Shown: piece after piece, positions 1 to 64,000 of the stretch | How positions within the stretch are numbered: the first letter of the stretch is position 1 | Layout: each line of letters begins with the position of its first letter | Assembly (NCBI GenBank): GCA_964610125.1 | Contig: CAZSUV010000001.1 | Location: forward strand, 45,599 to 109,598 | Direction of reading: 5' to 3' | DNA: 64,000 nucleotides | Source of the DNA: an uncultured Candidatus Saccharibacteria bacterium | GTDB lineage: Bacteria; Patescibacteriota; Dojkabacteria; SC72 | Notes under the pieces: generated by a model | Database searches by the model: none | What the model was told of the DNA's origin: nothing | What the model saw: only the letters and a program-made list of their open reading frames with translations | Made by a program: the position numbers and the translations under genes

Positions 1-801
1 AATGTTACAGCTGGAGAAGAAGGCTGTTCTGAAACAAGTTGTACCGTAACATCTACCTTTAGTCCAGCAGATCCTGGAACTTTTTATATTTATACATATA
101 CAGGCTATCATGCTGGAACTGAAAACTGGGGTTGTGATTCTCTTCCAACTAATGGTTATGCAGACTGTCAAAACTCAAGTAATAAATATATAACCTTCGT
201 AGTTTCAGCAGCACCTACTAAGCCAGTAGTAGAATCGATTACAGGTCCTACCACAGGAATAGTAGGCCAACCATATAGCTTTTCTACCGTTGTTTCTTCA
301 ATTACCGGTGTAGAAATCTCAAGCATTCGTCTTGCTCAAACCAATAATGCCTTAACTCCTAATAATGCAACTAACTTAGCTTTCAAAACTGCAGGTGTAG
401 ATAGCAACTGTACTAGTTATCTTTGTACCGCAACAGGTAGCTTCACACCTAGCGTAGCAGGAACCTACTATATATTTACATTCTCTCATTACAATAATGT
501 AGATTGTGATACCCATCTTTCGACTATTCCTCTTTACACGTGTTTTAATTCTGCTGGAAAATACATAACTTTTGTTGTTAAGACAGAGGCTGAAGCACAA
601 AATGATGAAGAAGGTACAAGCAATGAAGAATTACCATCAACAGGACTATTTTTTAATCAAACAAGAAACATATTGGTTGGCTTAGGATTTATATCTTTGG
701 GAATATTTATAACGCCAGCTTCTCAAATAACGAGGATTCTGAACTTCTTAAATAAAAGTAGAGCAGGTAGTCGAAGATCAAAGTTTGAAAAGAAATTCTA
801 G
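1..801 (+). CDS. LPXTG-anchored surface protein paralog (5' end outside the window), Cys-containing repeat domain plus LPSTG sorting signal
   Basis: Frame 1 is open from position 1 to the TAG at 799-801. Translation of the first ~200 bp parallels the end of domain 1 of the 887-1924 protein. The C-terminus is EELPSTG, then a hydrophobic stretch, then a basic tail (RRSKFEKKF), i.e. a classical sortase signal. Positions 204-652 are identical to 1324-1772. Confidence 0.7.
   Translation, partial: NVTAGEEGCSETSCTVTSTFSPADPGTFYIYTYTGYHAGTENWGCDSLPTNGYADCQNSSNKYITFVVSAAPTKPVVESITGPTTGIVGQPYSFSTVVSSITGVEISSIRLAQTNNALTPNNATNLAFKTAGVDSNCTSYLCTATGSFTPSVAGTYYIFTFSHYNNVDCDTHLSTIPLYTCFNSAGKYITFVVKTEAEAQNDEEGTSNEELPSTGLFFNQTRNILVGLGFISLGIFITPASQITRILNFLNKSRAGSRRSKFEKKF
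204..652. repeat. 449-bp perfect direct repeat, copy 1 of 2 (partner at 1324-1772), inside tandem paralogous surface-protein genes
   Basis: Base-by-base comparison of the two copies; flanks fall to ~90% identity and then diverge. Confidence 0.85.
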
Positions 802-886
802 CCTTTAATCATCGGTACTTCTATCTTGCAGTATATATTCAGTTGATATATTCTATTATGTAGTCTAACTTACATGCCTAAATAAA

Positions 887-1924
887 ATGTCCATTAGATA
901 TAAGGGAATCTTATTCATAGTAGCCTTTTTATTCTTGTTTTTTGTAAAACCATACTCATCATATGCGGATGCGTTGACCCATCCACCTGTGGTTACATCA
1001 TTAACAGGTCCTAATGTTGGGTATTATGGTCAAACATATGATTTCACAGTTTCTGCTACATCTGGTAGTGGTTATACAATTACAGCATTATATTTGCAAA
1101 ATGATGGTGATACTATCGCAAGTAAAACAGTTGGGGATAGTGGCTGTACAGGCACAAGTTGCTCATTTACGGGAAGCTTCACTGCGCCTGTTATTGGTAC
1201 TTCTCATATTCATGCTGCGGTTGGTTATACAAATGGTTCTGATTCAAATACATGTAATTCGTATTCAGGAGATGCAACTACCGATTGTCAGAATTCTGGA
1301 AACAAGTATATTACCTTTGTAGCTTCAGCAGCACCTACTAAGCCAGTAGTAGAATCGATTACAGGTCCTACCACAGGAATAGTAGGCCAACCATATAGCT
1401 TTTCTACCGTTGTTTCTTCAATTACCGGTGTAGAAATCTCAAGCATTCGTCTTGCTCAAACCAATAATGCCTTAACTCCTAATAATGCAACTAACTTAGC
1501 TTTCAAAACTGCAGGTGTAGATAGCAACTGTACTAGTTATCTTTGTACCGCAACAGGTAGCTTCACACCTAGCGTAGCAGGAACCTACTATATATTTACA
1601 TTCTCTCATTACAATAATGTAGATTGTGATACCCATCTTTCGACTATTCCTCTTTACACGTGTTTTAATTCTGCTGGAAAATACATAACTTTTGTTGTTA
1701 AGACAGAGGCTGAAGCACAAAATGATGAAGAAGGTACAAGCAATGAAGAATTACCATCAACAGGACTATTTTCTAATCAGACAAGAAACATATTGGTTGG
1801 CTTAGGGTTTATATCTTTAGGAATATTAACGACCCAAACGACAAGAATAATGAATATACTTGGATTATCTAATGAAAAGAAAACGGCAAAACGAAGATCA
1901 AAATTAGAAAAAAGGTATAAATAA
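887..1924 (+). CDS. LPXTG(LPSTG)-anchored cell-surface protein with two ~115-aa Cys-containing repeat domains
   Basis: N-terminal signal peptide (ILFIVAFLFLFFVKPYSSYA). Two homologous domains, each ending ...NSG(N/A)KYITFV. C-terminal ELPSTG, hydrophobic segment, then KRRSKLEKRYK. Confidence 0.8.
   Translation: MSIRYKGILFIVAFLFLFFVKPYSSYADALTHPPVVTSLTGPNVGYYGQTYDFTVSATSGSGYTITALYLQNDGDTIASKTVGDSGCTGTSCSFTGSFTAPVIGTSHIHAAVGYTNGSDSNTCNSYSGDATTDCQNSGNKYITFVASAAPTKPVVESITGPTTGIVGQPYSFSTVVSSITGVEISSIRLAQTNNALTPNNATNLAFKTAGVDSNCTSYLCTATGSFTPSVAGTYYIFTFSHYNNVDCDTHLSTIPLYTCFNSAGKYITFVVKTEAEAQNDEEGTSNEELPSTGLFSNQTRNILVGLGFISLGILTTQTTRIMNILGLSNEKKTAKRRSKLEKRYK
1324..1772. repeat. 449-bp perfect direct repeat, copy 2 of 2
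   Basis: Identical to 204-652 (offset 1120 bp). Confidence 0.85.
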
Positions 1925-1946
1925 GGTTAGAATTTGGGAGTAGGAT

Positions 1947-2606
1947 TTACCCTTGTATATTTTCAAGAATCGTCTTAACCCTTGGTAATATCTCTGTAGC
2001 CATTTCCATCTTTGTAACTTTACCTTCAGGGTTCATATATTCATGAGTCTTTCTCATATCTGCATCCTTTGATTTGCATAATAGAATTCCTCGACTATTA
2101 TATACAGGATTTCTAAAATCATCTTCTGCACCGGAGGTTGTCTGTTTATTTATTTCATCAAGCAGGAATTTAACTAAATGATCATCATTTTCTAATCCAA
2201 CATTATTCATTTCCCGAATTAATTTATCTACAGCGAATAAAGTTCGAAAAGTAGAAATAGAATATGAGCGTTCGTTGTAGAAGCTTTGTCCCTCTAGAGG
2301 ATCTTCGATTACACCTAGTGTAAATAGTTTGTTTTGCATTAATCGAACATTCTCATCATCCGTAAGTACATAAGAGATACCAATAGGTTTTTCAAAGTTA
2401 GGATATTTGTATATCTTGGTTAAGTCATTTGATAAGTAATGTAGGATTTTATCCCCGTCTATAGCGCAAATACCGCGAACATCTGAAATAAATGATGCAT
2501 ATTTTATCTCTTGCGTGCTTCCATCATAGTACCCTTGCATGAAGTTTTTTTCTGTCTGTGAAGCATCTGTGCTTCCAATATCTGTTGTTCCTGGTTCTGT
2601 AATCAT
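1947..2606 (-). CDS. hypothetical protein (219 aa) directly downstream of the XRE regulator, probable operon partner
   Basis: Long ORF with a 17-bp gap to the upstream XRE gene on the same strand. No motif recognised. Confidence 0.45.
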   Translation of the reverse strand: MITEPGTTDIGSTDASQTEKNFMQGYYDGSTQEIKYASFISDVRGICAIDGDKILHYLSNDLTKIYKYPNFEKPIGISYVLTDDENVRLMQNKLFTLGVIEDPLEGQSFYNERSYSISTFRTLFAVDKLIREMNNVGLENDDHLVKFLLDEINKQTTSGAEDDFRNPVYNSRGILLCKSKDADMRKTHEYMNPEGKVTKMEMATEILPRVKTILENIQG

Positions 2607-2623
2607 ATTCGATTATATCACCC

Positions 2624-3148
2624 TTAATACCTAACTTCTTGTGCTAATACTTTCCCCAATATAATCATACCCTTGAATGTCCTAATATTCTCAATCCTTA
2701 AACTATTATTATCCCTAATCAAAACCATATCATTGAGATTAATCTCGCTATTGGGAGAAACATATATAATACCCTTTGTTCCATCTGTGATACCCATATC
2801 CAAAGCAAAAGCCTCTGGATCAATACTCAAAACCCAATCAGGAGCATTGTAAAATAAAAAGGTATTAGATTTATTAAAAACAAAGTTATTAGGAACAGTA
2901 ATGAATAGTGGAATACGGCTGAAATTCATCTTAATACTCCCATCCGTAATATCATTTAGTAAATCAGAAGGAGTAGTATTCAAAGCCTTAGCTAAAGACT
3001 CTAACTGATTTAATGGAGAACTAACCCCACGCTCATACCTTGAAATCATTTCCCAAGTCTTACCAATCTTGTCAGCTAATTGTTGTTGGGTTAGATTTTG
3101 TCTCTCACGATATATCTTAATATTTTCACCGATATAATTGTTGTTCAT
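2624..3148 (-). CDS. XRE-family helix-turn-helix transcriptional regulator with C-terminal beta-rich (LexA/S24-like?) domain
   Basis: LTQQQLADKIGKTWEMISRYERGVSSPLNQLESLAKALNTTPSDL matches the HTH_XRE pattern. The C-terminal half lacks a clear GDSM S24 motif. Confidence 0.7.
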   Translation of the reverse strand: MNNNYIGENIKIYRERQNLTQQQLADKIGKTWEMISRYERGVSSPLNQLESLAKALNTTPSDLLNDITDGSIKMNFSRIPLFITVPNNFVFNKSNTFLFYNAPDWVLSIDPEAFALDMGITDGTKGIIYVSPNSEINLNDMVLIRDNNSLRIENIRTFKGMIILGKVLAQEVRY

Positions 3149-3344
3149 ATATATAGAATTGTATTCATAACAAGAAGATTAAAGAATAGAAGAGAAAGTC
3201 TTTTAAAAGAACTAATAAGCCGTATCGTAAGAAAAATGAAAGAAATATATTTAATAATTAAATATGGAAGAATTACAAAAAATAACCAATCTGTATGAAA
3301 AAATTCTAAAAAAGAAGTACATGGCTCAAAGAGACGTCAGGATA

Positions 3345-3818
3345 CTAAAAAAACTTACGAAGCGGATACACGACATGAACCCAATTATCCTTTAACCATT
3401 TATCAGCTAATCTCTGTTCCTCAAGTAAACCTCGTTTTGCCAGTTCTTTGTTGATGATATTTCCTTGATGTGGTTTGTCGAAACGTTTTTCCAATGGAGA
3501 GCTAAACCCATGGGCATAGTGACACAGCTCATGGGCTATAGTCCCTTTGACGACATATTCAGGGACCATTTCGTTTTGAAAATATTTAGTCATAGTTATT
3601 ACTGTCACCCGTTTGTCATCTTGTACTTCGTAATCATCTTGATTCTTTCTTAACAAACTCTTTATCTTTGTATATTCATTTGCAATCTTAATACTACCTA
3701 ATTGACGTTTAGAATATTTACCGAATTTGATTAGGACAAGGTTTTTTCTTGGAATATCGGAGAAATTATCTTCCCACAAATCATACATTAAATTTTCTAA
3801 ATATTTTCTATCTCTCAT
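3345..3818 (-). CDS. DUF45/YgjP-like (M48-related) HExxH metal-dependent hydrolase
   Basis: PEYVVKGTIAHELCHYAH resembles the DUF45 consensus (..YVvvHELcHl..). An upstream KRQLGSI resembles the rWGSC motif. Confidence 0.6.
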   Translation of the reverse strand: MRDRKYLENLMYDLWEDNFSDIPRKNLVLIKFGKYSKRQLGSIKIANEYTKIKSLLRKNQDDYEVQDDKRVTVITMTKYFQNEMVPEYVVKGTIAHELCHYAHGFSSPLEKRFDKPHQGNIINKELAKRGLLEEQRLADKWLKDNWVHVVYPLRKFF

Positions 3819-3832
3819 GCTATTATATTAAA

Positions 3833-5638
3833 ATGATTTTACAAAATTACAAGAAAAAAATCCTTACCTTGCTCAATGTTCTTAAGTTCATATATGGACG
3901 ATATACAGTTACAGCGGTAACCAGAGATATCCTTTTTGTAATAGGTACTGCATCTGAAGTATACAGCATTACCATAGTTGGCAAATTCATTGATGAGGTT
4001 GCAAAGATACTCTTAGATTGGAATCAGTTTGATATATCTCAATTTTTCCAAACTCAAGCTTTCATTCATCTCGTTACAATCCTCATACTTTGGTCCATAT
4101 TACAAGCATGTAATCAAGCAAAACAGCATCTTTACAATGTAATATATGAAAGAGTGTGGGAAGATGCCAGATATATGATGGTGGCAAAAGTCTCGCAATC
4201 TAATCTTCAGGATGTTGAACAAGAAAAATTCCAAGATTTGCTTACATATGCCCCAGCATATTCCATAGATCGAATAATCCAAACATACAACAGTTTTGCA
4301 GGAATAATGAGCAGCATGGTTAGATTTGTAAGTGCGGGATTAATCATATTTGAAACAATGAGCTGGTCTGTTTTAGTACTTATATTGTTTGTATTACCAG
4401 AGATAGTCATTGTACACATTCGCAGAAAGAAGATTCGTGGATATCAGGATGAAAAAGTTGGGAAACTTAAATTCCTTAACTATTTACTTAATGTGACTTT
4501 AACAATCGCAAATTTCTCAGAATTAAGAGTAAATGATACATTCGCATACACTAAGCGAAGATACCAAGAGGAATATGATCAATTCTTATATGGATATTTA
4601 AAAACAGATTCGAAGCTTTACAGAGACAGGACGAGCTTCTCAATCATTGGGCAAGCACTCAAATTTATATATGTCATCTACGTCCTTTCCTTCTCCATCA
4701 TAAAGAAGTTAAGCTTAGGTACTTTTAAAGCTTTGTATGACTATGTAGATATGACATATTCAAGTGCTTACACGGTATTTGATTCCATCACTTACATTTC
4801 TTCATTACTGGGGTATGATGAAAAGTTCTTTGACCTAATGGACTACGAAGGCTTTGGAGATCATGCCCATGGTGAAAAGAAATTAAAAAAGGGTACTCCA
4901 ACTATTGAGCTTAAGAATCTTAGCTTTTCATACCCAGATGATCCTAAGACAATGGTTTTGAAACATATCGATATTGAGATTAAACCAGGAGAGAAAATAG
5001 CATTCTTTGGTAGTGATGGATCAGGTAAGAGTAGCATGGTTAAGATCTTGGCTGGACTGTATCAGATACAGCTAGGAGAATATCTTGTAGATGGTTATTC
5101 TGTAAAAGATTTGGATAGGGGGGAATTAAAGAAAAAAATAGCTGTAACATTCCAAGATTTCATTAATTACAATTTTAGTTTAAGGGAGAATATCGTCATA
5201 TCTGGTGAAAGAAAAAATGTTAACAAACGCTTGTATGACGATGTAGCTAAAGCATCTCAGGTATATGATTTCATGAAGAAAGAGAAACTTGAAGATACCC
5301 ATATCTTAGGTAAGACATTCCCTGGTGGAAAAGACCTCTCTCCGGGATATTGGCAAAGATTGGCTATTGCTAGAATGCTTTACCGAAATAGAAGAATCTT
5401 TGTCATGGATGAATCATTTACATTCATAGATTCAGAGTCTAAAGAAGTAATTTTACATAATATATTGGATTTTGTTGGTTCTGAAAGAACATTAATATAT
5501 ATAACTCGAAGTGTAGAAGACTTGGACCTGTTTGATAGAATATACTTCTTTGAAAACGGTAAGGTTGTAGAATCTGGTAACTTCAAAGAACTAATGAAGA
5601 AAAAGAAGAAATTCTACAAGATAGCTAAAGAAAGTTAG
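3833..5638 (+). CDS. ABC transporter, fused transmembrane permease and ATP-binding domains (exporter type)
   Basis: N-terminal TM-rich half. Walker A GSDGSGKSS, signature LSPGYWQRLAIAR, Walker B IFVMDESF. Start chosen at the ATG at 3833 to avoid a 70-bp overlap with the upstream gene; the ORF is open from 3749. Confidence 0.8.
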   Translation: MILQNYKKKILTLLNVLKFIYGRYTVTAVTRDILFVIGTASEVYSITIVGKFIDEVAKILLDWNQFDISQFFQTQAFIHLVTILILWSILQACNQAKQHLYNVIYERVWEDARYMMVAKVSQSNLQDVEQEKFQDLLTYAPAYSIDRIIQTYNSFAGIMSSMVRFVSAGLIIFETMSWSVLVLILFVLPEIVIVHIRRKKIRGYQDEKVGKLKFLNYLLNVTLTIANFSELRVNDTFAYTKRRYQEEYDQFLYGYLKTDSKLYRDRTSFSIIGQALKFIYVIYVLSFSIIKKLSLGTFKALYDYVDMTYSSAYTVFDSITYISSLLGYDEKFFDLMDYEGFGDHAHGEKKLKKGTPTIELKNLSFSYPDDPKTMVLKHIDIEIKPGEKIAFFGSDGSGKSSMVKILAGLYQIQLGEYLVDGYSVKDLDRGELKKKIAVTFQDFINYNFSLRENIVISGERKNVNKRLYDDVAKASQVYDFMKKEKLEDTHILGKTFPGGKDLSPGYWQRLAIARMLYRNRRIFVMDESFTFIDSESKEVILHNILDFVGSERTLIYITRSVEDLDLFDRIYFFENGKVVESGNFKELMKKKKKFYKIAKES

Positions 5639-5679
5639 CCTGTATACATTGCCTATGCACAGAGTGTAAAATAGACGCT

Positions 5680-6549
5680 ATGGAACTCTTAAACGGCAAA
5701 TTACTCTCACAAAATATATTAGATGATATCTCTCAAGAAATTGCAGATATTAAACGTAAAGGGGGAAAGACTCCTAGGTTAGATATGATATTGGTTGGGG
5801 ATGATTTCGGAAGTATTAAGTATGTTCAGATGAAAGAGAAAGCTGCTAGAGATATTGGGATAGAGAGTGTAATTCACAGAATGGACAACAGTGTAAATAC
5901 TTTGGATATCATAAACCTCATAGACTCCCTAGACAAAGACCTTAATGTAGATGGATATATGGTTCAGTTACCATTGCCTGATAATATAAATACAAATTTA
6001 GTATTAGATGCAATAGATTCAAGAAAGGATGTTGATGGGCTTTCACCAGTAAATTTAGGAAAACTTTTTCAAAAAGATTCTTCAGCAATTGCTCCAGCTA
6101 CACCTTTGGGAATAATGAAGCTATTAGAAGAATACAATATTAAGCTCTTTGGAAAACATGTTGTAATCTTAGGTGCTAGTACTATTGTTGGAATACCTCT
6201 AGAGGCGATGCTACTTGAAAAGAATGCTACTGTAACAATTTGCAATATCCATACTGTAGATATTGAAGAGATGGCTCAACAGGCAGATATATTAATTTCT
6301 GCAACTGGTAAACCATTGCTTGTTAAAAAAAATTTCCTTAAACCCGGAGTTGTGGTTATAGATGTTGGTTCAAGCAAACATCCTGAAACAGGTAAGATAG
6401 TAGGGGATGTGGATTGGGAATCTATTCAAGGTATTCCTTCATATATCACTCCTGTTCCTGGTGGTGTTGGTCCTATGACGATAGCCTCACTCATGCTTAA
6501 TTTAATGACCTGCTACAAGAAAAATGATAAAAGATTTAGAAATATATAA
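5680..6549 (+). CDS. folD: bifunctional methylenetetrahydrofolate dehydrogenase/methenyl-THF cyclohydrolase
   Basis: Length 289 aa. Motifs DGLSPVNLGKL, GASTIVGIPL and TPVPGGVGPMT are typical of FolD. Confidence 0.85.
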   Translation: MELLNGKLLSQNILDDISQEIADIKRKGGKTPRLDMILVGDDFGSIKYVQMKEKAARDIGIESVIHRMDNSVNTLDIINLIDSLDKDLNVDGYMVQLPLPDNINTNLVLDAIDSRKDVDGLSPVNLGKLFQKDSSAIAPATPLGIMKLLEEYNIKLFGKHVVILGASTIVGIPLEAMLLEKNATVTICNIHTVDIEEMAQQADILISATGKPLLVKKNFLKPGVVVIDVGSSKHPETGKIVGDVDWESIQGIPSYITPVPGGVGPMTIASLMLNLMTCYKKNDKRFRNI

Positions 6550-7756
6550 CAGTATTCAGTCTGAAGCACTTAGACAGAAAGAAGGATTAGAATTAATAGC
6601 TTCTGAGAACTATGTTAGTGGAGATGTCCTTGAAGCTTTAGGCTCTATATTAACCAATAAATATTCGGAAGGTTACCCAGACAAACGTTACTATGGTGGA
6701 AATAAATATATTGACGAAATAGAGAAAGAGGCAATTTCAAGAGCTAAGAAACTATTCGGAGCTGAGCATGTTAATGTTCAACCATATTCTGGATCTCCTG
6801 CAAATCAGGCAGTACATTTTGCATTACTACAACCGGGTGATAAAACAATGGGAATGGCTTTAGATGCGGGTGGACATTTAACTCATGGATTTAAAGTTTC
6901 ATTTTCGGGGAAATATTACAATTCAGTAAGTTATGGTGTAGATGAAAATGGATATATTAGCTATGAGGAGGTTAGGGAATTAGCTCTAGAACACCAACCT
7001 AAGCTCATATGGGCAGGATTCTCAGCATATTCTAGAATTATAGATTGGAAAAAATTTAGAGATATTGCTGATGAAGTTGGAGCATACTTAGCCACAGATA
7101 TTTCTCATGTTGCTGGTCTTGTTGTTTCTGGTCTTTACCCATCTCCCGTTGGTATTGCAGATGTTGTAACTACCACAACGCATAAAACATTGAGAGGCCC
7201 AAGAGGAGCCATAATTATGTGCAAAGAATCACTTGGAGAGCAGATAGACAAAGCTGTGTTCCCAGGGCTTCAGGGAGGCCCACACAACCATGTCACCGCC
7301 GCCATGGCAGTTGCATTTAACGAAGCTTCTACAACAGAGTTCAAACAATATGCTAAGCAAATAATTGTAAATGCAAAAACGTTGTCTGAATCATTAAAAA
7401 GACTGGGTTATGTAATAGTTTCAGGCGGAACCGACAATCATCTCTTTCTAGTAGATACTGTAAAAAGTGTAAATCTATCAGGAAATGAAGCTTCAGACAT
7501 TTTAGAAAAAGCAAATATAACTGTTAACAAAAATACCGTACCCAAAGATACAAGAAAACCATGGAATCCATCAGGTATTAGAATTGGAACACCAGCATTA
7601 ACAACTAGAGGAATGAAAGAAGGAGAAATGGAAATAGTAGCTCAGTACATAGATAGGGCATTAAAGGGTCCAAGTGATGATAATTTAGAAAAAATTAAGT
7701 TAGAGGTAAAAGAATTTACAAAAAATTACCCAATACCAGGAATAGATAAAATTTAA
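6524..7756 (+). CDS. glyA: serine hydroxymethyltransferase
   Basis: LELIASENY near the N-terminus and the PLP-lysine region TTTTHKTLRGPRGA. Confidence 0.9.
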   Translation: MIKDLEIYNSIQSEALRQKEGLELIASENYVSGDVLEALGSILTNKYSEGYPDKRYYGGNKYIDEIEKEAISRAKKLFGAEHVNVQPYSGSPANQAVHFALLQPGDKTMGMALDAGGHLTHGFKVSFSGKYYNSVSYGVDENGYISYEEVRELALEHQPKLIWAGFSAYSRIIDWKKFRDIADEVGAYLATDISHVAGLVVSGLYPSPVGIADVVTTTTHKTLRGPRGAIIMCKESLGEQIDKAVFPGLQGGPHNHVTAAMAVAFNEASTTEFKQYAKQIIVNAKTLSESLKRLGYVIVSGGTDNHLFLVDTVKSVNLSGNEASDILEKANITVNKNTVPKDTRKPWNPSGIRIGTPALTTRGMKEGEMEIVAQYIDRALKGPSDDNLEKIKLEVKEFTKNYPIPGIDKI

Positions 7757-7767
7757 ACATTCTAGAC

Positions 7768-8343
7768 ATGATACTCTCAGACAAGACCATAAAGGAGAAA
7801 TTAAAAACAGGTGAACTAACGATTGAACCATTCGATGAAAAATATCTTCAACCAGCCTCATATGATTTGCATTTAGATAGCCATTTCTTAATTTTTAACA
7901 AAAAGAAAGATTTCATCATAGATGTTAAGCAACCAATCGAAGACCTCATGCAAAGTGTAGAAGTAGATGAGGAAGAAGGATATATCCTTCACCCAGGAGA
8001 ATTTGTTCTAGCCAATGTAAAAGAAGTGACAGGAGTTGATGGAAAACATATTGCGAGATTAGAAGGGAAGAGTTCATTAGGAAGATTAGGGTTAGCAATT
8101 CATGTTACTGCAGGATTCCTAGATCCTGGAAATAGTCTTAGGCTTACATTACATATGATTAATCTCTCTCCATTACCAATTAAAATATATCCAGGGATGA
8201 AAATAGCACAAATCATATTTGAACTCTTAGATCAGGAATGTGAAAGGAAATATGGTAGTGATGGATTAGGGAACAAATATGTGGGAACAATGACTGTGAA
8301 GGGAAGTGAATATTGGAAAAACTTTAAAAATGGATTAATGTAG
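7768..8343 (+). CDS. dcd: dCTP deaminase
   Basis: MILSDKTIKE... N-terminus, GKSSLGRLGL motif and ~190 aa length are typical of Dcd. Confidence 0.8.
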   Translation: MILSDKTIKEKLKTGELTIEPFDEKYLQPASYDLHLDSHFLIFNKKKDFIIDVKQPIEDLMQSVEVDEEEGYILHPGEFVLANVKEVTGVDGKHIARLEGKSSLGRLGLAIHVTAGFLDPGNSLRLTLHMINLSPLPIKIYPGMKIAQIIFELLDQECERKYGSDGLGNKYVGTMTVKGSEYWKNFKNGLM

Positions 8344-8348
8344 TATAA

Positions 8349-9635
8349 TTGGTGATGAACAACACAATCCGAGATCAATTTCCAATACTTAAAACCAAGA
8401 TCAATGGCAATCCAATTGTATATCTGGATAACGCGGCTACTACTCAAAAGCCTCAATTTGTACTTGATGCTATCAATGATTACTATACTAAGTACAATGC
8501 AAATATCCATAGAAGTTCCCATGCATTAGCAAAAGAAGCTACTGAGAGATGGAAGAATGCACATCAAATAGTGGCAGATTTCTTGAATGCAGATAGCTAC
8601 AAGGAAATTGTGTTTACCAGAAATACAACGGAAGGATTAAATCTTTTGGTTAATACATATGGAAAAGCAAATCTCTCTAAAGGGGATATTGTCATAATCT
8701 CTGAGATGGAACATCACAGTAATATTGTTCCATGGATGATTTTACAAAAAGAGATTGGTTTTGAAATTAGATATATTCCTGTAAATGAGAATTTTGATCT
8801 AGATATGAATTGGTTAGAGGAAGAAATTAAAAAAGAAGGAGAGAGAATTAAAATTGTTTCTGTTGTACATATTTCTAATGTCCTTGGAACATTAAATCCA
8901 GTTAAAGAAATTGCTGAATTAGCACATAGGGTAGGGGCCTTTGTGATTGTTGATGCTGCTCAAAGTGTCCAGCATGTTAAGGTAGATGTTAAGGATATTG
9001 ATTGTGATGCTTTGGTATTTTCGAGTCATAAGATATATGGACCAACAGGCAATGGTGTTCTGTATTGTAAAGAAAATATTTTAGAAAAACTTCCTCCATA
9101 TATGGGTGGTGGTGAAATGATATTGAGTGTTTCTAAGGATGGATTTGAAATGAATGATTTGCCATGGAGATTTGAAGCGGGCACTCCTGATATTGAAAGT
9201 GGAATAGTTCTTGGAGAAACTATTCAGTGGTTTAAGAAAACGGTAGACGAAATGGGTGGGTTTGAAAAACTCATTGAGCATGAAAGAAGTTTAATGAAAG
9301 AATTGTTTGATTCTTTTGATGGTATTGATTGGTTTAAGCCATTTGGAAAGACAGATTACAATAACCGATATGGTGTTTTAACTTTCAATATTAAAGGTTT
9401 TAGTTTTAAGGGTTGTAAAGACAAAGAAAAGGATAACAAGGAAGGAGATGGAATAGTTGGATATATTAGCAAAAAAGGTATGTGTGTTAGAGAAGGGTTT
9501 CATTGTGCAGAACCGTTGCATGATGCATTTCATGTTGGGCCTACCATGAGAGCAAGCTTTGGAATATACAACAATATAAAAGACGTAAAAGATTTTGCTA
9601 AATCTCTTAAAGAAGCTGTACTTTCAACCTATTAA
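8349..9635 (+). CDS. sufS: cysteine desulfurase (SufS/CsdA-like class V aminotransferase)
   Basis: HRSSHALAKEA, PLP-lysine motif SSHKIYGPTGNG, and catalytic-Cys motif REGFHCAEP (RxGxHCA). Confidence 0.75.
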   Translation: MVMNNTIRDQFPILKTKINGNPIVYLDNAATTQKPQFVLDAINDYYTKYNANIHRSSHALAKEATERWKNAHQIVADFLNADSYKEIVFTRNTTEGLNLLVNTYGKANLSKGDIVIISEMEHHSNIVPWMILQKEIGFEIRYIPVNENFDLDMNWLEEEIKKEGERIKIVSVVHISNVLGTLNPVKEIAELAHRVGAFVIVDAAQSVQHVKVDVKDIDCDALVFSSHKIYGPTGNGVLYCKENILEKLPPYMGGGEMILSVSKDGFEMNDLPWRFEAGTPDIESGIVLGETIQWFKKTVDEMGGFEKLIEHERSLMKELFDSFDGIDWFKPFGKTDYNNRYGVLTFNIKGFSFKGCKDKEKDNKEGDGIVGYISKKGMCVREGFHCAEPLHDAFHVGPTMRASFGIYNNIKDVKDFAKSLKEAVLSTY

Positions 9636-10513
9636 ATACTAAATGTTGTTCCTGTTTGTGTTGGTGTAGTTGTATCTGTAGTTGGAGCTTGATTGAAGTC
9701 AGGCATTGGAGTTTCAGCGGTGGCTGCTACTGGTGAAGGTGTTTCCATCATTGGTGTTGCCATTGGTGGTACTTCTGCTACTTGATTATTTACAAACTGT
9801 TGTAAGTCTGGCATGACAGGAGCCACTTCTGGAGCGGATGTATTGAATGATGGAAATGCAGGTGCTTCTACAGGCGCATTAAATTGTGTATCCATTGCTG
9901 GAGTAGCAGGAGCTTCAGCAACTTCAGGCATAGGTGTTGGAGTAAATGTTGGAGCTGGAGTTTCAACAGGTGTTTTAGTTGGAACTTGTTCCATAACATG
10001 GTCGGTGACAGGACCCATTGGAGATGCTGATGCTTCGCCTTGTAATATTGCTTGTAGATCAGACGACTGTGTTTCCTCAGTAACAGGAGTCTCTGAAGGA
10101 GTAGATTCAGGTTGTGTCATAGGCATTTCTTCAACAGGAGTTGGTGTCGATTCCATTGTTTCTTGAATAGTTGGTTTGGTTTCCGCAGGTGCATACAAAT
10201 TACTAGAAATATTATCCATATTTACTGGTTGTACAGAAGTTTCAACCTCAGGTGCAAATACTGTAGGAGGAGTATTCTCAACGACTGGTGTTGTAGGAGC
10301 AACTTCTGATGTCTCTTCTCCTTTTTCTTTTCTTTTACTTAGTAAGATTCCAACGATACTGATTAAAAGTATTACTGCTCCACCGATTAATATGTATGGT
10401 AAATATGTCATCAACTGTGTTTGAAGCGTAGAAGTATCTGCTGCAAATACCTGTGAAGGATATATTATCAAAGCAATCAAGGTTATTCCGGTTAAAAAGG
10501 ATTTTTTCATCAA
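9632..10513 (-). CDS. bitopic membrane protein with long Pro/Thr/Glu-rich low-complexity tail
   Basis: Signal peptide (cleavage ...VFA/AD) and a TM helix (YILIGGAVILLISIVGILL) followed by KRKEKGEE and a ~220-aa PT-rich tail. Tail motif APTTPVVENTPPT is shared with the 33687-35852 protein. Confidence 0.6.
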   Translation of the reverse strand: MMKKSFLTGITLIALIIYPSQVFAADTSTLQTQLMTYLPYILIGGAVILLISIVGILLSKRKEKGEETSEVAPTTPVVENTPPTVFAPEVETSVQPVNMDNISSNLYAPAETKPTIQETMESTPTPVEEMPMTQPESTPSETPVTEETQSSDLQAILQGEASASPMGPVTDHVMEQVPTKTPVETPAPTFTPTPMPEVAEAPATPAMDTQFNAPVEAPAFPSFNTSAPEVAPVMPDLQQFVNNQVAEVPPMATPMMETPSPVAATAETPMPDFNQAPTTDTTTPTQTGTTFSI

Positions 10514-10654
10514 TTGGACAGTTTAATTTTATACATATTAAGGCTATCATTCTAATCAATCTATTTCAAGGCTTTTTAAATATATTTTTAATACAAATAT
10601 TTGACTTGCCAGGGTTGGGAATATACACTCTAATGTAATATTTAACTGCTCAAT

Positions 10655-11848
10655 ATGGACTATATTAATTCGGGTGTACAACAAAATAGCAATGTGACAG
10701 ATGATTCCATAACGGAGGTTTTAACATTAAAAAATACCCTTGTTAATTCAAACACACCTTTAGAACTTAAAAATGAAGCTTTAACGAATATTGAAAGACT
10801 TGAAAGAATTGCTAGAAAGGGTGTGTATAGCGCAGAATTTGAAAATGTAAGTAAGTATATACAGTGGATTACACGTATTCCTTGGAATACAGTTTCTCAG
10901 GATAATTTTGATTTGAAGCATGCGAAAGAGTTAATGGATTCAACTCATTATGGTATGGATCCTGTTAAAAATGTGATTTTGGATTACATAGCATCTATGC
11001 AATTAGAGGCAACACAAGAACGAAACATGACAGCTCCTGTTGAACCACAGATTCAATCTTTAGGAAGCACTGATGGTAGGCCATCAACCAATATTCAGGC
11101 AGGTATGCCAAAATCTATAAAGGCACCAGTTTTTCTTTTTGTCGGTTTACAAGGTGTTGGAAAAACATCTATTGCACAATCAATTGCTGATGCAATGGGA
11201 AGAAAATTTGTAAGAATATCATTAGGTGCGATAGGGGATGTTAGAACATTAAGAGGGACCCCAAGATATGCACTTGATCCAGAACCGGGGCAGATTATTA
11301 AAGCATTAGTTCGTAGTGGAACAATGAACCCAGTTATACTGTTGGACGAGATTGAAAAAGCTAGCGGTAACAATGGTTTGCTGAATGATGTTATGGCAGC
11401 CTTACTAGAAATATTAGACCCGGAACAGAATCACGCATTCTTAGACCACTATATTGATTATCCAGTTGATCTGTCTAAAGCATTTTTCATCTGTACAGCA
11501 AACAATCTTGGAGGACTGTCTGCAGCACTTCTTGATCGTGTTGAGGTTATCCGGTTTACTAGTTACTCAGATGAAGAAAAGTCCGTTATTGCTAAGAAAT
11601 ACATATTGCCAAGGGTATTGAGTAGCCTGAATCTTTCGGAAGAATTCATCAAGATTGATGAAAATGCATGGCCAATGATTATACGTCCAGTTGGTTTTGA
11701 TGCTGGTATTCGACAGTTAGAGAGAAATATTGCAGGAATAGTTAGGGCCGCGGCTAGAAGAATAGTTGAGGGAACTCCAATTCCAATTATTATAACTGTT
11801 GAGAATCTCAATCAATATCTTCCACCTGATCAAGGACCTTTGAGTTAG
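10655..11848 (+). CDS. Lon-family AAA+ ATPase module lacking the S16 protease domain (truncated Lon or standalone Lon-like ATPase)
   Basis: Lon-specific motifs: YIQWITRIPW, DLKHAKELMDSTHYGMDPVKNVILDYIAS, Walker A GLQGVGKTS, Walker B NPVILLDEIEKAS, LLEILDPEQNHAF, sensor-2 AGIRQLERNIAGIVR. The ORF stops right after ...ITVENLNQYL, where the Lon protease domain would start. Confidence 0.75.
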   Translation: MDYINSGVQQNSNVTDDSITEVLTLKNTLVNSNTPLELKNEALTNIERLERIARKGVYSAEFENVSKYIQWITRIPWNTVSQDNFDLKHAKELMDSTHYGMDPVKNVILDYIASMQLEATQERNMTAPVEPQIQSLGSTDGRPSTNIQAGMPKSIKAPVFLFVGLQGVGKTSIAQSIADAMGRKFVRISLGAIGDVRTLRGTPRYALDPEPGQIIKALVRSGTMNPVILLDEIEKASGNNGLLNDVMAALLEILDPEQNHAFLDHYIDYPVDLSKAFFICTANNLGGLSAALLDRVEVIRFTSYSDEEKSVIAKKYILPRVLSSLNLSEEFIKIDENAWPMIIRPVGFDAGIRQLERNIAGIVRAAARRIVEGTPIPIIITVENLNQYLPPDQGPLS

Positions 11849-11857
11849 TATTACTTG

Positions 11858-12100
11858 CTAGTATCCCTTAAATGGGTTGGATAATCTCAATGCGTTCATA
11901 GCTATCGATACTTGTGGGTTATTGATACCCTTAATTGCACTTACCTTATACTCTGATCTTTTCTCTGCTTTTTCTAATTTTTCTAGATCTGAGGTAATTT
12001 TCTGTTGTGGTATTGACGCAGTGGATACAGCCTTCGTAACCAAGTAGTTGGACTCCGGCAACATATTCAAATTGTTCAGACTATTGTTGTTTTGGTCCAT
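11858..12100 (-). CDS. small hypothetical protein (80 aa) at the 3' end of the VirB4 operon
   Basis: ORF overlaps the VirB4 stop by 20 nt. No motif recognised. Confidence 0.3.
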   Translation of the reverse strand: MDQNNNSLNNLNMLPESNYLVTKAVSTASIPQQKITSDLEKLEKAEKRSEYKVSAIKGINNPQVSIAMNALRLSNPFKGY

Positions 12101-14507
12101 TGTTAATATAGCTAGAAACTGGTCCCTGTGGGGTTATGTGTGTCCTACCTTTTTGTATATCTTCTCTAGATTGCACCACTTGACCAGAAATTGTATTTTG
12201 TTTTAGTTCGTCTAAAAAAGTTTGCTGACTTTTCTGCTTTTGTGGATTCAAATCTAGTTCTTGTTGTCTTAATCTTTCTTCTAACTCTTTTTGGTATTGT
12301 CTTCTTTCATCCTCTATCTGTATTCTTTCTTCTTTTCGTTTATCAATTGCTTGCATAATTACCTGCTGTTGTCTGTTCATAGCGGATACGTTATTCATAG
12401 TTTGTTGGTCTGCAGGCTGTTCAAATATCTGTGCCATTTCTTCCATTGTTCGAGTATCTGTCATCCCTGCCATAGCTTTCTTCTTTTCTAAATCTCTAGG
12501 ATCTGAGGTTATGAGTTCATGCTCTGCCTGGCTTGATATTACCTGTATACCTACATGATTTGCACCGGCAAAGAAGAGGCCTTGTCCACGATCGCAACTT
12601 AGTAAGAAGTTTCTTTCTCCATCAGAGAGATTAAAGACGGTTTGTAATTTCTCAACGGAAGAAGGACTTTGTTTCATCAATATTTGCATTGAAGAGTTTG
12701 AGATTATGGCTTTTCCCATATCATTTGTAAGGAAATCTGCTACATCTTGAGTAATGGTTGAAAGCCCAAGGTAATATTTTCTCGCTCGCTTTGCGATGGA
12801 GTACATGAAGTTTGCAGAGTCCTGGCTTTGCATCATGTACCAAGCTTCATCAACGATGAGTAATCGTTTTCGTTTGTCTTTTCTAATCTTGGTCCAGATG
12901 AAATCAAGCATTAAGTACATAGCTAGAGGTTTTAGTTCTTCCTGTAAGTCTCTAATACTGAATACTGTGAATGGATTTTGTATCTCAAAATTACTTTCTT
13001 CATTGAATATTCCAGCAGCACTACCCATGATATATTTTTCCATTCTTCTGGCTAAATCATGAGCTTCATTCTCTGCCATACCTTTTAGTACTTTGTACAA
13101 ATCTTCGAGTAGAGGAGGCTTCTTAGTCTGGGTTGTAGGATCAAAAGTTATTCCTTTTTCTCGGTATGTAAGGATTAATGCTTTGTCCAATATTGATTCT
13201 TCCACATTAGTTAATCCTCCAAAAATGATCTTAAAGAATCCGTGAAGAGTTAGAAGTTTCATTCTTAATTCATCGTCTCCTTCTTCGGTTACTCCTGAGA
13301 GCTCAAATGGATTCATCTTGTTGCCTTTGTCTTGTGAGAAGGAAATGTAAGAACCATTTACAGCCTTTGAAAGTTCTTCGTATTCTCTTTCTGGATCTAT
13401 GATTATGACCTCTGTTCCAAGCATTAGACTTCTAACAGCTTCAAGCTTCACGAAGTAGCTTTTTCCTGCACCTGATTTTGCAAATACTACAGTGTTAGCA
13501 TTTTCTAATTGGAATCTATCAAAGATAACTAAACTCTTGTTATGCATATTTATTCCGTACATAATTCCCTTGTCCATTGTTAATTCTGAGGTTACAAATG
13601 GGAAGGTGGTAGCAAGGGATGTGGTATCCATATTTCGAGTGAAATACAGTTTGTCCAAGCCCAACGGTTGTGTACTTATGAATCCAGGCTCTTGCTGTAA
13701 TGTTGCTGGTTTTGCAGTTACATTCATAGCTGCAAATGTAGAGATGATGTTCTTAGAATATCTCTCGAGGAGAGCTTTGTTAGGGGCATAGATGGTTAAA
13801 TACATTCCAAAGTGGAAGTATTTCTCAGAGCCTTCTGCAATTGAATCTTGTAACTGTTGAGCATCAGATAGAGCTACTTTTAATGTAGGATCTACTACTT
13901 TTCTATCTTCCATCTGGGAGTAGAGTGTAGCTTCCATTTCACCGATTTTTCGCTTTAACTTTTCCAAAATATCCTTTGATTCAACAGGATAGTAGAAAGT
14001 GCTAATTCTAAGCGAATGCTCAAAGTTTACGATTGGTGAAAGCCAGTTAGGTCCTACAATACGTGGATAGCCTGTGACTTTGAAGGTACGGAAGAAATAG
14101 TCTCCCATTTGAAGATTGTTGAAATCTATCTCCATATCTATTGGTGCGACAATATCTTTTATGGACATATCTTTGTCCAACATGGTTATTTCATCTTCTT
14201 CGACAGGAGTACTATCTTCGGGCTCTTCTTTGACAGGTTTTCCACTAACTTTGGCAGAAACCTGATCAAGCAGTTTGAAAAGTATATTCTTTTTTTTCTT
14301 GGGTTTGATATCCTCATCTGTATCTACAGGATCATTAAATCTATCCTTTTTCTCAAGTTCGTCTTTCTTTGCAATTTCTTTCTGCAAATCTTGTTTAAAG
14401 TTTGCATATTTCTCCCCAACTGATTGAAGCTTCTCCTGTTGAGCTTGAAGCTCTTGAGTAGTTTTGTTCTCAAATGTTCGATTGTAGTTATTTATTTCCT
14501 CAGACAT
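12081..14507 (-). CDS. VirB4/TraC/ConE-like type IV secretion ATPase with Q/E-rich C-terminal extension
   Basis: N-domain motif FFRTFKVTGYPRIVGPNWL, Walker A FAKSGAGKSY, Walker B RLLIVDEAWYMM. The charged N-terminus is coiled-coil-like; the C-terminal ~170 aa are Q/E/R-rich. Confidence 0.8.
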   Translation of the reverse strand: MSEEINNYNRTFENKTTQELQAQQEKLQSVGEKYANFKQDLQKEIAKKDELEKKDRFNDPVDTDEDIKPKKKKNILFKLLDQVSAKVSGKPVKEEPEDSTPVEEDEITMLDKDMSIKDIVAPIDMEIDFNNLQMGDYFFRTFKVTGYPRIVGPNWLSPIVNFEHSLRISTFYYPVESKDILEKLKRKIGEMEATLYSQMEDRKVVDPTLKVALSDAQQLQDSIAEGSEKYFHFGMYLTIYAPNKALLERYSKNIISTFAAMNVTAKPATLQQEPGFISTQPLGLDKLYFTRNMDTTSLATTFPFVTSELTMDKGIMYGINMHNKSLVIFDRFQLENANTVVFAKSGAGKSYFVKLEAVRSLMLGTEVIIIDPEREYEELSKAVNGSYISFSQDKGNKMNPFELSGVTEEGDDELRMKLLTLHGFFKIIFGGLTNVEESILDKALILTYREKGITFDPTTQTKKPPLLEDLYKVLKGMAENEAHDLARRMEKYIMGSAAGIFNEESNFEIQNPFTVFSIRDLQEELKPLAMYLMLDFIWTKIRKDKRKRLLIVDEAWYMMQSQDSANFMYSIAKRARKYYLGLSTITQDVADFLTNDMGKAIISNSSMQILMKQSPSSVEKLQTVFNLSDGERNFLLSCDRGQGLFFAGANHVGIQVISSQAEHELITSDPRDLEKKKAMAGMTDTRTMEEMAQIFEQPADQQTMNNVSAMNRQQQVIMQAIDKRKEERIQIEDERRQYQKELEERLRQQELDLNPQKQKSQQTFLDELKQNTISGQVVQSREDIQKGRTHITPQGPVSSYINNGPKQQ

Positions 14508-15144
14508 TTTCTTCTTCTTCTGGATTATATATTGTGTAAAATTCGGAGAGTAACTCAGTATTGTTCAATTGATGCCCAACTAATCCCATACGAGAGAGTT
14601 GCTTAAGAATTTGATCTCTCTTAGGATACAGGAATATCTTAGCCTTTTCTAATAGCTGATCTATAGCCATCTGTCTGTATTTCTCTTCATCTTCATTCTT
14701 TTTCTTGTTACCGAGTAATCCAATTTCTGGTAAAGAGAGTCCTGGACTGTAAGGTATTACAACAAAGAAGTTTTTGTCCAAAACATCATTTTGTACGATT
14801 AGGTTTTGTACAAACTGGGTATATATTTCTAACTGTTTTTTCAACCCTTCACTCATCTGTCTTTCTTTTTGAGATTTGAGGTAATCAACATAGCTTGTGA
14901 TATCTATTCTTTTAGTTCTGATTAATATTTGGATGGGGAAGTTTAGTGCATTAAGTAATCCAGCAAATGCATAGATCTTGTTGTCTTGTTCATATTCTGC
15001 GAGAAGGTCGAAGTTGATAGCGGAGGTTTGGATTACCATTGCTACACTGCCACTCTTGGTTATGACTAAGTCCTCTCGTATATCTCGGACTTCTAATTCA
15101 TCTTGTGTTGAAGCTATTGCTCTAGCTCTTGTATTTTTATCCAC
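14500..15144 (-). CDS. hypothetical cytoplasmic protein translationally coupled to VirB4 (8-nt overlap)
   Basis: ORF only. Position between the VirB3-like and VirB4-like genes. Confidence 0.45.
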   Translation of the reverse strand: MDKNTRARAIASTQDELEVRDIREDLVITKSGSVAMVIQTSAINFDLLAEYEQDNKIYAFAGLLNALNFPIQILIRTKRIDITSYVDYLKSQKERQMSEGLKKQLEIYTQFVQNLIVQNDVLDKNFFVVIPYSPGLSLPEIGLLGNKKKNEDEEKYRQMAIDQLLEKAKIFLYPKRDQILKQLSRMGLVGHQLNNTELLSEFYTIYNPEEEENV

Positions 15145-15145
15145 G

Positions 15146-15946
15146 TTATATTGTTTTAATCTTAATAGGTAGCTTGTTACTTTCGTCTGTGAGTAGTAAA
15201 TCTACCTTAGGGAACTTGTATTGTGGGTGTATGAATTCTAAGGTATATCTTCCTTTGGTCCACATTCTGTTGGTTAAGAAATATCCACTTGCTCCGGTTC
15301 GGTTAGCATACAATATTTTTCCATCTTCCCCCTTCATATATGTTATGACATTTGGTACGGATACCATATCTCCAGTATACAACCATATGTTAATATTCCC
15401 AGGTAATTTTTCTAAGTTTTGGATTGTAAATTCATAGTTCTTTCGGTTTTCTTCTGAGATGATTAATCTGTCTTGTACGATTGGAGTTGGTATGGCCTGA
15501 GGAATATTCTCTACAGGAATCTCTTCATTTGTTGTTTGCAAAAGGTTGCCACCGATAATGGGGCTTGTTTTTTCCTTGAAGCTTTTTTGTACTAACTTGC
15601 CATCTGCAGATGGTTTTAATTCTGGCTTTGTTCTTGCTTGTTGCATTTCACTGTTCATCCATACTCTTTGTGTTGGTGCGGTTATTGCTCCTATATAGTT
15701 CTTTATGAACACATCTGCGTCTTGCTCATTGATAGGGACTAAGCCTAAAAAGATCCCAGCACCAGAAGTGAGGATACATATTGGGATTCCAACTAATCCT
15801 GGGATCGTTTTAGCTACAACGAGATATATCATTAACCCGCCGAATCCCAACCCGATAGCAAGATAGGCGAATTCTTTCAGAGTAAACTTTGAAAAGAGTT
15901 TGAACTCTACATCTAATATATTTTGCGGTATCGGATGTTGTCTCAT
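15146..15946 (-). CDS. VirB3/ConD-like membrane protein (two N-terminal TM helices plus ~190-aa C-terminal domain)
   Basis: TM hairpin YLAIGLGFGGLMIYLVV...GIPICILTSGAGIFLGLV. Sits immediately upstream of the VirB4-like operon genes; stop and next start are 1 nt apart. Confidence 0.45.
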   Translation of the reverse strand: MRQHPIPQNILDVEFKLFSKFTLKEFAYLAIGLGFGGLMIYLVVAKTIPGLVGIPICILTSGAGIFLGLVPINEQDADVFIKNYIGAITAPTQRVWMNSEMQQARTKPELKPSADGKLVQKSFKEKTSPIIGGNLLQTTNEEIPVENIPQAIPTPIVQDRLIISEENRKNYEFTIQNLEKLPGNINIWLYTGDMVSVPNVITYMKGEDGKILYANRTGASGYFLTNRMWTKGRYTLEFIHPQYKFPKVDLLLTDESNKLPIKIKTI

Positions 15947-16023
15947 ATATGGCAGATTTTACAATATTTCTTACTAAGAGTTTAGCAGAATATTGATAAT
16001 ATTTTTAGATGGTATAATGAATT

Positions 16024-16794
16024 ATGTATATACCTAAGAAAGTGGTTATGGATCTTACAAAATTTAGAGCATTAATGGGTTGTAATCTAACAGAGGAGAA
16101 AGCTAGGTATATTTGGGGTAAGAATTCTGTTAAGAATTCAGATATTTCTTTTGGAAAAGAACAATCAAATGAGTATGTAAATTCAAAGGTTGAGCTTGCT
16201 CAGAGGAATGTAAAATATTTACAGGTTGGGAACTTGGTTAAGTTCATTGGTGTTTCTGGTTCTGTAGCTGCGGGTTTTGCTAAGGAAGAGGATGATATTG
16301 ATGTTTTTGTGGTGGTTAGAAATGATACGGCATGGATATACAGGGCATTGTTGGTATTTAAGAATATTTTTCATCACAGGATTAGGACTAAGTGGGATGG
16401 GGAGAGGGTGAAGGATAAATTTTGTTTAAATTTGATATGTGAGGAGAGGGATGTGGTGTTTGAGGATGATATGTTTAACTTTCATGAATTAATGTATTTG
16501 GTTCCAATATTTAATGAAAGATATTTGAACTTTGTATATTCTCAGAATGTTTGGTTAAGAGAAATATATGGGGTTAAGGGGGAGTTGATGGTGAATAGGG
16601 TGAGTGTGAGTAAGAAAAAGAATTTGTTTTTTAAAGTTTTAAATTTCAAAGCTTTTTGTTTGCAATTAGTGTTTATGATTTTGTCTAAACATAGTCCGGA
16701 GATTCCTAGATTAAAAGAAAATTTTAAGAGAGGAAGGATTGAATTTTTTCCTAGGGATTACAAGGAGAAGAGGATGGAAGATTACTTAAAGTAA
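16024..16794 (+). CDS. polymerase-beta-superfamily nucleotidyltransferase
   Basis: GVSGSVAAGFAKEEDDIDVFVVV matches the hG[GS]x9-13[DE]h[DE]h NTase motif. The coding strand is extremely C-poor. Confidence 0.6.
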   Translation: MYIPKKVVMDLTKFRALMGCNLTEEKARYIWGKNSVKNSDISFGKEQSNEYVNSKVELAQRNVKYLQVGNLVKFIGVSGSVAAGFAKEEDDIDVFVVVRNDTAWIYRALLVFKNIFHHRIRTKWDGERVKDKFCLNLICEERDVVFEDDMFNFHELMYLVPIFNERYLNFVYSQNVWLREIYGVKGELMVNRVSVSKKKNLFFKVLNFKAFCLQLVFMILSKHSPEIPRLKENFKRGRIEFFPRDYKEKRMEDYLK

Positions 16795-16814
16795 TTTCAA
16801 TGTTATTATAAATC

Positions 16815-17603
16815 ATGGAACCTAGATCAGAAATTTTTTCTGTAGATAATAATGATTTACACTATTACGTTCGTGGAAATGGAAAATTTCCAGTTATAGT
16901 TATGCACGGCCTTGGCTCAAGTGGCCGTTCATTTTACAAAGGAGTAGATATTAGTCTTCCTGATACTACAACGTATTATATTGATCTTCCTGGGCATGGG
17001 GATAGTTTTAATTTGGTACTTAAGCAGCCAGAAAAGTGGGTAAGTTTTATTACGGATTTTTGTAAGAGTTTGAATTCTAAGAAAATAGCTATTGTAGGTT
17101 TTTCACTTGGAGGAGAAATTGGATTGCTGGTTGCTGAAAGATTAGTACAAGAAAACTATGATTGTTCCTTGTTTGTATGGAGTACTTCCCATAAATTAAA
17201 TCACAAAGATTCAGTGCCATTAATTGCTGAATTGGGTATGTCGCTTTGGAAATTGCTAAATGTGATTTTAAGAAGTGCCTTTGTAAGAAAATTACTGTCA
17301 TTCTTTGGTATTAAGTTAGCGGGGCAGGATTGGAATGATGTAGTCAGTACAAATCCATATGCATTTCGTTTTGCAAAGAAACTGTTTAAAAGAGACATGA
17401 CTGATATTGATAAAAGGATAAGATTTAAATATATATATGGAGATCATGATGCATTTGTTGATTACAAGAAAGTTGTTCCTGAGATTGAGAAAGTTCGTCC
17501 TGAGTCTAGTATATATATTTCTGGATGTCAGCATTTTGGTAATGAGGTAGGGTGGAAGAATGCTGTTGAGTATTTGAAAGAAGAAATAAGTTTAATCAAT
17601 TAA
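16815..17603 (+). CDS. alpha/beta-fold hydrolase
   Basis: VMHGLGSS oxyanion region and nucleophile elbow GFSLGG; 262 aa. Same C-depleted composition as the upstream NTase. Confidence 0.7.
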   Translation: MEPRSEIFSVDNNDLHYYVRGNGKFPVIVMHGLGSSGRSFYKGVDISLPDTTTYYIDLPGHGDSFNLVLKQPEKWVSFITDFCKSLNSKKIAIVGFSLGGEIGLLVAERLVQENYDCSLFVWSTSHKLNHKDSVPLIAELGMSLWKLLNVILRSAFVRKLLSFFGIKLAGQDWNDVVSTNPYAFRFAKKLFKRDMTDIDKRIRFKYIYGDHDAFVDYKKVVPEIEKVRPESSIYISGCQHFGNEVGWKNAVEYLKEEISLIN

Positions 17604-17609
17604 ATATCT

Positions 17610-17936
17610 ATGATCGATTATATGAATAACTATATGGAATATATAAAAACCATATTGAAGAAAGAAAATATAAATGAATCTATTAAAAAAGATCTCATAG
17701 AACATATACAATTTATGCAACATGAAAGACTAATACATCTATTAGTTACTATGTTATTTGCATCATTATTAATGTTTGGATTTATTATTATGCTTATATA
17801 TTTCTCTTGGATATTAGTAGTATTTACAGCATTAATATTTATTGTAGAAATATTCTATATATTCCATTACTACAAACTAGAGAATGGAGTACAGAAGATG
17901 TATAGGTTGTATGATGAATTAACTAAGAAAAAATAA
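17610..17936 (+). CDS. small membrane protein (2 TM)
   Basis: Hydrophobic segments LLVTMLFASLLMFGFIIMLIYF and WILVVFTALIFIVEIFYIF. Confidence 0.4.
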   Translation: MIDYMNNYMEYIKTILKKENINESIKKDLIEHIQFMQHERLIHLLVTMLFASLLMFGFIIMLIYFSWILVVFTALIFIVEIFYIFHYYKLENGVQKMYRLYDELTKKK

Positions 17937-17938
17937 AA

Positions 17939-18988
17939 ATGCCAAACGATTTACCAGGAGAAAACAACGATCAATCTGATGTAAGAGATAGTAGATTCTC
18001 TTCATTATCCAATGCCGCTTTAGGCTATGCAATTGGTCTTGAATATGAAGGCTCGATGAATATAGATTATGAATCTTTCTTAATAGATAAAGTTGTGTCT
18101 TTGGGAGATCTGGACGAAGAAACGGTACAGAATCTTAAACTGTCTTCCAATACCACATTCACGGATCCCTCTGAAAATGTATATTCAGAAAAATTAGCTC
18201 ACTATGTTGAAGCTTTTTGGAGTAATTTAGATGAAAAAGAAAAGATTATTTTAGATGAAGACTTGAAAGAACCTGACAATTTAAATTTAAGAATTGAAGA
18301 GTTCAAAGAATCAGAATTCTCCGAGCAGCTTTTTGAAAGTGAAGAAGGAATGAATAAATTTGTAGGAGTAATTGGGAATAATCTAAAAAAAGCTTTGCTA
18401 GTATCTTTGTTAACTGGGAAGGAATGTAAATACGAGATATACAAGGACAACACAGGAAGATATCTTTGTGATTCTTTTCCTAGAATAGGAAATTACGAAG
18501 CAGTTTCACCAAATATAGATAGAGAATTACACAGTGTTTGTATGATTCATACACATCCAACATTGACGGATTATGACTCTGTAGGAAAGAAATTCCTTAT
18601 GGTGGATGGCTTCTCTTATAATCCAGCATCAGAGGGGGACTTAAGGGCAGATGATAGAAGTGATTGGGTTGGTTTTCTTGCATCCCCTGGGCACAGAGCA
18701 ATTGTGGAGGGTGTAATCTCTAGTAATGAACATTTAACTTTATTAAAGTTTAATCCATTGGATGTGGATTCAATTGTTACGAGGGCTAATTATAGAGGAA
18801 TAAGTATTTATCCTGAAGATATAGAATTTTTAAATCAGGAAGGAGTTTATACTAGCATTGTTGCAAGGAGTATCCTTAGGAAGATAACAAATAATAGTTA
18901 TTCCGAAGACATAGACAAAAGGTTATCAAGTTTTTTTGGTTATAATCTATATAAAGGAAATATTGAGAAGGTTGAAAGAGCTATATAG
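17939..18988 (+). CDS. hypothetical protein with possible divergent JAB/MPN-like metal-binding motif
   Basis: CMIHTHPTLTDYDS followed by ...NPASEGDL (HxH...SxxD), but the spacing is non-canonical. Confidence 0.35.
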   Translation: MPNDLPGENNDQSDVRDSRFSSLSNAALGYAIGLEYEGSMNIDYESFLIDKVVSLGDLDEETVQNLKLSSNTTFTDPSENVYSEKLAHYVEAFWSNLDEKEKIILDEDLKEPDNLNLRIEEFKESEFSEQLFESEEGMNKFVGVIGNNLKKALLVSLLTGKECKYEIYKDNTGRYLCDSFPRIGNYEAVSPNIDRELHSVCMIHTHPTLTDYDSVGKKFLMVDGFSYNPASEGDLRADDRSDWVGFLASPGHRAIVEGVISSNEHLTLLKFNPLDVDSIVTRANYRGISIYPEDIEFLNQEGVYTSIVARSILRKITNNSYSEDIDKRLSSFFGYNLYKGNIEKVERAI

Positions 18989-18991
18989 AGT

Positions 18992-19363
18992 TCAATCTGA
19001 AATACAAACTTTAAAATCCTTGAATTCAACGATCTCTAGTTTCTTTGGTTCTTCTTCCCATTCACATATTTCAAATGGAATATTGTTATACATTCCTTGA
19101 AACTCTAAATATTTATCTTCCCATTTATGTATATCAGATATTTTGTATTCATTTAACAAACTAAATGCCTTCGTTATATCTTCTTTTGAAACAAATAAAT
19201 CAATGTCATAGGGATATACATCTTCACCAAGTATGTAATGTAAGCCAGAGGCAGATAGGCAGTAGAGGATATTATTCTTACTAAGTTCTTGTGTTAGATA
19301 TCTAAGAGCTTTCTCCCATTTCCCAATATTTTGTTTGTTTATTTCGTAATATTCTTTATCCAT
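18992..19363 (-). CDS. small nucleotidyltransferase-fold protein
   Basis: LSASGLHYILGEDVYPYDIDLFV resembles the minimal NTase hGS...DxD motif. Overlaps the IMPase gene by 25 nt. Confidence 0.35.
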   Translation of the reverse strand: MDKEYYEINKQNIGKWEKALRYLTQELSKNNILYCLSASGLHYILGEDVYPYDIDLFVSKEDITKAFSLLNEYKISDIHKWEDKYLEFQGMYNNIPFEICEWEEEPKKLEIVEFKDFKVCISD

Positions 19364-20130
19364 GGTAACTTCTTAATTCTTTCTATACTATCAGAAGCTA
19401 TAAATCCATTATCAAGCTCTGTCTTTGAATAATCAATATCTTTGCCATAATAATCAGTCATCACACCACCAAGAGTAGAAAGTATTGCATCCCCAGCACA
19501 TACATCCCATGGTCCCCAAGCTCCAAAGTTGCTATTTATTTGTAAATTAATACCACCTTCAATAATATGTATTCTTGGATCCTTAAACTCTTCCCCTAAA
19601 TCATTCCCATGTACTAGTGTATATTCAGGATCATCATTAAATAGCTCTTTGAAAACATTCTCCCAATTCTCCGAAGGAGTGAATAGAAGATTTTGTTTTT
19701 TAGTAGAGGACATTACTAAATTAGATTCCCCATTTGATGTGATTACTCTTGGGATTTCATTCTCACCACCGATATACAGTTTGTCATATAACGGATGATA
19801 TATTAACCCTAAGATTGGTTTGTTTTTTCTTGTTAATCCAACAAGTATATTGAAGTAATCACTTCCTCTTAAATATGATCCTGTCCCATTTAATGGGTCT
19901 ATGTACCATGTATATTCTTTACATTCTTTTTCCAATTCTTCAGACATGATCCCATATGTTGGATACTTTTCTTTCAGATAGCTTTGTAAGATATCATTTG
20001 CTTCCTTATCTACATTAGTTACCTTGCTACCATCTTCTTTTGTTTCAATTACAAGGTCAGAAGAATTTCTGTATTTAAGAAGAATATCGCCACATTTCTT
20101 AATTACTGTTATTAGTTCTAGAATATCCAT
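19339..20130 (-). CDS. inositol monophosphatase family protein
   Basis: WYIDPLNGTGSY (DPxDGT motif) and WDVCAGDAIL (WDxAAG). Confidence 0.75.
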   Translation of the reverse strand: MDILELITVIKKCGDILLKYRNSSDLVIETKEDGSKVTNVDKEANDILQSYLKEKYPTYGIMSEELEKECKEYTWYIDPLNGTGSYLRGSDYFNILVGLTRKNKPILGLIYHPLYDKLYIGGENEIPRVITSNGESNLVMSSTKKQNLLFTPSENWENVFKELFNDDPEYTLVHGNDLGEEFKDPRIHIIEGGINLQINSNFGAWGPWDVCAGDAILSTLGGVMTDYYGKDIDYSKTELDNGFIASDSIERIKKLPWIKNITK

Positions 20131-20178
20131 AACTAAAGTATATCATTTAAGATTTAGATAGAAGTCAAATCAGTTGTT

Positions 20179-21039
20179 CTAGATATAGAAATAACTTACT
20201 CCAATTACTCCAACCATAATCAATCCTAACCCAATAATTTCAATCAAACGAGGTTTTTCTTTTAACCATAAAATAGCAAGTATAATCATAATCCCAGGAT
20301 ATGCAGCAGTAAGTGGGGAAGCAATGGAGGCATAAGTATTCTCAAAGGCTAACCAAAGACCAACTAATCCAAGCACATTTAAGAGTGATCCCATAATTGC
20401 ATATTTATATTTCCCAATATTCTTAGCAAATTTAAAAATATGTTGAGGAGTTTCTTTCTCAAGCCTTAGATATATCAAACTAATAGGTATTTGCATTAAA
20501 GCAAGTGAGAAAAGAAATGCTGCTGCAGAAGTCTTATCTATTACGCCCTTTGATATAGTATCTGATAATCCTACAGCTAAAGCTCCGGCAATTGCCCAGA
20601 GAATATACTTTTTACTTTTCAATTCTTCTTTTGTAATTTTCTTTGGTAGAGATGCAATCGTTGTTCCAATAATTGTTATAAAAATAAATATCCAATGTAA
20701 TAGTTGTAATCGTTCTCCAAGTAATATCACTGCGAAGAGAATTGTATATACAGGATATGAAGCAAAGATTGTTCCGGTAATACTCAGTTCTCCCTTTGAG
20801 AGAATATAGAAGATAAATGCTTCTGAGAGAATTGCACTGATTAAAGCATATGGCAAAACTTGAAGTATATCGGAAAAATCAAAGCCAATAATTAATGAGA
20901 AAGGAATCCAGATTAATAACCCAAATATCATATCAAAGAAAAATCCGACAGAAGGAGGGAATTCTTTGAAGCTTTTTTTAAGACTTGTGAAGCCTAATGC
21001 AAAAAAGACTGAAGATAGAAGTGCATATACTATTCCCAT
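20179..21039 (-). CDS. EamA/DMT-family transporter
   Basis: ~10 predicted TM helices in a two-half repeat arrangement; 286 aa. Confidence 0.55.
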   Translation of the reverse strand: MGIVYALLSSVFFALGFTSLKKSFKEFPPSVGFFFDMIFGLLIWIPFSLIIGFDFSDILQVLPYALISAILSEAFIFYILSKGELSITGTIFASYPVYTILFAVILLGERLQLLHWIFIFITIIGTTIASLPKKITKEELKSKKYILWAIAGALAVGLSDTISKGVIDKTSAAAFLFSLALMQIPISLIYLRLEKETPQHIFKFAKNIGKYKYAIMGSLLNVLGLVGLWLAFENTYASIASPLTAAYPGIMIILAILWLKEKPRLIEIIGLGLIMVGVIGVSYFYI

Positions 21040-21064
21040 GAAGCTAATTATATCAAAATATTTA

Positions 21065-22102
21065 TTAAATAGAATTCAAATCAATCAACTGTGCATGTTT
21101 CAATATCTCCTTAGGTAATTCATCCTTATTAATAATGGTTATAAACGTCTGTTGCTTCTTAATATTCTCCTCCCCAAATATCTTATGCGTATTCTTAGGA
21201 TCCAACTCTGAAGCAATATCATCTAACAAAAGAATAGGGTAGAACCCAAGCTCCTTGTTTAAAACATCTTGAACTCTAAATATCAAATTCCCAATAGCCA
21301 ACCTCTTCTCACCCCTAGAACCATACTTCTTAATATTCTTCTCAACAATAATCTCCCAATCATCCCTCTGAGGACCAATATTAGAACAACCAGTAACAAT
21401 ATCCCTCTTCTTAGCATCCTCAATACATTCCTCTAAATCCTTGTCATTAGATTTAATATATTCCAAAGCAAACCCATCTGAAGAAAGTTCATCAACCAAT
21501 TCCAATCTCTTAGTTTGAATAATCTTAGCAAGATTAACAAACTCATTAGTCCAGAAATTAAGTTGAGTATCATTACGCGCGATAATACCCTGTTCATAGA
21601 ACTTCTTAGCTAACTTCTTAAGATATGCATTCCTCTGTCTTAAAACCTTCCTAAATTGAGCCAAAGTATCATTGTATTCATAGTCGATTTGGGAAATAAC
21701 CTCATCAAGAAAATCTCTCCTTCTAGATGGAGAAATCATTAAAATCTCAATCTGTTCAGGATTAAATATCGTAGAAGCATTACTCTGAAAAAACTTCTTA
21801 GGCGTAGTATTCTGGTTATCTATCTTACAAACCCTACGGCTATGATCTTTGAAAAACGCAAACAGATGCTCATCAGTAGCAATCTCAACCCTAGCAAATT
21901 TATCCTCCTCATTTTGAGTATTGTTAACAAACTCATCTGATACGGCCCATGGAGATTTGCCGTTAGTAAGAAGATATATAGCTTCAAGAATAGTACTTTT
22001 CCCTTGCGCATTATTTCCATACAACACAACAATATCCTTCTCAATATCAATCTGAACATCTTCAAACCTTCTGAAATTTGTTAACTTAATGCTTTTAATC
22101 AT
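21065..22102 (-). CDS. recF: DNA replication and repair protein RecF
   Basis: N-terminus IKSIKLTNFRRF...LYGNNAQGKSTILEAIYLL, signature GSRGEKRLA, Walker B LLLDDIASELD. Confidence 0.8.
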   Translation of the reverse strand: MIKSIKLTNFRRFEDVQIDIEKDIVVLYGNNAQGKSTILEAIYLLTNGKSPWAVSDEFVNNTQNEEDKFARVEIATDEHLFAFFKDHSRRVCKIDNQNTTPKKFFQSNASTIFNPEQIEILMISPSRRRDFLDEVISQIDYEYNDTLAQFRKVLRQRNAYLKKLAKKFYEQGIIARNDTQLNFWTNEFVNLAKIIQTKRLELVDELSSDGFALEYIKSNDKDLEECIEDAKKRDIVTGCSNIGPQRDDWEIIVEKNIKKYGSRGEKRLAIGNLIFRVQDVLNKELGFYPILLLDDIASELDPKNTHKIFGEENIKKQQTFITIINKDELPKEILKHAQLIDLNSI

Positions 22103-23913
22103 TATGTTTTCAATATAGCTAAGAATGCTTCTTGAGGAATGTTTACCTTTCCAATCATTTTTAGTCTAGCTTTACCCTTTTTCTGTTTTTTAAGAAGTTT
22201 TAATTTTCTTGAATAGTCACCACCATATAGTTTGGAGGTAACGTCTTTTCTAAATGCACTAATATCTTCTCTAGCTATGACCTTGGAGTTAATAGCTGCT
22301 TGTAATGGGATTGGGAACTGTTGTCTTGGTATAGCTTTCTTCATCTCTTCAAGTAGCTTTGCAGCTTTGTCTCTAGCATAGTCTCTTACTTCTAAGAAAC
22401 TTAATGCTGGTACTTCCTCATACTTTACCAATACTGATACTTTAACAATATCTGCAGGGAAGAAATCTATGAATTCATATTCCATTGATGCATATCCACT
22501 TGAGATATTCTTCATCTGATCGAAGAAGTTTGAGATCAAAGAGGCTAGGGGAATGTCATATTCAAGAATGATATATTGATCTCGCATCTGCATATCACTC
22601 TGACTATGTGTTAGATATTTGGTATTTACATATTCACCCCTTCTAAACTGGCAAAGTTTCATTAAGTCTCCCATATATTGTGATGGGGTTAATAGCTCGA
22701 TTCTTACCCATGGTTCTCTAATCTCCTTTACCAATGATGTATCCGGCATCTCCTGTGGTGTCTGTATCTTCAATTCTTCTCCTGTATTAGTGGTGACCTC
22801 GTACTCGACTGTAGGGGCGGTAATTATGAGGTTGACATCATATTCCCTTTCTAATCTTTCTTGAATTATATCCATATGTAGGAGCCCCAAGAAGCCACAT
22901 CTAAACCCTGATCCAAGTAAGTTAGATCTCTGATCTGAGAATGTTAATGAAGCATCATTTAAAGCTAATTTACTTAATCCTGTTTTAAGGTTGTCGTAGT
23001 CCTCAGAATCAATGGGGAAGAAGGTTGCAAAGATATTTGGCTTTGGAGCTTTGTATCCATCTAGAGGAATAGTATCTGGATCATCTGAGATGGTATCTCC
23101 AACTGTAAAGTAACTGATATCTTTCAAACCTGTAGCAATATATCCTACTTCTCCAACATTAAGTTCTCCAGTTTCTTCCAAATCTGGGGTAAACAATCCA
23201 ACCTCTGTAGGTTTAAATTTCTCTTTTCTTTGTAATATGTGTAATGGAGTAGGTTTCCCATGTACATGTTTAACATGTCCATCGAAGATTCTTACTGCGA
23301 CAACTACACCTCTATGCTCATCGTAGAAGGAATCAAAGATTAATGCTTTAAGTGGAGCTGCGTTAGTTCCTTTTGGATTTGGTACTCTTTCGACAATCGC
23401 ATTTAGGAGTTTGTCTACATTTTCACCAGTTTTTCCAGATACTTTAATGATTTCATCTCTTGAGAATCCTAAAAGATCTTCAATTTCCTTTTCTCTTTCT
23501 TCAACTTTTACTCCAGGTAAATCAATCTTGTTTAATACAGGGATTAATTTCAAGCCTAAATCTAAAGCCTTTTTAGTATTGGAAAGTGTCTGTGCTTGTA
23601 TACCTTGGCTTGCATCTACGAGTAGGATTGCGGCCTCACATGCGGCTAATGATCTGGATACCTCATAGGAGAAATCTACATGTCCTGGGGTATCAATTAA
23701 GTTAAGCTTGTAACCTTTCCAATGCATTGTACAGGCTTGTAATTTGATGGTTATACCTTTCTCTTGTTCTAGATCCAATCTATCAAGAACTCTGTCCTTA
23801 TTTTTCTCATGGGATACATCGGTATGTGTAGCTTCTATCATCCTATCTGCTAAGGTAGACTTCCCATGATCTATATGGGCAATTATTGAAAAGTTACGAA
23901 TTTTTTCTAACAT
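22102..23913 (-). CDS. lepA: elongation factor 4 (LepA)
   Basis: NFSIIAHIDHGKSTLADR, DTPGHVDF, LepA-specific C-terminus GKVNIPQEAFLAILK. Confidence 0.9.
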   Translation of the reverse strand: MLEKIRNFSIIAHIDHGKSTLADRMIEATHTDVSHEKNKDRVLDRLDLEQEKGITIKLQACTMHWKGYKLNLIDTPGHVDFSYEVSRSLAACEAAILLVDASQGIQAQTLSNTKKALDLGLKLIPVLNKIDLPGVKVEEREKEIEDLLGFSRDEIIKVSGKTGENVDKLLNAIVERVPNPKGTNAAPLKALIFDSFYDEHRGVVVAVRIFDGHVKHVHGKPTPLHILQRKEKFKPTEVGLFTPDLEETGELNVGEVGYIATGLKDISYFTVGDTISDDPDTIPLDGYKAPKPNIFATFFPIDSEDYDNLKTGLSKLALNDASLTFSDQRSNLLGSGFRCGFLGLLHMDIIQERLEREYDVNLIITAPTVEYEVTTNTGEELKIQTPQEMPDTSLVKEIREPWVRIELLTPSQYMGDLMKLCQFRRGEYVNTKYLTHSQSDMQMRDQYIILEYDIPLASLISNFFDQMKNISSGYASMEYEFIDFFPADIVKVSVLVKYEEVPALSFLEVRDYARDKAAKLLEEMKKAIPRQQFPIPLQAAINSKVIAREDISAFRKDVTSKLYGGDYSRKLKLLKKQKKGKARLKMIGKVNIPQEAFLAILKT

Positions 23914-23952
23914 AGGTGAATTATATATGATTACAAGGGATTTTAGTAGGTA

Positions 23953-24528
23953 CTAAAGGTTTTCAACAACCTTTATCTGCATATCAAACTGAGTAGAGAA
24001 GTTTATACCATTCTGATTCTCTACAGAAAGAAATACTACAACTTTTGAAGATGGGTCTACAGAGATTTCTTGAATATATGTTTGACCTTTGTCATCCTGT
24101 AATTTCTTTGCAGTATTATCATCGTCAGTTCTTAAATATATGTTTGATTGAGTCTGGTTTGCGGTTTGACCGTAGAATGAAATCTTTTGTGCCTTGTCCG
24201 TATTGTTTTTTATCTCTACAATTGGTTTAGAATAGCTGTCTGCATTTCTTCCTGCAACTAAAGTAGAGTAATCGTATGATGTGTCTGAAATTTTGTTTAA
24301 ATGTTCTTCAGTGAGGATTGGATGTTTACCACCAACTAAGGTTATTGATACTGAGGATTGAGTGTTTGCTCCCAAAACATTTAGATCTTTTAGTTTCTTT
24401 GTGATTGGGGAGAGATTCATAACGGTGATTGTAGGGATGATGAAAAGCAATGCTAATACCCCTAAAGCGATAGGTTCGATTACGAGAGAGAGAACTTTCT
24501 TAAATTTTTGGGCTTTTTGACTGGGCAT
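23953..24528 (-). CDS. hypothetical signal-anchored extracytoplasmic protein
   Basis: N-terminal TM helix LVIEPIALGVLALLFIIPTITV; no motif recognised. Confidence 0.4.
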   Translation of the reverse strand: MPSQKAQKFKKVLSLVIEPIALGVLALLFIIPTITVMNLSPITKKLKDLNVLGANTQSSVSITLVGGKHPILTEEHLNKISDTSYDYSTLVAGRNADSYSKPIVEIKNNTDKAQKISFYGQTANQTQSNIYLRTDDDNTAKKLQDDKGQTYIQEISVDPSSKVVVFLSVENQNGINFSTQFDMQIKVVENL

Positions 24529-24537
24529 TGCAGTAGA

Positions 24538-25086
24538 CTAATAGTATTTATGTTCTGTTGGATATATATTATCAGTTTCCGTTTCAAATGTCTTTATGGT
24601 GAACATGGATGCTATGAAAGCAAGGGAGCCAGCGATTATTCCAACCCATGGGTATGTACTACCTTGTAGTGTATGCGCAATGGATACTCCTGAGGCTACC
24701 CAGAGGAATGCACACCATATGAACATGGTCAAAAAGGAGGTATCTTTACTTGTTATCCATTTGAGCATATTGAATCGAGTCATCTTTACGATGGTTCGAG
24801 GGTTGTGTGCAATGGTGTGGTAAAGAGTAGTTTTGATTACGAAATATGCGAGGGGTAGGGCTACAAAAAGTACCATTACTAGGTTGGAAATTGAGTTTAC
24901 AAAGAGAGTAGTACTAGCATCGGAATAGTAGATCTGAACAGAAAAAAGACCATTAAGATCATTACTAATCTGGAAATTCAGATTGTATATAGCACTAGTG
25001 CAGAGAATACCAATAAACTTACCGGCAATTAAAAGAATTGCTGGTACTATTGATATTTTAAGCGCTCTTCTTAGCAGTTTGGACAT
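24538..25086 (-). CDS. hypothetical polytopic membrane protein
   Basis: 4-5 hydrophobic helices; no motif recognised. Confidence 0.4.
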   Translation of the reverse strand: MSKLLRRALKISIVPAILLIAGKFIGILCTSAIYNLNFQISNDLNGLFSVQIYYSDASTTLFVNSISNLVMVLFVALPLAYFVIKTTLYHTIAHNPRTIVKMTRFNMLKWITSKDTSFLTMFIWCAFLWVASGVSIAHTLQGSTYPWVGIIAGSLAFIASMFTIKTFETETDNIYPTEHKYY

Positions 25087-25354
25087 TATTTTGGGTCAGT
25101 TTGTTTAAATTTTTAGTAAGACGACCTTTTAATCGGTCTGCCTTATTATCCTTTATAACATTTTTCTTAGCTGCTTTGTCAAGAACTTTGTAAATATGCT
25201 TTAGAGTTGTCTTTGCCTCTTCTGGATTGTTCTCTGTAACAAGAGTCTTAAACTTTTTAATAGCTTTCTTTGTTCTGACTCTTAATCTGTCATTGTTGAT
25301 TTCTCTTCTCTTGTTTTTTCTTAGGTCTTTTATAGATGTTTTTAGATTTGGCAT
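25058..25354 (-). CDS. rpsT: 30S ribosomal protein S20
   Basis: 98 aa, highly basic. MPNLKTSIKDLRKNKRRE... and ...VLDKAAKKNVIKDNKADRLKGRL match the S20 pattern. Confidence 0.75.
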   Translation of the reverse strand: MPNLKTSIKDLRKNKRREINNDRLRVRTKKAIKKFKTLVTENNPEEAKTTLKHIYKVLDKAAKKNVIKDNKADRLKGRLTKNLNKLTQNNVQTAKKSA

Positions 25355-25449
25355 TGTATTTCTTTAATAATATAAACTGTCTAAAGTTAGCGTATTATAT
25401 ATATAATTCCTTTGTTTGTAAACATATTCTTTTGTGTTAAACTTGAAGT

Positions 25450-25881
25450 ATGGAAGGAAGCCGAAAAATCAAAATTATTGTTAGTTTTGTATTGGTTTTA
25501 ATTTTGGTTACAGTTGGAATTGTATTTTCGGTTATAAATAATAAAGCGAAACAAGGAAAGAATGACGTTGTAATGGGACAATCGGATATTTCTGGAGTCC
25601 CATATATTACAAGTGTTCCACCTTTAGTAGGATATATTGGTACTGAATATGTATATGATGTTAAATATTCGGATAGTGATAGTAAAGGCGAAGATGTAAA
25701 AGTGTCCTTAGAGAATGCACCTGCATGGTTAAGTGTAGAAGGATTGCATATATTTGGTACTCCTCCCGATGGAAGTGTGGGCCAATACAAATTTAATGTA
25801 AAAATATCTGATGGAGTTAATTCTTCCATTCAGGAAAACTATATTTTAGTACAAGAGAAACAGGAAAATGAAGAAGAGTAG
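25450..25881 (+). CDS. signal-anchored protein with putative Ig-like (He_PIG-type) domain
   Basis: TM helix IIVSFVLVLILVTVGIVFSVI; LENAPAWLSVEGLHIFGTPPDGSVGQYKFNVKISDG resembles the putative-Ig-domain consensus. Confidence 0.5.
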   Translation: MEGSRKIKIIVSFVLVLILVTVGIVFSVINNKAKQGKNDVVMGQSDISGVPYITSVPPLVGYIGTEYVYDVKYSDSDSKGEDVKVSLENAPAWLSVEGLHIFGTPPDGSVGQYKFNVKISDGVNSSIQENYILVQEKQENEEE

Positions 25882-26278
25882 GTTGTTCATAATTACAGGG
25901 TTCTTTGGTCTATTTCTAGTTGGAATTGCTACAACCTTAATCTTTGTTAAGAATACTTTTGGTTCTGATATCTTGGCTACTTCTAAAAAGGATTGTGTCC
26001 CTTACAATATTTTTGTAGCTAAAACAGATCAGGAATATACGGTTAAAATATCTTGGAGTACTAAAAAAGAGTGTATGGGATTTGTACAATATGGGGGGCA
26101 GAGAGAAACTTTGAATTCAATTGGTATTGATCAAAAGAATTCAGTTCAATCAAAGGAGCATGAAGTAATTTTGGAAAAGCTTTTGACTACACAAAAATAC
26201 TACTTTCTAGTAAATTCGGATAATACTGCATATGGATATAACGGCACAGCACTGGATTTCTTGCTAAAGGAACTTTAG
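25868..26278 (+). CDS. signal-anchored FN3-like domain protein (same family as N-termini of 50248 and 53689 proteins)
   Basis: TM helix LFIITGFFGLFLVGIATTLIF then YTVKISWSTKKECMGFVQYGG. Confidence 0.45.
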   Translation: MKKSRLFIITGFFGLFLVGIATTLIFVKNTFGSDILATSKKDCVPYNIFVAKTDQEYTVKISWSTKKECMGFVQYGGQRETLNSIGIDQKNSVQSKEHEVILEKLLTTQKYYFLVNSDNTAYGYNGTALDFLLKEL

Positions 26279-28039
26279 CTATCTTCTCTTTTCTGTCTTT
26301 CTAATGATGCTCTCTTCGAAATACTTCTTGGGTTTGAATAACTTCCATGTGCTTAATTCTGTTGATTTGTATGCATCTGAATCTACAAATTTTTCTACTA
26401 ATATTCTGCCTTTGGGTCTGCTGTAAATATACCAGCCTGTTGTGATGACTACGATTCCAAGTATTACCTTGAATATCACCGAATCAAATATTCCTGTACT
26501 TGGAGTATTTGGTGTTTCTTCTGATGCGTTTGGATCTTCACAATTTTGTGATACAGTGATGTTAACGGATGATCTTAATTGTGATGGATCGGTAGGTACT
26601 TCTTCTGGAGTTACGACCACCTCATTCTTGTTTGTTCCTGTCAGCGCACTTGCCCCTGCTTGAGCTTGAAGTAATACGGTTAATGATTGGTTGGCACTTA
26701 ATGTCCAACCTCCTGTTTTTGATATGGTAATTTGCTGTGAGCTTCCAACTGTTGCAGAGGTTACATAGCCTGAATCAGTTACTAAGACTCCGTTAATCTT
26801 TGTTGTTCCTGCTGCATATGTAAATCCCAGTGGTAGCTTATCTACAATGGAAGTAATTTTCTGAGAAGTTGTACTCTTGTTTGTGACATTGATTGTGTAT
26901 TGTACAGTATTTGAAGGTGCTACTCTTTCTACGCATGTAAGATTTGATGTGTTAGCTACAGTGAAGCTTGAAGCGACTACTGGAGTTCCACCATTATCAG
27001 GATCTTCATCTTGTGCATCTGGGAATGTGATATTACTGGTAGCGGAGCCAATGGATACGTTTGAAACGTAAACATCAGATTTAACAGCTAATGTCCCTGT
27101 ATGATTATCGAGTTGAGAGAAGCTCTTAGAATTTGAGAAATTTGTTGCACTGTAAAGATCTTGTTCTAAAATCTCTATGATTCCCGCAGTGGTATCTACT
27201 GTAAATCCTTTGGTCATTACTAATTCAGGATATGTATTTTCGAATGTGAAGCTAATTTTCATATTATCTGATGAGTTAAGATTTCCGGCAGAAATCTTAG
27301 CATTAGAAACTTTCATAGTAGTACCGTCTAATCGAGTTGTAAGTTGGAGATTACTGACACTTGATTCTCCTGCTTGGGTAACTTCAATCAGTCTTCTACA
27401 GATAGGGGAGTTGATTTGTTGATTGTCAGAAGTAGTGCCTGTTGCAACGATATTTATAGCGGTTGCAGTACTTAAATCTGCAATTGTTTTCTTTATACTT
27501 AATTTGTTAGGTGTAATGACATCTGGTTCTACCGTCTCGTTATTTATGACGAATTTGTAATCAGAATATTCTTTGTCAAAGACAGCTTCTATGGTTAGCT
27601 GATCAGTAGATGAAATTTCTCCAGTTACAATCTTCCCATTTTTGTCTGTAATGGTCATTGCATTACATCTTGAATCTGCGATGGTTTGTAACTGACAGAT
27701 TTGGTACAAATCTTGTTGAGTTGAGCTATTAAGATTATTTGTTGAAAGTTTGTTTGTTGCGCAGGCAGCTTTACATGTCTCAGTGCTAGTATTTGTGGCT
27801 ACTTCAAATTGGAAAGCTCGTCTTGGATCTCCACATTCTGTAGTTACGGCTGGATCTATGTAGTAACATCCACAGGTTACATTGTTAGTGGTATCAGTGT
27901 TGGTGTTTGTATCCTTGATTGTGTAGAAATATATTGCTACACCTATTAGTGCTAAGCCAAATATGCCTGTTATGACAAGAAGAACGGTTTGTAATTTCTT
28001 TGATTTTTTCTGTGTTGTTACTCTTATTCCTTCTTCCAT
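26279..28039 (-). CDS. large Ser/Thr/Asn-rich surface protein with N-terminal signal anchor and C-terminal PSTG plus TM segment
   Basis: N-terminal TM LLVITGIFGLALIGVAIYFY. C-terminal ...TPNTPSTGIFDSVIFKVILGIVVITTGWYIY then a basic stretch; 586 aa. Confidence 0.55.
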   Translation of the reverse strand: MEEGIRVTTQKKSKKLQTVLLVITGIFGLALIGVAIYFYTIKDTNTNTDTTNNVTCGCYYIDPAVTTECGDPRRAFQFEVATNTSTETCKAACATNKLSTNNLNSSTQQDLYQICQLQTIADSRCNAMTITDKNGKIVTGEISSTDQLTIEAVFDKEYSDYKFVINNETVEPDVITPNKLSIKKTIADLSTATAINIVATGTTSDNQQINSPICRRLIEVTQAGESSVSNLQLTTRLDGTTMKVSNAKISAGNLNSSDNMKISFTFENTYPELVMTKGFTVDTTAGIIEILEQDLYSATNFSNSKSFSQLDNHTGTLAVKSDVYVSNVSIGSATSNITFPDAQDEDPDNGGTPVVASSFTVANTSNLTCVERVAPSNTVQYTINVTNKSTTSQKITSIVDKLPLGFTYAAGTTKINGVLVTDSGYVTSATVGSSQQITISKTGGWTLSANQSLTVLLQAQAGASALTGTNKNEVVVTPEEVPTDPSQLRSSVNITVSQNCEDPNASEETPNTPSTGIFDSVIFKVILGIVVITTGWYIYSRPKGRILVEKFVDSDAYKSTELSTWKLFKPKKYFEESIIRKTEKRR

Positions 28040-28112
28040 TAGGGCAGGTATAGATTTGAATATTCTCTATTCAGTTTAAGTTAATAACTATGTGGTGTCA
28101 ATGTGATTTTAA

Positions 28113-29021
28113 CTAGAGGTATGGGCATATGAGGGTCAATCCTAAATGTCCATCGATCTTTCCGGTTTTAATTTGTAGATCAAGATTGGAAAGCTTACGG
28201 TATATCTGGATTAACTGTTTGTTTTCGTAGTTTTTAGAAGTATCCAAGATTGAGGGGAGGGTAAATGGTGGAATTCTTAAAATTGAGCATATTTCTTTGA
28301 ATGATTTCTTCTGATCATTTAAATGTTTAACAAGAGTCAAAATTCTTAAATTTCTAGCTAACATGGAGAGGATATAGTTGGGATCATTATTTTGTTTGTA
28401 CAAATTTTCCAATATTTCCATACTTCTAGCCTTGTCCTTTATATTTATGGCATCTATCAATGCCCAAATATCTTTTTCTAATGTATCTGCTATGTATGTC
28501 GTATCATTTTCTGGATCAAGTTTTAATTTTTGAATCTCATTTACACATCTTTCAGGATCATAGTTAGTTCTTTCTGCGAGTAATCTTTGGACTGTAGGAT
28601 CAAGTTGTAATCCATTGCTCTCTAATTCTTCTTTCAACCATGCCCCAAACGAGCGTTTGTTCATTTCATCATATTGCTCGAAGGCATTATTTTCCTTAAA
28701 GAATTTGAAGTATCTTGTGTTTACTCTGACTTTTTCATCTTCCCAAAAGAAGATTGTATCTGTACCTGTATTTTTTTTGAGTAAGGTTAAGATACTTTCA
28801 ATGAGTTTGTCCTTATCTTTATTCTTGTACAATCGTTTGATTATGATTCCTCTTTTGGAAACGAAGAGATTTTGACTTCCAAGTTTGTCAAAGATTGTTT
28901 GCGCATCTTGTGTTTCAGCATTAATTATCTGAAATTGTATATCAGTGAATTGAGAGGTCTCTTGTTTTAAAGCCCTTAAGGACAGATATGGCGATGAGCC
29001 ATGGTATAGTTTGAATATCAC
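28113..29021 (-). CDS. holA: DNA polymerase III delta subunit-like
   Basis: ~300 aa, N-terminus MIFKLYHG..., helical C-terminal domain. Weak family-level resemblance only. Confidence 0.45.
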   Translation of the reverse strand: MIFKLYHGSSPYLSLRALKQETSQFTDIQFQIINAETQDAQTIFDKLGSQNLFVSKRGIIIKRLYKNKDKDKLIESILTLLKKNTGTDTIFFWEDEKVRVNTRYFKFFKENNAFEQYDEMNKRSFGAWLKEELESNGLQLDPTVQRLLAERTNYDPERCVNEIQKLKLDPENDTTYIADTLEKDIWALIDAINIKDKARSMEILENLYKQNNDPNYILSMLARNLRILTLVKHLNDQKKSFKEICSILRIPPFTLPSILDTSKNYENKQLIQIYRKLSNLDLQIKTGKIDGHLGLTLICPYL

Positions 29022-29025
29022 TTTT

Positions 29026-30462
29026 TTATTGTGCTAACTGAATTGCTTTTCCAAGTAATATTGTAACATCTTCGCCGTTTAAATTGTTGGTGATGAATTC
29101 TGGTTTAGTCTTGTTTGTAATATTCAATGTTGTAGCAAATTCATCTACAGTAGCCGTGAACTCATTTTCTGTATGGGTATATATATATGTTTCTTCTTTG
29201 TCAGAGTAGAGTGTGCCTTTGTATATGATATTTAAGTAAGGGTACTGTATCCTTAGCGCTTGAACTTTTTTTGAAGCTTCTGTACTTCCTAATCCTGTAT
29301 TGTAAACATATATTCTTGCATCTTCGCTATAGAGCTCAGGATTGGATGAGATAAAATCAATATATTCATTAATATCAGTATATTTCCCGAAGCCGAGAGT
29401 GGGAGCTGAACCATCGGAGGCAATGATCTGAGAATTTGCAACTTGGGGGTCTAAGACAAATGAATAGGCATGTCCATTATTATCATTAAATTTCTTTGCA
29501 AGGTTTAGTCCGGCTTGTACATCACTGATTGTAAATTCTGAAACTTTGATATTATCAGCTATTGAAGAAATAATTCCCATTATAGCTTTAGGACTTGTAA
29601 GAGTAGAGGAACTTAAGATTTTATTCTTCACAGCCATAACTACATTTTGCTGTCTTCTAGCTCTTCCATAATCTAATCCATCTTGTGCAGAGTGTCTAGA
29701 GCGAGCATATTCTAATGCTGTGATTCCGTCCATATGTTGAATACCTGCTTTAAATGAAACGGTTTTCCAAAATCCACAACCAATTCCAATTGGGCCACAA
29801 GTGGTGTGTCCTGCGGGATCTCCTTTTATAGCAGGATAGTATGAATCTGTAAATGTTGTTTCTACATTTACATCTATTCCCCCAAGGGTATCGATTATTT
29901 CTGTAAATGCTTCAAAATTTACCATTGCATAGTATTGAATCTCTGTTCCTGTTACTTCTTCAACAGTTCTTTGTAACTCTTTTAATCCTGCAGTGTCGTC
30001 TCCGTCTCTGGTAAATGCATATACCGCATTTATTTTGTCATACCAATTAGATTTGTCACCAATTTCTACTTTGAAATCTCTTGGAATGGAAATCATAGTA
30101 ATATCGTTAGTATCATAGTTATAAGAAACTTCGATGATAGTGTCCGTATTTAATCCTCCAGAATCGGGTCTTGTGTCAATTCCAATTATTAAGAAGTTAG
30201 TTTGTTTTCCAGAGGAATCTTTTTTAAGTTCGGGTTCAACATTATTAAATGAAAAAGAACCAGAGTCTATCTTCAATCCTATCTTTTGAAATATAGCTAA
30301 GCCTTTAAATACTCCGAATATTATTCCTGCTAATATGACTACAACTATTCCTAGGATTAGAAATATAACCCATTTCTTTTTTTTCTTAGGTTCTTCTATC
30401 TGAAGCTTTGGTTTTGGAGCTGTTATCTCCTTTTCATCTATATTATTCATTTCAATAGTCAT
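29026..30462 (-). CDS. LytR-CpsA-Psr (LCP) family cell-wall polymer phosphotransferase
   Basis: N-terminal TM, then NFLIIGIDTRPDSGGLNTDTIIEVSY...MISIPRDF core LCP motif. Confidence 0.75.
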   Translation of the reverse strand: MTIEMNNIDEKEITAPKPKLQIEEPKKKKKWVIFLILGIVVVILAGIIFGVFKGLAIFQKIGLKIDSGSFSFNNVEPELKKDSSGKQTNFLIIGIDTRPDSGGLNTDTIIEVSYNYDTNDITMISIPRDFKVEIGDKSNWYDKINAVYAFTRDGDDTAGLKELQRTVEEVTGTEIQYYAMVNFEAFTEIIDTLGGIDVNVETTFTDSYYPAIKGDPAGHTTCGPIGIGCGFWKTVSFKAGIQHMDGITALEYARSRHSAQDGLDYGRARRQQNVVMAVKNKILSSSTLTSPKAIMGIISSIADNIKVSEFTISDVQAGLNLAKKFNDNNGHAYSFVLDPQVANSQIIASDGSAPTLGFGKYTDINEYIDFISSNPELYSEDARIYVYNTGLGSTEASKKVQALRIQYPYLNIIYKGTLYSDKEETYIYTHTENEFTATVDEFATTLNITNKTKPEFITNNLNGEDVTILLGKAIQLAQ

Positions 30463-30480
30463 AGCGGGGCAGGACTAAAA

Positions 30481-31470
30481 TTATCTAAGATACTGATTTA
30501 CATTGTTGTTATGTTCTGCTGCTGTTCTGGCATAGTGCATAACCCCAGTTAGATCACTAATGAAGTAATAGTATGTTGAGTTTACAGGATTTCTTGCAGC
30601 ATTTATGGATTCTAGACCTGGATTGCAAATAGGAGTAGGTGGGAACCCTGCCACAATTCGAGTATTGTATGGATTATTAGCTTTCAAGTCAGCATCTGTA
30701 ATCTTGCTTTCATCCCAAGTCTTAAGATAGTAAAGAATTGTAGTATCTAGCCCTAGTTGCCATCCTTCATTGTACCTTTTTAGTATTATTCCGGTTATCA
30801 TTGCCCTATCGGTTGCTGTTCTACCTTCTTTTTCAGCCAAACTAGCTAAGATAATTGTTTGATATGAGTCATTTACTCCAACCTTAGTCTTAAATGTTCC
30901 AACAAGTCTAGTAGCTATATCTTTTTCAGTAACATCTGATGCAAATGCATATTTGTCAGGGAAGAGATATCCTTCCAAATCTTTAACATCTGAGTTTAAT
31001 CCAAATGTAGCTATGAAAGTTTGGTCTGTAGTTAAAGCTAAGAATGTATCTTTTGAGAATGTCGCTCCAATATTCTTTACTAATATATCTGCAATTTCAT
31101 CCTTTCTTAAACCTTCCGGTATTGTTACCCATATTTCTTGATCTTTACCGTTTTGTAATGTTTGGAAGATTTCAATAATATTTAAATTCTTAGGAATATT
31201 GTATGTCCCAGCTTGTAATTTGGAAGCAAGTTTGTTTAATCTAAGATATATTTTGGAATAGTTGACCCAATTAGGATTGATCAATCCTTGATCTACTAGA
31301 GACTGTAATATATCTGGAGCGGATTCACCATCTGCGATTGTTAATACTACTTTGTCAGAGCTTTCACTATTTGCTGTTTTTAACGCATGTGTGTAATCAA
31401 GCTTGATGATTACTCCAGCGATGACTACGGTTATTAATGCGAGGAGAAAAATTCTTACAATACTCTTCAT
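30481..31470 (-). CDS. mltG: endolytic murein transglycosylase MltG (YceG-like)
   Basis: N-terminal TM; YNTRIVAGFPPTPICNPGLESINAARNP matches the YceG signature. Confidence 0.8.
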   Translation of the reverse strand: MKSIVRIFLLALITVVIAGVIIKLDYTHALKTANSESSDKVVLTIADGESAPDILQSLVDQGLINPNWVNYSKIYLRLNKLASKLQAGTYNIPKNLNIIEIFQTLQNGKDQEIWVTIPEGLRKDEIADILVKNIGATFSKDTFLALTTDQTFIATFGLNSDVKDLEGYLFPDKYAFASDVTEKDIATRLVGTFKTKVGVNDSYQTIILASLAEKEGRTATDRAMITGIILKRYNEGWQLGLDTTILYYLKTWDESKITDADLKANNPYNTRIVAGFPPTPICNPGLESINAARNPVNSTYYYFISDLTGVMHYARTAAEHNNNVNQYLR

Positions 31471-31474
31471 TTAT

Positions 31475-31903
31475 CTAGTGTTTTGAATTTAAAAATTCTT
31501 GTAAAAATACTGTTGCTGCTATTTTGTCTATCTTGTTCCTGAATCCTTTTGTGTTCTGTCCTGAAGATATTAACATATTTTCTGCTGAAGTTGTAGAAAA
31601 ACTTTCGTCGTACAGAATGATTGGTAGATCAGTGTTTTCTTTGAGTTTATATTCGAATTGGGTGACATGTTTTTGAGTTGTATTGTGCTTCTCTATGAAG
31701 GCTTGTGGGTATCCTAAAAGGATTGTTTTTACTCTGTATTCTTCACAGATTTCCAATATCTGTTTAATGATATCTGTTTGTCCATGATGTTCGGTTATGG
31801 ATAATACTTCTAAGGGGGATGCTATGATTCCCTTTGAATCGGATATTGCTAATCCGAAGTGTTTTTTCCCGTAATCTATGGCTAGGATTGGGTATTCAAT
31901 CAT
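31475..31903 (-). CDS. ruvX: Holliday junction resolvase-like RuvX/YqgF
   Basis: ILAIDYGKKHFGLAISD at the N-terminus; 142 aa. Confidence 0.8.
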   Translation of the reverse strand: MIEYPILAIDYGKKHFGLAISDSKGIIASPLEVLSITEHHGQTDIIKQILEICEEYRVKTILLGYPQAFIEKHNTTQKHVTQFEYKLKENTDLPIILYDESFSTTSAENMLISSGQNTKGFRNKIDKIAATVFLQEFLNSKH

Positions 31904-31904
31904 A

Positions 31905-33653
31905 TTATTCTAATACAGCTTTAATTCTTTTAATTCCTGCTGCTACATTTTCTTGTTTGGAGATTTTGAATTTTCCTAGTTCCTTGGTATTGGATACGTG
32001 TGGTCCGTTACAGATTTCAACAGAGTAGGGGTTTGTTTTTTCTCCAATGGTATATACCTTTACGATATCTCCATATTTTTCAGAGAATGCTGCAAATGGT
32101 ACCATCTTTAAGGCTTCTTTCTTAGGTAACTCTTCATATGTTATTGGTAAGGCTTTTTGTATTTGTTCATTTATCATTTCTTCTACTTGTTTTACTTGTT
32201 CTGGGGTTAGTTTGTTGTCAGATGGATAGTCAAATCTTAATCGTTCTGGAGTAATATTACTTCCTTTCTGGTATACCTGATCTCCCAAGATCTTTCTTAA
32301 TGTTGCAAGGAGTAAGTGAGTAGTTGTGTGATATTTAGTAGACATATCCGAGGTATCTGCGAGTCCACCTTTAAACATTCCTGCAGATGAGGTTCGAGAG
32401 AGTTCTTGATGCTTTTTCTGAGCCTCTTCGAATTCTTTCTCCAAATCAACAGCTTTAAATCCAATGCCTTTTTCGTTTAAAACTTCGGATGTAATCTCTA
32501 CAGGGATTCCATAGGTTTCGTAAAGTTGGAAGGCATCTTCCCCAGAAAGCTCCATTCTTAGTGATAGCTTTTTATCCAATTCCTTTAATCCATTCTCCAA
32601 TGTCTTACTAAATTTCTTCTCTTCTTCTTCCAATATATTTAATATTCTTTCTCTATCTGTTTCCAATTGAGAATATATTGGTGAGAACTGTTGTATAGCT
32701 ATCTCTCCAACTTTTCTAGTAAACAATCCCTCAATACCTAACTTCCGACCATGTCGTATAGCTCTTCTAATAATTCTTCTTAAAATATATCCTTGCTCAT
32801 TCCTACTAGGTTCTACACCATCCATAATCATCCATGTAGCAGCCTTAATATGGTCAGTGATAATTCTTTGAGAAACTAATATATCATTCTTGCCAAGTGA
32901 TTTAACTAAATCAAAGATTGGTTTGTAAATATCTGTGTCGTAGAAGCTATCTACTCCTTGAGATATACAAGCCAATCTATCCAATCCTCCACCAAAATCT
33001 ACATTATGTCTTCCCAATGGTCTGTATTCATTTCCAACCTTAAGATATTCCATGAACACATTATTTCCAATTTCAACTAGCTCACCATTAATTTCATAGA
33101 AGATTTCTGAGTCAGGACCACATGGCCCACCAGTTGCTAATTCCCACCAATTATCATCTTTGCCTTTTTCTAATATCTTTTCTCCAACCTTTGCATCAAT
33201 ACCATACTCTTTGAAAAGGTTCGTCCATATCTCTATGGATTCTGTATCCTTTGGAGAAGTATCATCACCTTTGAAAACAGTTGCATATATTCTGTTAATA
33301 TCAAATCCTAATTCTTCAACAAAAAATCTTAATGTTAAACCAATAGCTTCTTGCTTAAAATAGTCATTTAGAGACCAGTTTCCCAACATTTCAAATGTAG
33401 TACAGTGATATGCATCTCCAACACCATCGATATCTATAGTTCTAACACATCTTTGTGAATCTACTAATCTTGTACCCTTAGGATGAGTTTCTCCTTGTAA
33501 AAATGGTACCAATGGAAACATTCCAGCATTAACAAAAAGCACAGAAGGATCATTCTCTGGTACGAGTGGAGCACTAGGTATCTCTTGGTGATTATTCTTT
33601 TTGAAATATTCAATATATTTTTCCCTTATTTCTTTGTATGAAAATGTATTCAT
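31905..33653 (-). CDS. alaS: alanine--tRNA ligase (short form: catalytic plus editing domains, no C-Ala domain)
   Basis: VLFVNAGMFPLVPF (class II motif), editing-domain HTTTHLLLATLRKILG; 582 aa. Confidence 0.8.
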   Translation of the reverse strand: MNTFSYKEIREKYIEYFKKNNHQEIPSAPLVPENDPSVLFVNAGMFPLVPFLQGETHPKGTRLVDSQRCVRTIDIDGVGDAYHCTTFEMLGNWSLNDYFKQEAIGLTLRFFVEELGFDINRIYATVFKGDDTSPKDTESIEIWTNLFKEYGIDAKVGEKILEKGKDDNWWELATGGPCGPDSEIFYEINGELVEIGNNVFMEYLKVGNEYRPLGRHNVDFGGGLDRLACISQGVDSFYDTDIYKPIFDLVKSLGKNDILVSQRIITDHIKAATWMIMDGVEPSRNEQGYILRRIIRRAIRHGRKLGIEGLFTRKVGEIAIQQFSPIYSQLETDRERILNILEEEEKKFSKTLENGLKELDKKLSLRMELSGEDAFQLYETYGIPVEITSEVLNEKGIGFKAVDLEKEFEEAQKKHQELSRTSSAGMFKGGLADTSDMSTKYHTTTHLLLATLRKILGDQVYQKGSNITPERLRFDYPSDNKLTPEQVKQVEEMINEQIQKALPITYEELPKKEALKMVPFAAFSEKYGDIVKVYTIGEKTNPYSVEICNGPHVSNTKELGKFKISKQENVAAGIKRIKAVLE

Positions 33654-33686
33654 AAGGGAGATTATATCAATTTAAGCATACAGAAT

Positions 33687-35852
33687 CTATTCCTTGGTTG
33701 TTGATGCTTCTTCTTGTTCTACCTGTTGTATTTGTTCATATATTGAAGCTAAGTCTTCTCCAACATTTAGATCTACATTTAGATCTGGTTCTGGTGGAGT
33801 AGGAGGAGTATTTTCAACTACAGGAGTAGTAGGAGCAATATTTTCTTCTGCTTGGATTGGAGCTGGTTCTTCAGCTGGAATTGGTTTTGGAGTAGGTGTT
33901 GGAACAACTACTTCTTTCTCTACCACAGGTTCAGGAACTATTTCCTCTTTCACTGGTTCTGGTGTAACTTCTTCAACAACTGGTTCTGGTTCAACTGCAA
34001 CCTCTTCGATTGGTTCAGGAATAGGATCAACCTTTGGTTCCTCTACAGGAATTGGAGTTTGTATAGTCATTGTAGATTCCTTTGGAACAGGAGCAGCATA
34101 GTTATCCCAAACATCTGTAGTTGGTTTTGCTTCTTCAACAGGTGTCTCTACTAAACTTGTTACTTCTGATTCAGTCGGTGTAAATGCAGGAATAGGTTCC
34201 GTAGGAAGAGTAGGAATATATCCACCATTCTGTGGAGCATCCTCTTGTTTGTACTGCTCTTCTTTCCAGACCTTAAATATGATTATTGGCGCTACTATTG
34301 CTGCAATGATTACTAATATTCCAACACCAATGATTATTAATGTCCTCTGACTTATCTCCATTCCCAATATCTTTACATATCCCTCAGCCACAGTTTCATC
34401 GGATTGAATTGTAAATGTCCAAGACTTAGTTACAGATTTACCATTGGAATCTTCAAAATATATCTCCATCTTGTGTAATCCAGTAGTAAGATCTTCTGAA
34501 GGTTGATATATGATTGTATGTTCATGATCAGAGATCTGGTTGATGCTTACATCACTACTTACATCCTTGTCATCAAGCTTTACTAATATACTTTCCTCAT
34601 CTATGGTTGCATTAGTTCCCGCAATTATGGTTGCTTTGGTTGTAACCTGTTTGTTCTGAACAGTATCCGTACTGTTTGGAGACATATTTATGACTTGTGG
34701 ATCAGCTATGACCACAACATCATCCTCAACTGGTTTTGTAGAAGTTCCACTTACAACTATCTCTGGTGAAAGCCCAATACCTGTTAATGAAGGACTCTGG
34801 TTGTCGCTAGCTCTAAGGATTGCTTTGTAATTACCTGGTTCTAAGTTAGTAGTATCTATGATGTATGATGTCGTCTTTGAAGAAATATTGTTGTTGATCA
34901 TTACCCAATCAGTTTGATCAGTTGGATTTTGACTTACATACAACTCATACTTAGTTATTTCATTTAAATCAGTTGCTTCCCATGATATTTTCAAGGATTG
35001 GCCTCTGTCTACTCTTGTACTCGAAACAGGCGAGAGAACTTTAACATTTGGAATATCATTGGTTGCAGGACTTACACTTACTACCCAAGTCTGTGAGGCT
35101 AAGTGCTTACTGTATCCATCATGAATGAATACATTAGCAAGGTAGCTTGCAGGAGTATCTGTTGAACCTTGGAATTTGATTGTTAATTTACCATTAGAAC
35201 CATCTTCAATGATTGTTGGTTTTAACCATGTAGCCCCTGGGGTGAATGAGTAACTGTAGTTAATATGGTCACCATCAATATCTAATGCAGTAAGGGTATA
35301 TTCATACACTATTCCTGTCTTGATATCTTGTGATGGCTTGGATCCTGCTGGAACAGATGTAAATTCAGGGATCAAGTTGCTAGTCATAGCTTTCAAACCT
35401 AGAATGTCATATTCACTACTGATTTTACATGCTACACTTCCACCTCCAACTTTAGAGATGAGACCTAGCATATCTACAGTTCCAGATTTCATTGGTGTAA
35501 ATTTGAAGCTAGTAGCAAGTGAAGTAGGGGATTTGGTAAATTCTTCAGTATGGATTGTATTTCCCGTCGAGTCAGTTATTTTTAATGAAGCAATTCCAGC
35601 ATCTTTTAACGTAGCATCTACCTGGATTGTAATCTCTTTCCCAACCTCTAAGGTATATGGATTAACATTTGGAAGAGATATGACGCAAGGGTTTTCATCA
35701 CTAACAGTAATGCTATCAAAAGCCATATTTCGGATATCAAATGACCCATTTATGACTCCCCATGTGACTAAAGGTATTGAGAGCAACAAAAAGAATGTGG
35801 AATATATTACAAAAAGTGACTTGGTTTTTCGTGGGGCATTTCGAATCTTCAT
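33687..35852 (-). CDS. large bitopic surface protein: signal peptide, ~490-aa extracellular beta-rich region, single TM, ~190-aa Pro/Glu/Val-rich cytoplasmic tail
   Basis: N-terminal signal LFVIYSTFFLLLSIPLVTWG; TM helix LIIIGVGILVIIAAIVAPIIIF then KVWKEE; tail contains APTTPVVENTPPT. Confidence 0.6.
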   Translation of the reverse strand: MKIRNAPRKTKSLFVIYSTFFLLLSIPLVTWGVINGSFDIRNMAFDSITVSDENPCVISLPNVNPYTLEVGKEITIQVDATLKDAGIASLKITDSTGNTIHTEEFTKSPTSLATSFKFTPMKSGTVDMLGLISKVGGGSVACKISSEYDILGLKAMTSNLIPEFTSVPAGSKPSQDIKTGIVYEYTLTALDIDGDHINYSYSFTPGATWLKPTIIEDGSNGKLTIKFQGSTDTPASYLANVFIHDGYSKHLASQTWVVSVSPATNDIPNVKVLSPVSSTRVDRGQSLKISWEATDLNEITKYELYVSQNPTDQTDWVMINNNISSKTTSYIIDTTNLEPGNYKAILRASDNQSPSLTGIGLSPEIVVSGTSTKPVEDDVVVIADPQVINMSPNSTDTVQNKQVTTKATIIAGTNATIDEESILVKLDDKDVSSDVSINQISDHEHTIIYQPSEDLTTGLHKMEIYFEDSNGKSVTKSWTFTIQSDETVAEGYVKILGMEISQRTLIIIGVGILVIIAAIVAPIIIFKVWKEEQYKQEDAPQNGGYIPTLPTEPIPAFTPTESEVTSLVETPVEEAKPTTDVWDNYAAPVPKESTMTIQTPIPVEEPKVDPIPEPIEEVAVEPEPVVEEVTPEPVKEEIVPEPVVEKEVVVPTPTPKPIPAEEPAPIQAEENIAPTTPVVENTPPTPPEPDLNVDLNVGEDLASIYEQIQQVEQEEASTTKE

Positions 35853-35869
35853 TGTATATATAATAAGCG

Positions 35870-37219
35870 TTATTTGTTGGTTTGTGCAAGTTGATTATTA
35901 ATATCTGTCTCTGCCTTCTTTAATGCAGTCTGAGTATCTTCACCATCTTCAACTATGCTAGTTATTGCTTCATTTAAAGTAGCCTTTACGAATGATTCAT
36001 CACCCATCTGCCATGAGATCATTTTGGGAGCAGAGGTTGCAAGTGCAGCGCCGTATGAATTTGTGGCTAATTCTGCATTTAATTCTACCAATGAATATGG
36101 CTCTCCAAATGCTCTGATCTTTGCAGCATTTGAATACAAAGTTTTTTGTTGTTCTTTTTGAGCTAAGAAGGCTACAAAATCCCAAGCCGCTTTTGGATTT
36201 GCACTATTCTTACTTACGGCTTCTGCCCAATATGTAGAGTAGTAGATTGGATCCTCATTAGCAGAAAGCTGAGGAAGAGTTGCCATTCCAAATTCAATTG
36301 TTGGTGCTGACTGGATTATCTCAAATGCTCTCCAACTTGGAGCTATAAACATTGCGAGTTTGCCTTGGAAGAACATGTTTAAATCTGTACCTAGGCTTGA
36401 ATCCCAGGTTGCATCTTTACCTGAAGCGAAGCTAATATATGTATCCATAACGCTTTCTGCGCTGGTGGTATTTAAAGTTACAGCGGTTTTGGTTTCATCA
36501 ATAATATCGATACCTTGAGAAAGCATTAAGAAAGAGAGTATTTCTGCTGCATGACTTACATTTTTAGATGTCCCCATAGCCAATCCTGCTTGTGTGATTT
36601 TCCCTGTTGTAGATTTCTTTGTTAATTTTTGTGCTAGTTCTACGAATGAATCCCAATCTGTTGGAGTGGTAGTTACACCTGCGGTTGCGAGTAGTTGTTT
36701 GTTGTAGAATACGACCAATCCGTCTATTTCCAATGGCATTGCATATATGTTTCCATCTTTTGCAGTTAAATCTGCTGTAGCGGTTGGGTAGAATGTTGAG
36801 GCATATTTTTCTTTTGTCATTACTGTTGAAGGTAGCGCGTAGAGATATTTGTAGTACTTTGGAATCCATGTATTATGGATTCTGAAGATATCTGGAGCTG
36901 GTTCAGAGGAGGTAGTTGATTGTTGTAGGCGTGTGTAAAGTCTACTCTCGTAATTGGTATATGTCTGCTGAGAGTAGAGGATAGTAACGCCTTTGTGGGC
37001 TGATTCATACTCATCTATTAGGGGTTGCATTACTGTTGATGGTTCCCAAAGTCCCCAATATACCAATTCTCCAGTCCCAACATCCGATGTATTATCATTA
37101 TTCTTGCTATTTGCATTCACTAGAAGTATTACAACAGTTGTAACTACAACTACAATTAACGCTATGAAGCCGAGTAGTAAGAAAGTCTTTTTCTTAGGGT
37201 CTATGGTCTTAAAATCCAT
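35870..37219 (-). CDS. ABC transporter extracellular solute-binding protein (family 1, carbohydrate-type)
   Basis: N-terminal TM/signal; VYWGLWEPSTVMQPLIDEYE... is typical of MalE-like SBPs; 449 aa. Confidence 0.6.
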   Translation of the reverse strand: MDFKTIDPKKKTFLLLGFIALIVVVVTTVVILLVNANSKNNDNTSDVGTGELVYWGLWEPSTVMQPLIDEYESAHKGVTILYSQQTYTNYESRLYTRLQQSTTSSEPAPDIFRIHNTWIPKYYKYLYALPSTVMTKEKYASTFYPTATADLTAKDGNIYAMPLEIDGLVVFYNKQLLATAGVTTTPTDWDSFVELAQKLTKKSTTGKITQAGLAMGTSKNVSHAAEILSFLMLSQGIDIIDETKTAVTLNTTSAESVMDTYISFASGKDATWDSSLGTDLNMFFQGKLAMFIAPSWRAFEIIQSAPTIEFGMATLPQLSANEDPIYYSTYWAEAVSKNSANPKAAWDFVAFLAQKEQQKTLYSNAAKIRAFGEPYSLVELNAELATNSYGAALATSAPKMISWQMGDESFVKATLNEAITSIVEDGEDTQTALKKAETDINNQLAQTNK

Positions 37220-37239
37220 TATTGTTTGTATTTAAAATT

Positions 37240-38034
37240 TTAAATCTGTCTTTCAGCGACTACTATTAATCTCTTTGTCCCAATCCCGAGTGGCCAACAT
37301 GTCATCATTGTTATTGTTTCTTTGTTATTTTGTGATTCTAGTATGGAAAAATCATCAGGAGAAACAATCTTTTTACTTCTTACGATATATTTTAATACCT
37401 TCTCATCTTTTTTAATATCTACTTCTTGCCCAATATCTATATTACCCAATCTAGAGAAGATTGTCTCGGGTAAGTTTTGGTGGCTGTCAAAGAAGCTTTC
37501 TACCGCACTATGGCCATATATGAAGGCATTGCCTCCATCTCCTGGAAGTGGGGTTCCTTTGAAATGTGCTAATCCTTGCTTGAGGTATTGGTTGTATACC
37601 TTCTCGTTATAGCTATCTACATTTGCCGATATTTTAATATTCGCTATCCCTATACTTGCAATATCGATATACATTGGTTTGTCATATTCCTTGTTAACAA
37701 CAATATCCTTCTGTGTTTGTGTTACTGGATCGTAATATTGTGAATCTGATACATTTCCTAACTGTTGTGAGAGGTTTGCAAAGTAGCTTTTGCCGGGATC
37801 GTAGTAGGCGAGTTGGGATTCAATATATGTTTGGTATGATTCGGGGACTGGTTCTACCTTTGAATCTGCTCTTGCTTGTTCAATCATTCCATCGATATAT
37901 GACTTTGCTAGAGGGATTACTTGACTCAATATGATTATGAGGCCAATTACAGCTAGTACTACAGAAATATATATTCTTGTTTTTTTTACTTTGGTTTGGC
38001 TTTCGGTTTGTATGTTCCAATCGGGATTTTGCAT
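37240..38034 (-). CDS. sortase (transpeptidase)
   Basis: N-terminal TM; active-site His in NAFIYGHSA; catalytic Cys in ITMMTCWP (TLxTC-like); Arg in TKRLIVVAERQI. Confidence 0.75.
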   Translation of the reverse strand: MQNPDWNIQTESQTKVKKTRIYISVVLAVIGLIIILSQVIPLAKSYIDGMIEQARADSKVEPVPESYQTYIESQLAYYDPGKSYFANLSQQLGNVSDSQYYDPVTQTQKDIVVNKEYDKPMYIDIASIGIANIKISANVDSYNEKVYNQYLKQGLAHFKGTPLPGDGGNAFIYGHSAVESFFDSHQNLPETIFSRLGNIDIGQEVDIKKDEKVLKYIVRSKKIVSPDDFSILESQNNKETITMMTCWPLGIGTKRLIVVAERQI

Positions 38035-38114
38035 AACGATATATTACCAGATTTAAAGGACAATTGGAGGACACCTCTAGCAAATTGAAATGGCGTTTGC
38101 TAAAATACTTGGCT

Positions 38115-39212
38115 ATGGAAAAACGAGATTACTATGAAGTATTAGGTGTAGACAAAAAGGCTACTCAAACAGAGCTTAAAAAGGCTTACAGAAACCTTGT
38201 TAAGAAATATCATCCTGATTCTAACAAAGATGATGGCGCTGAAGAAAAGTTTAAAGAAGTTCAAGAGGCATATGAGGTACTTTCGGATGAGTCTAAGCGT
38301 TCTGCATATGATCAGTATGGTCATGCGGGTACTGCTGGTTTTAATCCTGGGGCTGGTGGATATTCTGATTTTAGTGGTTTTGATGGTAATACTCCTTTTG
38401 ATATGGGGGATATTTTTAATTCTTTCTTTGGTGGAGGTAATAGCGGTTTTGATTTTGGATTTGGTAATTCTTCTGGTAGAAGACAAGCACAGGGTGGTGC
38501 AGATATTCGTTACAGAGTGAGATTGAAATTTGATGAGGCTATGGAGGGTGGTGAGTATGAGATTAAGGTTCAGAGGGATGAGACTTGTGAGCATTGTGAG
38601 GGTACTGGTAGTGAGGATGGTAAGGTTGAGACTTGTTCTGCGTGTCATGGGTCTGGTCAGGAGAGGCAGGTTAGAAACACGATACTAGGTCAGATTGCTG
38701 TTATGGGTGTGTGTTCTAAGTGTAAGGGTACTGGTAAGAGCATTAAGAATGAGTGTAAGGTTTGTGGCGGTTCTGGTGTTAATGCTACTTCTGAGAAGGT
38801 TAAGGTGAAGATTCCTGCGGGTGCATATGATGGTATGATTTTGAGATTTAGAGGTGGTGGAAATGCGGGTAACAATGGTAGTGCTCATGGGGATTTGTAT
38901 GTAGAGATTGAGGTTGAGACTTCTTCTAAGTTTGAGAGAAGAGGTAATGATATTTATTCTGATGTTGATATTCCTATTCATATGGCGGTATTGGGTGGCA
39001 AGGTTGATGTTGATACTGTTGCTGGGAATGTGGTTTTAAAGATTCCTAATGGTACTCAATCTGGGTCTATATTTAGATTAAAGGGTAAGGGTGCATATAT
39101 TTTGAATGGTGAGGGTAAGAGAGGGGATCATTATGTGAGGATAAATATACATGTACCTGCTAGATTGAACAGGAAAGAGAAAGAATTGTGGGAGGAGTTG
39201 AGTAAGGTTTAA
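38115..39212 (+). CDS. dnaJ: chaperone DnaJ
   Basis: J-domain DYYEVLGV...[14 protein letters not shown], Gly/Phe-rich region, four CxxCxGxG zinc-finger repeats. Start moved to the ATG at 38115 within the 38064 ORF. Coding strand is strikingly G+T-rich and C-poor. Confidence 0.9.
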
Positions 39213-39237
39213 TTCTACCTTGTGATATACTTTTTGT

Positions 39238-39759
39238 ATGACAGATACAGGAGAACAAAATATCATTTCTGATGTAGAGTCTGTGGATTTAACAACCTCT
39301 AGTAGCGAACCAACGGACAATATCTCCAAAATTCTGAAGTACAAGGAACAAGGATATGTCTTTCATGGATCTTCACACTCAGATATTGCTATTTTAGAAC
39401 CTAGACGAGGAAATGACGTCTCGGGGGATACTTTCAACACCGATACTGCTATTTACGCATCACCTAATCCTCAGGTTTGTATTATGGGTGTAGTTAAACA
39501 AAAAGAGGTTAATGGGACTTGGAAAGCTGGTTGTTATGAAAAAGATCTTTTAGTTGCTGAGATACCTAAATCCTGGAGACAGGTAGTAGAAAAAGGGATT
39601 GGAACTCTTTATGTTTTACCTCCAGAATCTTTTTCTACAGATAAACCAGACAATTGGCAAGTAAAGAGTAATACAAGTGTAAAACCAATAGACAAAATAC
39701 CTGTTACATTTAATGATTTTATAGCATTGGGCGGGGAAGTAATTTGGACTGAAGAATAG
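39238..39759 (+). CDS. hypothetical protein (173 aa)
   Basis: ORF only. Confidence 0.4.
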   Translation: MTDTGEQNIISDVESVDLTTSSSEPTDNISKILKYKEQGYVFHGSSHSDIAILEPRRGNDVSGDTFNTDTAIYASPNPQVCIMGVVKQKEVNGTWKAGCYEKDLLVAEIPKSWRQVVEKGIGTLYVLPPESFSTDKPDNWQVKSNTSVKPIDKIPVTFNDFIALGGEVIWTEE

Positions 39760-39775
39760 AAAAAGGACTTATGAA

Positions 39776-40231
39776 TTAACTAGCATTCTTACTCATCCAT
39801 TCGTTATACGTTGTAAGTGCCTCTTGCTCTAATTCTGGTATTTGTATAATTTCAATCTCTTCATTGAACTCTTTGATGATTTGTTCATGTCTGAGAGGAC
39901 TTTCATAACAAAGTTTTGTATCAACTTCCTCTTTTTTAACTACATATACTATTCTTCTAATACCAGCCCAATATGCTCTTGAAATACACATTAAACAAGG
40001 TTGCATAGAGCAATATAGAGTACAGTCAGTAAGCTGGGAATCAAGCTTATTTATAGCTTCATCAATTGTTTTTGATTCAGCATGGAAGTTTATCTTCGGA
40101 TATTTTGCAGAAGTATTTTGCGCAATAACTTCATCATTTTTTACAATTACAGCTCCTGCGGGAAAAGCGCCTTCGTCAAAAGATTTTTTTGCCATTTCAA
40201 TTGCTAATTGAGCATACTTGTAATCATTCAT
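39776..40231 (-). CDS. CMP/dCMP-deaminase-family zinc deaminase (TadA-like)
   Basis: HAES... and SMQPCLMC zinc-binding motifs (H(A/C)E, PCxxC). Confidence 0.65.
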   Translation of the reverse strand: MNDYKYAQLAIEMAKKSFDEGAFPAGAVIVKNDEVIAQNTSAKYPKINFHAESKTIDEAINKLDSQLTDCTLYCSMQPCLMCISRAYWAGIRRIVYVVKKEEVDTKLCYESPLRHEQIIKEFNEEIEIIQIPELEQEALTTYNEWMSKNAS

Positions 40232-40300
40232 GATCTAATTATATCACGATATAATTATGATATAATCTCCACATATAGATTATTTAATCAAACCATATTC

Positions 40301-41656
40301 ATGGAATTACTAACAAGAACCCATATAGGGGAATTAGCACAACACATAGGACAAATCATTAGAATAAGAGGAAGAGTAGATACCATAAGAGATCAAGGCA
40401 AAATCATATTCATAATGGTAAGAGACAGATCAGGAATAGTACAAACAGTAGCATGGTTTGGAGATGAAGAAGTATTCAAAACCGCAAAAACCCTAACCGC
40501 AGAATCAGTAATAGACATAACAGGAGAAGTAAAAGAAGCAAAACAAGTAGCATGCGGATATGAAATAGGGATAAAAACATTAAACATAGACTCATTAGCA
40601 CAAACCCCATTACCAATAGCAATAGAAGCAGAACATACAGACAATGTAACTGCATTAGACAAAAGACTAGACTCAAGATGGGTAGACCTTAGAAGTAAGA
40701 AGAACCAGCTTATGATGGACGTAGCTACCACAATGGGAGCATCATTCAGACAATATTGTGTAGATAACGGATGTGTAGAAATCAATGCACCAAGAATAAT
40801 CAGTGCCGCAAGTGAATCAGGAGCAAACGTATTCGAAGTAAAATACTTCGACAGAAAAGCATACCTAGCTCAGTCACCACAGTTCCACAAACAAATGGGA
40901 ATAGCTTCAGACCTGGAAAGAGTCTTTAACATGGGACCAGTATTTAGAGCAGAAAAATCATTCACAACCAGACACTTAACCGAATACACCAGCTTCGATG
41001 TAGAACTAGGATATATCGATTCATTCAAAGATGTATGTAAATATGAGCAAGAAATGATCAAGTACATGCTTGCAAATGTAAAAGCAAAGTATGGAGACAA
41101 AGTAAAAGAAGTATTTGGAATCGATATTAAGGTACCAGAAGGAGACTTTCCATATCTTTCAGTAGCAGAAGCTAAAGAAAAATTAGCAAAAGCAGGAGTA
41201 GAAAGTAAAGATACAGGAGACTTCTCACCAGAAGAAGAAAGAGCAATGGGAGAGATAATGGAGAAGGAAACCGGATGTGAATTTGTCTTTGTTGTAGATT
41301 ACCCACACGCAAGAAGAGCCTTCTACCATATGAAGAATGCAGAGAATCCAAAACTAGCATTAGGCTATGACCTATTCTGGAAGGGTATCGAAATTACAAC
41401 AGGAGCACAAAGAGAACATAGATTAGAAGAATTAAAAAAGAATGCAACAGAAAGAGGTATGGCATTAGATGGACAGCTCAAAGATTACCTTGAATATTTT
41501 GAATATGGATGTCCTCCACATGGTGGCTTTGCAATTGGAACAGAAAGAGTCCTAATGAAGATGTTAGGCTTTGGAAGTATCCTAGAAACCACATATCTAC
41601 CTAACACTCCAAACAGACTAGGAAAGCTACTCTCTAAAATCTCTAAAAGCAAATAA
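40301..41656 (+). CDS. aspS: class IIb aminoacyl-tRNA ligase, Asp-tRNA ligase (archaeal/non-discriminating type) or Asn-tRNA ligase
   Basis: OB-fold N-terminus GRVDTIRDQGKIIFIMVRDRSG, motif 2 FRAEKSFTTRHLTEYTSFDVE, motif 3 GGFAIGTERVLM. Start at the ATG at 40301. Strong A-ending codon bias. Confidence 0.75.
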   Translation: MELLTRTHIGELAQHIGQIIRIRGRVDTIRDQGKIIFIMVRDRSGIVQTVAWFGDEEVFKTAKTLTAESVIDITGEVKEAKQVACGYEIGIKTLNIDSLAQTPLPIAIEAEHTDNVTALDKRLDSRWVDLRSKKNQLMMDVATTMGASFRQYCVDNGCVEINAPRIISAASESGANVFEVKYFDRKAYLAQSPQFHKQMGIASDLERVFNMGPVFRAEKSFTTRHLTEYTSFDVELGYIDSFKDVCKYEQEMIKYMLANVKAKYGDKVKEVFGIDIKVPEGDFPYLSVAEAKEKLAKAGVESKDTGDFSPEEERAMGEIMEKETGCEFVFVVDYPHARRAFYHMKNAENPKLALGYDLFWKGIEITTGAQREHRLEELKKNATERGMALDGQLKDYLEYFEYGCPPHGGFAIGTERVLMKMLGFGSILETTYLPNTPNRLGKLLSKISKSK

Positions 41657-41678
41657 ATTAAGTCTTTGGGAAATAGTT

Positions 41679-42113
41679 ATGAAATCATACAGAGCTGGTG
41701 GAATAGTTGTTAATACTGAAGGGAAAATTGCATTAGCAAATGAACATCTGTGGGGATTCCCAAGGGGAGGTGTTGATGAGGAAGAAGATTATATAACCGC
41801 AGCAAAGAGGGAGGTTTTAGAAGAAACTGGACTAGAAGAATTTACATCTGTTGATGAATTAGGCGTTTATGAAAGATATCCATCAGGTATTACAAAAGAT
41901 ACTCCTGGAGCATATCCTATGGAAATTCATATGTTTTTGTTTCAAACTGATTTTACGGGAGACCTTCATCCTGTAGATAAAAATGTCAAAGAGGCAGGAT
42001 GGTTCACATACGAAGATGCTGTAGAAAAATTGACTGATGAGACAGACAAAGAATTCTTAACGAATAACTGGGAAAGAATTCAGGAGATAAATAGCGAGAT
42101 TAAGAATGTATAA
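41679..42113 (+). CDS. NUDIX hydrolase
   Basis: Nudix box GGVDEEEDYITAAKREVLEETGL. Confidence 0.8.
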   Translation: MKSYRAGGIVVNTEGKIALANEHLWGFPRGGVDEEEDYITAAKREVLEETGLEEFTSVDELGVYERYPSGITKDTPGAYPMEIHMFLFQTDFTGDLHPVDKNVKEAGWFTYEDAVEKLTDETDKEFLTNNWERIQEINSEIKNV

Positions 42114-42175
42114 ACGGATAGACCTAGAACTGCTCTATGCTTTGTGATATACTACTAATTGAAAGTAATACAAAG

Positions 42176-42211
42176 AGGAGGGTGGGGATGAAAATTCTCA
42201 CCTTTTTTTTT
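42176..42211 (+). terminator. putative intrinsic terminator downstream of the NUDIX gene
   Basis: GGTGGGG / TCTCACC stem (6-7 bp including G-U pairs) with loop ATGAAAAT, followed by a T9 run. Confidence 0.5.
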
Positions 42212-42253
42212 GAAAGAACTATTTTAAATATAATTTTTTATAATAATTAAACC

Positions 42254-43465
42254 ATGGCAATGACATCAGAATTCATTTCTGCAATCAATCAAATAGCATC
42301 AGAAAGAGGCATTGAAAAAGAAGAAATCTTTACAGCCTTAGAATCAGCAATATTGGTAGCATACAAAAAAGAAAAATTCATGGATCTAAACCTCTCTCAA
42401 GAAGAGGAAGAATCTATGGGAAGTAACTTAACTGTCGAATTAGATAGAGAGACTGGTGAGTTCAAACTCATAGCTACAAAAGAAGTTGTAAAGAAAGTAA
42501 CTGACGACAATACTCAAATATCAGTAGCAGAAGCAGAAATGATCTCTCCAAATGTTGAAGTTGGAGACTCAATTCAATTAGAAATGCCTGTTGAAGATTT
42601 TGGAAGAATTGCTGCACAGACTGCAAAGCAGGTCATCTTACAAAAGATGAGAGAATCAGAGAAGGAAGCAGTATTAAGTGAATTTAGCGACAAGGTAGGA
42701 GAAGTATTCAGTGCTTTGATGCAGAGAATGCAAAAAGGACAGGTAATCTTCGAAATTGGAAAAGCTACAGCAGTAATGCCTCAGGAAGAACAGATTTCTA
42801 ATGAATTCTACAGATTAGGTGAAAGATACAAAGTATTGTTGAAATCTATTGATGATTCCGAGGTTATAGTTTCTAGAGCAGATCCGAAATTCTTAATTGA
42901 GCTTTTCAAATTAGAAGTTCCTGAAATTGAATCAGGTGTTGTTGAAATAAAGGCAGTTGCAAGAGAAGCAGGTTCTAGAAGTAAGATTGCAGTAGTATCT
43001 CATCAGGATGGTGTAGATCCAATTGGATCATGCGTAGGTCAGAGAGGTATTCGTATTGCAAACGTTATGAACGAGATTGGTGAAGAGAAGATTGATATCA
43101 TTGAATGGAATGAAGAACCAAGAAAGTTTGTTGCTAATGCATTAAGCCCAGCAAAGATAGAGGGCGTAAATATTAGTGAAGATACAGCTACTGTAACTGT
43201 TGATGAAGATCAACTATCATTGGCTATTGGTAGAGAAGGACAGAATGTAAGATTGGCATGGAAGTTAACTGGATTTAAGATTGATATTGTTGGAAATGGT
43301 GTTAAGAAGGAAGAGCCAAAAGCTGAGGAAGTAGTAGAGGAAACAAAGGAAGAAGTTGTTACTGAAGAAGTACCAGCTACAGAAGAAGTAGTTGTTGAAG
43401 ATGTAAAACCAGAAGAAGTAGTAGAAGAGACACCAGTTGTTGAAGAAGCAGCTAAGGAAGAATAA
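42254..43465 (+). CDS. nusA: transcription termination/antitermination factor NusA (with acidic E/V-rich C-terminal tail)
   Basis: N-terminal FISAINQIASERGIEKEEIF, S1 and KH regions (GSCVGQRGIRIANVMNEIGEEKIDII). Confidence 0.9.
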   Translation: MAMTSEFISAINQIASERGIEKEEIFTALESAILVAYKKEKFMDLNLSQEEEESMGSNLTVELDRETGEFKLIATKEVVKKVTDDNTQISVAEAEMISPNVEVGDSIQLEMPVEDFGRIAAQTAKQVILQKMRESEKEAVLSEFSDKVGEVFSALMQRMQKGQVIFEIGKATAVMPQEEQISNEFYRLGERYKVLLKSIDDSEVIVSRADPKFLIELFKLEVPEIESGVVEIKAVAREAGSRSKIAVVSHQDGVDPIGSCVGQRGIRIANVMNEIGEEKIDIIEWNEEPRKFVANALSPAKIEGVNISEDTATVTVDEDQLSLAIGREGQNVRLAWKLTGFKIDIVGNGVKKEEPKAEEVVEETKEEVVTEEVPATEEVVVEDVKPEEVVEETPVVEEAAKEE

Positions 43466-43484
43466 TAACTTAAAGGATTAAATA

Positions 43485-45026
43485 ATGTCTAAGAAAAGTC
43501 AGAATACAAATCAAGAAATTGCAAGAGTACCAATAGTGACTATCTTAGGTCATGTTGATCATGGTAAGACAACAATATTGGATAATATTCGAAAGAGTAA
43601 TGTCCAAGGATGTGAGGTAGGTGGTATTACTCAGAAAGTATCTGTCTTCACAGTATGTGTTAAGGGTGAGAACAGAATTACATTCATAGATACACCAGGC
43701 CACGAAGCTTTTGATCTAATGAGATCTAGAGGTGGAAGCATTGCAGATATTGTTTTACTAATCGTTGCAGCTGATGATGGTGTACAACCACAGACAAAAG
43801 AATCCATAGAGATTATTAATAGATCTACAGCTAAGCCAATCGTAGTTATTAACAAATGTGATTTGCCAGATGTAGATATTCCTAAGATAAAGAGAGAGTT
43901 GGTAAGTAATGGAATGCAGGTTGAAGGACTTGGAGGTTCTGTTCCAGTTATTGAGGTATCTGGAAAAACAGGCAAAGGTATTCCTGAACTCTTGGATTTA
44001 ATATTACTCGTTGCAGAGGTCGAAGGGTTACAAGAAAGAGATGAATTACCAAAGGGAGTTATGGGAAAAGCCTTTGTACTTGAATCAATTAAGGACCAAT
44101 CAAAAGGAAATGTCTCTTCAATTGCCCTAATTAATGGACAGATATGCGAAGGAGATTTCTTTGGATACAGAATAGGGAAGGAATCTTTCATTGAAAAGGT
44201 AAAGGGAGTAATAGCTGAGGACAATGCAGACCTATGTCTTTTGGGTGGTGGATGTGGTGGAAAAATTTTAGGTATATCGAATTCATTAGAATTAGGAACT
44301 GAGATATTTGTATTAGAAAAGAATGATGAGAAATTCCTTAAATCTTTGTACAAAGAAGTATCAACAGAATCAATTACAGAGGAAGAGGCATTAGATGATT
44401 TCTTCGGAGATCAACAGGTAAGTAATGATAAATTCTTTAATGTAATCGTTAAGAGTTCTTCTGAAGGATCATTGGAAGCATTGAAGAAATCTCTCAGCAA
44501 GATTGAAGAGGATGGATATTCCGCCAAGATTATAAAGAGTGGAGTAGGAAATATTACGCTTCAAGATGTCGAAATGGGAAGTCTTTCAAAGGCTATCGTC
44601 TTAGGATTTGAAGTAGGTATGGAAAATGGTGTTAATGAGTATGCTAAGAATAACAAAGTTTTGGTAAGAACATATGACATAATCTACAAACTTCTCGAAG
44701 AGGTTAATGATGTTGTCTCTCTTATGTCTTTACCAAAGGATGTTGAAGAAGAAATTGGAAAAGCAATTGTTAAAACAATCTTTGTACTTTCAAATGGTAC
44801 TAAAGTATTTGGTAGTAAAGTGGAAAGTGGAATAATGAAAAGAGATTGTAGATGCGATGTGGTTAGAAAAGATGAAATACTTGGAAGCGCAAAGATTAAG
44901 TCTCTAAGAATTAATAAAGATACTGTTACAGAAGCAAAATCGGGGTATGAATGTGGTATACAATTCGATACAGATATTGATATTAAAGAGGGAGACGAAA
45001 TTTATTGCTTCAAAGTAGTTAAGTAA
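43485..45026 (+). CDS. infB: translation initiation factor IF-2 (short form)
   Basis: PIVTILGHVDHGKTTILD, DTPGHEAF, NKCD motifs, C-terminal beta-barrels; 513 aa. Confidence 0.85.
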   Translation: MSKKSQNTNQEIARVPIVTILGHVDHGKTTILDNIRKSNVQGCEVGGITQKVSVFTVCVKGENRITFIDTPGHEAFDLMRSRGGSIADIVLLIVAADDGVQPQTKESIEIINRSTAKPIVVINKCDLPDVDIPKIKRELVSNGMQVEGLGGSVPVIEVSGKTGKGIPELLDLILLVAEVEGLQERDELPKGVMGKAFVLESIKDQSKGNVSSIALINGQICEGDFFGYRIGKESFIEKVKGVIAEDNADLCLLGGGCGGKILGISNSLELGTEIFVLEKNDEKFLKSLYKEVSTESITEEEALDDFFGDQQVSNDKFFNVIVKSSSEGSLEALKKSLSKIEEDGYSAKIIKSGVGNITLQDVEMGSLSKAIVLGFEVGMENGVNEYAKNNKVLVRTYDIIYKLLEEVNDVVSLMSLPKDVEEEIGKAIVKTIFVLSNGTKVFGSKVESGIMKRDCRCDVVRKDEILGSAKIKSLRINKDTVTEAKSGYECGIQFDTDIDIKEGDEIYCFKVVK

Positions 45027-45152
45027 TCCCTAAGAAAATTCCAACTTTTATTAGATATCTAGACCTATAGCCGTTGTAGGGGTATAATGATCTTAGGAAT
45101 TAGCTTTTAAAGCTTATTTTTGATCGTTAAAAAACTAGTGAATGGAGACTAT

Positions 45153-45710
45153 ATGAAAAGAATTACTCTTGTAATTGTGTTGGCAGTTATTTTTTTAGTA
45201 ATAATAGCTCAACCTGCAATCGCAGGTGACGGTTGCCCTGGAACGGATGAAGGTTGGATTGAAGTTACTGTTCCAGAACAAGCCCGGGATATCTGGGATC
45301 ATTGGAATCTTACTGAACCCGTAAGCGAAGTATGCGTAGGGGGAGTAATATTCACAGAGGAGAAACCATCTGGCCCATGTATCAGGGTCAGCGGTTTGGG
45401 AACAAACAACGTGTTTATTGATCGATACTGTCCGGGGTTTAACAGATTTTCCTATTTATTGGAAATCCCCCCGACAGCGACATCTACTCCAACCGCAACT
45501 GTGACACCAACTCTAACTGTAACTCCTACTATACCTCCAACAGCAACATCCACACCGATTCCATCAACATCTACCGCAACCGCGACAATGAATTTGGTAG
45601 CAGTTAATATGATTCTAAACAAGGCATGGAGAGTGTTAATAGCGCTATCCATAGTAGCCCTTGTTGGAGTTATCATCTGGATTGTCGCAAGGAACAAGAA
45701 AAGAAAGTAA
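45153..45710 (+). CDS. small secreted Cys-containing protein with Thr/Pro-rich linker and C-terminal TM anchor
   Basis: Signal peptide MKRITLVIVLAVIFLVIIAQPAIAG, TPTAT repeats, C-terminal LIALSIVALVGVIIWIV then ARNKKRK. Locally higher GC than the flanks. ORF is open from 45120. Confidence 0.5.
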   Translation: MKRITLVIVLAVIFLVIIAQPAIAGDGCPGTDEGWIEVTVPEQARDIWDHWNLTEPVSEVCVGGVIFTEEKPSGPCIRVSGLGTNNVFIDRYCPGFNRFSYLLEIPPTATSTPTATVTPTLTVTPTIPPTATSTPIPSTSTATATMNLVAVNMILNKAWRVLIALSIVALVGVIIWIVARNKKRK

Positions 45711-45724
45711 AACACTAGTTTTAA

Positions 45725-45760
45725 AAGAAGGCCTTACGCCTAAAAATGTTAGGCCTTCTT
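45725..45760 (+). terminator. perfect 10-bp inverted repeat (AAGAAGGCCT...AGGCCTTCTT) with 16-nt loop; possible terminator or processing hairpin in the rpsO leader region
   Basis: Read directly from the sequence; no T-tract follows. Confidence 0.35.
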
Positions 45761-45843
45761 GTACCATTCAAGTTATGATTAAGCTTGAATTTGAAAAACA
45801 AGGATCAAATACTCTCCAAAATGTATAAAAGACGCGTAGTTAC

Positions 45844-45872
45844 TTGACAGATGACCTATAAAATTATACAAT
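45844..45872 (+). promoter_or_regulatory. sigma70-like promoter upstream of rpsO (TTGACA, 17 nt, TACAAT)
   Basis: TTGACA at 45844-45849, 17-nt spacer, TACAAT at 45867-45872. Confidence 0.4.
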
Positions 45873-45938
45873 AATCTCTGTCCTATTTTGGGCTTTGGCT
45901 TGTAATTAAGAATACATAATGATAATCTTAAACTAGAT

Positions 45939-46202
45939 ATGTCACTAACTATAGAAGAAAAACAAAATACAGTAAGTAAGTACGCCATTCACGAAGGTGA
46001 TACTGGTTCTCCAGAAGTACAAATTGCATTGTTAACTCTCCAAATAGAGAAATTAAGCGAACATCTAAAAGATCATAAGAAGGATAATCACTCCAGAAGA
46101 GGATTGCTCCAAATGGTAGGAAAAAGAAGAAGATTGATACAGTACCTCAAAGATAGCGAATTAGCGAGATATACCGAATTGTCAAAGAAGTTAAAGGTGT
46201 AA
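45939..46202 (+). CDS. rpsO: 30S ribosomal protein S15
   Basis: 87 aa; ...[37 protein letters not shown] is a classic S15 sequence. Confidence 0.9.
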
Positions 46203-46306
46203 GAGCCTTTTTTCCTCTTTCTTTGTAAAAACTTTCCAAAACATATAATATTGATGACTGTATTATGTTGTCGATATATTTAAATTATATTTTTTAATTA
46301 ATTAAA

Positions 46307-48427
46307 ATGGTTTTAAACGAAATAAAACACGAATTTGAGATAGAGGGAAAGAAATGTACCTTTGAAACAGGGAAACTTGCTCTAAGATCAGAATCAGCCA
46401 TATTGGCAAGAATGGGTGACACAGTAATAACAGTAAATGTTAACACTGCAACACCAAGACAGGAATCAGATTTTTTTCCACTTTCAGTTGAATACATAGA
46501 AAAATTCTATGCATCTGGAAAGATCAATGGATCTAGATTTGTTAAGAGAGAAAGATTCCCAAGTGATGATGCTGTTCTCAAAGCAAGAATGATAGATAGA
46601 GCAGTAAGACCTAGATTCCCTAAAGACTACAGAAATGATTTGAACTTGATCGTGACAGTAATGTCATACGATGGTTCATGTGATCCTGTACTTTTGGCAA
46701 TCAATGCTGCATCTGTAGCATTAGTGTATTCCTCAGCTCCTTTCTCAGGCCCTATTGCAGGTGTCAGAATGGGAATGGTTGAAGGTAAGGCTGCAAACAT
46801 AACCAAGTCTATGGATTTAACAACCCCAGAAGAAAAGATGAACTATGTAGTAGCAGGTGATGGCGAAACATTCACAATGATTGATGCAGGATGCTATGAA
46901 TCTACAAACGAAGAAATTCTCTCCGCAATGAAAGAATCTTTGAACTTGATGCAACCATGGATCGCTGCACAGAATGATTTCCTCAAAAAATTGGAAGTAA
47001 AGGACAAAACATATACTTCATATGCAACTCCAGAAGAAGCAATTGATGGCGTAAAAGAATTCTTAACAGAAGCAAGAATCAAAGAAAATCTTCAAAAGGG
47101 AAATGAAAAGGTCCATGAAGCTACCAAAGAAGAAGTATTCACACAATTTGATGGTAAATTTTCTAAATCTGTTTTAGCTGAAGCATATGACTACTTACAG
47201 AAAAAAGCTGCAAGAAAGATTGTGCTTGAAGAAGGTAAAAGAGTAGATGGTAGAGCTATGGATGAAATCCGAGAGCTTTACACAGAAGCTGATCTCTTAC
47301 CAAGAGTTCATGGATCTGCACTCTTCACAAGAGGAGTAACTCAGACATTAACAATTGCTACATTAGGTAGTATGAGAGATGTCAGATTGGTAGATGATAT
47401 GGAAGGTGAAAGAGAGCAAAGATACATGCATTTCTACAATGATTTACCATTTGCATATGGAATATGTGACAGAATTAAGTTCTCTCCAAGTAGAAGAGCA
47501 ATTGGTCACGGAATGTTAGCTGAAAAAGCTATTGTTCCTGTATTACCTACAGAAAAAGAATTCCCATACACAATGTTGGTAATGAGTGAAATCCAAGGTG
47601 AAAATGGATCAAGCTCAATGGCTTCAGTATGCGGATCTAGTATGTCATTAATGGCAGCAGGTGTTCCCCTAAGAAAACCAGTTGCAGGTATAGCATGTGG
47701 ATTAGTTGTAGCTGATGACGGTAGTTTTAAAGTATTGACTGATATGCAGGGCGTTGAAGATTTCTATGGTGACATGGACTTCAAGATCGCTGGTACAGCT
47801 GATGGTGTAACTGCAGTACAGATGGATACTAAGACTCAAGGACTCTCTATGGAAATTGTTGAACAAACATTCAAACAATCTACAGAAGCAAGAGCAAAGA
47901 TTCTTGAAGCAATGAGTAAAACAATTGCAGAACCAAGAAAGACAATGTCTGAATATGCACCAAGAGTAGCTCAAGAGAAAGTAGCTACAGACAAGATTGG
48001 TGAGATAATCGGGCCAGGAGGAAAGAACATTAGAGAACTTTCTGAAAGAACCGGTGCAGAGATTGAAATTGAAGAAGATGGAACAGTTAATATCTATTCC
48101 ACATCTCAAGAATCTCTTGATGAAGCTGTTAAGGCAATCAGAAGATATGATTTCAAACCTGTTATTGGAGAGATTTACGAAGGTAAAGCTGCATCAATAA
48201 TGCCATATGGAGCATTTGTAGATTTAGCACCAGGTATTTCAGGTCTAGTACATGTATCTGAACTATCAGATGACTTTGTTAAGGATGTTCATGACTTCAT
48301 TAATGAAGGTGACATCGTTAAAGTCAAAGTCGTTGGTATAGATAACATGGGTAAGATCAAATTGAGTATGAAAGGTTTGGACAAGAACGAAGAAAGGAAA
48401 GCTGAAAAGATAGAAGAAGAACTTTAG
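46307..48427 (+). CDS. pnp: polyribonucleotide nucleotidyltransferase (PNPase)
   Basis: Two RNase PH-like domains, KH (IGEIIGPGGKNIRELSERTGAEIEIEEDG) and S1 (GEIYEGKAASIMPYGAFVDL); 706 aa. Confidence 0.9.
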   Translation: MVLNEIKHEFEIEGKKCTFETGKLALRSESAILARMGDTVITVNVNTATPRQESDFFPLSVEYIEKFYASGKINGSRFVKRERFPSDDAVLKARMIDRAVRPRFPKDYRNDLNLIVTVMSYDGSCDPVLLAINAASVALVYSSAPFSGPIAGVRMGMVEGKAANITKSMDLTTPEEKMNYVVAGDGETFTMIDAGCYESTNEEILSAMKESLNLMQPWIAAQNDFLKKLEVKDKTYTSYATPEEAIDGVKEFLTEARIKENLQKGNEKVHEATKEEVFTQFDGKFSKSVLAEAYDYLQKKAARKIVLEEGKRVDGRAMDEIRELYTEADLLPRVHGSALFTRGVTQTLTIATLGSMRDVRLVDDMEGEREQRYMHFYNDLPFAYGICDRIKFSPSRRAIGHGMLAEKAIVPVLPTEKEFPYTMLVMSEIQGENGSSSMASVCGSSMSLMAAGVPLRKPVAGIACGLVVADDGSFKVLTDMQGVEDFYGDMDFKIAGTADGVTAVQMDTKTQGLSMEIVEQTFKQSTEARAKILEAMSKTIAEPRKTMSEYAPRVAQEKVATDKIGEIIGPGGKNIRELSERTGAEIEIEEDGTVNIYSTSQESLDEAVKAIRRYDFKPVIGEIYEGKAASIMPYGAFVDLAPGISGLVHVSELSDDFVKDVHDFINEGDIVKVKVVGIDNMGKIKLSMKGLDKNEERKAEKIEEEL

Positions 48428-49431
48428 TTCTTCTTTATCTTAGCGATGTAGAAACCCATCATCTTGCTGTTGGGAATGACTCTCAAAGTCTTCTTAACAG
48501 CCGGATCGTAGGTATTACCACTCCATTTAGTTATTCCCTTTGAAGTAAATCCTTTTTCTCCTGCTAGGTCGATATCAATATCTTCTACAGTAGCATTTGG
48601 GAAATGTTGTAAGAGGAAAGTTATAACCCCCTCATTTTCTTCAGGTTCTAATGTACAGGTAGAGTAGACGAGTGTACCACCAGTCTTCAATGTTCTAAAT
48701 GCAGAAATTATTAAATCCTTTTGTAAGAAAGAATTTCTCTTTATCTTATCCAATCCCCAGAATCTTAAAGGTTTCTGACTATTCATATAGATCATACCTT
48801 CGCCACTACATGGAGCATCTAAAAGTACTCTATCAAAATATTCAGGATATTTCTTCCCAAATTCGCTTGAATCACTGTATGTAGCTTTAGCATTCTTTGC
48901 ACCAAATTGGTACAAAACATTCTTTAGAGAAGAAACTCTGCTCATATCAATATCATTTGCCAATATCTTCCCCTTGTTGTTCATTAATGCTGCGATATGG
49001 GTAGTCTTACTACCAGGAGCTGCACACATATCTAAAACATATTCTCCCTCTTGAGGATCTAAAACTAATGAATCTAAAATACTAGATAGGTTTTGAATGT
49101 AGAATTTCCCATCCTGATATTCAGTTGATTGAGATACCTCAGATTTGTCATAGTTCAATACATAGTAGCAATTCTTTGCCCATGGGATTTCCTGCAATTT
49201 GTACTCTTTCTCTTCCAGTGCCCTTTTGGTTTCATCAACATCTCCTTTTAGAGGGTTTAATCTAATGGTCGTAATTGCTCGAGAAGAGAAAATACCTGCA
49301 ACCTTAGGTTTAGGTACCATTAAAATGCTTGCTATTCGAGAGATGAAAAGATTTTCTTTGGTAAAAAATTCTTTTCTAGCAGCAGGAGCTTTTCTAGGTT
49401 TTTTGTAGTTTGTTCTTTTTGACTTTAACAT
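48424..49431 (-). CDS. NOL1/NOP2/Sun-family rRNA cytosine-C5 methyltransferase (RsmB/RsmF-like)
   Basis: SAM motif DMCAAPGSKTTHIA and catalytic motifs DRVLLDAPCSGEG...TCT. Confidence 0.8.
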   Translation of the reverse strand: MLKSKRTNYKKPRKAPAARKEFFTKENLFISRIASILMVPKPKVAGIFSSRAITTIRLNPLKGDVDETKRALEEKEYKLQEIPWAKNCYYVLNYDKSEVSQSTEYQDGKFYIQNLSSILDSLVLDPQEGEYVLDMCAAPGSKTTHIAALMNNKGKILANDIDMSRVSSLKNVLYQFGAKNAKATYSDSSEFGKKYPEYFDRVLLDAPCSGEGMIYMNSQKPLRFWGLDKIKRNSFLQKDLIISAFRTLKTGGTLVYSTCTLEPEENEGVITFLLQHFPNATVEDIDIDLAGEKGFTSKGITKWSGNTYDPAVKKTLRVIPNSKMMGFYIAKIKKN

Positions 49432-50159
49432 TATATTTCTCCCTTCATATATTTAACTATACTTCCAATGACTAACCCAGTAGTCTCTGTTCTTAAAATA
49501 TTGCCTCGTAATTTAACAAATGTAAAATTCAATTCCTTAAATACTTCAATATCCGAAGAACTCCACCCTTTTTCAGGACCAATAGCTATATATACAGGTT
49601 TGTTTTTTACATCTACCTCACTTAGAAACTTCGCATCAACATTTTCTGTAGCTAAACATATCCTAACCGCATCTTCTTCAAAATTGTATTCCAAAAGTTC
49701 CTTTATTCTAATTGGCTTCTCAATCATAGTAGGGAATGTATTCCTAGATTGATCTGTAGCGTCCCTAATAATTTTGTTCCACATACCGTAATCTTTAATT
49801 GCTTTGCTCTTACCTCTGAGGGAATACCTTGTCTCTGTAGGTATGATTTTTTCAATACCAATTTCTACACTTTTTTCAACAAAATAATTGAATTTAGTAT
49901 CATTGCTTAACGATTGTATTATGGAAATGCTTGGTACATATGAGTTTTCTCTAACACCTCTGTCTTCTAGAATTTGTATTTCTACAGAATTTTTCTCCAT
50001 ATCTGTTATCTGTGCAATATATGTATTTTGGTATGTTTCAACCTCAATTACATCCTCAACCTGGAGTTTCCCTTGAGAGAGTATTAACTCGCTGTCCGAA
50101 TCGGATAGGTGAGTTATGTCTCCTACGCTTAATTTGTGTCTTACAAAATATTTTTGCAT
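49431..50159 (-). CDS. rsmE: 16S rRNA (uracil1498-N3)-methyltransferase RsmE
   Basis: IAIGPEKGWSSSDIEVF...VKLRGNILRTETTGL C-terminal SPOUT motifs; 242 aa. Confidence 0.75.
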   Translation of the reverse strand: MQKYFVRHKLSVGDITHLSDSDSELILSQGKLQVEDVIEVETYQNTYIAQITDMEKNSVEIQILEDRGVRENSYVPSISIIQSLSNDTKFNYFVEKSVEIGIEKIIPTETRYSLRGKSKAIKDYGMWNKIIRDATDQSRNTFPTMIEKPIRIKELLEYNFEEDAVRICLATENVDAKFLSEVDVKNKPVYIAIGPEKGWSSSDIEVFKELNFTFVKLRGNILRTETTGLVIGSIVKYMKGEI

Positions 50160-50247
50160 GTGCTGATTATATCATTATATTTGACATATCTCCCATTATT
50201 TTGTTTGATATATGTATATATATTAATATTCTAATCAATCTGCTCAA

Positions 50248-53200
50248 ATGGGTATTAAAACACAAAAAGTATTAAGACTAATATCAAAGATAATATTGAT
50301 ATTGGTGGGTGTAGGATTAGTTGGTATTGCTGGCTACTATGTATACAAATCCATAGCGTTTAAACCTCAAAATGTTGTAGTAACCAATATCACAGATGGC
50401 TCTGCTACAGTGACTTGGACAACAACATCCCCTATGAAAGGTATTGTATATGTTAAGAAGGATAAAGGATTACTTCCTGGTCCTCTAGGGATTGTAGGAT
50501 CTAGTATGGCATACGATGACAGAGATGTGAGTGATGCTCAGAAGACTTGTGTTGATGTATTTAACAAAAAAGCTTCCGAAACTAAAGATTCAACATTTAG
50601 TGTAAGTGGTAGTAACTTTGATTGTGAGAATGTTAAGGTTACTAAAATGGGATCTTACTACACCCACAGTGTAACAGTAACTGATTTGGATGAGAATTCT
50701 ACATACAACTTTGTAGTAGGTGATGGTATATGGAGTTTTAAAGAGAGTGTTTCAATAGTTAAAACATTTGGTGTATTAGAAACCATTGGAGAACCTAAAC
50801 CAATATTTGGGAAAGTCGTTGGTGATGATGAAACTGTTTCTGAAGATGGTTTAGTATATATTACTTTCAATGATGGTAGCGAAGGCAAGGACAGTATTGT
50901 TTACAGTAGTACAACTAATGATGATGGAGGATGGTATGTGGATGCATCTAGTGTTAGAGATTCCAATGGGAATGTTATTTCACTTGAGTTAACCAATGAT
51001 TCCTTTAAAGCCAAAGGGGTGTACAAGAACTATGGTAGTAGTGATGAACAGATCTGGGTTTTAGGATACTTCAATGGCGCATATCCTGATATAACGGTAA
51101 AGAAAAGTATTCCTACTAGTATGGGGATATTCGGTAGGTTAGTAATGGGCGTGTATGCATCATGTACTTATGAGGATGTTAATGCTGCTGCCCATGGCGG
51201 GCCAGCGCTTGATTCTTCTAAGTGTGATCTCACAAATCTTACAGATGCAGAAACAAAAAAATTGGGTTATGGAAATGTAATAAGATTATTAAATGTGCAA
51301 AATGGTGGAGATGCTAACGCTACAATACAAAAAGTATTTGGTAGCTCTGATCCTATAACCATAGCGGGAAACATCAATGCTGTGTATGGAACTACTCTCG
51401 ATGGTACGTCTACGAAAGTAACGATAGATAATGCTTCGAGTCGTTACGCAGATGTTCACGGAGAAAGTACTAGTGCAAATGGAGATGTAAAAAAGGAAGA
51501 TTGTATTGGTGGAATACCAGGAGGAGGTAGAGCGGCTGGTTGTTATAAATCTTCTTCATATTGTAGTGATACGCTTACATGCCATAAGAATCCGGATGGA
51601 ATTGTTGTTTCTTGCGAGGAAATTGCTGGTAAGTGTGGTTATGTTGCCCCCCCTAACGCCCCAGTTTGTTCTCCAATTGTTTGTACTCCAACGGGTCAAG
51701 CATCTTCCATTATGTGTGTTGATGGTGTAGTTAAGTCATACTCTAATAGTAGTTGTAGCAGCTCAGGAACTGGTAGTGAGCAGAATAGTATTGGACTAAA
51801 GTGTAGAAGTCGTAACTTTAATGATTGCGGAACAGGGAAAATATGTGTTGATAAAAAATGTACTTCTGCAAGAGATGCTACCCAAACGAGTTGTGGAGGT
51901 TATGCTATAGATCATTGCGAAAAATCTGGAGAGAATCAATATAAAATTTGTACATCTGCTGGTTGGGCTTTTGGAACTGGTACATGTGATGGTGTTGGGG
52001 GTAGTAATACAACTGCAGGAAGTTTCTCTTGCGATGAAAACAGAAAGTGTGCAGTAACCTTTGGAGATCAAACAGTAACAGTAACATCTACTCAAATGAA
52101 GAAGATATTGAATGAATCATATACTTCTGGGGACGGTGTCATCGTGGCTTCCAATATAGATATCAATAAATTCCTTAAATTTGGTGGAACCAATGCCGCG
52201 AATATTGTATCAGACAATCTGGCATTGAAAGAAGTTGCAATTAAAGAGTTAAGCATTTGGGAAGAAGAAGTTACTAAATATACTGCAGGTACAGTGCCAG
52301 ATATAACGGATAAAATTAAGGCGCTTTGTGATGCACTTGGAGGAACAACTAATAACTCATATAATCCGACAAATTGTACTTTACCAGAAACTCAGAATCT
52401 TAATCCATTTAAACCTTCTAGAGTATATGCTGCGGATTCATCTTCTGATTCATACACCTTATATATGCCAGAGTATGGGATGTATAGTTTTCAATTAGGG
52501 AATTATACTGTTTCAACTGAAGTCTCGGATGGTAACACCATATATCTTTTCTACATTGAGACTAATGGCAAGGAAGGTTTCCAGATACCGATAGACCCGG
52601 ATAATCCAACTTCTGAGGAAGATATAATTTTGAATTCTGCTTCGTATCAAATAACCTATAAACAAGAGTCTACAGCCCAGCAGTATGAGATTAAAAAAGG
52701 AATTAATATTATTTCCTTTGACTTTGTACCAGTATCAATAGATTCCGGTGCCTATACAGCTCAAGATATTATAATTCAAGCATCAGACAATGGAGTAGAA
52801 GTCCAATACATCTCAACCTTTGAAGGAGGTAGGTGGAATAGTGGATATTCATGCTCAAGTGGAACATGTACAGGGAACAATTTCATCGTAGTTCCTGGTA
52901 AAGGATATCTAGTATATGCAACCGAGGATGGAACAGTAACAATCCCAGGATATAATCTAACCTCATCAGTACCCATAGCATTCTCAGCTGGATGGAACCT
53001 AGTAGGAGTACACGGATATACTACAGCATATACAGCACGATCATTTATTGACTCCATAAATAGTATCAATGGTCTTACCGCAAACAATGTGTCATGGTGG
53101 CCTACATCCAAGAGTAAATACGAAGGAGTAGAGGTAGACAATGGAACACAATATGGATTAGATTTCTCAATAAGTCCAAATAATGGATATTTTGTAAGAA

Positions 53201-53292
53201 TATCTAAATTTGCGCCAACAGATACCAAGTGTAAATCTTTGATCTGGAATACCGGTGGAAGCCTAAATGGATCTTGTGGAAATACAAAATAA
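50248..53292 (+). CDS. giant signal-anchored surface protein (1014 aa) with N-terminal FN3-like domain and Cys-rich central region
   Basis: TM ILILVGVGLVGIAGYYVY; VVVTNITDGSATVTWTTTSPMKGIVYV (FN3-like); ~30 Cys in the aa 400-600 region. Confidence 0.6.
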   Translation: MGIKTQKVLRLISKIILILVGVGLVGIAGYYVYKSIAFKPQNVVVTNITDGSATVTWTTTSPMKGIVYVKKDKGLLPGPLGIVGSSMAYDDRDVSDAQKTCVDVFNKKASETKDSTFSVSGSNFDCENVKVTKMGSYYTHSVTVTDLDENSTYNFVVGDGIWSFKESVSIVKTFGVLETIGEPKPIFGKVVGDDETVSEDGLVYITFNDGSEGKDSIVYSSTTNDDGGWYVDASSVRDSNGNVISLELTNDSFKAKGVYKNYGSSDEQIWVLGYFNGAYPDITVKKSIPTSMGIFGRLVMGVYASCTYEDVNAAAHGGPALDSSKCDLTNLTDAETKKLGYGNVIRLLNVQNGGDANATIQKVFGSSDPITIAGNINAVYGTTLDGTSTKVTIDNASSRYADVHGESTSANGDVKKEDCIGGIPGGGRAAGCYKSSSYCSDTLTCHKNPDGIVVSCEEIAGKCGYVAPPNAPVCSPIVCTPTGQASSIMCVDGVVKSYSNSSCSSSGTGSEQNSIGLKCRSRNFNDCGTGKICVDKKCTSARDATQTSCGGYAIDHCEKSGENQYKICTSAGWAFGTGTCDGVGGSNTTAGSFSCDENRKCAVTFGDQTVTVTSTQMKKILNESYTSGDGVIVASNIDINKFLKFGGTNAANIVSDNLALKEVAIKELSIWEEEVTKYTAGTVPDITDKIKALCDALGGTTNNSYNPTNCTLPETQNLNPFKPSRVYAADSSSDSYTLYMPEYGMYSFQLGNYTVSTEVSDGNTIYLFYIETNGKEGFQIPIDPDNPTSEEDIILNSASYQITYKQESTAQQYEIKKGINIISFDFVPVSIDSGAYTAQDIIIQASDNGVEVQYISTFEGGRWNSGYSCSSGTCTGNNFIVVPGKGYLVYATEDGTVTIPGYNLTSSVPIAFSAGWNLVGVHGYTTAYTARSFIDSINSINGLTANNVSWWPTSKSKYEGVEVDNGTQYGLDFSISPNNGYFVRISKFAPTDTKCKSLIWNTGGSLNGSCGNTK

Positions 53293-53316
53293 CTAAATTA
53301 AATATATTTAAATAAC

Positions 53317-53649
53317 ATGGATACAATACCACCAGTATTTTGGATGATAATTGTTAGCGTCTTGACCATAATGGTATGTCTCATACTCTACTATGTAGCT
53401 ATGCTCATAAAAGAGACTAGAACGACTGTAGCAGACGCGAGAGATACAATGAAACAGGCAACCAAGATGCTTCAACAATTAGAACTCATAGTCAATGATG
53501 TCCAAAGCAGTGTATCTACAATTAGGGGAACAGTAGAAGAGGTAAACCAATCAATCTTGGCTCCAATTAGAAAAATAGCGGGTGGGATATTAACAGCATC
53601 TGTATTCCTTGGAGGTCTAAAGAAAAAAGAATCAAGAACTGAAGAATAA
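53317..53649 (+). CDS. small membrane protein with coiled-coil segment
   Basis: N-terminal TM VFWMIIVSVLTIMVCLILYYVAMLI and C-terminal hydrophobic GGILTASVFLGGL. Confidence 0.4.
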   Translation: MDTIPPVFWMIIVSVLTIMVCLILYYVAMLIKETRTTVADARDTMKQATKMLQQLELIVNDVQSSVSTIRGTVEEVNQSILAPIRKIAGGILTASVFLGGLKKKESRTEE

Positions 53650-53688
53650 CGTTGTATTTCTCCGTATTACTAGCTATTATAGTTATTA

Positions 53689-55314
53689 ATGAAGATTGCT
53701 CGTGTACCATCAAAAAAACGTAATATTATAACGTTAATAATACTCATTGTAGGATTACCTCTTGTAGTATATGCATCATATCAAGTCGTACAGATGGTAA
53801 CTAAAGCCAGCGCAGATACTGAGCCCAAAAATGTCTTGATTAGTAATCTAACAACCTCCTCGGCTACTATCACCTGGACTACCGATTCTCAAACCAGAGG
53901 AACTGTAGCTACAGTAAAGAATAGTACAGAAGGGTCACCTGTAATAGACACTAGAGGAAATACTAAACGATATACTCATTTTGTAGAATTAACAGGTCTA
54001 GAACCAAATACAACATATAGCTTTGTCGTAACATCGGATACAACAAAATATACTGCAACAACAGGCGGAAACAAATTTTCATTTAAAACTGCAACAATAA
54101 CTGCTGAAACACCAACCCCTAATCCTATCCATGGCTCAGTAGATGATGTATCTGGAGATGATGTCATTGTATTTGCTGTCTTAAAAGACAAATCGGTATA
54201 TCCAGTCTCTGCAACAATGCCAAGTGGAGGCAATTGGATTATGGATCTCTCTGCTTTTAGAAAAGTCTCTGACAATTCATTAGTCATATCAAATAGTGAT
54301 ACAAATCTTGTACTTGTTGCGATATCTGCTACTGGAAGTGGAGATATGTTCTCAGGATCTTACTCGGAACTTTTTGATAGTAATGGTAAATTAAAGAGTA
54401 CCCAATCTTTTAATATCGGCGAAAACACAGATTTGTATTCATATTTTCCAAATACGGCTATGTTGTTAGCAGAAAATGCTGTAGTTGAAGAGGATGATGA
54501 CAAAGACCCTGTTGTTGTTCCAGAGGAGCCGGAAGAAGAAACTCCTACTGAGGAAGAGCCTACGACTGGAGGGCGTACCTTTAGGTTGGTTAAAGATCTC
54601 TCATGGGAAGATATGGTTACTGCCGGAGGTTTAACATGGCCATATGGAGCAAGTACTGTACAGATAACTAATGTTACTGATACAGGATTTACAGTCATAT
54701 GGGCATCACAGAATAGCGAGCAAGGATACCTCAACTATGGTACAAGCTCTAGGGATCTTTCAAGCCAGGGTAATGATGAGAGAGATGGGGTGACGAATAG
54801 GGGGAAGTATTACATACATAGTGTGTCTTTGACTAGATTACAGCCTGAGACTAAGTACTACTTTGAGGTTGTTTCGGGGACGAACAAATATGACAACAGC
54901 GGAAAGAAATATACGGTATCAACATTTGCAACTTTAAGTACGCCACCTTCATATGTATCGATAACTGGGACTGTAAGTAATATGCCAGAGAGTGAAGAAG
55001 GGATTATATTTGGATATATAAAGGATATAGATGGAACAGGCACAACTGGACAAGCCGGTATTATATCTGCAATCTTAGACGAAAATGGAAAGTGGATATT
55101 ATCAATAGCAGATAGCAGATCCTCTGATGGTAGTGTGTATTTTGAATACACTTCTGCAGATAGTATGTACTTTGATATTCTGAGTACAATTCCTTCATTT
55201 ACACCTGTTGCCGTATCTATGAATGGTATTACTAGTAAGGATATTGGGATAGCTATAAGCTCAAGTGAAACTACTACTACGATACCTAAATTATCTAACT
55301 ATGGAGTTATTTAA
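53689..55314 (+). CDS. signal-anchored surface protein with two FN3-like domains (paralog of the 50248 N-terminus)
   Basis: TM IITLIILIVGLPLVVYA; VLISNLTTSSATITWTTDSQTRGTVA and VQITNVTDTGFTVIWASQNSEQGYLNYG. Confidence 0.6.
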   Translation: MKIARVPSKKRNIITLIILIVGLPLVVYASYQVVQMVTKASADTEPKNVLISNLTTSSATITWTTDSQTRGTVATVKNSTEGSPVIDTRGNTKRYTHFVELTGLEPNTTYSFVVTSDTTKYTATTGGNKFSFKTATITAETPTPNPIHGSVDDVSGDDVIVFAVLKDKSVYPVSATMPSGGNWIMDLSAFRKVSDNSLVISNSDTNLVLVAISATGSGDMFSGSYSELFDSNGKLKSTQSFNIGENTDLYSYFPNTAMLLAENAVVEEDDDKDPVVVPEEPEEETPTEEEPTTGGRTFRLVKDLSWEDMVTAGGLTWPYGASTVQITNVTDTGFTVIWASQNSEQGYLNYGTSSRDLSSQGNDERDGVTNRGKYYIHSVSLTRLQPETKYYFEVVSGTNKYDNSGKKYTVSTFATLSTPPSYVSITGTVSNMPESEEGIIFGYIKDIDGTGTTGQAGIISAILDENGKWILSIADSRSSDGSVYFEYTSADSMYFDILSTIPSFTPVAVSMNGITSKDIGIAISSSETTTTIPKLSNYGVI

Positions 55315-55361
55315 TAGTTTGCTAGAAACCATTATAATATCTGATATAATCAGGGACTTGC

Positions 55362-56669
55362 ATGTATACAGAACATAACCAAACAAAGAAAAACAAGAAA
55401 GCGTTATTATTACTATTAGTACTTGGAGTATTTGGGTTTGTGGCGTTTAAATATACTAAGGTTAAGGATATTGTGGCAAAAGATAATAATGCCGAAGTAT
55501 CAACTTGCTGTGGAGCTACAATTACAGACGAAAGTCCTGATTACACATCAAAATTCTTTCTAGTTGATGAAAGTGGAGAGATATCAGATATAACCCCTGT
55601 AAAATCTCCAACTGAAAACACTGTTTTAGGCACGTCCACTGGTGGATGTACGACAAATAGTCTATATTCGGGAAATTTAGCATGTGTAAAAAGTAAGGAT
55701 AATCAATTCAGTATTAATGGTAAAACATTTCTAGCATCCGAAGTTAACATAACATTGGATTCAATTACTGCACCATTAATCCTCTTTTCAGGATCGAGTA
55801 AGTATGATATTGAGAATTCAAATAGAAATAACCCAGGCGTATATAAACCTGCTGGAGAACAGTACAGCAAAAAACAGTCAGATGTTGTTACAACTCCAGG
55901 AGAAGGACACGATGAGGCTGAGGCAAAATTGGCCAGTACTCCAATAAAGAAAAGCTTTGGTACGGAATATTCTATTACAACATCTGATACGCCCAATTCT
56001 GAACCACAGGGTGATATTGTTGTTAATAAATACGTTGAAAGTGATTGTGTCGAGTGTGGGAATATTTCAAATCCTAACCCGAAGAAAACAAATGACACGT
56101 CGGCTGTTTTCTCGGCAATAAATTTTAAGACACCAGGATACTTGGAAAAGGATGACAATGTGATAGAAATAGAAGGTCAGTGCCCAGATTATCGTGATTT
56201 CAGTCTGCTATCCATAATCAACCCAACAGTTTGTTCAAATCCATGGAATATTTTAGCGGGGACTCTTGCCTCACTTTTTCCATCGCATGATTGGAATCAA
56301 TGTGATCCTGAGAAAGATACGGGATGTGTAAGCTCACAAAATTTAGTAGTAAAGATGAATCCAATTTTTAAAGAAACAAATTCATATATGGATGCTAGAA
56401 ATTCTTCCGCAATGGACCCTAAAGCTGCGGAATCATATGTCCCAATATATGTTTTAACTCCATGTATAGCAAGAGTAACGGGAAAATCTAGTTCATTTGA
56501 CGTTAAAGTTAAGTGTGTATGGGATATGTCATATTTATTTTATGAAAATGCTGCCTCTGCATATGACAGTAATCCAGGCTCAGATGATACAATGAGTGAT
56601 GAGCAGTTCATGGAATACTTAAAAACCGAAACAGTCAAAAGAGGATCAGAAAAACTGGTTTCAATGTAA
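55362..56669 (+). CDS. signal-anchored secreted protein (435 aa), Cys-containing
   Basis: TM ALLLLLVLGVFGFVAF; no motif recognised. Confidence 0.45.
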   Translation: MYTEHNQTKKNKKALLLLLVLGVFGFVAFKYTKVKDIVAKDNNAEVSTCCGATITDESPDYTSKFFLVDESGEISDITPVKSPTENTVLGTSTGGCTTNSLYSGNLACVKSKDNQFSINGKTFLASEVNITLDSITAPLILFSGSSKYDIENSNRNNPGVYKPAGEQYSKKQSDVVTTPGEGHDEAEAKLASTPIKKSFGTEYSITTSDTPNSEPQGDIVVNKYVESDCVECGNISNPNPKKTNDTSAVFSAINFKTPGYLEKDDNVIEIEGQCPDYRDFSLLSIINPTVCSNPWNILAGTLASLFPSHDWNQCDPEKDTGCVSSQNLVVKMNPIFKETNSYMDARNSSAMDPKAAESYVPIYVLTPCIARVTGKSSSFDVKVKCVWDMSYLFYENAASAYDSNPGSDDTMSDEQFMEYLKTETVKRGSEKLVSM

Positions 56670-56695
56670 TAATTTAAATTAATTAAATATTTAAT

Positions 56696-58189
56696 ATGAG
56701 TTACGTATCTAAAACTTACGAATTTCTAGGAAAAGTTGAAAGTCTTTTTAATAGGAAGATGTTTAAAACTGCATTCATAGCAATTTCGAGCATGTTCCTG
56801 TTCTTTGGAGTCATGAATGTGTATGCACAAACAGATGACATCAAAATATCTCCTGACTGGGAGGGAACAAAAGCTTTCTACAATGAAGCTAGTGGAACCA
56901 CTGCAGATGAAGATAATATGACTAGTCATTCAGGGCAGCTAGGTTTGAATACTGCATGGGTTGTATTGTCTACAATGGCACCTGAATATACCGAGGGAGC
57001 TGATGCCCTTATGAATAATCCAGATATCCCTGCCGATATGAAGATGGGTTTGATTGGTTTCTCAGATAATGCTTTAGCTTTTGTATATGAAAATCAGGCG
57101 AATGTTGATGTGATTGCTCATTTACAAGATGAGTGGGTTCCTGGACATAAAGAATCAAGCACAGGACTTTATGCTGCAAATGGAACAAATGTTAGTGGTT
57201 ATCAAAGTTTGATGGATTCTGGAATAGCACCAATCTGGAATCAAATGCGAAATATATCCTATGTGTTTTTTGTTGTGATAATGATTGTAATTGGATTCAT
57301 GATTATGTTTAGAAGCAAACTTGGAGGTCAGACAATGGTATCAATAGGGAATACGATTCCTAGTGTTATTGTAAGTTTGATATTAGTAACCTTTAGTTTT
57401 GCTATAGCAGGTGTAATTATTGATTTTGGAGGAGTCATAGTTGCGTTACTGTATTCAATATTTCAAGGGGAGAGTATTTCTATCGGTAAATTTGGTCCTC
57501 TCTTTAGTCAACTTTTCAGCAAAGATATGGCTGAACAATATGCAAATGTAGTTACAACGGATATTTCGACAGCTCTACAGAGCTTCTCATCCGGTATTGT
57601 TGGTGGATGGTTTAAACTTGTTTGGGCTTTGGATAAGACGATGTTAATGGGAATCGTTGGAATATTAGCAGCAATAATAGGAGCAGGAGTTGTATTTGTA
57701 GGCGCAATAAAGCTTTTGATTACATTATACAAAGCTTATTTTGAACTTCTGCTTAATGTGGTTGTTGGGCCAATAACCATAATGCTTGGTACATTACCAG
57801 GAAAAGAGAATATGAAGATGAATTGGCTTACGAGTATAGTAAGGAATGTGTTGGTTTTTCCAATTGCTTACTTTATTATCAATATACCGATATTCTTAAT
57901 GCAATCAAGTGGTGTCCTATTAAGTCTTCCGGATAAACTTACAGGAGCTAACCTAGGGGATGCTGCTACAACTGCGGCTGTGTTGGATTCAGATAAGGGG
58001 TATATAGGATTGATTATTTCATTTGCATTAAGGGTTTTTGTTCTTTACTATGCATGTCAGGCTCCAAAATTTGCTGAAGCTATTGTACCTGTAATGGAAA
58101 CAAATAAGGCTGCTGCAGAGGCTATGGCTAGTGCAAAGATGAGTATGTCAAAGATGCCTTTGATTGGTGGCCTATTTGCCGGTAAATAG
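56696..58189 (+). CDS. VirB6/TrbL/ConG-like polytopic membrane protein
   Basis: Signal peptide, ~160-aa extracytoplasmic domain, then 6-7 TM helices (e.g. ISYVFFVVIMIVIGFMIMF; LMGIVGILAAIIGAGVVFVGAI). Lies immediately upstream of a wall-hydrolase gene, as in Gram-positive conjugation loci. Confidence 0.45.
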   Translation: MSYVSKTYEFLGKVESLFNRKMFKTAFIAISSMFLFFGVMNVYAQTDDIKISPDWEGTKAFYNEASGTTADEDNMTSHSGQLGLNTAWVVLSTMAPEYTEGADALMNNPDIPADMKMGLIGFSDNALAFVYENQANVDVIAHLQDEWVPGHKESSTGLYAANGTNVSGYQSLMDSGIAPIWNQMRNISYVFFVVIMIVIGFMIMFRSKLGGQTMVSIGNTIPSVIVSLILVTFSFAIAGVIIDFGGVIVALLYSIFQGESISIGKFGPLFSQLFSKDMAEQYANVVTTDISTALQSFSSGIVGGWFKLVWALDKTMLMGIVGILAAIIGAGVVFVGAIKLLITLYKAYFELLLNVVVGPITIMLGTLPGKENMKMNWLTSIVRNVLVFPIAYFIINIPIFLMQSSGVLLSLPDKLTGANLGDAATTAAVLDSDKGYIGLIISFALRVFVLYYACQAPKFAEAIVPVMETNKAAAEAMASAKMSMSKMPLIGGLFAGK

Positions 58190-58217
58190 CATAATTTGAA
58201 TATAGACTTAATAGCTA

Positions 58218-60905
58218 ATGGGAAAGGGTAAGAAGCCAAAAGGTGAAGAAGAGGTATTAGGTCAAATATTTGACTTCATATTTAAGGAGGCTAAAAAAAA
58301 GCCAGATAAACGTAAACCTCTCAAATTCACAGGAATTTCTACTTCTAAGGAGGTAGTTGATGGATTAGCTGCTGCTTTGGAGCAACCTGGAATGTATGTT
58401 ACAGACCAAATACTCTCAAATATGAATGATGCTTTGACTATTGAATTTGGGAGAATAAATGCTGACGAAAGTGGTACAAACAAAGCAAAGCTCACAACAA
58501 CAAGCTTAATCGGTTTTCTTGATGACCCAAATAAGTTTTTTGATAAACCTAAGAATGCTGCGAAGATGGGGATTAGGGAAGCAACAAAAGCAGCCTTTTT
58601 GGGAAGAGTTCATCAAGGGTTAGTGGCTAATGCTTGGGCACATAAATATAATTTAGATCTTGATGCTAAAAAGGCAATACGAATGCATTACCAGGCAGAT
58701 AGCTCGGGAAGAGAAGCTGAAGCTGGAAGGGCTTTTGCGTCTGCATCTGCATTCGCCATAAGTGGAGGAGACGATAACTCAAGAAAAAATTATGTTGCAA
58801 GTAGAAGTGCGGCTTTAGTGGGAAGGGAGATGTTTGGTAGGAGTGGTTGGGAATCTATGAGTGAAGAAAGAAAGGCAGAATTACAAAAGGCAATTATTAG
58901 AGGAAAGGATGCAGTAAAAGATTACCTTGGGACAACATACACAGGTTCTAGTGCTCGCTTAGCAGGAATGGCATTGTCGAAATATGATTTATTATCAAAA
59001 ACGCTTAATAAACCAATAGACGTTTTTGATAACAAAACGTATAACTCTTTAGAAGCTCGAAATCTCGAAGGTCGTATTGAAGATATGAGAATGTATTTAC
59101 GTCGAAATCCTGGAATGAGTATTAATGATAAAGCTAAAGTTGAAGCAGGAATTGATAAATTAGGACAAGCATTGGTAATTGTATCTGGGAATCATGTAGA
59201 TTTGGGTGATATTAATGCCGCAAAAATTGCACTACAAAGTAAAATCTCGGGTTACAAAAGTTCACTATCTGCAGCTCAAAAGGCCGGAGATAAAAATCAA
59301 ATCAAATATTACAAAGAACAAATCCGTAATCTAAAAGAAGGAGATAGAGAATTAAATAATATGCGTTTTTGGGGAACCATTGGAAAGTATGAAGGATTGG
59401 CAGGATCGTTGAAAGATGTATTAGGAGAGGGGTTGGCACCGAATGCGATTACAAGTGTTCTGGATGGCTCGTTTTATGATAAGTATAGGAACTCATTTGC
59501 TTTGCCTGTTACAGATAAAAATAAAGGGAAATTTGGTTCGTATTCGTGGTATTTAAAAGATGAAAAAGGAGTAAAAAAGTTAGAGAAACATGATGAAGAA
59601 ATTACAATATTAACTGCAGATTTGGCAGATTTATCAAAACTTACAGGAGCAGCAAGGAATAAAGCTGCAATGAGAAACAATTTTAATGTGATGATGACAA
59701 ATATATATTATCTTACACCACGTTCAATTCTGAGAACTTTATTTGTAAATGGAGAAGGCTTTGTATATTTATCATATAAAACCTCACAAAATGCTCTCGC
59801 AAAACTTGGAAAGGCAGGATTAGATTTTGACAAATTAATGAAGGATGGTGCGTACAGAAAATCACTAAGGGCTATGGGAGTAGACGCAAATAGTTTATAT
59901 TTAACCCGCGGATTGGCTCAAATATTTTCATTCGGACAACGAAAGAGAGATATGATCAAAACTTGGATGGATGATCATCTATTTAAACAATTAAGACAAA
60001 AGATATATAACAGCCTAATCAAAAAAATAACAGATACGGAAGCTTTAGCATTATTAGAGAAATGGTTAGTGAAAGGAGGCTTCGAGACTATAGCAAAGGC
60101 TTTGGTTATAGGTATTTTAGATGCCTTAGGAATAGCTGCAACTGGAGGTCTAGGATCATTCCTAGTGCCAATATTAAGCGCTCTAGTAGTAGACGTACTA
60201 TATGGAGCTGTAAAAATCATTGCTCAAGTTATATTACTAGTTGGCTTGGGAATGATAGGGTTCATAATATTAGGATTTTCAAATGACAAGAAAAACTTTG
60301 ATTCTCAAACCTATGCATACACTAATGTCGTACCTGGCGAAGTCGTCACTAATCCAAACTTCAAAGGAACTAGTCCAATTGTTCAACCCGATGATCCAAG
60401 TAATATTGGGAACTTCGTAGGTGGAACTCTTCCAGACGGAGAAAAATGTCTCTTGGGCTCCGGTAGCTTCCATTGTTCTCAAGGACCATATGGAAGTTAT
60501 TCACACCAAAAAGTCGCAGCAATAGATGTCACAGGTGTTAACTATTTCTATGCCCCAGCTTTCTGTGGAAACAATAATTGTAAAGTAACATATTCAGGAT
60601 CTACATCCTGTACCAATGGCTATGCAGGAGGAATGATGATATTCACTGCTTCATACGGAGGAAATACATACGAATTTAAGCTCATACACGTACAACCAGG
60701 AGCTGGAAATGGAGCAACACTCTCTTCTGGGCAACGTGTAGCAAGAGTAATGACTGTACAAGAAACTACAAATGCTTGCTCCTCTGGAATGCATCTGCAT
60801 TTACAAACGAAGATGAATGGAAGTGTTGTGAACCCAAGAGATGTATTAAGCAACAGCACTTCTAGTGGAGGGTTCTCATGTAGCGTAAGTGTATGTGATC
60901 CATAA
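58218..60905 (+). CDS. large membrane protein: ~600-aa Lys/Ala-rich helical N-domain, TM hairpin, C-terminal M23 (LytM-like) peptidase domain
   Basis: TM helices LVIGILDALGIAATGGLGSFLVPILSALVV and ILLVGLGMIGFIILGF. C-terminal SSGMHLHLQTKMNGSVVNP matches the M23 HxH...NG..VNP block. First M23 motif is divergent (SHQKVAAID). Confidence 0.55.
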   Translation: MGKGKKPKGEEEVLGQIFDFIFKEAKKKPDKRKPLKFTGISTSKEVVDGLAAALEQPGMYVTDQILSNMNDALTIEFGRINADESGTNKAKLTTTSLIGFLDDPNKFFDKPKNAAKMGIREATKAAFLGRVHQGLVANAWAHKYNLDLDAKKAIRMHYQADSSGREAEAGRAFASASAFAISGGDDNSRKNYVASRSAALVGREMFGRSGWESMSEERKAELQKAIIRGKDAVKDYLGTTYTGSSARLAGMALSKYDLLSKTLNKPIDVFDNKTYNSLEARNLEGRIEDMRMYLRRNPGMSINDKAKVEAGIDKLGQALVIVSGNHVDLGDINAAKIALQSKISGYKSSLSAAQKAGDKNQIKYYKEQIRNLKEGDRELNNMRFWGTIGKYEGLAGSLKDVLGEGLAPNAITSVLDGSFYDKYRNSFALPVTDKNKGKFGSYSWYLKDEKGVKKLEKHDEEITILTADLADLSKLTGAARNKAAMRNNFNVMMTNIYYLTPRSILRTLFVNGEGFVYLSYKTSQNALAKLGKAGLDFDKLMKDGAYRKSLRAMGVDANSLYLTRGLAQIFSFGQRKRDMIKTWMDDHLFKQLRQKIYNSLIKKITDTEALALLEKWLVKGGFETIAKALVIGILDALGIAATGGLGSFLVPILSALVVDVLYGAVKIIAQVILLVGLGMIGFIILGFSNDKKNFDSQTYAYTNVVPGEVVTNPNFKGTSPIVQPDDPSNIGNFVGGTLPDGEKCLLGSGSFHCSQGPYGSYSHQKVAAIDVTGVNYFYAPAFCGNNNCKVTYSGSTSCTNGYAGGMMIFTASYGGNTYEFKLIHVQPGAGNGATLSSGQRVARVMTVQETTNACSSGMHLHLQTKMNGSVVNPRDVLSNSTSSGGFSCSVSVCDP

Positions 60906-60922
60906 TTTGAAAAATATTAATA

Positions 60923-61900
60923 ATGGATAAAAAGAAAAAGATTGTCTTAATTGTAATCATAGGAATATTTGTAATAGCCTTGATTATCGCCTTGTACTTT
61001 GTGTTCAAATCACAAACCAATCCATATCCCAAGGAAGCCATTAAACAAGAATCACTCAATTCGACCACTGAAACCATTGCCCTGGGGGATACAGATATTG
61101 AATCATCAGATGGTTACCTATACACCGTCTCCAAAACCGTTATGGTTGAAAAAGTAGCAGAATTTGCGTACAGCCTTAGTCCCAAACTCATACAAACAAT
61201 CAATGAAAAAGGATCTTACTATGAATGGCGTAATGGAGAGGATTATGTAATCTACGAACTTGAACAAAATACCGTTATCTTTGCTTTAAAACAGGGTGTA
61301 ATTTGGAATGAAGCTAGTATCAATGGATACTCATTCACTCAATTTTCAAAGAATTACTTTGGAAAAAACTGGACATATACAACCGCGGAAAGCGAAAAAC
61401 AACCAAGTGGAGAAACAATATACTATGCAAAAAGACAGATCGAGGGAATAAATGTGGAAATGGTTTTAAACAATCAGTCTACTGACTATCTGGCTATAAA
61501 AAACGGAAAAATAGTATATGGTAAAATCCTGTTATCAGATTTTGTAAAAGTAGAAGGCAAACTTCCATTAATTAGTTCAGAAGATTTAGATAAATACCTC
61601 AACCTTGAAAGCTACCCTAAGGAAATATATCCAGAATATGGTCCAATACAAAATACGATACTATCAGCAGTTGATTACAAAAGCGAAGATTTCGATACAA
61701 TAGCGAAATCTATGACAAATTGTAAGAGCTTATCATCTAGCATAATATATCTTTACAAATCTCTTAACCAAGGCAATCTAACCCCTGTATACAAACTTGA
61801 CTTGCAGTGTGAGCTAACGTACAAAGATACGATATATACAATCCCTGCAATAGGGTACGTTAATGCAATTGATCCTAAATACGTATCTACCGCGGAGTAA
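60923..61900 (+). CDS. signal-anchored extracytoplasmic protein (325 aa)
   Basis: TM IVLIVIIGIFVIALIIALYFVF; no motif recognised. Confidence 0.45.
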   Translation: MDKKKKIVLIVIIGIFVIALIIALYFVFKSQTNPYPKEAIKQESLNSTTETIALGDTDIESSDGYLYTVSKTVMVEKVAEFAYSLSPKLIQTINEKGSYYEWRNGEDYVIYELEQNTVIFALKQGVIWNEASINGYSFTQFSKNYFGKNWTYTTAESEKQPSGETIYYAKRQIEGINVEMVLNNQSTDYLAIKNGKIVYGKILLSDFVKVEGKLPLISSEDLDKYLNLESYPKEIYPEYGPIQNTILSAVDYKSEDFDTIAKSMTNCKSLSSSIIYLYKSLNQGNLTPVYKLDLQCELTYKDTIYTIPAIGYVNAIDPKYVSTAE

Positions 61901-61919
61901 ACTGTGATACAATAGGTCT

Positions 61920-63092
61920 ATGAAATCACTCTTCAAACTCATTTTTACACTCATTCTTTTGCTAATACCAGCAAAGATTTTTGCATACACAATCAACACT
62001 GTAACAGATCAAAAGTTTGATGCTACAATTGCGGATCAAACACAAACAAAGTATGTAACCCCAACTACCATATATATATCCCAAATCACTACAACCTCTC
62101 CAGAGCTACAAAAAAATCCATCGCTTTGGGTCAAAACCTTGTATTACTATTCCATAACCAGATTACATTTCGCAGACCTCCCATACAACTACCTTGTTGA
62201 TACTAATGGGGCAATATATGAAGGCCGAAGTGGAGGTATAGGGGCAAACCCAGAGCTCAGAGATGCTCAAGGAAGCATCTTGATAGGATACCTCTCCAAT
62301 GATTCCATACTAACCAATAGGGCATCTACATCACTTCGAAGTCTTGTAGATTCAATTGCTTCAACCTGGGGAATAGCAAACCTCTCCGTAGTAAAGCTAA
62401 CCATCTCTCAACAAGAAGGACAATTAAGCAAATTAGTACCAGAAGAACTAACTGGAGAATTTAAACAATCAGTCTTAGATACATTCTCAGGATGGACAGG
62501 ATATACCACTGAGAAACTTACGTACAAAGCGAAAATAGAGGAAGTAACTTACAACAAAGAAGTAACCATAGGGTCAAAATTACATGTAACGGTAAAAGTA
62601 AAAAATCTGAATGATTTCACCTGGTTAACAGACAAAAACCCAATATATATATCAGCCAAAGACGTAAAACAAAGCAGATTTGCCATAAATGGGGTATGGG
62701 ATAGCTTCACAAAACCAACACATATCTCGGATAAAGCAATTAAGTCCGGAGAAACAGCTACATTTGAATTTGATCTTTCAGCTCAAATAGCACCAGGCGA
62801 AACATTTGAAAAATTCGTAGTGCAAAAATTTGATGCTCAACCATTTGCAGAAACTGAGTTTGAAGTAAAATTCAATATTGTAAAAGGAGACAAAACATTA
62901 GTACAGGTATCTTCTTCCGAATATGGATTTGCAAATATTCGAGAATGCCAATGGTATAGTTGTAAGATAATAGATACTGTAGATAACGGAGTGGTATACA
63001 TACTCCTTGCTGAAGAGAACGGTTGGATGAAGATTCAGTACACTGAAAATACAGTAGGATGGGTATTCTCTAGATACATGAAAAAGATTTAA
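61920..63092 (+). CDS. secreted peptidoglycan-binding protein: amidase_2/PGRP-like domain plus C-terminal SH3b-like domain
   Basis: Signal peptide LILLLIPAKIFA; YNYLVDTNGAIYEGRSGGIGAN resembles the amidase_2 core but lacks a canonical first zinc His; C-terminal GWMKIQYTENTVGWVFSRYM is SH3b-like. Confidence 0.45.
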   Translation: MKSLFKLIFTLILLLIPAKIFAYTINTVTDQKFDATIADQTQTKYVTPTTIYISQITTTSPELQKNPSLWVKTLYYYSITRLHFADLPYNYLVDTNGAIYEGRSGGIGANPELRDAQGSILIGYLSNDSILTNRASTSLRSLVDSIASTWGIANLSVVKLTISQQEGQLSKLVPEELTGEFKQSVLDTFSGWTGYTTEKLTYKAKIEEVTYNKEVTIGSKLHVTVKVKNLNDFTWLTDKNPIYISAKDVKQSRFAINGVWDSFTKPTHISDKAIKSGETATFEFDLSAQIAPGETFEKFVVQKFDAQPFAETEFEVKFNIVKGDKTLVQVSSSEYGFANIRECQWYSCKIIDTVDNGVVYILLAEENGWMKIQYTENTVGWVFSRYMKKI

Positions 63093-63107
63093 TCCTAAAA
63101 TCATATT

Positions 63108-64000
63108 ATGAAACTCGAAAAAATTCTTGGAGGTTTAAATCCAGAACAAAAAAAAGCGGTTCAATGTACAGACGGTCCACTCCTTGTTTTTGCTGGAGCT
63201 GGATCTGGGAAAACACGCGTAATCACAAGTAGAATTGCATACCTCATAAGTGAGAAAAATGTTAAACCAGAAAATATCCTTGCAGTAACATTTACTAAAA
63301 AAGCTGCAGGAGAAATGTTGGAAAGAATAAAAAATATACTTCAAGACATTGGCGCAGATATTGAAGATCTACCATCAGTAGGAACTTTTCACTCAATAGG
63401 GGCACTCTTTTTAAGACATAACGCTAAGGCAGTAGGATTAACCAACAATTTTTCCATCTATGATTCTGATGATAGTGAAAACCTCATAAAAGAATTAATG
63501 CTAGAAAGACAGATAGATATAAAACAGATAAAGCCACAATCAGTATCATATTTCATAAGTGCAGCTAAAAATGAAATGGTGTCCCCAGAAACATTTGGAT
63601 CCCACTATGGAGGATATATAGAAGATATTGTTGCAGATATATATCCTGCATATCAGAAACAGCTTAAGATACAGAACTCTGTAGATTTCGGTGACCTTCT
63701 GTATCTAACAGTAAAAATGTTAGAAGAAAATGAAGAAGTACGAAAATACTACCAAGAAAAATATCAATATCTTCTAATTGATGAGTATCAGGACACTAAT
63801 CAGGCACAATACAAATTTGCAAGATTACTTTCTGAAAAACACCAAAATATCTGCGTAGTTGGAGATGATGATCAAGGAATCTATGCATGGAGAGGTGCAG
63901 ATATTAAAAATATTCAATCCTTTGAAGATGATTTTTCAAAAGTTACTGTAATCAAACTTGAACAAAACTATCGCTCTACCAAAAATGTCATCTCTGCAGC
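63108..64000 (+). CDS. UvrD/PcrA-family DNA helicase (3' end outside the window)
   Basis: Walker A FAGAGSGKTRVITSRIAYL, motif LLIDEYQDTNQAQY, motif CVVGDDDQGIYAWRGA. Confidence 0.85.
   Translation, partial: MKLEKILGGLNPEQKKAVQCTDGPLLVFAGAGSGKTRVITSRIAYLISEKNVKPENILAVTFTKKAAGEMLERIKNILQDIGADIEDLPSVGTFHSIGALFLRHNAKAVGLTNNFSIYDSDDSENLIKELMLERQIDIKQIKPQSVSYFISAAKNEMVSPETFGSHYGGYIEDIVADIYPAYQKQLKIQNSVDFGDLLYLTVKMLEENEEVRKYYQEKYQYLLIDEYQDTNQAQYKFARLLSEKHQNICVVGDDDQGIYAWRGADIKNIQSFEDDFSKVTVIKLEQNYRSTKNVISA

Follow-up and report, generated by a model that had tools for sequence, protein, structure and literature searches.

The window, a 64-kb stretch of DNA that was analyzed as a whole, carries on its forward strand, at 10655..11848, a gene for a LonA-type AAA+ ATPase that lacks both the protease domain and the N-terminal domain. 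The open reading frame starts with ATG and encodes 397 amino acids plus a stop codon. Its start is backed by the invariant Met1 and the conserved N-terminus MDY.N in alignment A1. The motifs that the first-pass annotation had quoted for this frame (YIQWITRIPW, HYGMDPVKNVILDYIAS, LLDEIEKAS, LEILDPEQNH and AGIRQLERNIAGIV) are all present in the translation. A sigma-70-like promoter candidate, TTGACT-17 nt-TACACT (10601..10629, forward strand), is positioned 26 nt upstream of the ATG and agrees with the consensus at 9 of 12 positions. It is a weak candidate because it was recognized by this agreement only, in a region that scores fewer such matches than shuffled sequence.

The stop codon of the gene (11846-11848) is separated by 9 nt from the stop of a convergent, conserved open reading frame of 80 aa (orf80; 11858..12100, reverse strand). 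Orf80 has no Pfam match and closes the convergent VirB4 string. Homologs with 38-69% identity take this place at about 25 loci, and orf80 is called as a gene in L001-L006. Further along lies the core of a chromosomal Patescibacteria T4SS (12081..15946, reverse strand), which was identified with Pfam and is syntenic in about 30 species. It consists of VirB4 (808 aa; 12081-14507, with matches to the TraG P-loop and AAA_10), a TraC-like/TrsD protein (14500-15144) and a PrgI/VirB3-like protein (15146-15946), all on the reverse strand. A protein with a nucleotidyltransferase fold (16024..16794, forward strand; Pfam NTP_transf_2) is divergent from prgI and is conserved with the block, being 35-68% identical and in the same position in most loci. 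The GC content at 12-16 kb of the window is unremarkable. Since orf80 and then VirB4 follow directly, a protease domain would not fit 3' of the Lon-core gene, in agreement with the earlier claim.

Pfam finds two domains in the 397-aa protein, AAA (aa 161-302) and Lon_lid (PF22667; aa 326-374), but neither Lon_C (PF05362) nor LON_substr_bdg (PF02190). The NCBIfam lon model, TIGR00763, is covered only at positions 249-567 of 795. The score of 321.5 bits is about half of the cut-off for a whole LonA equivalog (608.05), and NF008053 likewise gives 240 versus a cut-off of 891. LonA chains in the Protein Data Bank match the protein over two separate segments, aa 20-117 and aa 151-389 (E = 1e-69). 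The AAA+ module is 33-45% identical to that of the LonA proteins (E. coli Lon or EcLon, B. subtilis LonA, M. taiwanensis LonA and human LONP1), and the top 50 Foldseek matches of the modelled protein are all LonA. The AlphaFold model was computed from an alignment of 18 sequences and has a moderate mean pLDDT of 66; it was used for the domain layout and for disorder only.

The protein begins at the equivalent of about EcLon residue 240, so that the Lon N-terminal substrate-binding domain (about 240 aa) is wholly absent. This loss was overlooked in the first-pass annotation, which had correctly described the loss of the protease. Missing as well is the portion of HI(CC) that forms the long coiled coil (domain names HI(CC), NB and H follow PMC6722904). 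The helical region at aa 18-117 (10706..11005, forward strand) is a homolog of the C-terminal portion of HI(CC) in LonA, EcLon ~240-341. Alignment to B. subtilis and E. coli Lon identifies it as the three-helix bundle plus the first NB helix, and it contains both the YIQWITRIPW and the HYGMDPVKNVILDYIAS motifs. The modelled helices span residues 12-30, 36-54, 60-74, 87-97 and 102-124.

A low-complexity insertion, aa 118-152 (11006..11110, forward strand), is located between helix α12 and strand β1 of the NB domain and is predicted to be disordered; the pLDDT is below 50 at aa 125-157 of the model. The part without a match in the Protein Data Bank, aa 118-150, is the insertion of about 30 aa that had been reported to precede the Walker A motif, and there are 39 residues in this place compared to 9 in EcLon. 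Its length is hypervariable: 14-17 aa in Microgenomates, 21-52 aa in the subfamily to which the window protein belongs (the window subfamily) and up to 145 aa in basal Dojkabacteria. The Lon lid (H) domain, aa 304-389 (11564..11821, forward strand), includes the sensor-2 Arg353 (AGIRQLER). It is followed by a conserved C-terminal tail, PPDQGPLS (aa 390-397 and the stop; 11822..11848, forward strand), of which DQGPLS is invariant or nearly so in alignment A1. Related endings, ...PEDFGVYS and ...PEGIGTLS, are found in basal Dojkabacteria. The protein thus ends soon after sensor 2, as noted earlier, 44 aa past Arg353 and 8 residues past the EcLon-584 equivalent, within the linker that precedes the P domain. 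MAFFT places the tail against the first P-domain strand, 'VGxVTG', which suggests that the tail may be a remnant.

The residues for ATP binding, hydrolysis and inter-subunit communication are all retained. The Walker A motif, G164-LQGVGK170-T171 (11144..11167, forward strand), is invariant in alignment A1, and its Lys and Thr are kept in 251 of 251 family proteins, with one Thr replaced by Ser. The Asp and Glu of the Walker B motif, ILLD231-E232-IEK (11336..11359, forward strand), are kept in all 251, as are the sensor-1 Asn283 (CTANN) and the arginine finger Arg295 (LLDRVE), the equivalents of EcLon N473 and R484 (11501..11539, forward strand), and the sensor-2 Arg353, the equivalent of EcLon R542. 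Apart from the single Thr to Ser exchange, therefore, no family protein has lost any of the seven ATPase and arginine-finger residues. The Walker A Lys and Walker B Asp are 60 residues apart, which is the LonA value (PMC9569914). The protein shares this spacing with LonA, together with the three-helix bundle, sensor 1, the arginine finger, sensor 2 and the lid. K170, D231/E232, N283, R295, R353 and Lon_lid, which define a LonA-type AAA+ module, are all found.

More than 240 homologs have the same architecture and end 0-9 residues past the EcLon-584 equivalent. In the window subfamily the end lies exactly 8 residues past this point in 119 of 120 proteins. The best 120 homologs are all 378-412 aa long and lack Lon_C, and the same is true of Lon_C in the 120 matches (340-506 aa) from a sister subfamily of Roizmanbacteria, Woesebacteria and other Patescibacteria. 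The short form is present at 37 GTDB species loci and at about 60 loci in a metagenome survey, in which all 19 ordinary Lon loci, serving as the positive control, scored for the S16 and N domains. A comparison of orthologous loci in relatives had been proposed in the first-pass annotation; the same end point recurs in them, which identifies the protein as a natural short form. The dN/dS ratio of the gene is 0.07-0.14, showing that it is under strong purifying selection.

The short forms are separated from full-length LonA with a bootstrap value of 100/100 in a neighbor-joining, midpoint-rooted tree, from which the short outlier P0173 was left out. This separation points to a probable single origin of the short forms. 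The family extends over Dojkabacteria, Microgenomates and other Patescibacteria (CPR), which are ultra-small bacteria. It is uncurated and is defined in the present analysis by a three-helix bundle, AAA+ domain and lid only, by an end 0-9 residues past the lid, by an 'EPG' signature and by a position apart from full-length LonA, all of which apply to the 397-aa protein. There is no dedicated NCBIfam or Pfam model for it. A literature search for a natural protease-less Lon, for Lon in CPR, Patescibacteria or Dojkabacteria, and for Lon near a CPR T4SS found no description, and the family is apparently undescribed. Two other proteins were considered and rejected. P0185, a 'short Lon' of 416 aa, is a eukaryotic Lon split by an intron, and adjacent exons encode its N and P domains. 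P0146, a relative of 548 aa from Dojkabacteria and a second paralog in the MAG of L045, is not an intermediate with a decayed P domain, because the additional 200 aa form a low-complexity tail rich in S and N.

The Lon-core gene occurs in four types of gene context, none of which has a recurrent protease neighbor. In about 30 species-level genomes, the same short gene with the same C-terminus (58-82% protein identity) converges on the string orf80-VirB4-TraC-like-PrgI(-NTase), and its upstream neighbors vary. In one subfamily the gene is divergent from groES-groEL at 13 of 13 loci. In basal Dojkabacteria, groES-groEL-clpB and yidC are found within about 5 kb of it. The fourth context is rpsO-pnp-rnj-ftsK. 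The spacers between groES and the Lon-core gene contain no shared CIRCE/HrcA operator; the only CIRCE-like sites are those immediately 5' of groES, in L039 and L042. PADLOC gave only partial, generic AAA matches to the protein (DolB, 1.9e-11, aa 154-332) and none to its neighbors.

Pore loop 1, R200-GTPRYALDPEPG-Q213 (11252..11293, forward strand), is remodelled compared to the canonical LonA loop, RGHRRTYIGSMPGK. The aromatic-hydrophobic pair of LonA (EcLon Y398-I399) is not found at its canonical position in the 397-aa protein. The Tyr398 column is occupied by Ala, and by Ser or Ala across the window subfamily, while Tyr205 is positioned one residue ahead of it, as in 112 of the 120 subfamily members. 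Threading may persist in these 112, which retain a Tyr in the loop, and this counts against the explanation preferred below. Gly400 is replaced by Asp and Met402 by Glu, the latter in 246 of 251 proteins, so that the acidic 'EPG' stands in place of the LonA 'MPG' and the loop has become acidic (D-x-EPGQ). In the Microgenomates subfamily the aromatic residue is present in just 3 of 121 proteins. The Tyr is also missing in 7 of 10 basal Dojkabacteria; in both groups the rest of the loop is conserved. Pore loop 2 (ASGNNGLLNDVMA), which comes after Walker B, is longer by 2 residues than in LonA.

These loops bear on the possibility that the protein is a canonical threading unfoldase, which either passes substrates to an unrelated protease (FtsH, ClpP or HtrA) or unfolds and disaggregates them like ClpB or stand-alone ClpX. 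The intact set of ATPase residues, the Tyr-aliphatic element of the window subfamily (Y205-A-L), the FtsH encoded in a related genome (L005), and the neighboring clpB and groESL genes of the basal lineages would all be compatible with such a role. Nevertheless, this role is unlikely. The Tyr is out of the canonical register where it is kept and is absent from 118 of the 121 sister proteins and from most basal Dojkabacteria, a reading of alignment A1 reveals no IGF-like or HbYX-like motif for docking, and no protease is a conserved neighbor. One of the two readings offered in the first-pass annotation was a genuine protease-less Lon-type unfoldase or chaperone. That the protein is genuine and protease-less is strongly supported, whereas the term 'unfoldase' is uncertain because the canonical aromatic of pore loop 1 has shifted in the window clade and most of the family lacks it.

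The missing domains could also be encoded elsewhere. There are many AAA+ proteases with two components, ClpXP and HslUV among them, and the ATPase might assemble with a separate S16 (perhaps also N) domain into a split Lon, for which the invariant C-terminal tail could serve as a docking element. Split genes, however, as a rule remain adjacent, and the domains were not found nearby. With three Lon P domains and N domains as tblastn queries there was no match in the window at E<=1e-3, and none at 11849-12100 even at E<=50. Six-frame inspection of this latter region also failed to find a frameshifted or adjacent S16 domain, which had been suggested earlier as a sign of an artifact or pseudogene if present at 11849-12080 or nearby. 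Lon_C is absent from the 48 open reading frames of the window in Pfam scans. Neither an S16 nor an N domain was found in the flanks of 46 Dojkabacteria family loci (~±10 kb) or of about 60 other short-form loci (~±5 kb). Moreover, the pore-loop-1 aromatic that is needed to feed a protease chamber has been lost in most of the family, and none of the four contexts has a recurrent protease. Judged from the window, these flanks and the pore loops, a split Lon is very unlikely.

Similarly small is the probability that the protein is an accessory ATPase of the T4SS, recruited to VirB4/TrsD/PrgI, for example to unfold or load substrates in place of a missing VirB11 or coupling protein. The tight convergent adjacency to the orf80-VirB4-TraC-like-PrgI string in about 30 species, in spite of variable upstream neighbors, speaks for such a role, as does the finding that most Patescibacteria T4SS clusters have no coupling protein nearby (PMC12102498). 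Against it, the convergent orientation precludes co-transcription, and the neighborhood study of these systems does not mention the Lon-core gene (PMC12102498). In L009, L015 and L035 the gene and the T4SS block are separated by an insertion of other DNA. The linkage to VirB4 is missing from the basal Dojkabacteria (L007, L037-L045) and from almost every Microgenomates-type locus; among about 70 loci, a VirB4 match is present only at L149, itself ~40% identical to each of the two subfamilies. The 397-aa protein itself has no VirB4/TraG/HerA-FtsK or VirB11 P-loop homology, its Pfam matches being AAA and Lon_lid alone. The link to the VirB4 operon that the first-pass annotation had implied stands as a convergent synteny of one clade, but not as an association of the whole family.

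The Patescibacteria T4SS is described as chromosomal and phylogenetically distinct (PMC12102498), and hence not a recent mobile acquisition. The VirB4/TraC-like/PrgI block is an ancestral chromosomal neighbor and not a mobile insertion. Its adjacency is inherited synteny in one Dojkabacteria lineage, not the cause of the truncation. The other reading of the first-pass annotation, that lon was truncated by a mobile T4SS/NTase element, and with it the possibilities of pseudogene decay and of an artifact of sequencing or assembly at 11.85 kb, agrees with a superficial look at a Lon ATPase that stops at the start of the P domain beside T4SS-like genes, but it is refuted by the identical end point in hundreds of independent assemblies (including short forms with no VirB4 nearby), a dN/dS of about 0.07, the invariant tail, the lack of an S16 remnant in any frame, the synteny of the T4SS block, and the absence around this block of tRNAs and of flanking repeats other than those at chance level.

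The protein is almost certainly a genuine, conserved, protease-less Lon-core ATPase. The best explanation for the gene is that it is a functional, vertically inherited LonA derivative, reduced to a 'core motor' of the three-helix bundle at the end of HI(CC), the AAA+ α/β domain and the lid. A non-degradative mechanism, as a remodeller or chaperone, has about an even chance of being correct. The combination of Lon-core identity with such a mechanism is favored overall, with somewhat better than even probability. The protein would assemble as a Lon-like hexameric ring or spiral and hydrolyze ATP, as suggested by the conserved trans-acting arginine finger, by the catalytic residues and by the behavior of two LonA fragments. 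EcLon(235-584) (PDB 6N2I), which consists of the three-helix bundle, NB and H domains and has nearly the same boundaries as the Lon-core protein, binds ADP and packs in crystals as an open hexameric spiral (PMC6722904). The MtaLonA construct 'AAAP' (242-793), which lacks residues 1-241 and starts at the same point as the Lon-core protein, retains wild-type ATPase activity (PMC8087443). Both derive from a protease, by engineering or proteolysis, and have canonical pore loops, whereas the Lon-core protein is natural and selected and has remodelled loops, an insertion and a conserved tail.

Unlike LonA, the Lon-core protein has no S16 Ser-Lys peptidase domain, and it would not degrade substrates by itself. 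Its role may be that of an ATP-dependent remodeller or a chaperone-like factor belonging to the proteostasis network of bacteria with reduced genomes. This link to proteostasis rests on part of the family, since the gene context is not uniform and groESL/clpB are neighbors in two clades. The displaced or lost Tyr, the acidic pore loop 1 and the longer pore loop 2 suggest that substrates would be gripped in a non-canonical way. The disordered insertion and the invariant tail DQGPLS are candidate elements for binding partners or clients.

Changes of this kind have precedents among Lon proteins. LonB, LonBA and LonC show that the Lon scaffold tolerates the loss or replacement of its N-terminal part as well as changes in the pore loops (PMC9569914; PMC3391209). 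LonC, which keeps its protease but is reported to have no ATP-powered unfolding activity (PMC3391209), is the converse of the Lon-core family. Like ClpB, or ClpX without ClpP, the Lon-core protein would be an ATP-driven ring ATPase with no attached peptidase, and the HI(CC) region of Lon is related to the H1/M region of ClpB (PMC6722904). However, Clp models match it weakly and partially, at the P-loop; it has a single AAA+ ring and no M domain, and it lacks the conserved pore-loop tyrosine on which ClpB and ClpX depend.

Among AAA+ proteases, Lon is the textbook case of a motor fused to its peptidase. To our knowledge, the LonA, LonB, LonC and LonBA classifications all presuppose a protease domain. 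The existence of a large, conserved, motor-only family with an intact ATPase site and rebuilt loops for gripping substrates implies that selection can act on a function of the Lon core that does not depend on proteolysis, and the family is a natural system in which this function can be studied. A more far-reaching possibility, put forward here tentatively, is that the family represents the first natural case of a 'protease-free Lon': an ATP-dependent chaperone or assembly factor, ancient and CPR-wide, non-degradative and probably non-threading, that works beside GroESL/ClpB, has acidic pore loops, a disordered insert for binding clients or partners and a docking tail, and may also serve the essential chromosomal T4SS in the window clade. 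If true, it would provide a natural separation-of-function variant for the long-debated chaperone role of Lon that is independent of proteolysis. Public databases list some members as 'ATP-dependent Lon protease' or 'Lon protease 2', and metabolic or proteostasis reconstructions of CPR bacteria that count them as Lon proteases would therefore be wrong. The finding raises the question of which enzymes these minimal, episymbiotic cells use for regulated and for quality-control proteolysis.

The Lon-core gene (10655-11848, + strand) encodes a genuine, ancient and selected derivative of LonA, which lacks both the protease (P) and the N domains and has an intact ATPase site. The open reading frame starts with ATG and is translated into 397 residues. 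Pfam places an AAA domain at residues 161-302 and the Lon-specific lid at residues 326-374, but Lon_C (the S16 peptidase) and the LON substrate-binding N domain are both missing from its matches. TIGR00763, the NCBIfam lon equivalog, is matched at model positions 249-567 of 795 only, and the score of 321.5 bits falls well short of the cut-off of 608 bits. When aligned with E. coli Lon (EcLon, locus L091), the protein begins at about residue 240 and ends about 8 residues beyond residue 584, inside the linker ahead of the protease domain. These three analyses agree with the first-pass annotation in recognizing a Lon AAA+ module without a protease domain; the N-terminal domain of about 240 residues, the loss of which had been overlooked, is missing as well.

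Solved LonA structures match the protein in two blocks, residues 20-117 and 151-389 (E ~1e-69). Because the matches stop at residue 117 and resume at 151, residues 118-150 represent an insertion, as had been noticed earlier. The segment between helix α12 and strand β1 is hypervariable, comprising 9 residues in EcLon, 39 in the Lon-core protein and 14-145 in the family, and the insertion in it is predicted to be disordered. The AlphaFold model, which is of moderate quality (pLDDT 66), consists of an N-terminal helical bundle, a disordered insert, an α/β domain and the lid, and its top Foldseek matches are all LonA structures.

The equivalents of EcLon K362 and T363 (Walker A), D423 and E424 (Walker B), N473 (sensor 1), R484 (arginine finger) and R542 (sensor 2) are kept in 251 short forms, proteins composed of a three-helix bundle, AAA+ and lid only, with a single Thr to Ser exchange as the sole exception. 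Thus selection acts on ATP binding, on hydrolysis and on the inter-subunit arginine finger, which would imply an oligomeric, active ATPase. The Walker A Lys and Walker B Asp are 60 residues apart, a spacing typical of LonA. Pore loop 1, which reads GHRRTY398-I-G-S-M402-PGK in canonical LonA, has been rebuilt in the short forms. The window's subfamily has GTPRY-[A/S]-[I/L/V]-D-x-E-PGQ, where the Tyr is one position ahead of the canonical column in 112 of 120 proteins. The Microgenomates subfamily has G-Q-S-K-T-S-P-E-S-E-PG, and an aromatic residue is present in only 3 of its 121 members and in only 3 of 10 basal Dojkabacteria proteins. Replacement of Met402 by Glu (246 of 251 short forms) is a signature of the family. 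Pore loop 2 is two residues longer and is conserved in the Dojkabacteria subfamilies.

EcLon(235-584), a proteolytic fragment that binds ADP, crystallizes as an open hexameric spiral (PMC6722904). The boundaries of this fragment are almost exactly those of the natural Lon-core protein. The latter would assemble as a Lon-like hexamer that spends ATP on remodelling proteins, and possibly complexes, without degrading them, and the substrate-contacting channel of the hexamer would be non-canonical and acidic. It is plausible that the disordered insert and the invariant tail are interaction elements. A canonical unfoldase that feeds another protease is conceivable for the window's clade, which retains the Tyr, but the pore-loop data across the family weaken this reading and make it unlikely.

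A split Lon, with the S16 domain encoded in trans, is quite improbable. The P and N domains of three full-length Lons gave no tblastn match in the 64-kb window at E <= 1e-3 and none in 11849-12100 even at E <= 50; the frameshifted or adjacent S16 domain that had been considered for 11849-12080 or its vicinity did not turn up. The stop codon of the Lon-core gene is 9 nt from that of a convergent 80-aa ORF, beyond which lies VirB4. Pfam scans of 48 ORFs in the window found Lon_C in none of them and showed housekeeping genes only (folD, glyA, dcd, recF, lepA, alaS, dnaJ, nusA, infB, pnp and others).

Family members occur in four genomic contexts, all of them core-chromosome and two of them chaperone-rich, and no protease recurs in any of the four. 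The gene is convergent to a type IV secretion system (T4SS) core in the window's clade (~30 species). In basal Dojkabacteria it has yidC-jag-rplY upstream and ftsA-like, groES-groEL and clpB genes downstream. In a Roizmanbacteria-type subfamily, which includes a complete genome, it is divergent from groES-groEL at a distance of 100-350 bp (13 of 13 loci). In a further 32 loci it is co-directional within rpsO-pnp-[gene]-udg-like-rnj-ftsK. No CIRCE operator shared by the Lon-core gene and groES was found.

CIRCE-like inverted repeats with 2-3 mismatches to TTAGCACTC-N9-GAGTGCTAA immediately precede groES in two basal Dojkabacteria loci (L039, 7721-7747; L042, 10573-10599), which suggests that these CPR genomes have HrcA-type heat-shock control; no such repeat was seen before the Lon-core gene. 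Metagenome loci L105-L155 (e.g. L107, 1361-10610) carry a third short-form subfamily in the co-directional order rpsO-pnp-[Lon-core]-UDG-like-RNase J-like-FtsK-like. Judged by the sequence appearance and clustering of the neighbours, this is an RNA-turnover neighbourhood, not a chaperone one.

The T4SS block is convergent to the Lon-core gene in all ~30 species-level loci where the protein is at least 58% identical to the query. Its order is an ~80-aa ORF, VirB4, a TraC-like/TrsD protein and a PrgI/VirB3-like protein, usually followed by a divergent nucleotidyltransferase gene. The genes upstream of the Lon-core gene vary from locus to locus, and occasional loci have extra DNA between it and the block, such as an M23 peptidase gene in L009. 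VirB4 is absent within 10 kb of members at most 56% identical (L007, L037-L045), though these are still short. The T4SS of Patescibacteria has been described as chromosomal, phylogenetically distinct and widespread, and the survey mentions no Lon-like neighbour (PMC12102498). No tRNAs or meaningful repeats flank the block. Because of the synteny across ~30 species, the short forms that lack VirB4 and the published chromosomal location, the block is an old chromosomal neighbour in one Dojkabacteria lineage, and the proposal that a mobile T4SS/NTase insertion truncated lon is rejected. The convergent synteny is the sole observation in favour of the Lon-core protein being an accessory ATPase of the T4SS; it is limited to one clade, and such a role is highly doubtful.

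The ~80-aa ORF (11858-12100, - strand) has no Pfam match, shares 20 nt with the VirB4 stop region and is kept at 38-69% identity in ~25 loci. No terminator-like site separates it from the convergent Lon-core gene, and in locus L001 the two genes overlap by 4 nt. Directly upstream of the Lon-core gene and divergent from it, 9632-10513 (- strand) encodes a Pro/Thr/Glu/Ala-rich low-complexity protein of 293 residues with an N-terminal hydrophobic segment and no Pfam match, only weakly conserved (31-68% identity) in some relatives. Between the conserved NTase gene and recF/lepA, a six-gene stretch of ~4.2 kb (16815-21039) encodes an alpha/beta hydrolase, a 108-aa membrane protein, a 349-aa protein with no Pfam match, a 123-aa ORF, an inositol monophosphatase-family protein and an EamA transporter. 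It has a lower GC content (0.29-0.33) and is missing at that position in the relatives L001 and L004, where only one or two short unannotated ORFs separate the VirB4 block from recF; it looks like a lineage-specific insertion. The co-directional large ORFs at 50248-63092 (+ strand; 1014, 541, 435, 497, 895, 325 and 390 aa) mostly lack Pfam matches, except for purple-acid-phosphatase-N-like/fn3 and SH3_3 domains, and may form a cell-surface or secreted protein cluster.

Truncation, a pseudogene or an artefact at lon is refuted, with next to no probability left to it, by the identical end point across family loci, the dN/dS of 0.07-0.14 relative to relatives (dS being near saturation) and the near-invariant tail. 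Of the database homologues, the best 120 (63-100% identity) range from 378 to 412 aa and without exception contain AAA and Lon_lid only; the named ones come from Candidatus Dojkabacteria/WS6. When one genome per GTDB species was scanned, family members turned up at 37 loci (45-82% identity), beneath which came the ordinary Lon of other phyla (at most 40%). Comparison of the relatives' orthologous loci, as proposed in the first-pass annotation, showed the short form ending at the same point in every family locus. In the 251-protein alignment, the C-terminus falls exactly 8 residues past the equivalent of EcLon 584 in 119 of the 120 proteins of the window's subfamily. These proteins close with DQGPLS, a tail that is wholly or almost invariant, and deeper Dojkabacteria lineages have the related endings …PEDFGVYS and …PEGIGTLS. 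The alternative raised earlier, a genuine protease-less Lon-type unfoldase or chaperone, thus holds as regards a protease-less ATPase; with the rebuilt pore loop 1, an unfoldase mechanism is uncertain.

An exhaustive representative search returned a few short 50%-identity clusters and then ordinary Lon of ~800 aa at 40-45% identity. Seeded with P0279, a 43%-identical short protein, a second search gave 120 of 120 matches without Lon_C (340-506 aa, median 348), the named ones from Roizmanbacteria, Woesebacteria, the Microgenomates group, 'Parcubacteria' and other Patescibacteria. Both S16 and N domain are absent from ~60 further short-form loci in a metagenome survey; the detection is valid because all 19 ordinary Lon loci in that survey score for both. 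In a neighbour-joining tree of AAA+ modules, from which one outlier (P0173) was excluded, a split with a bootstrap value of 100/100 sets all short forms apart from every full-length LonA sampled, as would be expected if both flanking domains had been lost once, at an ancient date.

One Dojkabacteria MAG (GCA_016929645.1, Zod_Metabat.200) has two protease-less paralogues (L045 and L092), of 409 aa and of 548 aa (P0146). The latter has a Ser/Asn-rich disordered C-terminal tail of 200 residues, and its gene adjoins a Peptidase_C39-like/Big_5 gene and histidine-kinase genes. Many MAGs with the Dojkabacteria-type gene and synteny (L012-L047) are labelled 'uncultured Candidatus Saccharibacteria bacterium'; since they show 60-73% identity to genomes labelled Dojkabacteria and have the same synteny, this label is probably generic or wrong. 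High-ranking matches of ~900-3900 aa in the representative search (P0123-P0141, P0148-P0163) have 4-6 matched stretches and contain Lon-type AAA+ modules, two or three in tandem; such proteins may be of eukaryotic origin, products of fused gene calls or true tandem Lon ATPases.

The short-form family has no model of its own in Pfam or NCBIfam. NCBI calls its members 'AAA family ATPase', and some source databases name them 'ATP-dependent Lon protease' or 'Lon protease 2'. According to reviews of the Lon subfamilies, all Lons contain ATPase and protease domains (PMC9569914), and in the full-text literature searched neither a natural protease-less LonA nor Lon in CPR bacteria turned up. The short form runs counter to the view that every Lon is equipped with its protease, and defines a sizeable, mis-annotated CPR family.

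Follow-up and report, generated by a model that had tools for sequence, protein, structure and literature searches.

The question raised by this locus is whether a short operon built around a VirB4-like ATPase is an orphan, as a sequence-only reading of the DNA had proposed, or part of a larger machinery, and what that machinery would do. The window, by which the whole 64-kb stretch analysed is meant, is part of a Candidatus Dojkabacteria (WS6, Patescibacteria) chromosome. Four open reading frames (ORFs) follow one another on its minus strand and encode a PrgI/VirB3-like protein (15946..15146, 266 aa), a TrsD/TraC-like protein (15144..14500, 214 aa, GTG start), VirB4 (14507..12081, 808 aa) and a small fourth product (12100..11858, 80 aa). 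All were recovered with the coordinates and overlaps given in that reading. The 3' end of the 214-aa ORF overlaps the start of the ATPase gene by 8 nt (ATGTCTGA), an arrangement of TrsD stop and VirB4 start that suggests translational coupling, and the 80-aa ORF overlaps the 3' end of the ATPase gene by 20 nt. The four ORFs are not due to chance, as judged from the HMM E-values of VirB4 (2e-114) and PrgI (1e-6) and from the retention of all four genes in dozens of species. The locus is very probably the energising core of a chromosomal T4SS of the Patescibacteria type, derived from the monoderm MPF-FATA conjugation machinery.

The VirB4 ATPase and its operon partners

The 808-aa protein carries the three motifs attributed to it earlier, namely FFRTFKVTGYPR at residue 138, the Walker A sequence GAGKS at residue 346 and the Walker B sequence IVDEAW at residue 551. 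The VirB4-like and VirB3-like assignments of the sequence-only reading both pass curated thresholds: NF045971 (conju_CD1110) scores 383.5 bits on the 808-aa protein for a cut-off of 325 (E 2e-114), and PF12666 (PrgI) scores 29.7 bits on the 266-aa protein for a gathering score of 27. When HMMs are ranked on the ATPase, CD1110 (383 bits) is followed by VirB4_plasma (278) and TraC (TraC-F, 194), whereas CedB (56) and HerA are far behind. The core (aa 113-675; 12483..14171, minus strand), in which the latter half of the VirB4 N-domain is joined to the RecA-like ATPase domain, is matched by PF19044 (E 1e-28), and the best PDB match is the VirB4 C-terminal domain 4AG5, over residues 334-667 (E 3e-51). 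The best 120 of 7795 VirB4 homologues share 70-99% identity, and those among them that bear a name are WS6/Dojkabacteria or generic Patescibacteria; 5901 representatives match VirB4 at E<=1e-10, the matches listed covering about residues 112-680. By these profiles the protein is assigned as a VirB4 ATPase of the monoderm CD1110/MPF-FATA type, its clade placement being based on the HMM ranking and on a published tree in which Patescibacteria VirB4 falls within MPF-FATA (PMC12102498).

The NF045971 alignment of the 808-aa protein extends over model positions 176-734 of 752. Positions 1-175 are missing from this polypeptide and are encoded by the upstream 214-aa ORF. The product of the latter had been listed as unknown and can now be named TrsD (Pfam PF26593, TraC-like) from its NCBIfam matches, from the PF26593 assignment of its homologues and from profile comparison. 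The TrsD/TraD model NF041427 reaches 32 bits on the 214-aa protein, below the curated cut-off of 200, and the Pfam scan of the window ORF returned no match; a precomputed PF26593 assignment is nevertheless carried by 118 of the 120 listed TrsD homologues, one of which is 97% identical. A profile built from TrsD matches the first ~200 residues in 57 of 123 full-length VirB4 representatives, the best match being P0362 (E 5e-50), and also recognises the CD1110-family full-length VirB4 P0391 (E 6e-24). Since the profile matches the N-termini of full-length VirB4 proteins, TrsD is interpreted as the detached VirB4 N-terminal domain, and the full VirB4 is assigned to two genes, TrsD and the 808-aa protein, over which it is split. 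Fused and split forms are both present within Patescibacteria, the fusions being matched by the TrsD profile, and the two halves are adjacent yet separate genes in 71 of 71 species.

The 266-aa product is identified by its PF12666 match, over residues 5-95, as the PrgI/VirB3 membrane anchor. By hydropathy, about residues 25-73 are hydrophobic, as would be compatible with two transmembrane helices. The PrgI domain is followed by a C-terminal extension of ~170 aa which aligns well in relatives and has no Pfam match. The gene is always the first of the operon, upstream of TrsD-VirB4 (66/66 species loci). At the other end of the operon, the 80-aa product is a soluble protein without a family match in Pfam or NCBIfam; it aligns with relatives and ends in a C-terminal motif, ...aL.L.NPFKGY. 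Its gene was found by HMM in 72 loci; the sequence continues for 400 nt or more past VirB4 in 74 loci. In each of the commonest offset classes the 80-aa gene begins before VirB4 ends. By this conservation the ORF is recognised as a real fourth gene of the operon.

Both ends of the 808-aa protein had been singled out for their biased composition, which is confirmed and is atypical of plasmid VirB4s (K 15%, E 13% and D 12% in residues 1-130; Q 16% and E 10% in residues 651-808). Such extensions are however common among the nearest relatives: about a quarter of them have C tails of more than 100 aa, and long non-homologous terminal extensions are frequent among VirB4 relatives. The tails are also shorter than first estimated, about 112 aa in place of ~130 at the N-terminus and ~130-140 aa in place of ~170 at the C-terminus, because the region homologous to other VirB4 proteins runs from about residue 112 to residue 680. 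The N tail (aa 1-112, 14172..14507, minus strand) is charged and probably helical over residues 15-54, and continues as a variable K/E/D-rich linker. The C tail (aa 676-808, 12084..12482, minus strand) consists of a linker, a Q/E/R/K-rich helix at about residues 707-785 and a short terminal segment. Helices 15-54 and 707-785 are those predicted by AlphaFold2, whose overall model is poor (mean pLDDT 47), the C-tail helix reaching a pLDDT of 71-84. The N-terminal coiled coil of the sequence-only reading is to be regarded as putative. In 115 homologues, identity amounts to 0.25-0.59 with few gaps for the N tail and to 0.44-0.72 for the C tail, at the end of which G775, Q776, R781, H790, T792, Q794 and G795 are invariant. 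In the core dN amounts to 0.012, compared to 0.09 in the N tail and 0.047 in the C tail, dS being saturated. A homologue search with the N tail gave no match outside the family. From these comparisons the tails are classed as class-specific and under purifying selection, as read with dS at saturation.

Chromosomal setting and the second operon

The order PrgI-TrsD-VirB4 is retained without exception in the related species (66 of 66). In 66-69 species the operon lies at one conserved site among housekeeping genes, with protein identities of 57-95%, a pattern of vertical inheritance. The surrounding genes encode LepA, a RecF-like protein, FolD, SHMT, ThyX, tRNA synthetases, IF2, PNPase and NusA, and no mobile-element genes were found among the neighbours of the operon. 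GC content is uniform across the window (0.31-0.38) and that of the operon matches its flanks. A convergent Lon-like AAA gene was observed as a near-constant neighbour of the Dojkabacteria operon. Pfam and NCBIfam scans of the window ORFs revealed neither relaxase, T4CP/VirD4 nor integrase, and the domain scans bear out the earlier remark that no VirD4, VirB6 or hydrolase gene is adjacent. A crude hydropathy screen of the small ORFs of the 64 kb returned no VirB2-like pilin candidate combining a signal peptide with two helices; VirB2-like pilin genes are described near virB4 in 1,135 assemblies (PMC12102498).

Partners of the ATPase had been proposed at 56.7-60.9 kb. That region does contain a weak VirB6-like and a weak M23-like gene, but no VirD4 candidate. 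The first gene (56696..58189, plus strand, 42 kb from virB4) encodes a candidate VirB6-like polytopic membrane protein of 497 aa with several hydrophobic segments. The TrbL/VirB6 model PF04610 matches it below the gathering score (E 0.0048) and matches only 4 of 48 of its homologues (best E 6e-5), and its hhalign comparison with the polytopic protein of a plasmid gave a probability of 1.9%. The second gene (58218..60905, plus strand) encodes a membrane protein of 895 aa whose C-terminal domain is rich in Cys. Its C-terminal 205 aa resemble Peptidase_M23 weakly (E 1e-3, below the gathering score) and an HLH motif is present at residue 859; the protein is a candidate cell-wall hydrolase, analogous to VirB1. 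The 895-aa protein was also considered as VirD4 and rejected, as it is devoid of a Walker A motif. In a relative, the second operon is syntenic and located on the virB4 contig, at a distance of ~37 kb compared to 42 kb in the window. With a gene order kept in 66 of 66 species and weak partner candidates in a syntenic second operon, the designation of the locus as an orphan gives way to that of a conserved T4SS core of the Patescibacteria type.

Proposed machine and rival explanations

The Patescibacteria VirB4 clade is documented in 2,407 assemblies, where TrsD and VirB3 adjoin virB4, in a dataset that included Dojkabacteria genomes (Quinonero-Coronel et al. 2025, PMC12102498). According to the same survey, the T4CP lies far from virB4 and relaxases are rare in Patescibacteria (103/3,035 genomes). 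The mechanism proposed for the present locus can be summarized as follows. PrgI/VirB3, a small membrane protein, would hold the ATPase at the cytoplasmic membrane. TrsD would correspond to the N-terminal ~200 residues of a full-length VirB4 ancestor and would now be produced as a polypeptide of its own, through coupled translation, and the 808-aa protein would supply the remainder of the VirB4 N-domain together with the hexameric RecA-like motor. Between them, the three proteins would restore a VirB3-VirB4 platform at the inner membrane, by which assembly and channel transport are powered, the parts needed for the channel and for cell-wall remodelling being possibly provided by the weak VirB6-like and M23-like candidates 42 kb away. 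The assembly of the parts is presumed, by analogy, to follow that of R388, for which the structure is solved. The machine probably serves epibiotic host interaction, or contact-dependent secretion or exchange of protein or other cargo, and not conjugation. This role is suggested by the Tn-seq results from Saccharibacteria, whose epibiotic growth requires T4SS genes; the T4SS was found essential in Southlakia epibionticum (Wang et al. 2023, PMC10633639), a member of another class, Saccharimonadia, and not of Dojkabacteria.

A cytoplasmic accessory or interaction role is probable for the VirB4 tails, for the 80-aa protein and for the PrgI extension. A more specific proposal, to which little credence is given, is a lineage-specific docking platform in the cytoplasm, made up of the Dojkabacteria additions (the N-terminal helix and charged linker at the VirB4 fission point, the C-terminal helix and motif, the 80-aa protein and the PrgI extension), that would hold the split VirB4 together, recruit substrates and replace the unlinked coupling protein.

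The same parts could instead belong to a system acting in reverse, for the uptake of DNA, nucleotides or host material, in the manner of the archaeal Ced system and its VirB4-like CedB ATPase. Patescibacteria are unable to make nucleotides, T4SS loci lie beside competence genes in the class ABY1 (PMC12102498), and the locus has neither a relaxase nor an adjacent coupling protein. A CedB match is also present but weak: its 56.5 bits are far under the 700 set as cut-off, while the CD1110 VirB4 model exceeds the one that applies to it. CedA-like genes were not identified, and a review of 2025 states that natural transformation is dispensable as a nucleotide route in Southlakia and that ComEC does not explain T4SS essentiality. 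Uptake is on balance considered unlikely. It is very unlikely that the locus is the remnant or working module of an MPF-FATA ICE transferring DNA between cells: the closest cultured homologues are indeed CD1110-family VirB4 proteins from plasmids of Bacillota and Actinomycetota (predicted conjugative in 2253 of 3276 matched records), and the TrsD-VirB4 pair recurs in a Pontibacillus megaplasmid cluster, but relaxase, T4CP and integrase are absent among the scanned window ORFs, the housekeeping neighbourhood is conserved in 66-69 species with a GC content like that of the flanks, and relaxases occur in only 103 of the 3,035 genomes surveyed (PMC12102498). An operon for a HerA/FtsK-type translocase, a placement that the sequence-only reading had left possible, can be set aside with near certainty, as HerA appears only through a domain-level match to DUF87, its central domain (E 8e-8), while the whole-protein ranking is headed exclusively by VirB4 families (E 2e-114), the best PDB match is the VirB4 C-terminal domain and the genes directly upstream encode PrgI/VirB3 and a homologue of the VirB4 N-domain.

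Comparison with known systems

The Patescibacteria T4SS, to which the locus is attributed above, is already known in its architecture from descriptions of 2023-2025 (PMC10633639, PMC12102498), and the window does not contain a new kind of system. The locus resembles these systems, including SEML1_0006-0019 of Southlakia (PMC10633639), in its chromosomal MPF-FATA virB4 with adjoining TrsD and PrgI/VirB3 genes, in the lack of a nearby relaxase or coupling protein, in a divergent or distant VirB6 and in its housekeeping flanks. In Southlakia the VirB6-like and M23-like genes are part of the cluster, whereas they are located 42 kb away here and no pilin array was found in the window. Several Dojkabacteria features are not described in either publication: the VirB4 tails of ~112 aa (N) and ~130 aa (C), the overlapping 80-aa gene, the ~170-aa PrgI extension and the regular pairing with a convergent Lon-like AAA gene.

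The Patescibacteria T4SS occurs almost throughout these ultra-small bacteria, a huge radiation that is uncultivated, and their sole genetically tractable member requires it for epibiotic growth. The present analysis goes beyond the published surveys in three respects: it offers direct profile evidence for TrsD as a detached VirB4 N-terminal domain, it defines the Dojkabacteria gene set, with the 80-aa fourth gene, the PrgI extension and the Lon-like AAA gene as near-constant neighbour, and it characterises the VirB4 tails as class-specific yet selectively constrained. These annotations do not amount to a discovery but are useful for modelling the T4SS complex.

Compared to diderm systems, R388 TrwK and Agrobacterium VirB4 (PDB 7O41-7O43) are single polypeptides of ~820 aa with an intact N-domain and very low identity to the present protein, and no diderm outer-membrane core genes were detected among the window ORFs scanned. 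The succession of PrgI/TrsC-like, TrsD-like and VirB4 genes is shared with the MPF-FATA systems of pGO1/pSK41 (TrsC-TrsD-TrsE) and with CD1110-family clusters of Bacillota. On the plasmid NZ_CP062975.1 of Pontibacillus sp. ALD_SL1, TrsD has a match with E 8e-26, and the match to VirB4 (E 3e-137) shows 38% identity. In the Bacillota plasmid cluster an M23 DD-metalloendopeptidase gene directly follows virB4 and a large polytopic protein is also encoded. The plasmid VirB4 of Pontibacillus (621 aa) lacks either tail and its partners, including pilin-like genes, are contiguous; this element is a plasmid, whereas the Dojkabacteria locus is a conserved part of the chromosome.

Layout of the operon and identity of its ATPase

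Four tightly packed ORFs occupy 11858-15946 on the minus strand: a PrgI/VirB3-like ORF of 266 aa (15946..15146), a TrsD ORF of 214 aa with a GTG start (15144..14500), a VirB4 ATPase ORF of 808 aa (14507..12081) and orf80, of 80 aa (12100..11858). The end of the 214-aa ORF lies within the start codon region of the ATPase, with an 8-nt overlap (ATGTCTGA), and orf80 starts 20 nt upstream of the ATPase stop. The ATPase displays the motifs FFRTFKVTGYPR at residue 138, GAGKS at 346 and IVDEAW at 551. The ORFs, overlaps, motifs and biased termini described in a previous sequence-only reading were confirmed, the corrections being limited to tail lengths. A promoter and terminator scan returned sites no more numerous than in shuffled sequence and the operon boundaries are therefore defined by gene spacing only.

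A total of 7795 homologues of the 808-aa protein were retrieved at E<=1e-10. The best 120 of these display 70-99% identity across nearly the full length; those with a named source are assigned to candidate division WS6, Candidatus Dojkabacteria or generic Patescibacteria. A VirB4 or TraC annotation is found on several of them. The window is accordingly assigned to a Dojkabacteria (Patescibacteria/CPR) chromosome. The VirB4-like assignment proposed earlier holds, as the NCBIfam model 'VirB4-like conjugal transfer ATPase, CD1110 family' is matched with 383.5 bits for a curated cut-off of 325. Lower scores were obtained with the Mycoplasma ICE VirB4 (278 bits), TraC-F (194 bits) and VirB4_CagE (108 bits) models, and residues 334-667 align with 4AG5, the solved C-terminal domain of a Thermoanaerobacter VirB4 (E 3e-51). 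The grouping with HerA or FtsK that would have argued against VirB4 was not seen in the HMM ranking and this identity is rejected, since VirB4 families rank first and HerA is represented by a DUF87 domain match only. A Ced-like identity is likewise rejected, CedB reaching 56 bits.

The 266-aa protein, previously described as VirB3-like, is borne out as such by its match to the Pfam PrgI (VirB3-like) family (29.7 bits, gathering score 27) and by a hydrophobic stretch at residues 25-73 which fits two transmembrane helices. It also carries a C-terminal extension of about 170 aa (residues ~96-266; 15146-15660, minus strand), absent from the 91-position Pfam family. In this extension a variable linker precedes a well conserved segment, apparently rich in beta structure and kept in relatives (...LPGNINIWLYTGD...GKILYANRTG..GYFLTN...Y.LEF.HP.YKF...), and a Pfam scan of this C-terminal part returned no family. 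Given two membrane helices, the extension would be located on the same side as the N-terminus, probably in the cytoplasm beside TrsD and VirB4.

A VirB4 in two pieces and its terminal tails

The 214-aa protein, reported as unknown in the sequence-only reading, is identified as TrsD and, on the strength of sequence comparison, is a detached N-terminal domain of VirB4. Its NCBIfam matches are weak: TrsD/TraD at E 1e-7 and, at E 7e-8, the Mycoplasma VirB4 model over positions 102-232. Since the 808-aa protein covers positions 229-893 of this model, both ORFs tile one full-length VirB4; the match of the 808-aa protein to the CD1110 model starts at position 176 of 752. Among the 120 listed TrsD homologues, 118 bear a precomputed assignment to Pfam PF26593 'TraC-like'. 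A profile built from 43 Dojkabacteria sequences of this protein (A1) was searched against the 150 most similar VirB4 representatives. Of the 123 proteins with a covered N boundary, 57 were matched over their first ~200 residues. In the fused Patescibacteria representative P0362 (787 aa), the TrsD part spans residues 7-199 (E 5e-50) and the VirB4 core residues 211-769; other A1-matched proteins include P0380, from Candidatus Colwellbacteria, and P0391, named by NCBI as a CD1110-family VirB4. A PDB sequence search with A1 produced nothing meaningful. The two parts are separate ORFs in all 71 Dojkabacteria species loci, the commonest spacings being -1, -8 and +1 nt, which are typical of translational coupling. 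A similar split pair is found on the Bacillota plasmid NZ_CP062975 of Pontibacillus, where the gene of a 274-aa TrsD-like protein (E 8e-26) immediately precedes that of a 621-aa VirB4 (E 3e-137). Remote homology of TrsD to the VirB4 N-terminus was already described, together with its position as the commonest VirB4 neighbour in Patescibacteria (PMC12102498).

Both ends of the 808-aa protein are biased in composition as noted earlier, with K+E+D accounting for 40% of residues 1-130 and Q for 16% of residues 651-808, but the proposed tail lengths had to be revised. Outside the Dojkabacteria family, homology to full-length representatives and to every listed plasmid match is limited to residues ~112-680, and the N and C tails are therefore about 112 and 130 aa long. 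Both are nearly gapless across 115 Dojkabacteria homologues, with identities of 0.25-0.59 (N tail) and 0.44-0.72 (C tail) for about 0.9 in the core. Near-invariant positions are found at the extreme N terminus, and G775, Q776, R781, H790, T792, Q794 and G795 are invariant in the C tail. Relative to the closest relative, dN is 0.09 in the N tail, 0.047 in the C tail and 0.012 in the core; dS is about 1 or saturated, even with a 95%-identical relative, and dN was thus read on its own, next to a saturated dS, in place of a dN/dS ratio. These comparisons indicate that both tails are translated and subject to purifying selection, though the constraint is four to eight times weaker than in the core.

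A coiled coil had been proposed for the N-terminus. The AlphaFold2 model of the full 808 aa, computed with a 50-sequence alignment, is poor (mean pLDDT 47) and was for that reason used for helix calls in the tails only. Helices are predicted at 15-54 and, as a long helix where local confidence is highest (71-84), at 707-753. As these segments are charged and poor in hydrophobic residues, a coiled coil is not established; a single charged helix is at least as likely. A Pfam scan of the isolated tails returned no family.

The tails are real and class-specific; the C tail had been described as not typical of VirB4, but terminal appendages are not exceptional among VirB4 relatives. About a quarter of the representatives carry C tails longer than 100 aa, mutually non-homologous, and in fused forms a linker of 8 to 446 aa joins the TrsD part to the core, at exactly the position held by the Dojkabacteria N tail. 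Separately, seven representatives (P0428, P0463, P0467, P0469, P0484, P0492 and P0499) display long C tails ending with a recurring, folded-looking module (...L....E...L...GF........G.......YLIKP...), which suggests a distinct conserved domain that belongs to a different VirB4 lineage and is not related to the Dojkabacteria tail.

Conservation of the locus and the second operon

The fourth gene, orf80, is a real gene. It can be aligned with relatives, and an HMM matches it in 72 species loci, where 74 loci extend 400 nt or more past VirB4. In each of the commonest offset classes its start overlaps the 3' end of VirB4, and the protein ends with a conserved ...NPFKGY motif; neither Pfam nor NCBIfam returned a family match. 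At 9 nt from its end lies a convergent gene (10655-11848, plus strand) for a 397-aa Lon-like AAA+ ATPase with AAA and Lon_lid domains and no detected protease domain, which follows the operon in 67 of 69 Dojkabacteria species loci. Operon flanks in relatives are of housekeeping nature (S20, LepA, RecF-like, ThyX, SHMT, FolD, ABC ATPase), and the window also encodes AlaRS, a class II (D/K/N-type) tRNA synthetase, IF2, PNPase, NusA, DnaJ and a pol III delta subunit. The GC content is uniform and the scanned window ORFs yielded no relaxase, coupling protein or integrase. On these grounds an ICE remnant is rejected: the operon is vertically inherited on the chromosome and is not a mobile element.

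Nor is the operon an orphan, as first described. PrgI, TrsD and VirB4 are colinear in all 66 loci with enough upstream sequence, and a second operon keeps its synteny in a relative with a 78%-identical VirB4, where the 425-kb contig bearing virB4 also carries this operon at a distance of about 37 kb (42 kb in the window); in several other relatives VirB4 and a second-operon protein occur on equal-sized contigs. This plus-strand operon (50-63 kb) comprises eight genes with products of 1014, 110, 541, 435, 497, 895, 325 and 390 aa, including weak fn3-like (1014 aa), fn3-like (541 aa) and SH3 (390 aa) domains. Partners had been proposed at 56.7-60.9 kb. The VirB6 and hydrolase candidates have weak matches: the polytopic 497-aa protein weakly resembles TrbL/VirB6 at E 0.0048, a family match shared by only 4 of 48 homologues, and the Cys-rich C-terminal domain of the 895-aa protein resembles an M23 peptidase at E 1e-3. 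The VirD4 candidate is withdrawn, since the 895-aa protein has no Walker A. PDB sequence searches gave nothing meaningful, either with a profile of the 497-aa VirB6-like protein (A3) or with the 895-aa sequence alone, BLASTP of the second-operon proteins against the Pontibacillus cluster gave no match, and hhalign of the VirB6-like protein with the Pontibacillus polytopic protein gave a probability of 1.9%. In that cluster an M23 endopeptidase directly follows virB4, and in Southlakia peptidase and lysozyme genes beside virB4 are essential (PMC12102498). Weak as they are, these candidate partners would fit a T4SS spread across two conserved loci. No VirB2-like pilin was found in the window by a crude hydropathy screen.

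Relation to described systems and neighbouring genes

A survey of 3,035 Patescibacteria genomes, Dojkabacteria included, found VirB4 in 2,417 of them, as a monophyletic clade nested in MPF-FATA, with TrsD as the most frequent partner, VirB3/PrgI associated with virB4, divergent VirB6, distant T4CP genes and rare relaxases (Quinonero-Coronel et al. 2025, PMC12102498). In a Saccharibacterium, the T4SS is essential for epibiotic growth, and neither a coupling protein nor a relaxase can be recognised in it (Wang et al. 2023, PMC10633639), as repeated in a 2025 review. The locus is therefore a typical member of this already described system. The window provides small additions, namely explicit evidence that VirB4 has undergone fission, a fourth gene specific to the class, the extension of PrgI, and tails that are class-specific yet constrained. 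Beyond identity and architecture, which are shown here, we infer assembly and cargo: most likely, PrgI would anchor a two-piece VirB4 motor which would energise a monoderm T4SS serving host interaction rather than conjugation.

Several neighbouring genes deserve mention. The second operon is headed by large secreted or membrane-anchored fibronectin-III/purple-acid-phosphatase-N-like proteins (50248-55314); fn3-like matches are clear in the 541-aa protein and weak, sub-threshold, in the Cys-rich 1014-aa protein. At 25450-26278 lie two small genes that look like paralogues, with products of 143 and 136 aa that both carry a TM at the N-terminus. Both groups are candidate surface adhesins of an epibiont. 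A sortase gene adjoins those of a solute-binding protein and of a 721-aa Big_7 Ig-domain protein (37240-38034 and 33687-37219, both minus strand), consistent with a monoderm envelope and sortase-anchored surface proteins. A 293-aa protein (9632-10513, minus strand) without family match contains two hydrophobic segments near the N-terminus (5-25 and 32-61) along with a long low-complexity region rich in Pro, Thr, Glu and Ala; relatives display an unannotated gene of 413-431 aa at its position. Finally, 16024-19363, between the operon and an inositol monophosphatase-family gene (19339-20130), looks like a small variable insertion beside the conserved locus: it encodes a nucleotidyltransferase-domain protein, a 262-aa ORF, a 108-aa two-TM protein, a 349-aa unknown and a 123-aa ORF, genes not seen there in two relatives' loci (L001 and L003).

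What the first reader, a model, noticed from the sequence alone, without database searches (positions are those of the whole stretch)
38115..41656. Sharp synonymous-codon dichotomy between neighbouring same-strand genes (dnaJ G/T-ending vs Asp-tRNA ligase A-ending)
dnaJ is built almost entirely from GGT/GCT/ACT/GTT/GAG/AAG/GAT codons (C-poor, G+T-rich coding strand). The aminoacyl-tRNA ligase gene about 1 kb downstream on the same strand uses GGA/GCA/ACA/GTA/GAA/AAA/ATA/AGA almost exclusively (T-poor at third positions). Strand or replication bias cannot explain this because both genes are on the + strand. Possible explanations are expression-level-linked codon selection, transcription-associated C-to-T deamination of the non-template strand, or mosaic gene origin.
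Basis: seen in the sequence. Interest (0 to 1): 0.5.

Follow-up and report, generated by a model that had tools for sequence, protein, structure and literature searches.

The report
Gene-by-gene G/T versus A/C codon polarisation
In this small Dojkabacteria (candidate phyla radiation) genome, a few ordinary vertically inherited genes (dnaJ, recF) use almost only G/T-ending codons while the nearby Asp-tRNA ligase uses A/C-ending ones; sister species keep the same gene-specific bias, the usual explanations (strand, foreign origin, high expression) do not account for it, and the cause is unresolved.

Summary
dnaJ (38115-39212) uses G/T-ending synonymous codons at 80% of sites. The Asp-tRNA(Asn) ligase (40301-41656, same strand) uses them at 23% (chi2=252, p=8e-57; 19 of 20 codon families shift the same way). 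They are the two extremes of 55 genes in the window.

It is not a two-gene oddity. recF (21065-22102) matches dnaJ although its start overlaps the stop of an ordinary lepA.

All three genes are native Dojkabacteria genes in conserved synteny. The bias recurs in sister species whose synonymous sites are saturated, so it is maintained and is not left over from transfer. Its strength falls with distance from the window lineage. Other Dojkabacteria polarise other genes (rsmB, alaS).

The shift is uniform over codon families and independent of sequence context and of protein conservation. It is slightly visible in amino-acid replacements, and the two extremes are near reverse complements. Ribosomal-protein and translation-factor genes are ordinary.

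My best reading (about 40%) is a gene-scale, strand-asymmetric mutational pressure added to ordinary replication skew. It may be linked to the individually promoted, leaderless transcription units of this genome. Selection on decoding (about 25%) and mosaicism within the phylum (about 15%) remain open. The polarity of the ligase gene is unexplained.

The parts
38115..39212 (+). dnaJ (type I). The most G/T-ending gene: 80% of synonymous sites, z=+13.3. The first ~30 codons are exempt (0.45).
38098..38106 (+). Extended -10 box TGcTAAAAT, ending 8 nt before the dnaJ ATG. No Shine-Dalgarno sequence; implies a leaderless or near-leaderless transcript.
39238..39759 (+). Hypothetical gene 25 nt after dnaJ. 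Ordinary codon usage (z=+1.1). It has its own TGaTATACT box 6 nt before its ATG.
39776..40231 (-). Cytidine/dCMP-type (TadA-like) deaminase gene, divergent from the ligase. Ordinary codon usage (z=+1.0).
40238..40266 (.). Back-to-back perfect TGnTATAAT boxes: 40238-40246 on the - strand for the deaminase, 40258-40266 on the + strand for the ligase (about 34-nt leader).
40301..41656 (+). Non-discriminating Asp-tRNA(Asn) ligase. The most A/C-ending gene: 23% G/T-ending, z=-10.5. Strongest in the first ~120 codons (0.07-0.14).
21065..22102 (-). recF (TIGR00611 above cut-off). The second G/T-ending extreme (77%, z=+12.3), on the opposite strand to dnaJ. TATATT box at 22112-22117, inside the lepA 3' end.
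22102..23913 (-). lepA. Its stop overlaps the recF start (ATAATG). Ordinary to mildly A/C-ending (40%, z=-3.0). Usage switches within 20 codons of the junction.
16024..16794 (+). Nucleotidyltransferase-domain gene, G/T-ending (73%, z=+8.8). It is the convergent neighbour of recF in relatives.
2624..3148 (-). XRE-family helix-turn-helix gene, G/T-ending (69%, z=+5.9).
31475..31903 (-). ruvX, A/C-ending (25% G/T-ending, z=-5.3). Among the most A/C-ending genes of its neighbourhood in several relatives.
37240..38034 (-). Sortase gene, divergent neighbour of dnaJ, A/C-ending (z=-4.5; -7.0 in L087). Together with dnaJ it forms a 2-kb stretch whose + strand is G/T-rich.

Best explanation
The dnaJ/ligase contrast is the most visible case of a wider property of Dojkabacteria. 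Third codon positions are polarised, gene by gene, along the G/T ('keto') versus A/C ('amino') axis, which is the axis of strand-asymmetric mutation.

All Dojkabacteria loci examined carry an ordinary replication-type skew: dnaJ-strand genes have 0.50-0.63 G/T-ending codons and opposite-strand genes 0.37-0.45. On top of it, a few genes or short blocks sit at two limiting compositions that are near mirror images. One has about T.67 G.13 A.17 C.03 at four-fold sites, the other about A.63 C.19 T.17 G.02.

I infer that these genes are under a persistent, local, strand-asymmetric directional pressure that acts on bases rather than on particular codons. The likeliest form is mutational: one DNA strand is preferentially damaged or left unrepaired. 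For dnaJ, recF, w16024 and w2624 the enriched strand is the coding (non-template) strand, and each has its own -10 box placed for a leaderless transcript, so a transcription- or R-loop-type exposure fits their direction and boundaries. The ligase has the opposite polarity, which its own sense transcription cannot explain.

Shown: the bias, its significance, vertical inheritance, persistence across saturated divergence, uniformity, near mirror symmetry and phylogenetic gradient. Inferred: that the pressure is mutational, and that it is tied to transcription units.
For: (1) The same axis dominates all genes of the window. PC1 explains 30% of variance, and G/T-ending versus A/C-ending loadings differ with p=5e-11.

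(2) All synonymous families shift together, including AGA to AGG and TTA to TTG. Leu TTR versus CTN also leans the same way (counts, not tested). The shift does not depend on the neighbouring base.

(3) The pooled extremes are near reverse complements: G/T-type genes A.17 C.03 G.13 T.67, A/C-type genes A.63 C.19 G.02 T.17, with about 800-1000 sites each from several genes and lineages (my pooling of the per-context rows).

(4) Amino-acid replacements lean the same way: recF 44:20 (p=0.004) and most L012 and L087 dnaJ comparisons. The window's own dnaJ comparisons are mixed, and control genes are balanced.

(5) Conserved and variable residues show the same bias, and the ribosomal-protein and translation-factor genes are ordinary. 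Both argue against classical translational selection.

(6) The bias is maintained. Window versus L085, L083 and L012 four-fold identity equals the composition expectation (0.40 vs 0.42, 0.48 vs 0.40, 0.38 vs 0.40), yet dnaJ is 0.65-0.79 and recF 0.64 G/T-ending there.

(7) The bias grades with relatedness. dnaJ.80.79.74.65.58.51. recF.77.64.52.42. Ligase.23.30.40.51.

(8) Other lineages polarise other genes, and some transitions fall inside genes: L099 rsmB .80 (z=+16) with a ramp through rsmE and pnp; an L099 five-gene block at .18-.28; L098 alaS .21 (z=-13); in L085 only the first 120 ligase codons are biased.

(9) Leaderless-type -10 boxes precede 24 of 55 genes, including all six most G/T-ending ones. 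Genes with such a box are more G/T-ending (0.51 vs 0.44, p=0.05).

(10) Recent substitutions still differ between neighbours. The per-site rates I derived from the singleton counts imply an equilibrium near 0.64 G/T-ending for dnaJ and near 0.40 for the sortase gene (counts).

(11) Candidate phyla radiation genomes with extreme strand disparity are on record (PMC7143001).
Against: - The ligase has a perfect extended -10 box and no antisense promoter-like box, yet it is A/C-rich on its coding strand, which is the wrong sign for sense-transcription asymmetry.
- Many genes with equally good promoter boxes are unbiased.
- The ribosomal-protein genes, presumably highly transcribed, are unbiased.
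- No terminator is seen between dnaJ and the unbiased gene 25 nt downstream.
- A magnitude of T:A about 5:1 at four-fold sites is far beyond known transcription-associated skews (my knowledge).
- The recurrence of dnaJ as the G/T-ending outlier in at least six lineages, and of alaS as an A/C-ending outlier, suggests something gene-specific and perhaps selective.
- Among close strains, dnaJ shows more G/T-to-A/C than A/C-to-G/T changes (41:18). That fits purifying selection on a preferred state, or relaxation, better than a stationary mutational equilibrium.
Confidence: 0.4

Rival explanations
1. Selection on decoding, acting on each ORF. With a reduced tRNA set, NNA and NNC codons are read by Watson-Crick pairing (U34 and G34 tRNAs), while NNG and NNU are read by wobble. 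On this view dnaJ, recF and some regulators are kept in 'wobble' codons (slow, low or conditionally translated, or resistant to a ribosome-dependent RNase that needs A or C at codon position 3). The aminoacyl-tRNA ligases are kept in 'cognate' codons.
For: - ORF-sharp switches occur at lepA/recF and at dnaJ/hypothetical gene.
- The bias is stable across saturated divergence.
- The same genes recur: dnaJ G/T-ending in at least six lineages, and alaS or the Asp ligase A/C-ending.
- The first ~30 dnaJ codons are exempt in every lineage, as expected for an initiation-region constraint.
- The excess of G/T-to-A/C recent changes in dnaJ (41:18) is what segregating unpreferred mutations would give.
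- The wobble geometry would act uniformly on all families.
- Ribosome-dependent toxins with codon specificity and 'selective translation' are described in the literature (PMC4931118).
Against: - S20/S15 and the translation-factor genes are not at the supposed optimal end.
- There is no difference between conserved and variable sites.
- Amino-acid replacements drift the same way.
- The extremes are near reverse complements.
- Different genes are polarised in different lineages, and some transitions fall inside genes.
- No tRNA genes were available to test the premise.
- No toxin gene was identified in the window.
Confidence: 0.25
2. Mosaicism within the phylum. Gene-sized tracts are repeatedly replaced by homologous recombination with alleles from other Dojkabacteria. 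In those donors this region has a much stronger replication skew, in the same or the opposite replicative polarity, so each tract carries the composition of its donor.
For: - Adjacent genes diverge very unevenly between near-conspecific genomes. Window versus L003: ruvX 99%, sortase 98%, dnaJ 96%, but lytR 76% and alaS 87%.
- recF and lepA give incongruent relationships: recF 89/78% but lepA 83/89% to the L083/L085 genome and the L093/L094 genome respectively. The closer recF allele is also the more G/T-ending one.
- Some tract boundaries fall inside genes (ligase in L085; rsmE/rsmB in L099).
- Strongly skewed lineages exist (L010, L099).
- The mirror-image extremes fit donors of opposite polarity.
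Against: - DnaJ identities follow the flanking genes, and biased alleles do not cluster. Window dnaJ is 66% identical to biased L012, against 67-70% to unbiased L089 and L005.
- The bias persists after synonymous saturation in several lineages, which would need repeated imports of the same genes.
- No sampled lineage has all co-oriented genes at 0.8.
- The ligase shows no domain-level identity break.
Confidence: 0.15
3. Ordinary replication skew with a polarity switch (terminus or origin) lying between dnaJ and the ligase. The same + strand would then be leading on one side and lagging on the other.
For: - To the left of dnaJ the + strand is consistently G/T-rich (- strand genes z<0, + strand genes z>0). 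To the right the polarity is lost.
- AT skew changes sign near 39-40 kb.
- The spot downstream of dnaJ varies between strains.
Against: - The AT-skew change coincides with the change of gene orientation.
- Genes to the right average about zero rather than reversed.
- recF is anti-polar inside the left block, next to lepA.
- The magnitudes (0.80 and 0.23) far exceed the regional effect (about 0.05-0.1).
- The hypothetical gene and the deaminase gene between the two are unbiased.
- In relatives nusA, infB and pnp keep the same polarity as dnaJ.
Confidence: 0.05
4. Recent horizontal acquisition of dnaJ (or of the ligase) from outside the phylum or from a phage or plasmid, not yet ameliorated.
For: The codon usage is atypical. 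Two of the lesser G/T-ending genes are of kinds often found on mobile elements: an XRE helix-turn-helix gene and a nucleotidyltransferase-domain gene.
Against: - The top 120 hits of DnaJ, RecF and the ligase run without a break from 96% down to 58-70% identity, and every organism name a source gives is Dojkabacteria or unclassified Patescibacteria/bacterium.
- Synteny is conserved.
- The bias is shared by species with saturated synonymous sites.
- There are no close viral relatives: 39% identity for DnaJ and none for RecF.
Confidence: 0.02

Closest known systems
Strand-specific codon usage in spirochaetes, chlamydiae and insect endosymbionts (Borrelia, Treponema, Chlamydia, Buchnera); from my own knowledge of the literature
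   Same: The axis is identical: G/T-ending codons in one class of genes and A/C-ending in the other. It affects all codon families and also amino-acid composition. A weaker effect of exactly this kind is present in all Dojkabacteria loci examined.
   Different: In those organisms the class is set by the leading or lagging strand. Here the extremes sit on both strands, differ between same-strand neighbours 1 kb apart and between genes whose stop and start codons overlap, and are much stronger than the regional strand effect.
Whole-chromosome G/C strand disparity in Microgenomates (Ca. Chazhemtobacterium Ch65, Collierbacteria, Beckwithbacteria; PMC7143001)
   Same: It is a candidate phyla radiation lineage with unusually strong strand-asymmetric composition (one strand 29.8% C against 15.0% G).
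   Different: That disparity is chromosome-wide and was reported for G/C only, with no A/T disparity. Here it is patchy, at gene scale, of both polarities, and mainly T versus A.
Transcription-associated mutational asymmetry: excess G+T on the coding strand of mammalian genes, and C-to-T on the non-transcribed strand in E. coli; from my own knowledge
   Same: The direction matches for dnaJ, recF, w16024 and w2624 (coding strand enriched in G+T). The extent is limited to what can be single transcription units. Non-synonymous sites are affected too.
   Different: Known effects are a few per cent, whereas here T:A is about 5:1. Loss of A, not loss of C, dominates. The ligase has the opposite sign. 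The ribosomal-protein genes are unaffected.
Atypical-codon 'alien' gene classes (for example class III genes of E. coli and B. subtilis); from my own knowledge
   Same: They are a minority of genes with codon usage far from the genomic norm.
   Different: The genes here are core genes (dnaJ, recF, aspS) with native phylogeny and synteny, and their bias is conserved across species.
Codon-biased selective translation: modification-tunable transcripts, and mRNAs that escape codon-specific ribosome-dependent toxins (PMC4931118 for the toxin side)
   Same: A small set of genes, partly stress or repair related, is written in a distinct synonymous 'dialect'.
   Different: No toxin, tRNA or modification evidence was found here. 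The shift is base-level, near mirror-symmetric, and hits different genes in different lineages.

Membership tests
Type I DnaJ/Hsp40 | J domain, Gly/Phe-rich linker, four CXXCXGXG zinc-finger motifs, DnaJ C-terminal domain | tested here: met
   PF00226 96 bits, PF00684 53 bits, PF01556 156 bits, all above their cut-offs. The cysteines are invariant in a 28-sequence alignment.
Non-discriminating Asp-tRNA(Asn) ligase (archaeal type) | Equivalog model score above cut-off; OB-fold anticodon-binding domain plus class II core without the bacterial insertion domain | tested here: met
   NF003483 459 bits (cut-off 353); TIGR00458 378 bits (cut-off 368); the bacterial aspS and asnS models score below their cut-offs; PF01336 and PF00152. 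Non-discriminating activity itself was not tested.
RecF | Equivalog model score above cut-off | tested here: met
   TIGR00611 226.8 bits (cut-off 172).
Replication-strand codon-usage dichotomy (Borrelia type) | A gene's G/T- or A/C-ending class is predicted by the strand it lies on | tested here: not met
   dnaJ and the ligase are both on the + strand; recF and lepA are both on the - strand and adjacent. A weak general strand effect does exist.
Replication-strand codon-usage dichotomy (Borrelia type) | The shift lies along the G/T versus A/C axis and affects all families and amino-acid composition | tested here: met
Recently transferred ('alien') gene | Foreign best hits or phylogenetic incongruence | tested here: not met
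   Top-120 hit lists run continuously from 96% identity downwards, and every named hit is Dojkabacteria or unclassified Patescibacteria/bacterium. Identities follow the flanking genes, except for recF within the clade.
Recently transferred ('alien') gene | Absent from the syntenic position in relatives; bias not shared by relatives | tested here: not met
   Synteny is conserved. The bias is shared by L087, L093, L085, L083 and L012 despite saturated synonymous sites.
Translational selection in highly expressed genes | Codon preferences shared with ribosomal-protein and translation-factor genes | tested here: not met
   S20+S15 are A.42 T.38; nusA/infB/pnp/lepA are A.50 T.37. Neither resembles dnaJ or the ligase. 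The reference set is small: 2 ribosomal-protein genes here and 7 in relatives.
Translational selection in highly expressed genes | Preferred codons enriched at conserved residues (Akashi test) | tested here: not met
   Mantel-Haenszel odds ratios 0.63-2.15; no Fisher test is significant for dnaJ, recF or the ligase.
Translational selection in highly expressed genes | Preferred codons match the tRNA gene complement | not testable with these tools
   No tRNA gene was found in the window or in 17 related loci. Whole genomes were not retrievable.
Transcription-associated strand asymmetry | G+T excess on the coding (non-template) strand | tested here: inconclusive
   Met for dnaJ, recF, w16024, w2624 and L099 rsmB. 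The sign is opposite for the ligase, which has a perfect promoter box.
Transcription-associated strand asymmetry | Extent coincides with the transcription unit and scales with transcription level | not testable with these tools
   Only sequence proxies were available. -10 boxes 5-9 nt before the starts of all six most G/T-ending genes are compatible with this. Promoter-box quality does not predict the bias. There are no expression data.

The most novel reading that the evidence does not exclude
Dojkabacteria may have a so far undescribed process that holds individual genes at one of two mirror-image synonymous compositions for long evolutionary times. It could be a gene-scale, strand-specific hypermutation or repair asymmetry. 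One possible form is a self-reinforcing R-loop or single-strand exposure on leaderless transcription units in a repair-poor genome. Alternatively it could be a true 'codon dialect' that partitions genes between wobble-read and cognate-read codons for selective translation.
Probability: 0.2. Interest if true: 0.8.

Novelty: new variant of a known kind. Interest (0 to 1): 0.5.

Why it matters
Codon-usage outliers are routinely read as signs of horizontal transfer or of high expression. Here core, vertically inherited genes hold extreme and opposite synonymous compositions for longer than synonymous sites take to saturate, side by side on one strand. If this is mutational, mutation spectra can differ several-fold between adjacent genes in reduced candidate phyla radiation genomes. 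That would affect transfer detection, binning, gene calling (long spurious antisense ORFs appear inside dnaJ), dN/dS estimates and phylogenetics in these lineages. If it is selective, it would be an unusually strong case of gene-specific codon control in a slow-growing symbiont. Either way, rare-variant spectra from existing metagenomes can test it.

Tried and rejected
- **mRNA folding.** Mean folding energy correlates with G/T-ending usage (rho=-0.58), as composition predicts. dnaJ (-22.1) and the ligase (-15.5) are not outliers.
- **In-CDS RNA thermometer occluding the 5' AUG of a leaderless dnaJ mRNA.** dnaJ ranks 4/55 for occlusion, but recF ranks 42/55 and w2624 55/55.
- **Motif avoidance (for example ACA-type RNase sites).** The shift is independent of flanking bases.
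- **Antisense overlapping genes.** The long antisense ORFs inside dnaJ (168 and 98 aa) and inside the ligase (130 aa) are mechanical by-products of depleting A3 or T3 (frame analysis).
- **Antisense transcription through the ligase gene.** There is no extended -10 box on the - strand inside it, and the deaminase gene that such a transcript would reach is unbiased.
- **Domain-level mosaic of the ligase.** There is no identity break along the protein.
- **Phage donors.** None found.
- **HrcA/CIRCE operator at dnaJ.** No match within 3 mismatches.
- **Shine-Dalgarno strength as a correlate.** It is essentially absent genome-wide.
- **Promoter and terminator consensus scans.** Counts were at or below chance and uninformative.
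- **tRNA complement.** No tRNA genes in any locus held.
- **dnaK, grpE, groEL of this lineage.** They could not be retrieved, so the 'stress regulon' idea was not tested. Only Bacilli-type loci carry dnaK next to dnaJ.

Full report
**1. What is there.**
The window is a 35-36% G+C stretch of a Candidatus Dojkabacteria (WS6, candidate phyla radiation) genome. The best hits of three of its proteins carry that name, and two species-level relatives are L003 (Loclat bin-19700) and L004 (WS6 bacterium GW2011_GWC2_36_7).

Gene identities:
- 38115-39212(+) is a complete type-I dnaJ.
- 40301-41656(+) is an archaeal-type non-discriminating Asp-tRNA(Asn) ligase.
- Between them lie a hypothetical gene (39238-39759, +) and a TadA-like deaminase gene (39776-40231, -).

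**2.
- Third positions: dnaJ A.16 C.05 G.25 T.54; ligase A.55 C.18 G.08 T.18.
- Four-fold sites: dnaJ T.72 and A.13; ligase A.74 and T.11. Two-fold purine codons are 73% against 21% G-ending. Two-fold pyrimidine codons are 11% against 48% C-ending.
- The direct contrast gives chi2=252, p=8e-57, with 19 of 20 families shifted the same way.
- After correcting for amino-acid composition, dnaJ (z=+13.3) and the ligase (z=-10.5) are the two extremes of 55 genes. They are also the extremes of the first principal axis of relative synonymous codon usage, which is the G/T- versus A/C-ending axis.
- In 82 dnaJ loci from other phyla no gene exceeds z=+6.8, and dnaJ lies between -4.2 and +3.0.

**3. It is not a two-gene phenomenon.**
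- recF (21065-22102, -) has the dnaJ composition (A.11 C.04 G.15 T.70; z=+12.3).
- A nucleotidyltransferase-domain gene (16024-16794, +) and an XRE-family gene (2624-3148, -) are lesser G/T-type members.
- ruvX and the sortase gene lean toward the ligase type.
- recF starts on the stop codon of lepA (ATAATG). lepA is ordinary (40% G/T-ending), and usage switches within 20 codons of the junction.
- G/T-type genes lie on both strands, so replication strand alone is excluded.

**4. Not foreign, not recent.**
DnaJ, RecF and the ligase each have hundreds of relatives at 59-96% identity, and every one that a source names by organism is Dojkabacteria or unclassified Patescibacteria/bacterium.

The order [- strand block ... 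sortase] dnaJ, nusA, infB, rpsO, pnp is conserved. A sub-clade has the ligase inserted between dnaJ and nusA.

| Genome | dnaJ z | ligase z | recF z | lepA z |
|---|---|---|---|---|
| L087 | +14.1 | -6.9 | | |
| L093/L094 | +14.5 | | +3.7 | -2.6 |
| L085/L083 | +8.8 | -1.5 | +7.3 | -5.3 |
| L090 | +4.2 | +2.0 | | |
| L088/L089 | +2.4 | | -1.1 | |

Four-fold sites at identical amino acids are saturated between the window and L085, L083 and L012: observed identity 0.40, 0.48 and 0.38 against 0.42, 0.40 and 0.40 expected from composition. The bias is therefore actively maintained. No close relatives occur on viral contigs.

**5. Character of the shift.**
- Every synonymous family moves in the same direction.
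- The shift is independent of the flanking bases and of whether the residue is conserved.
- Pooled four-fold compositions of G/T-type genes (A.17 C.03 G.13 T.67) and A/C-type genes (A.63 C.19 G.02 T.17) are close to reverse complements (pooled).
- Amino-acid replacements in biased lineages lean toward G/T-richer first and second codon positions: recF 44:20, p=0.004. Controls are balanced, and the window's own dnaJ comparisons are mixed.
- Loss of A3 (about -0.24), not loss of C3 (about -0.07), dominates in dnaJ, so simple C-to-T deamination is not enough.
- S20, S15, nusA, infB, pnp and lepA are ordinary, so neither extreme is the 'highly expressed' usage.
- The first ~30 codons of dnaJ stay at 0.28-0.48 G/T-ending in all lineages. 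The ligase bias is strongest in its first ~120 codons, and in L085 it is confined to them.

**6. A lineage-wide property.**
- All Dojkabacteria loci show a general strand effect: dnaJ-strand genes 0.50-0.63 against 0.37-0.45. Two other candidate phyla radiation loci show none (spread of z below 1).
- After removing the strand effect, the spread of z is about 1.3-3.0 in most Dojkabacteria loci and 4.0-4.5 in the window and L087.
- Other lineages polarise other genes: L099 rsmB (80% G/T-ending, z=+16, with a ramp through rsmE and the 3' end of pnp), an L099 five-gene block (18-28%), and L098 alaS (21%, z=-13).
- alaS is among the most A/C-ending genes of its neighbourhood in many lineages, and dnaJ among the most G/T-ending.

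**7. Genome architecture relevant to mechanism.**
- Shine-Dalgarno sequences are essentially absent.
- TATAAT-like boxes, often TGnTATAAT, pile up 5-9 nt before start codons in 23 of 55 genes.
- dnaJ, recF (box inside the lepA 3' end), w16024, w2624 and the hypothetical gene after dnaJ all have one. ORF-sharp boundaries may therefore also be transcript boundaries.
- Genes with such a box are more G/T-ending (0.51 vs 0.44, p=0.05), and the six most G/T-ending genes all have one.
- The ligase has a perfect box about 34 nt upstream and no antisense box within it.

**8. Recombination and current dynamics.**
- Adjacent genes differ greatly in divergence between near-conspecific genomes (99% to 76%), and recF and lepA give incongruent relationships. 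Gene-scale exchange within the clade is therefore real.
- Among the window, L003 and L004, dnaJ synonymous singletons run 41 G/T-to-A/C against 18 A/C-to-G/T. From these counts I derive a per-site preference of about 1.8-fold toward G/T (implied equilibrium about 0.64), against about 0.66-fold (about 0.40) in the neighbouring sortase gene (counts).
- The difference between neighbours is thus ongoing, but dnaJ is not becoming more biased at present.

**9. Interpretation.**
Simple strand bias, outside transfer, expression-linked optimal codons and plain C-to-T deamination are each contradicted.

The base-level, context-free, near mirror-symmetric and conservation-blind nature of the shift, its spill-over into amino-acid changes, and its occurrence in different genes in different lineages favour a local strand-asymmetric mutational pressure (confidence about 0.4). 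That pressure is possibly tied to individually promoted leaderless transcription units.

Weighing against this are the recurrence of the same genes, the sharp ORF boundaries, the ligase's 'wrong' polarity and the 41:18 excess. These keep selection on decoding (about 0.25) and mosaicism within the phylum (about 0.15) alive. A polarity switch of replication between the two genes is unlikely (about 0.05). Recent outside transfer is effectively excluded.

**10. Limits.**
- Only this 64-kb window and 20-kb loci of relatives could be read.
- No tRNA genes, no other stress genes, no expression data and no population data were available.
- ORFs were called mechanically (longest ORF, with starts curated for key genes).
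- The z scores use each locus as its own background.

Noticed in passing
window-wide; e.g. 38098-38106, 39223-39231, 40238-40246(-), 40258-40266, 22112-22117(-): Shine-Dalgarno sequences are almost absent. TATAAT-like boxes (12 with a TG extension) end 5-9 nt before the start codon in 23 of 55 genes. This suggests that a large share of mRNAs are leaderless and that many genes have their own promoter.
   Followed up: partly
window 39213-42253 compared with L005-L014, L085, L087, L089, L090, L093: The spot downstream of dnaJ is variable. Most relatives have dnaJ followed directly by nusA. A sub-clade has the Asp-tRNA ligase inserted there, with different companions (deaminase, Nudix, DUF6886, hypothetical genes). 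Strains L003 and L004 differ again.
   Followed up: partly
window 29026-38034 vs L003; window 21065-23913 vs L083, L094: Adjacent genes diverge very unevenly between near-conspecific genomes (ruvX 99%, sortase 98%, but lytR 76% and alaS 87%). recF and lepA give incongruent relationships. Both indicate gene-scale homologous recombination among Dojkabacteria.
   Followed up: partly
L099:17804-18847(-), L099:667-7213(-), L098:3455-5227(-): Other Dojkabacteria have other extreme genes: rsmB at 80% G/T-ending (z=+16), a five-gene block at 18-28%, and alaS at 21% (z=-13). Some transitions fall inside genes.
   Followed up: partly
window 163-462 and 1283-1582: A 300-nt direct repeat at 96% identity, spaced 1120 nt apart. 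It suggests tandem paralogous copies of the surface-protein gene at 887-1924; any upstream copy is cut by the window edge.
   Followed up: no
window 38142-38648(-), 38685-38981(-), 40393-40785(-): Long antisense ORFs (168, 98 and 130 aa) lie inside dnaJ and the ligase gene. They follow mechanically from the lack of A3 (or T3) in the sense codons and could mislead gene callers.
   Followed up: yes
window 12081-15946(-): A type IV secretion or conjugation-like cluster (PrgI family, TraC-like, VirB4-like ATPase of the CD1110 family) is conserved in the same position in relatives, so it is probably a resident system rather than a mobile element.
   Followed up: no
window 39776-40231(-): A 151-aa cytidine/dCMP-type deaminase (weak TadA and MafB19-like matches, below the TadA cut-off) sits immediately upstream of the ligase and divergent from it. 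It holds that position in the two genomes with the strongest ligase bias (window, L087), not in L085 or L090 (n=4). The gene itself is unbiased.
   Followed up: partly
window 3345-3818(-): A 157-aa ORF with an HELCH (HExxH-like) motif lies upstream of the XRE-family gene. It has no Pfam match at E<=0.01.
   Followed up: no
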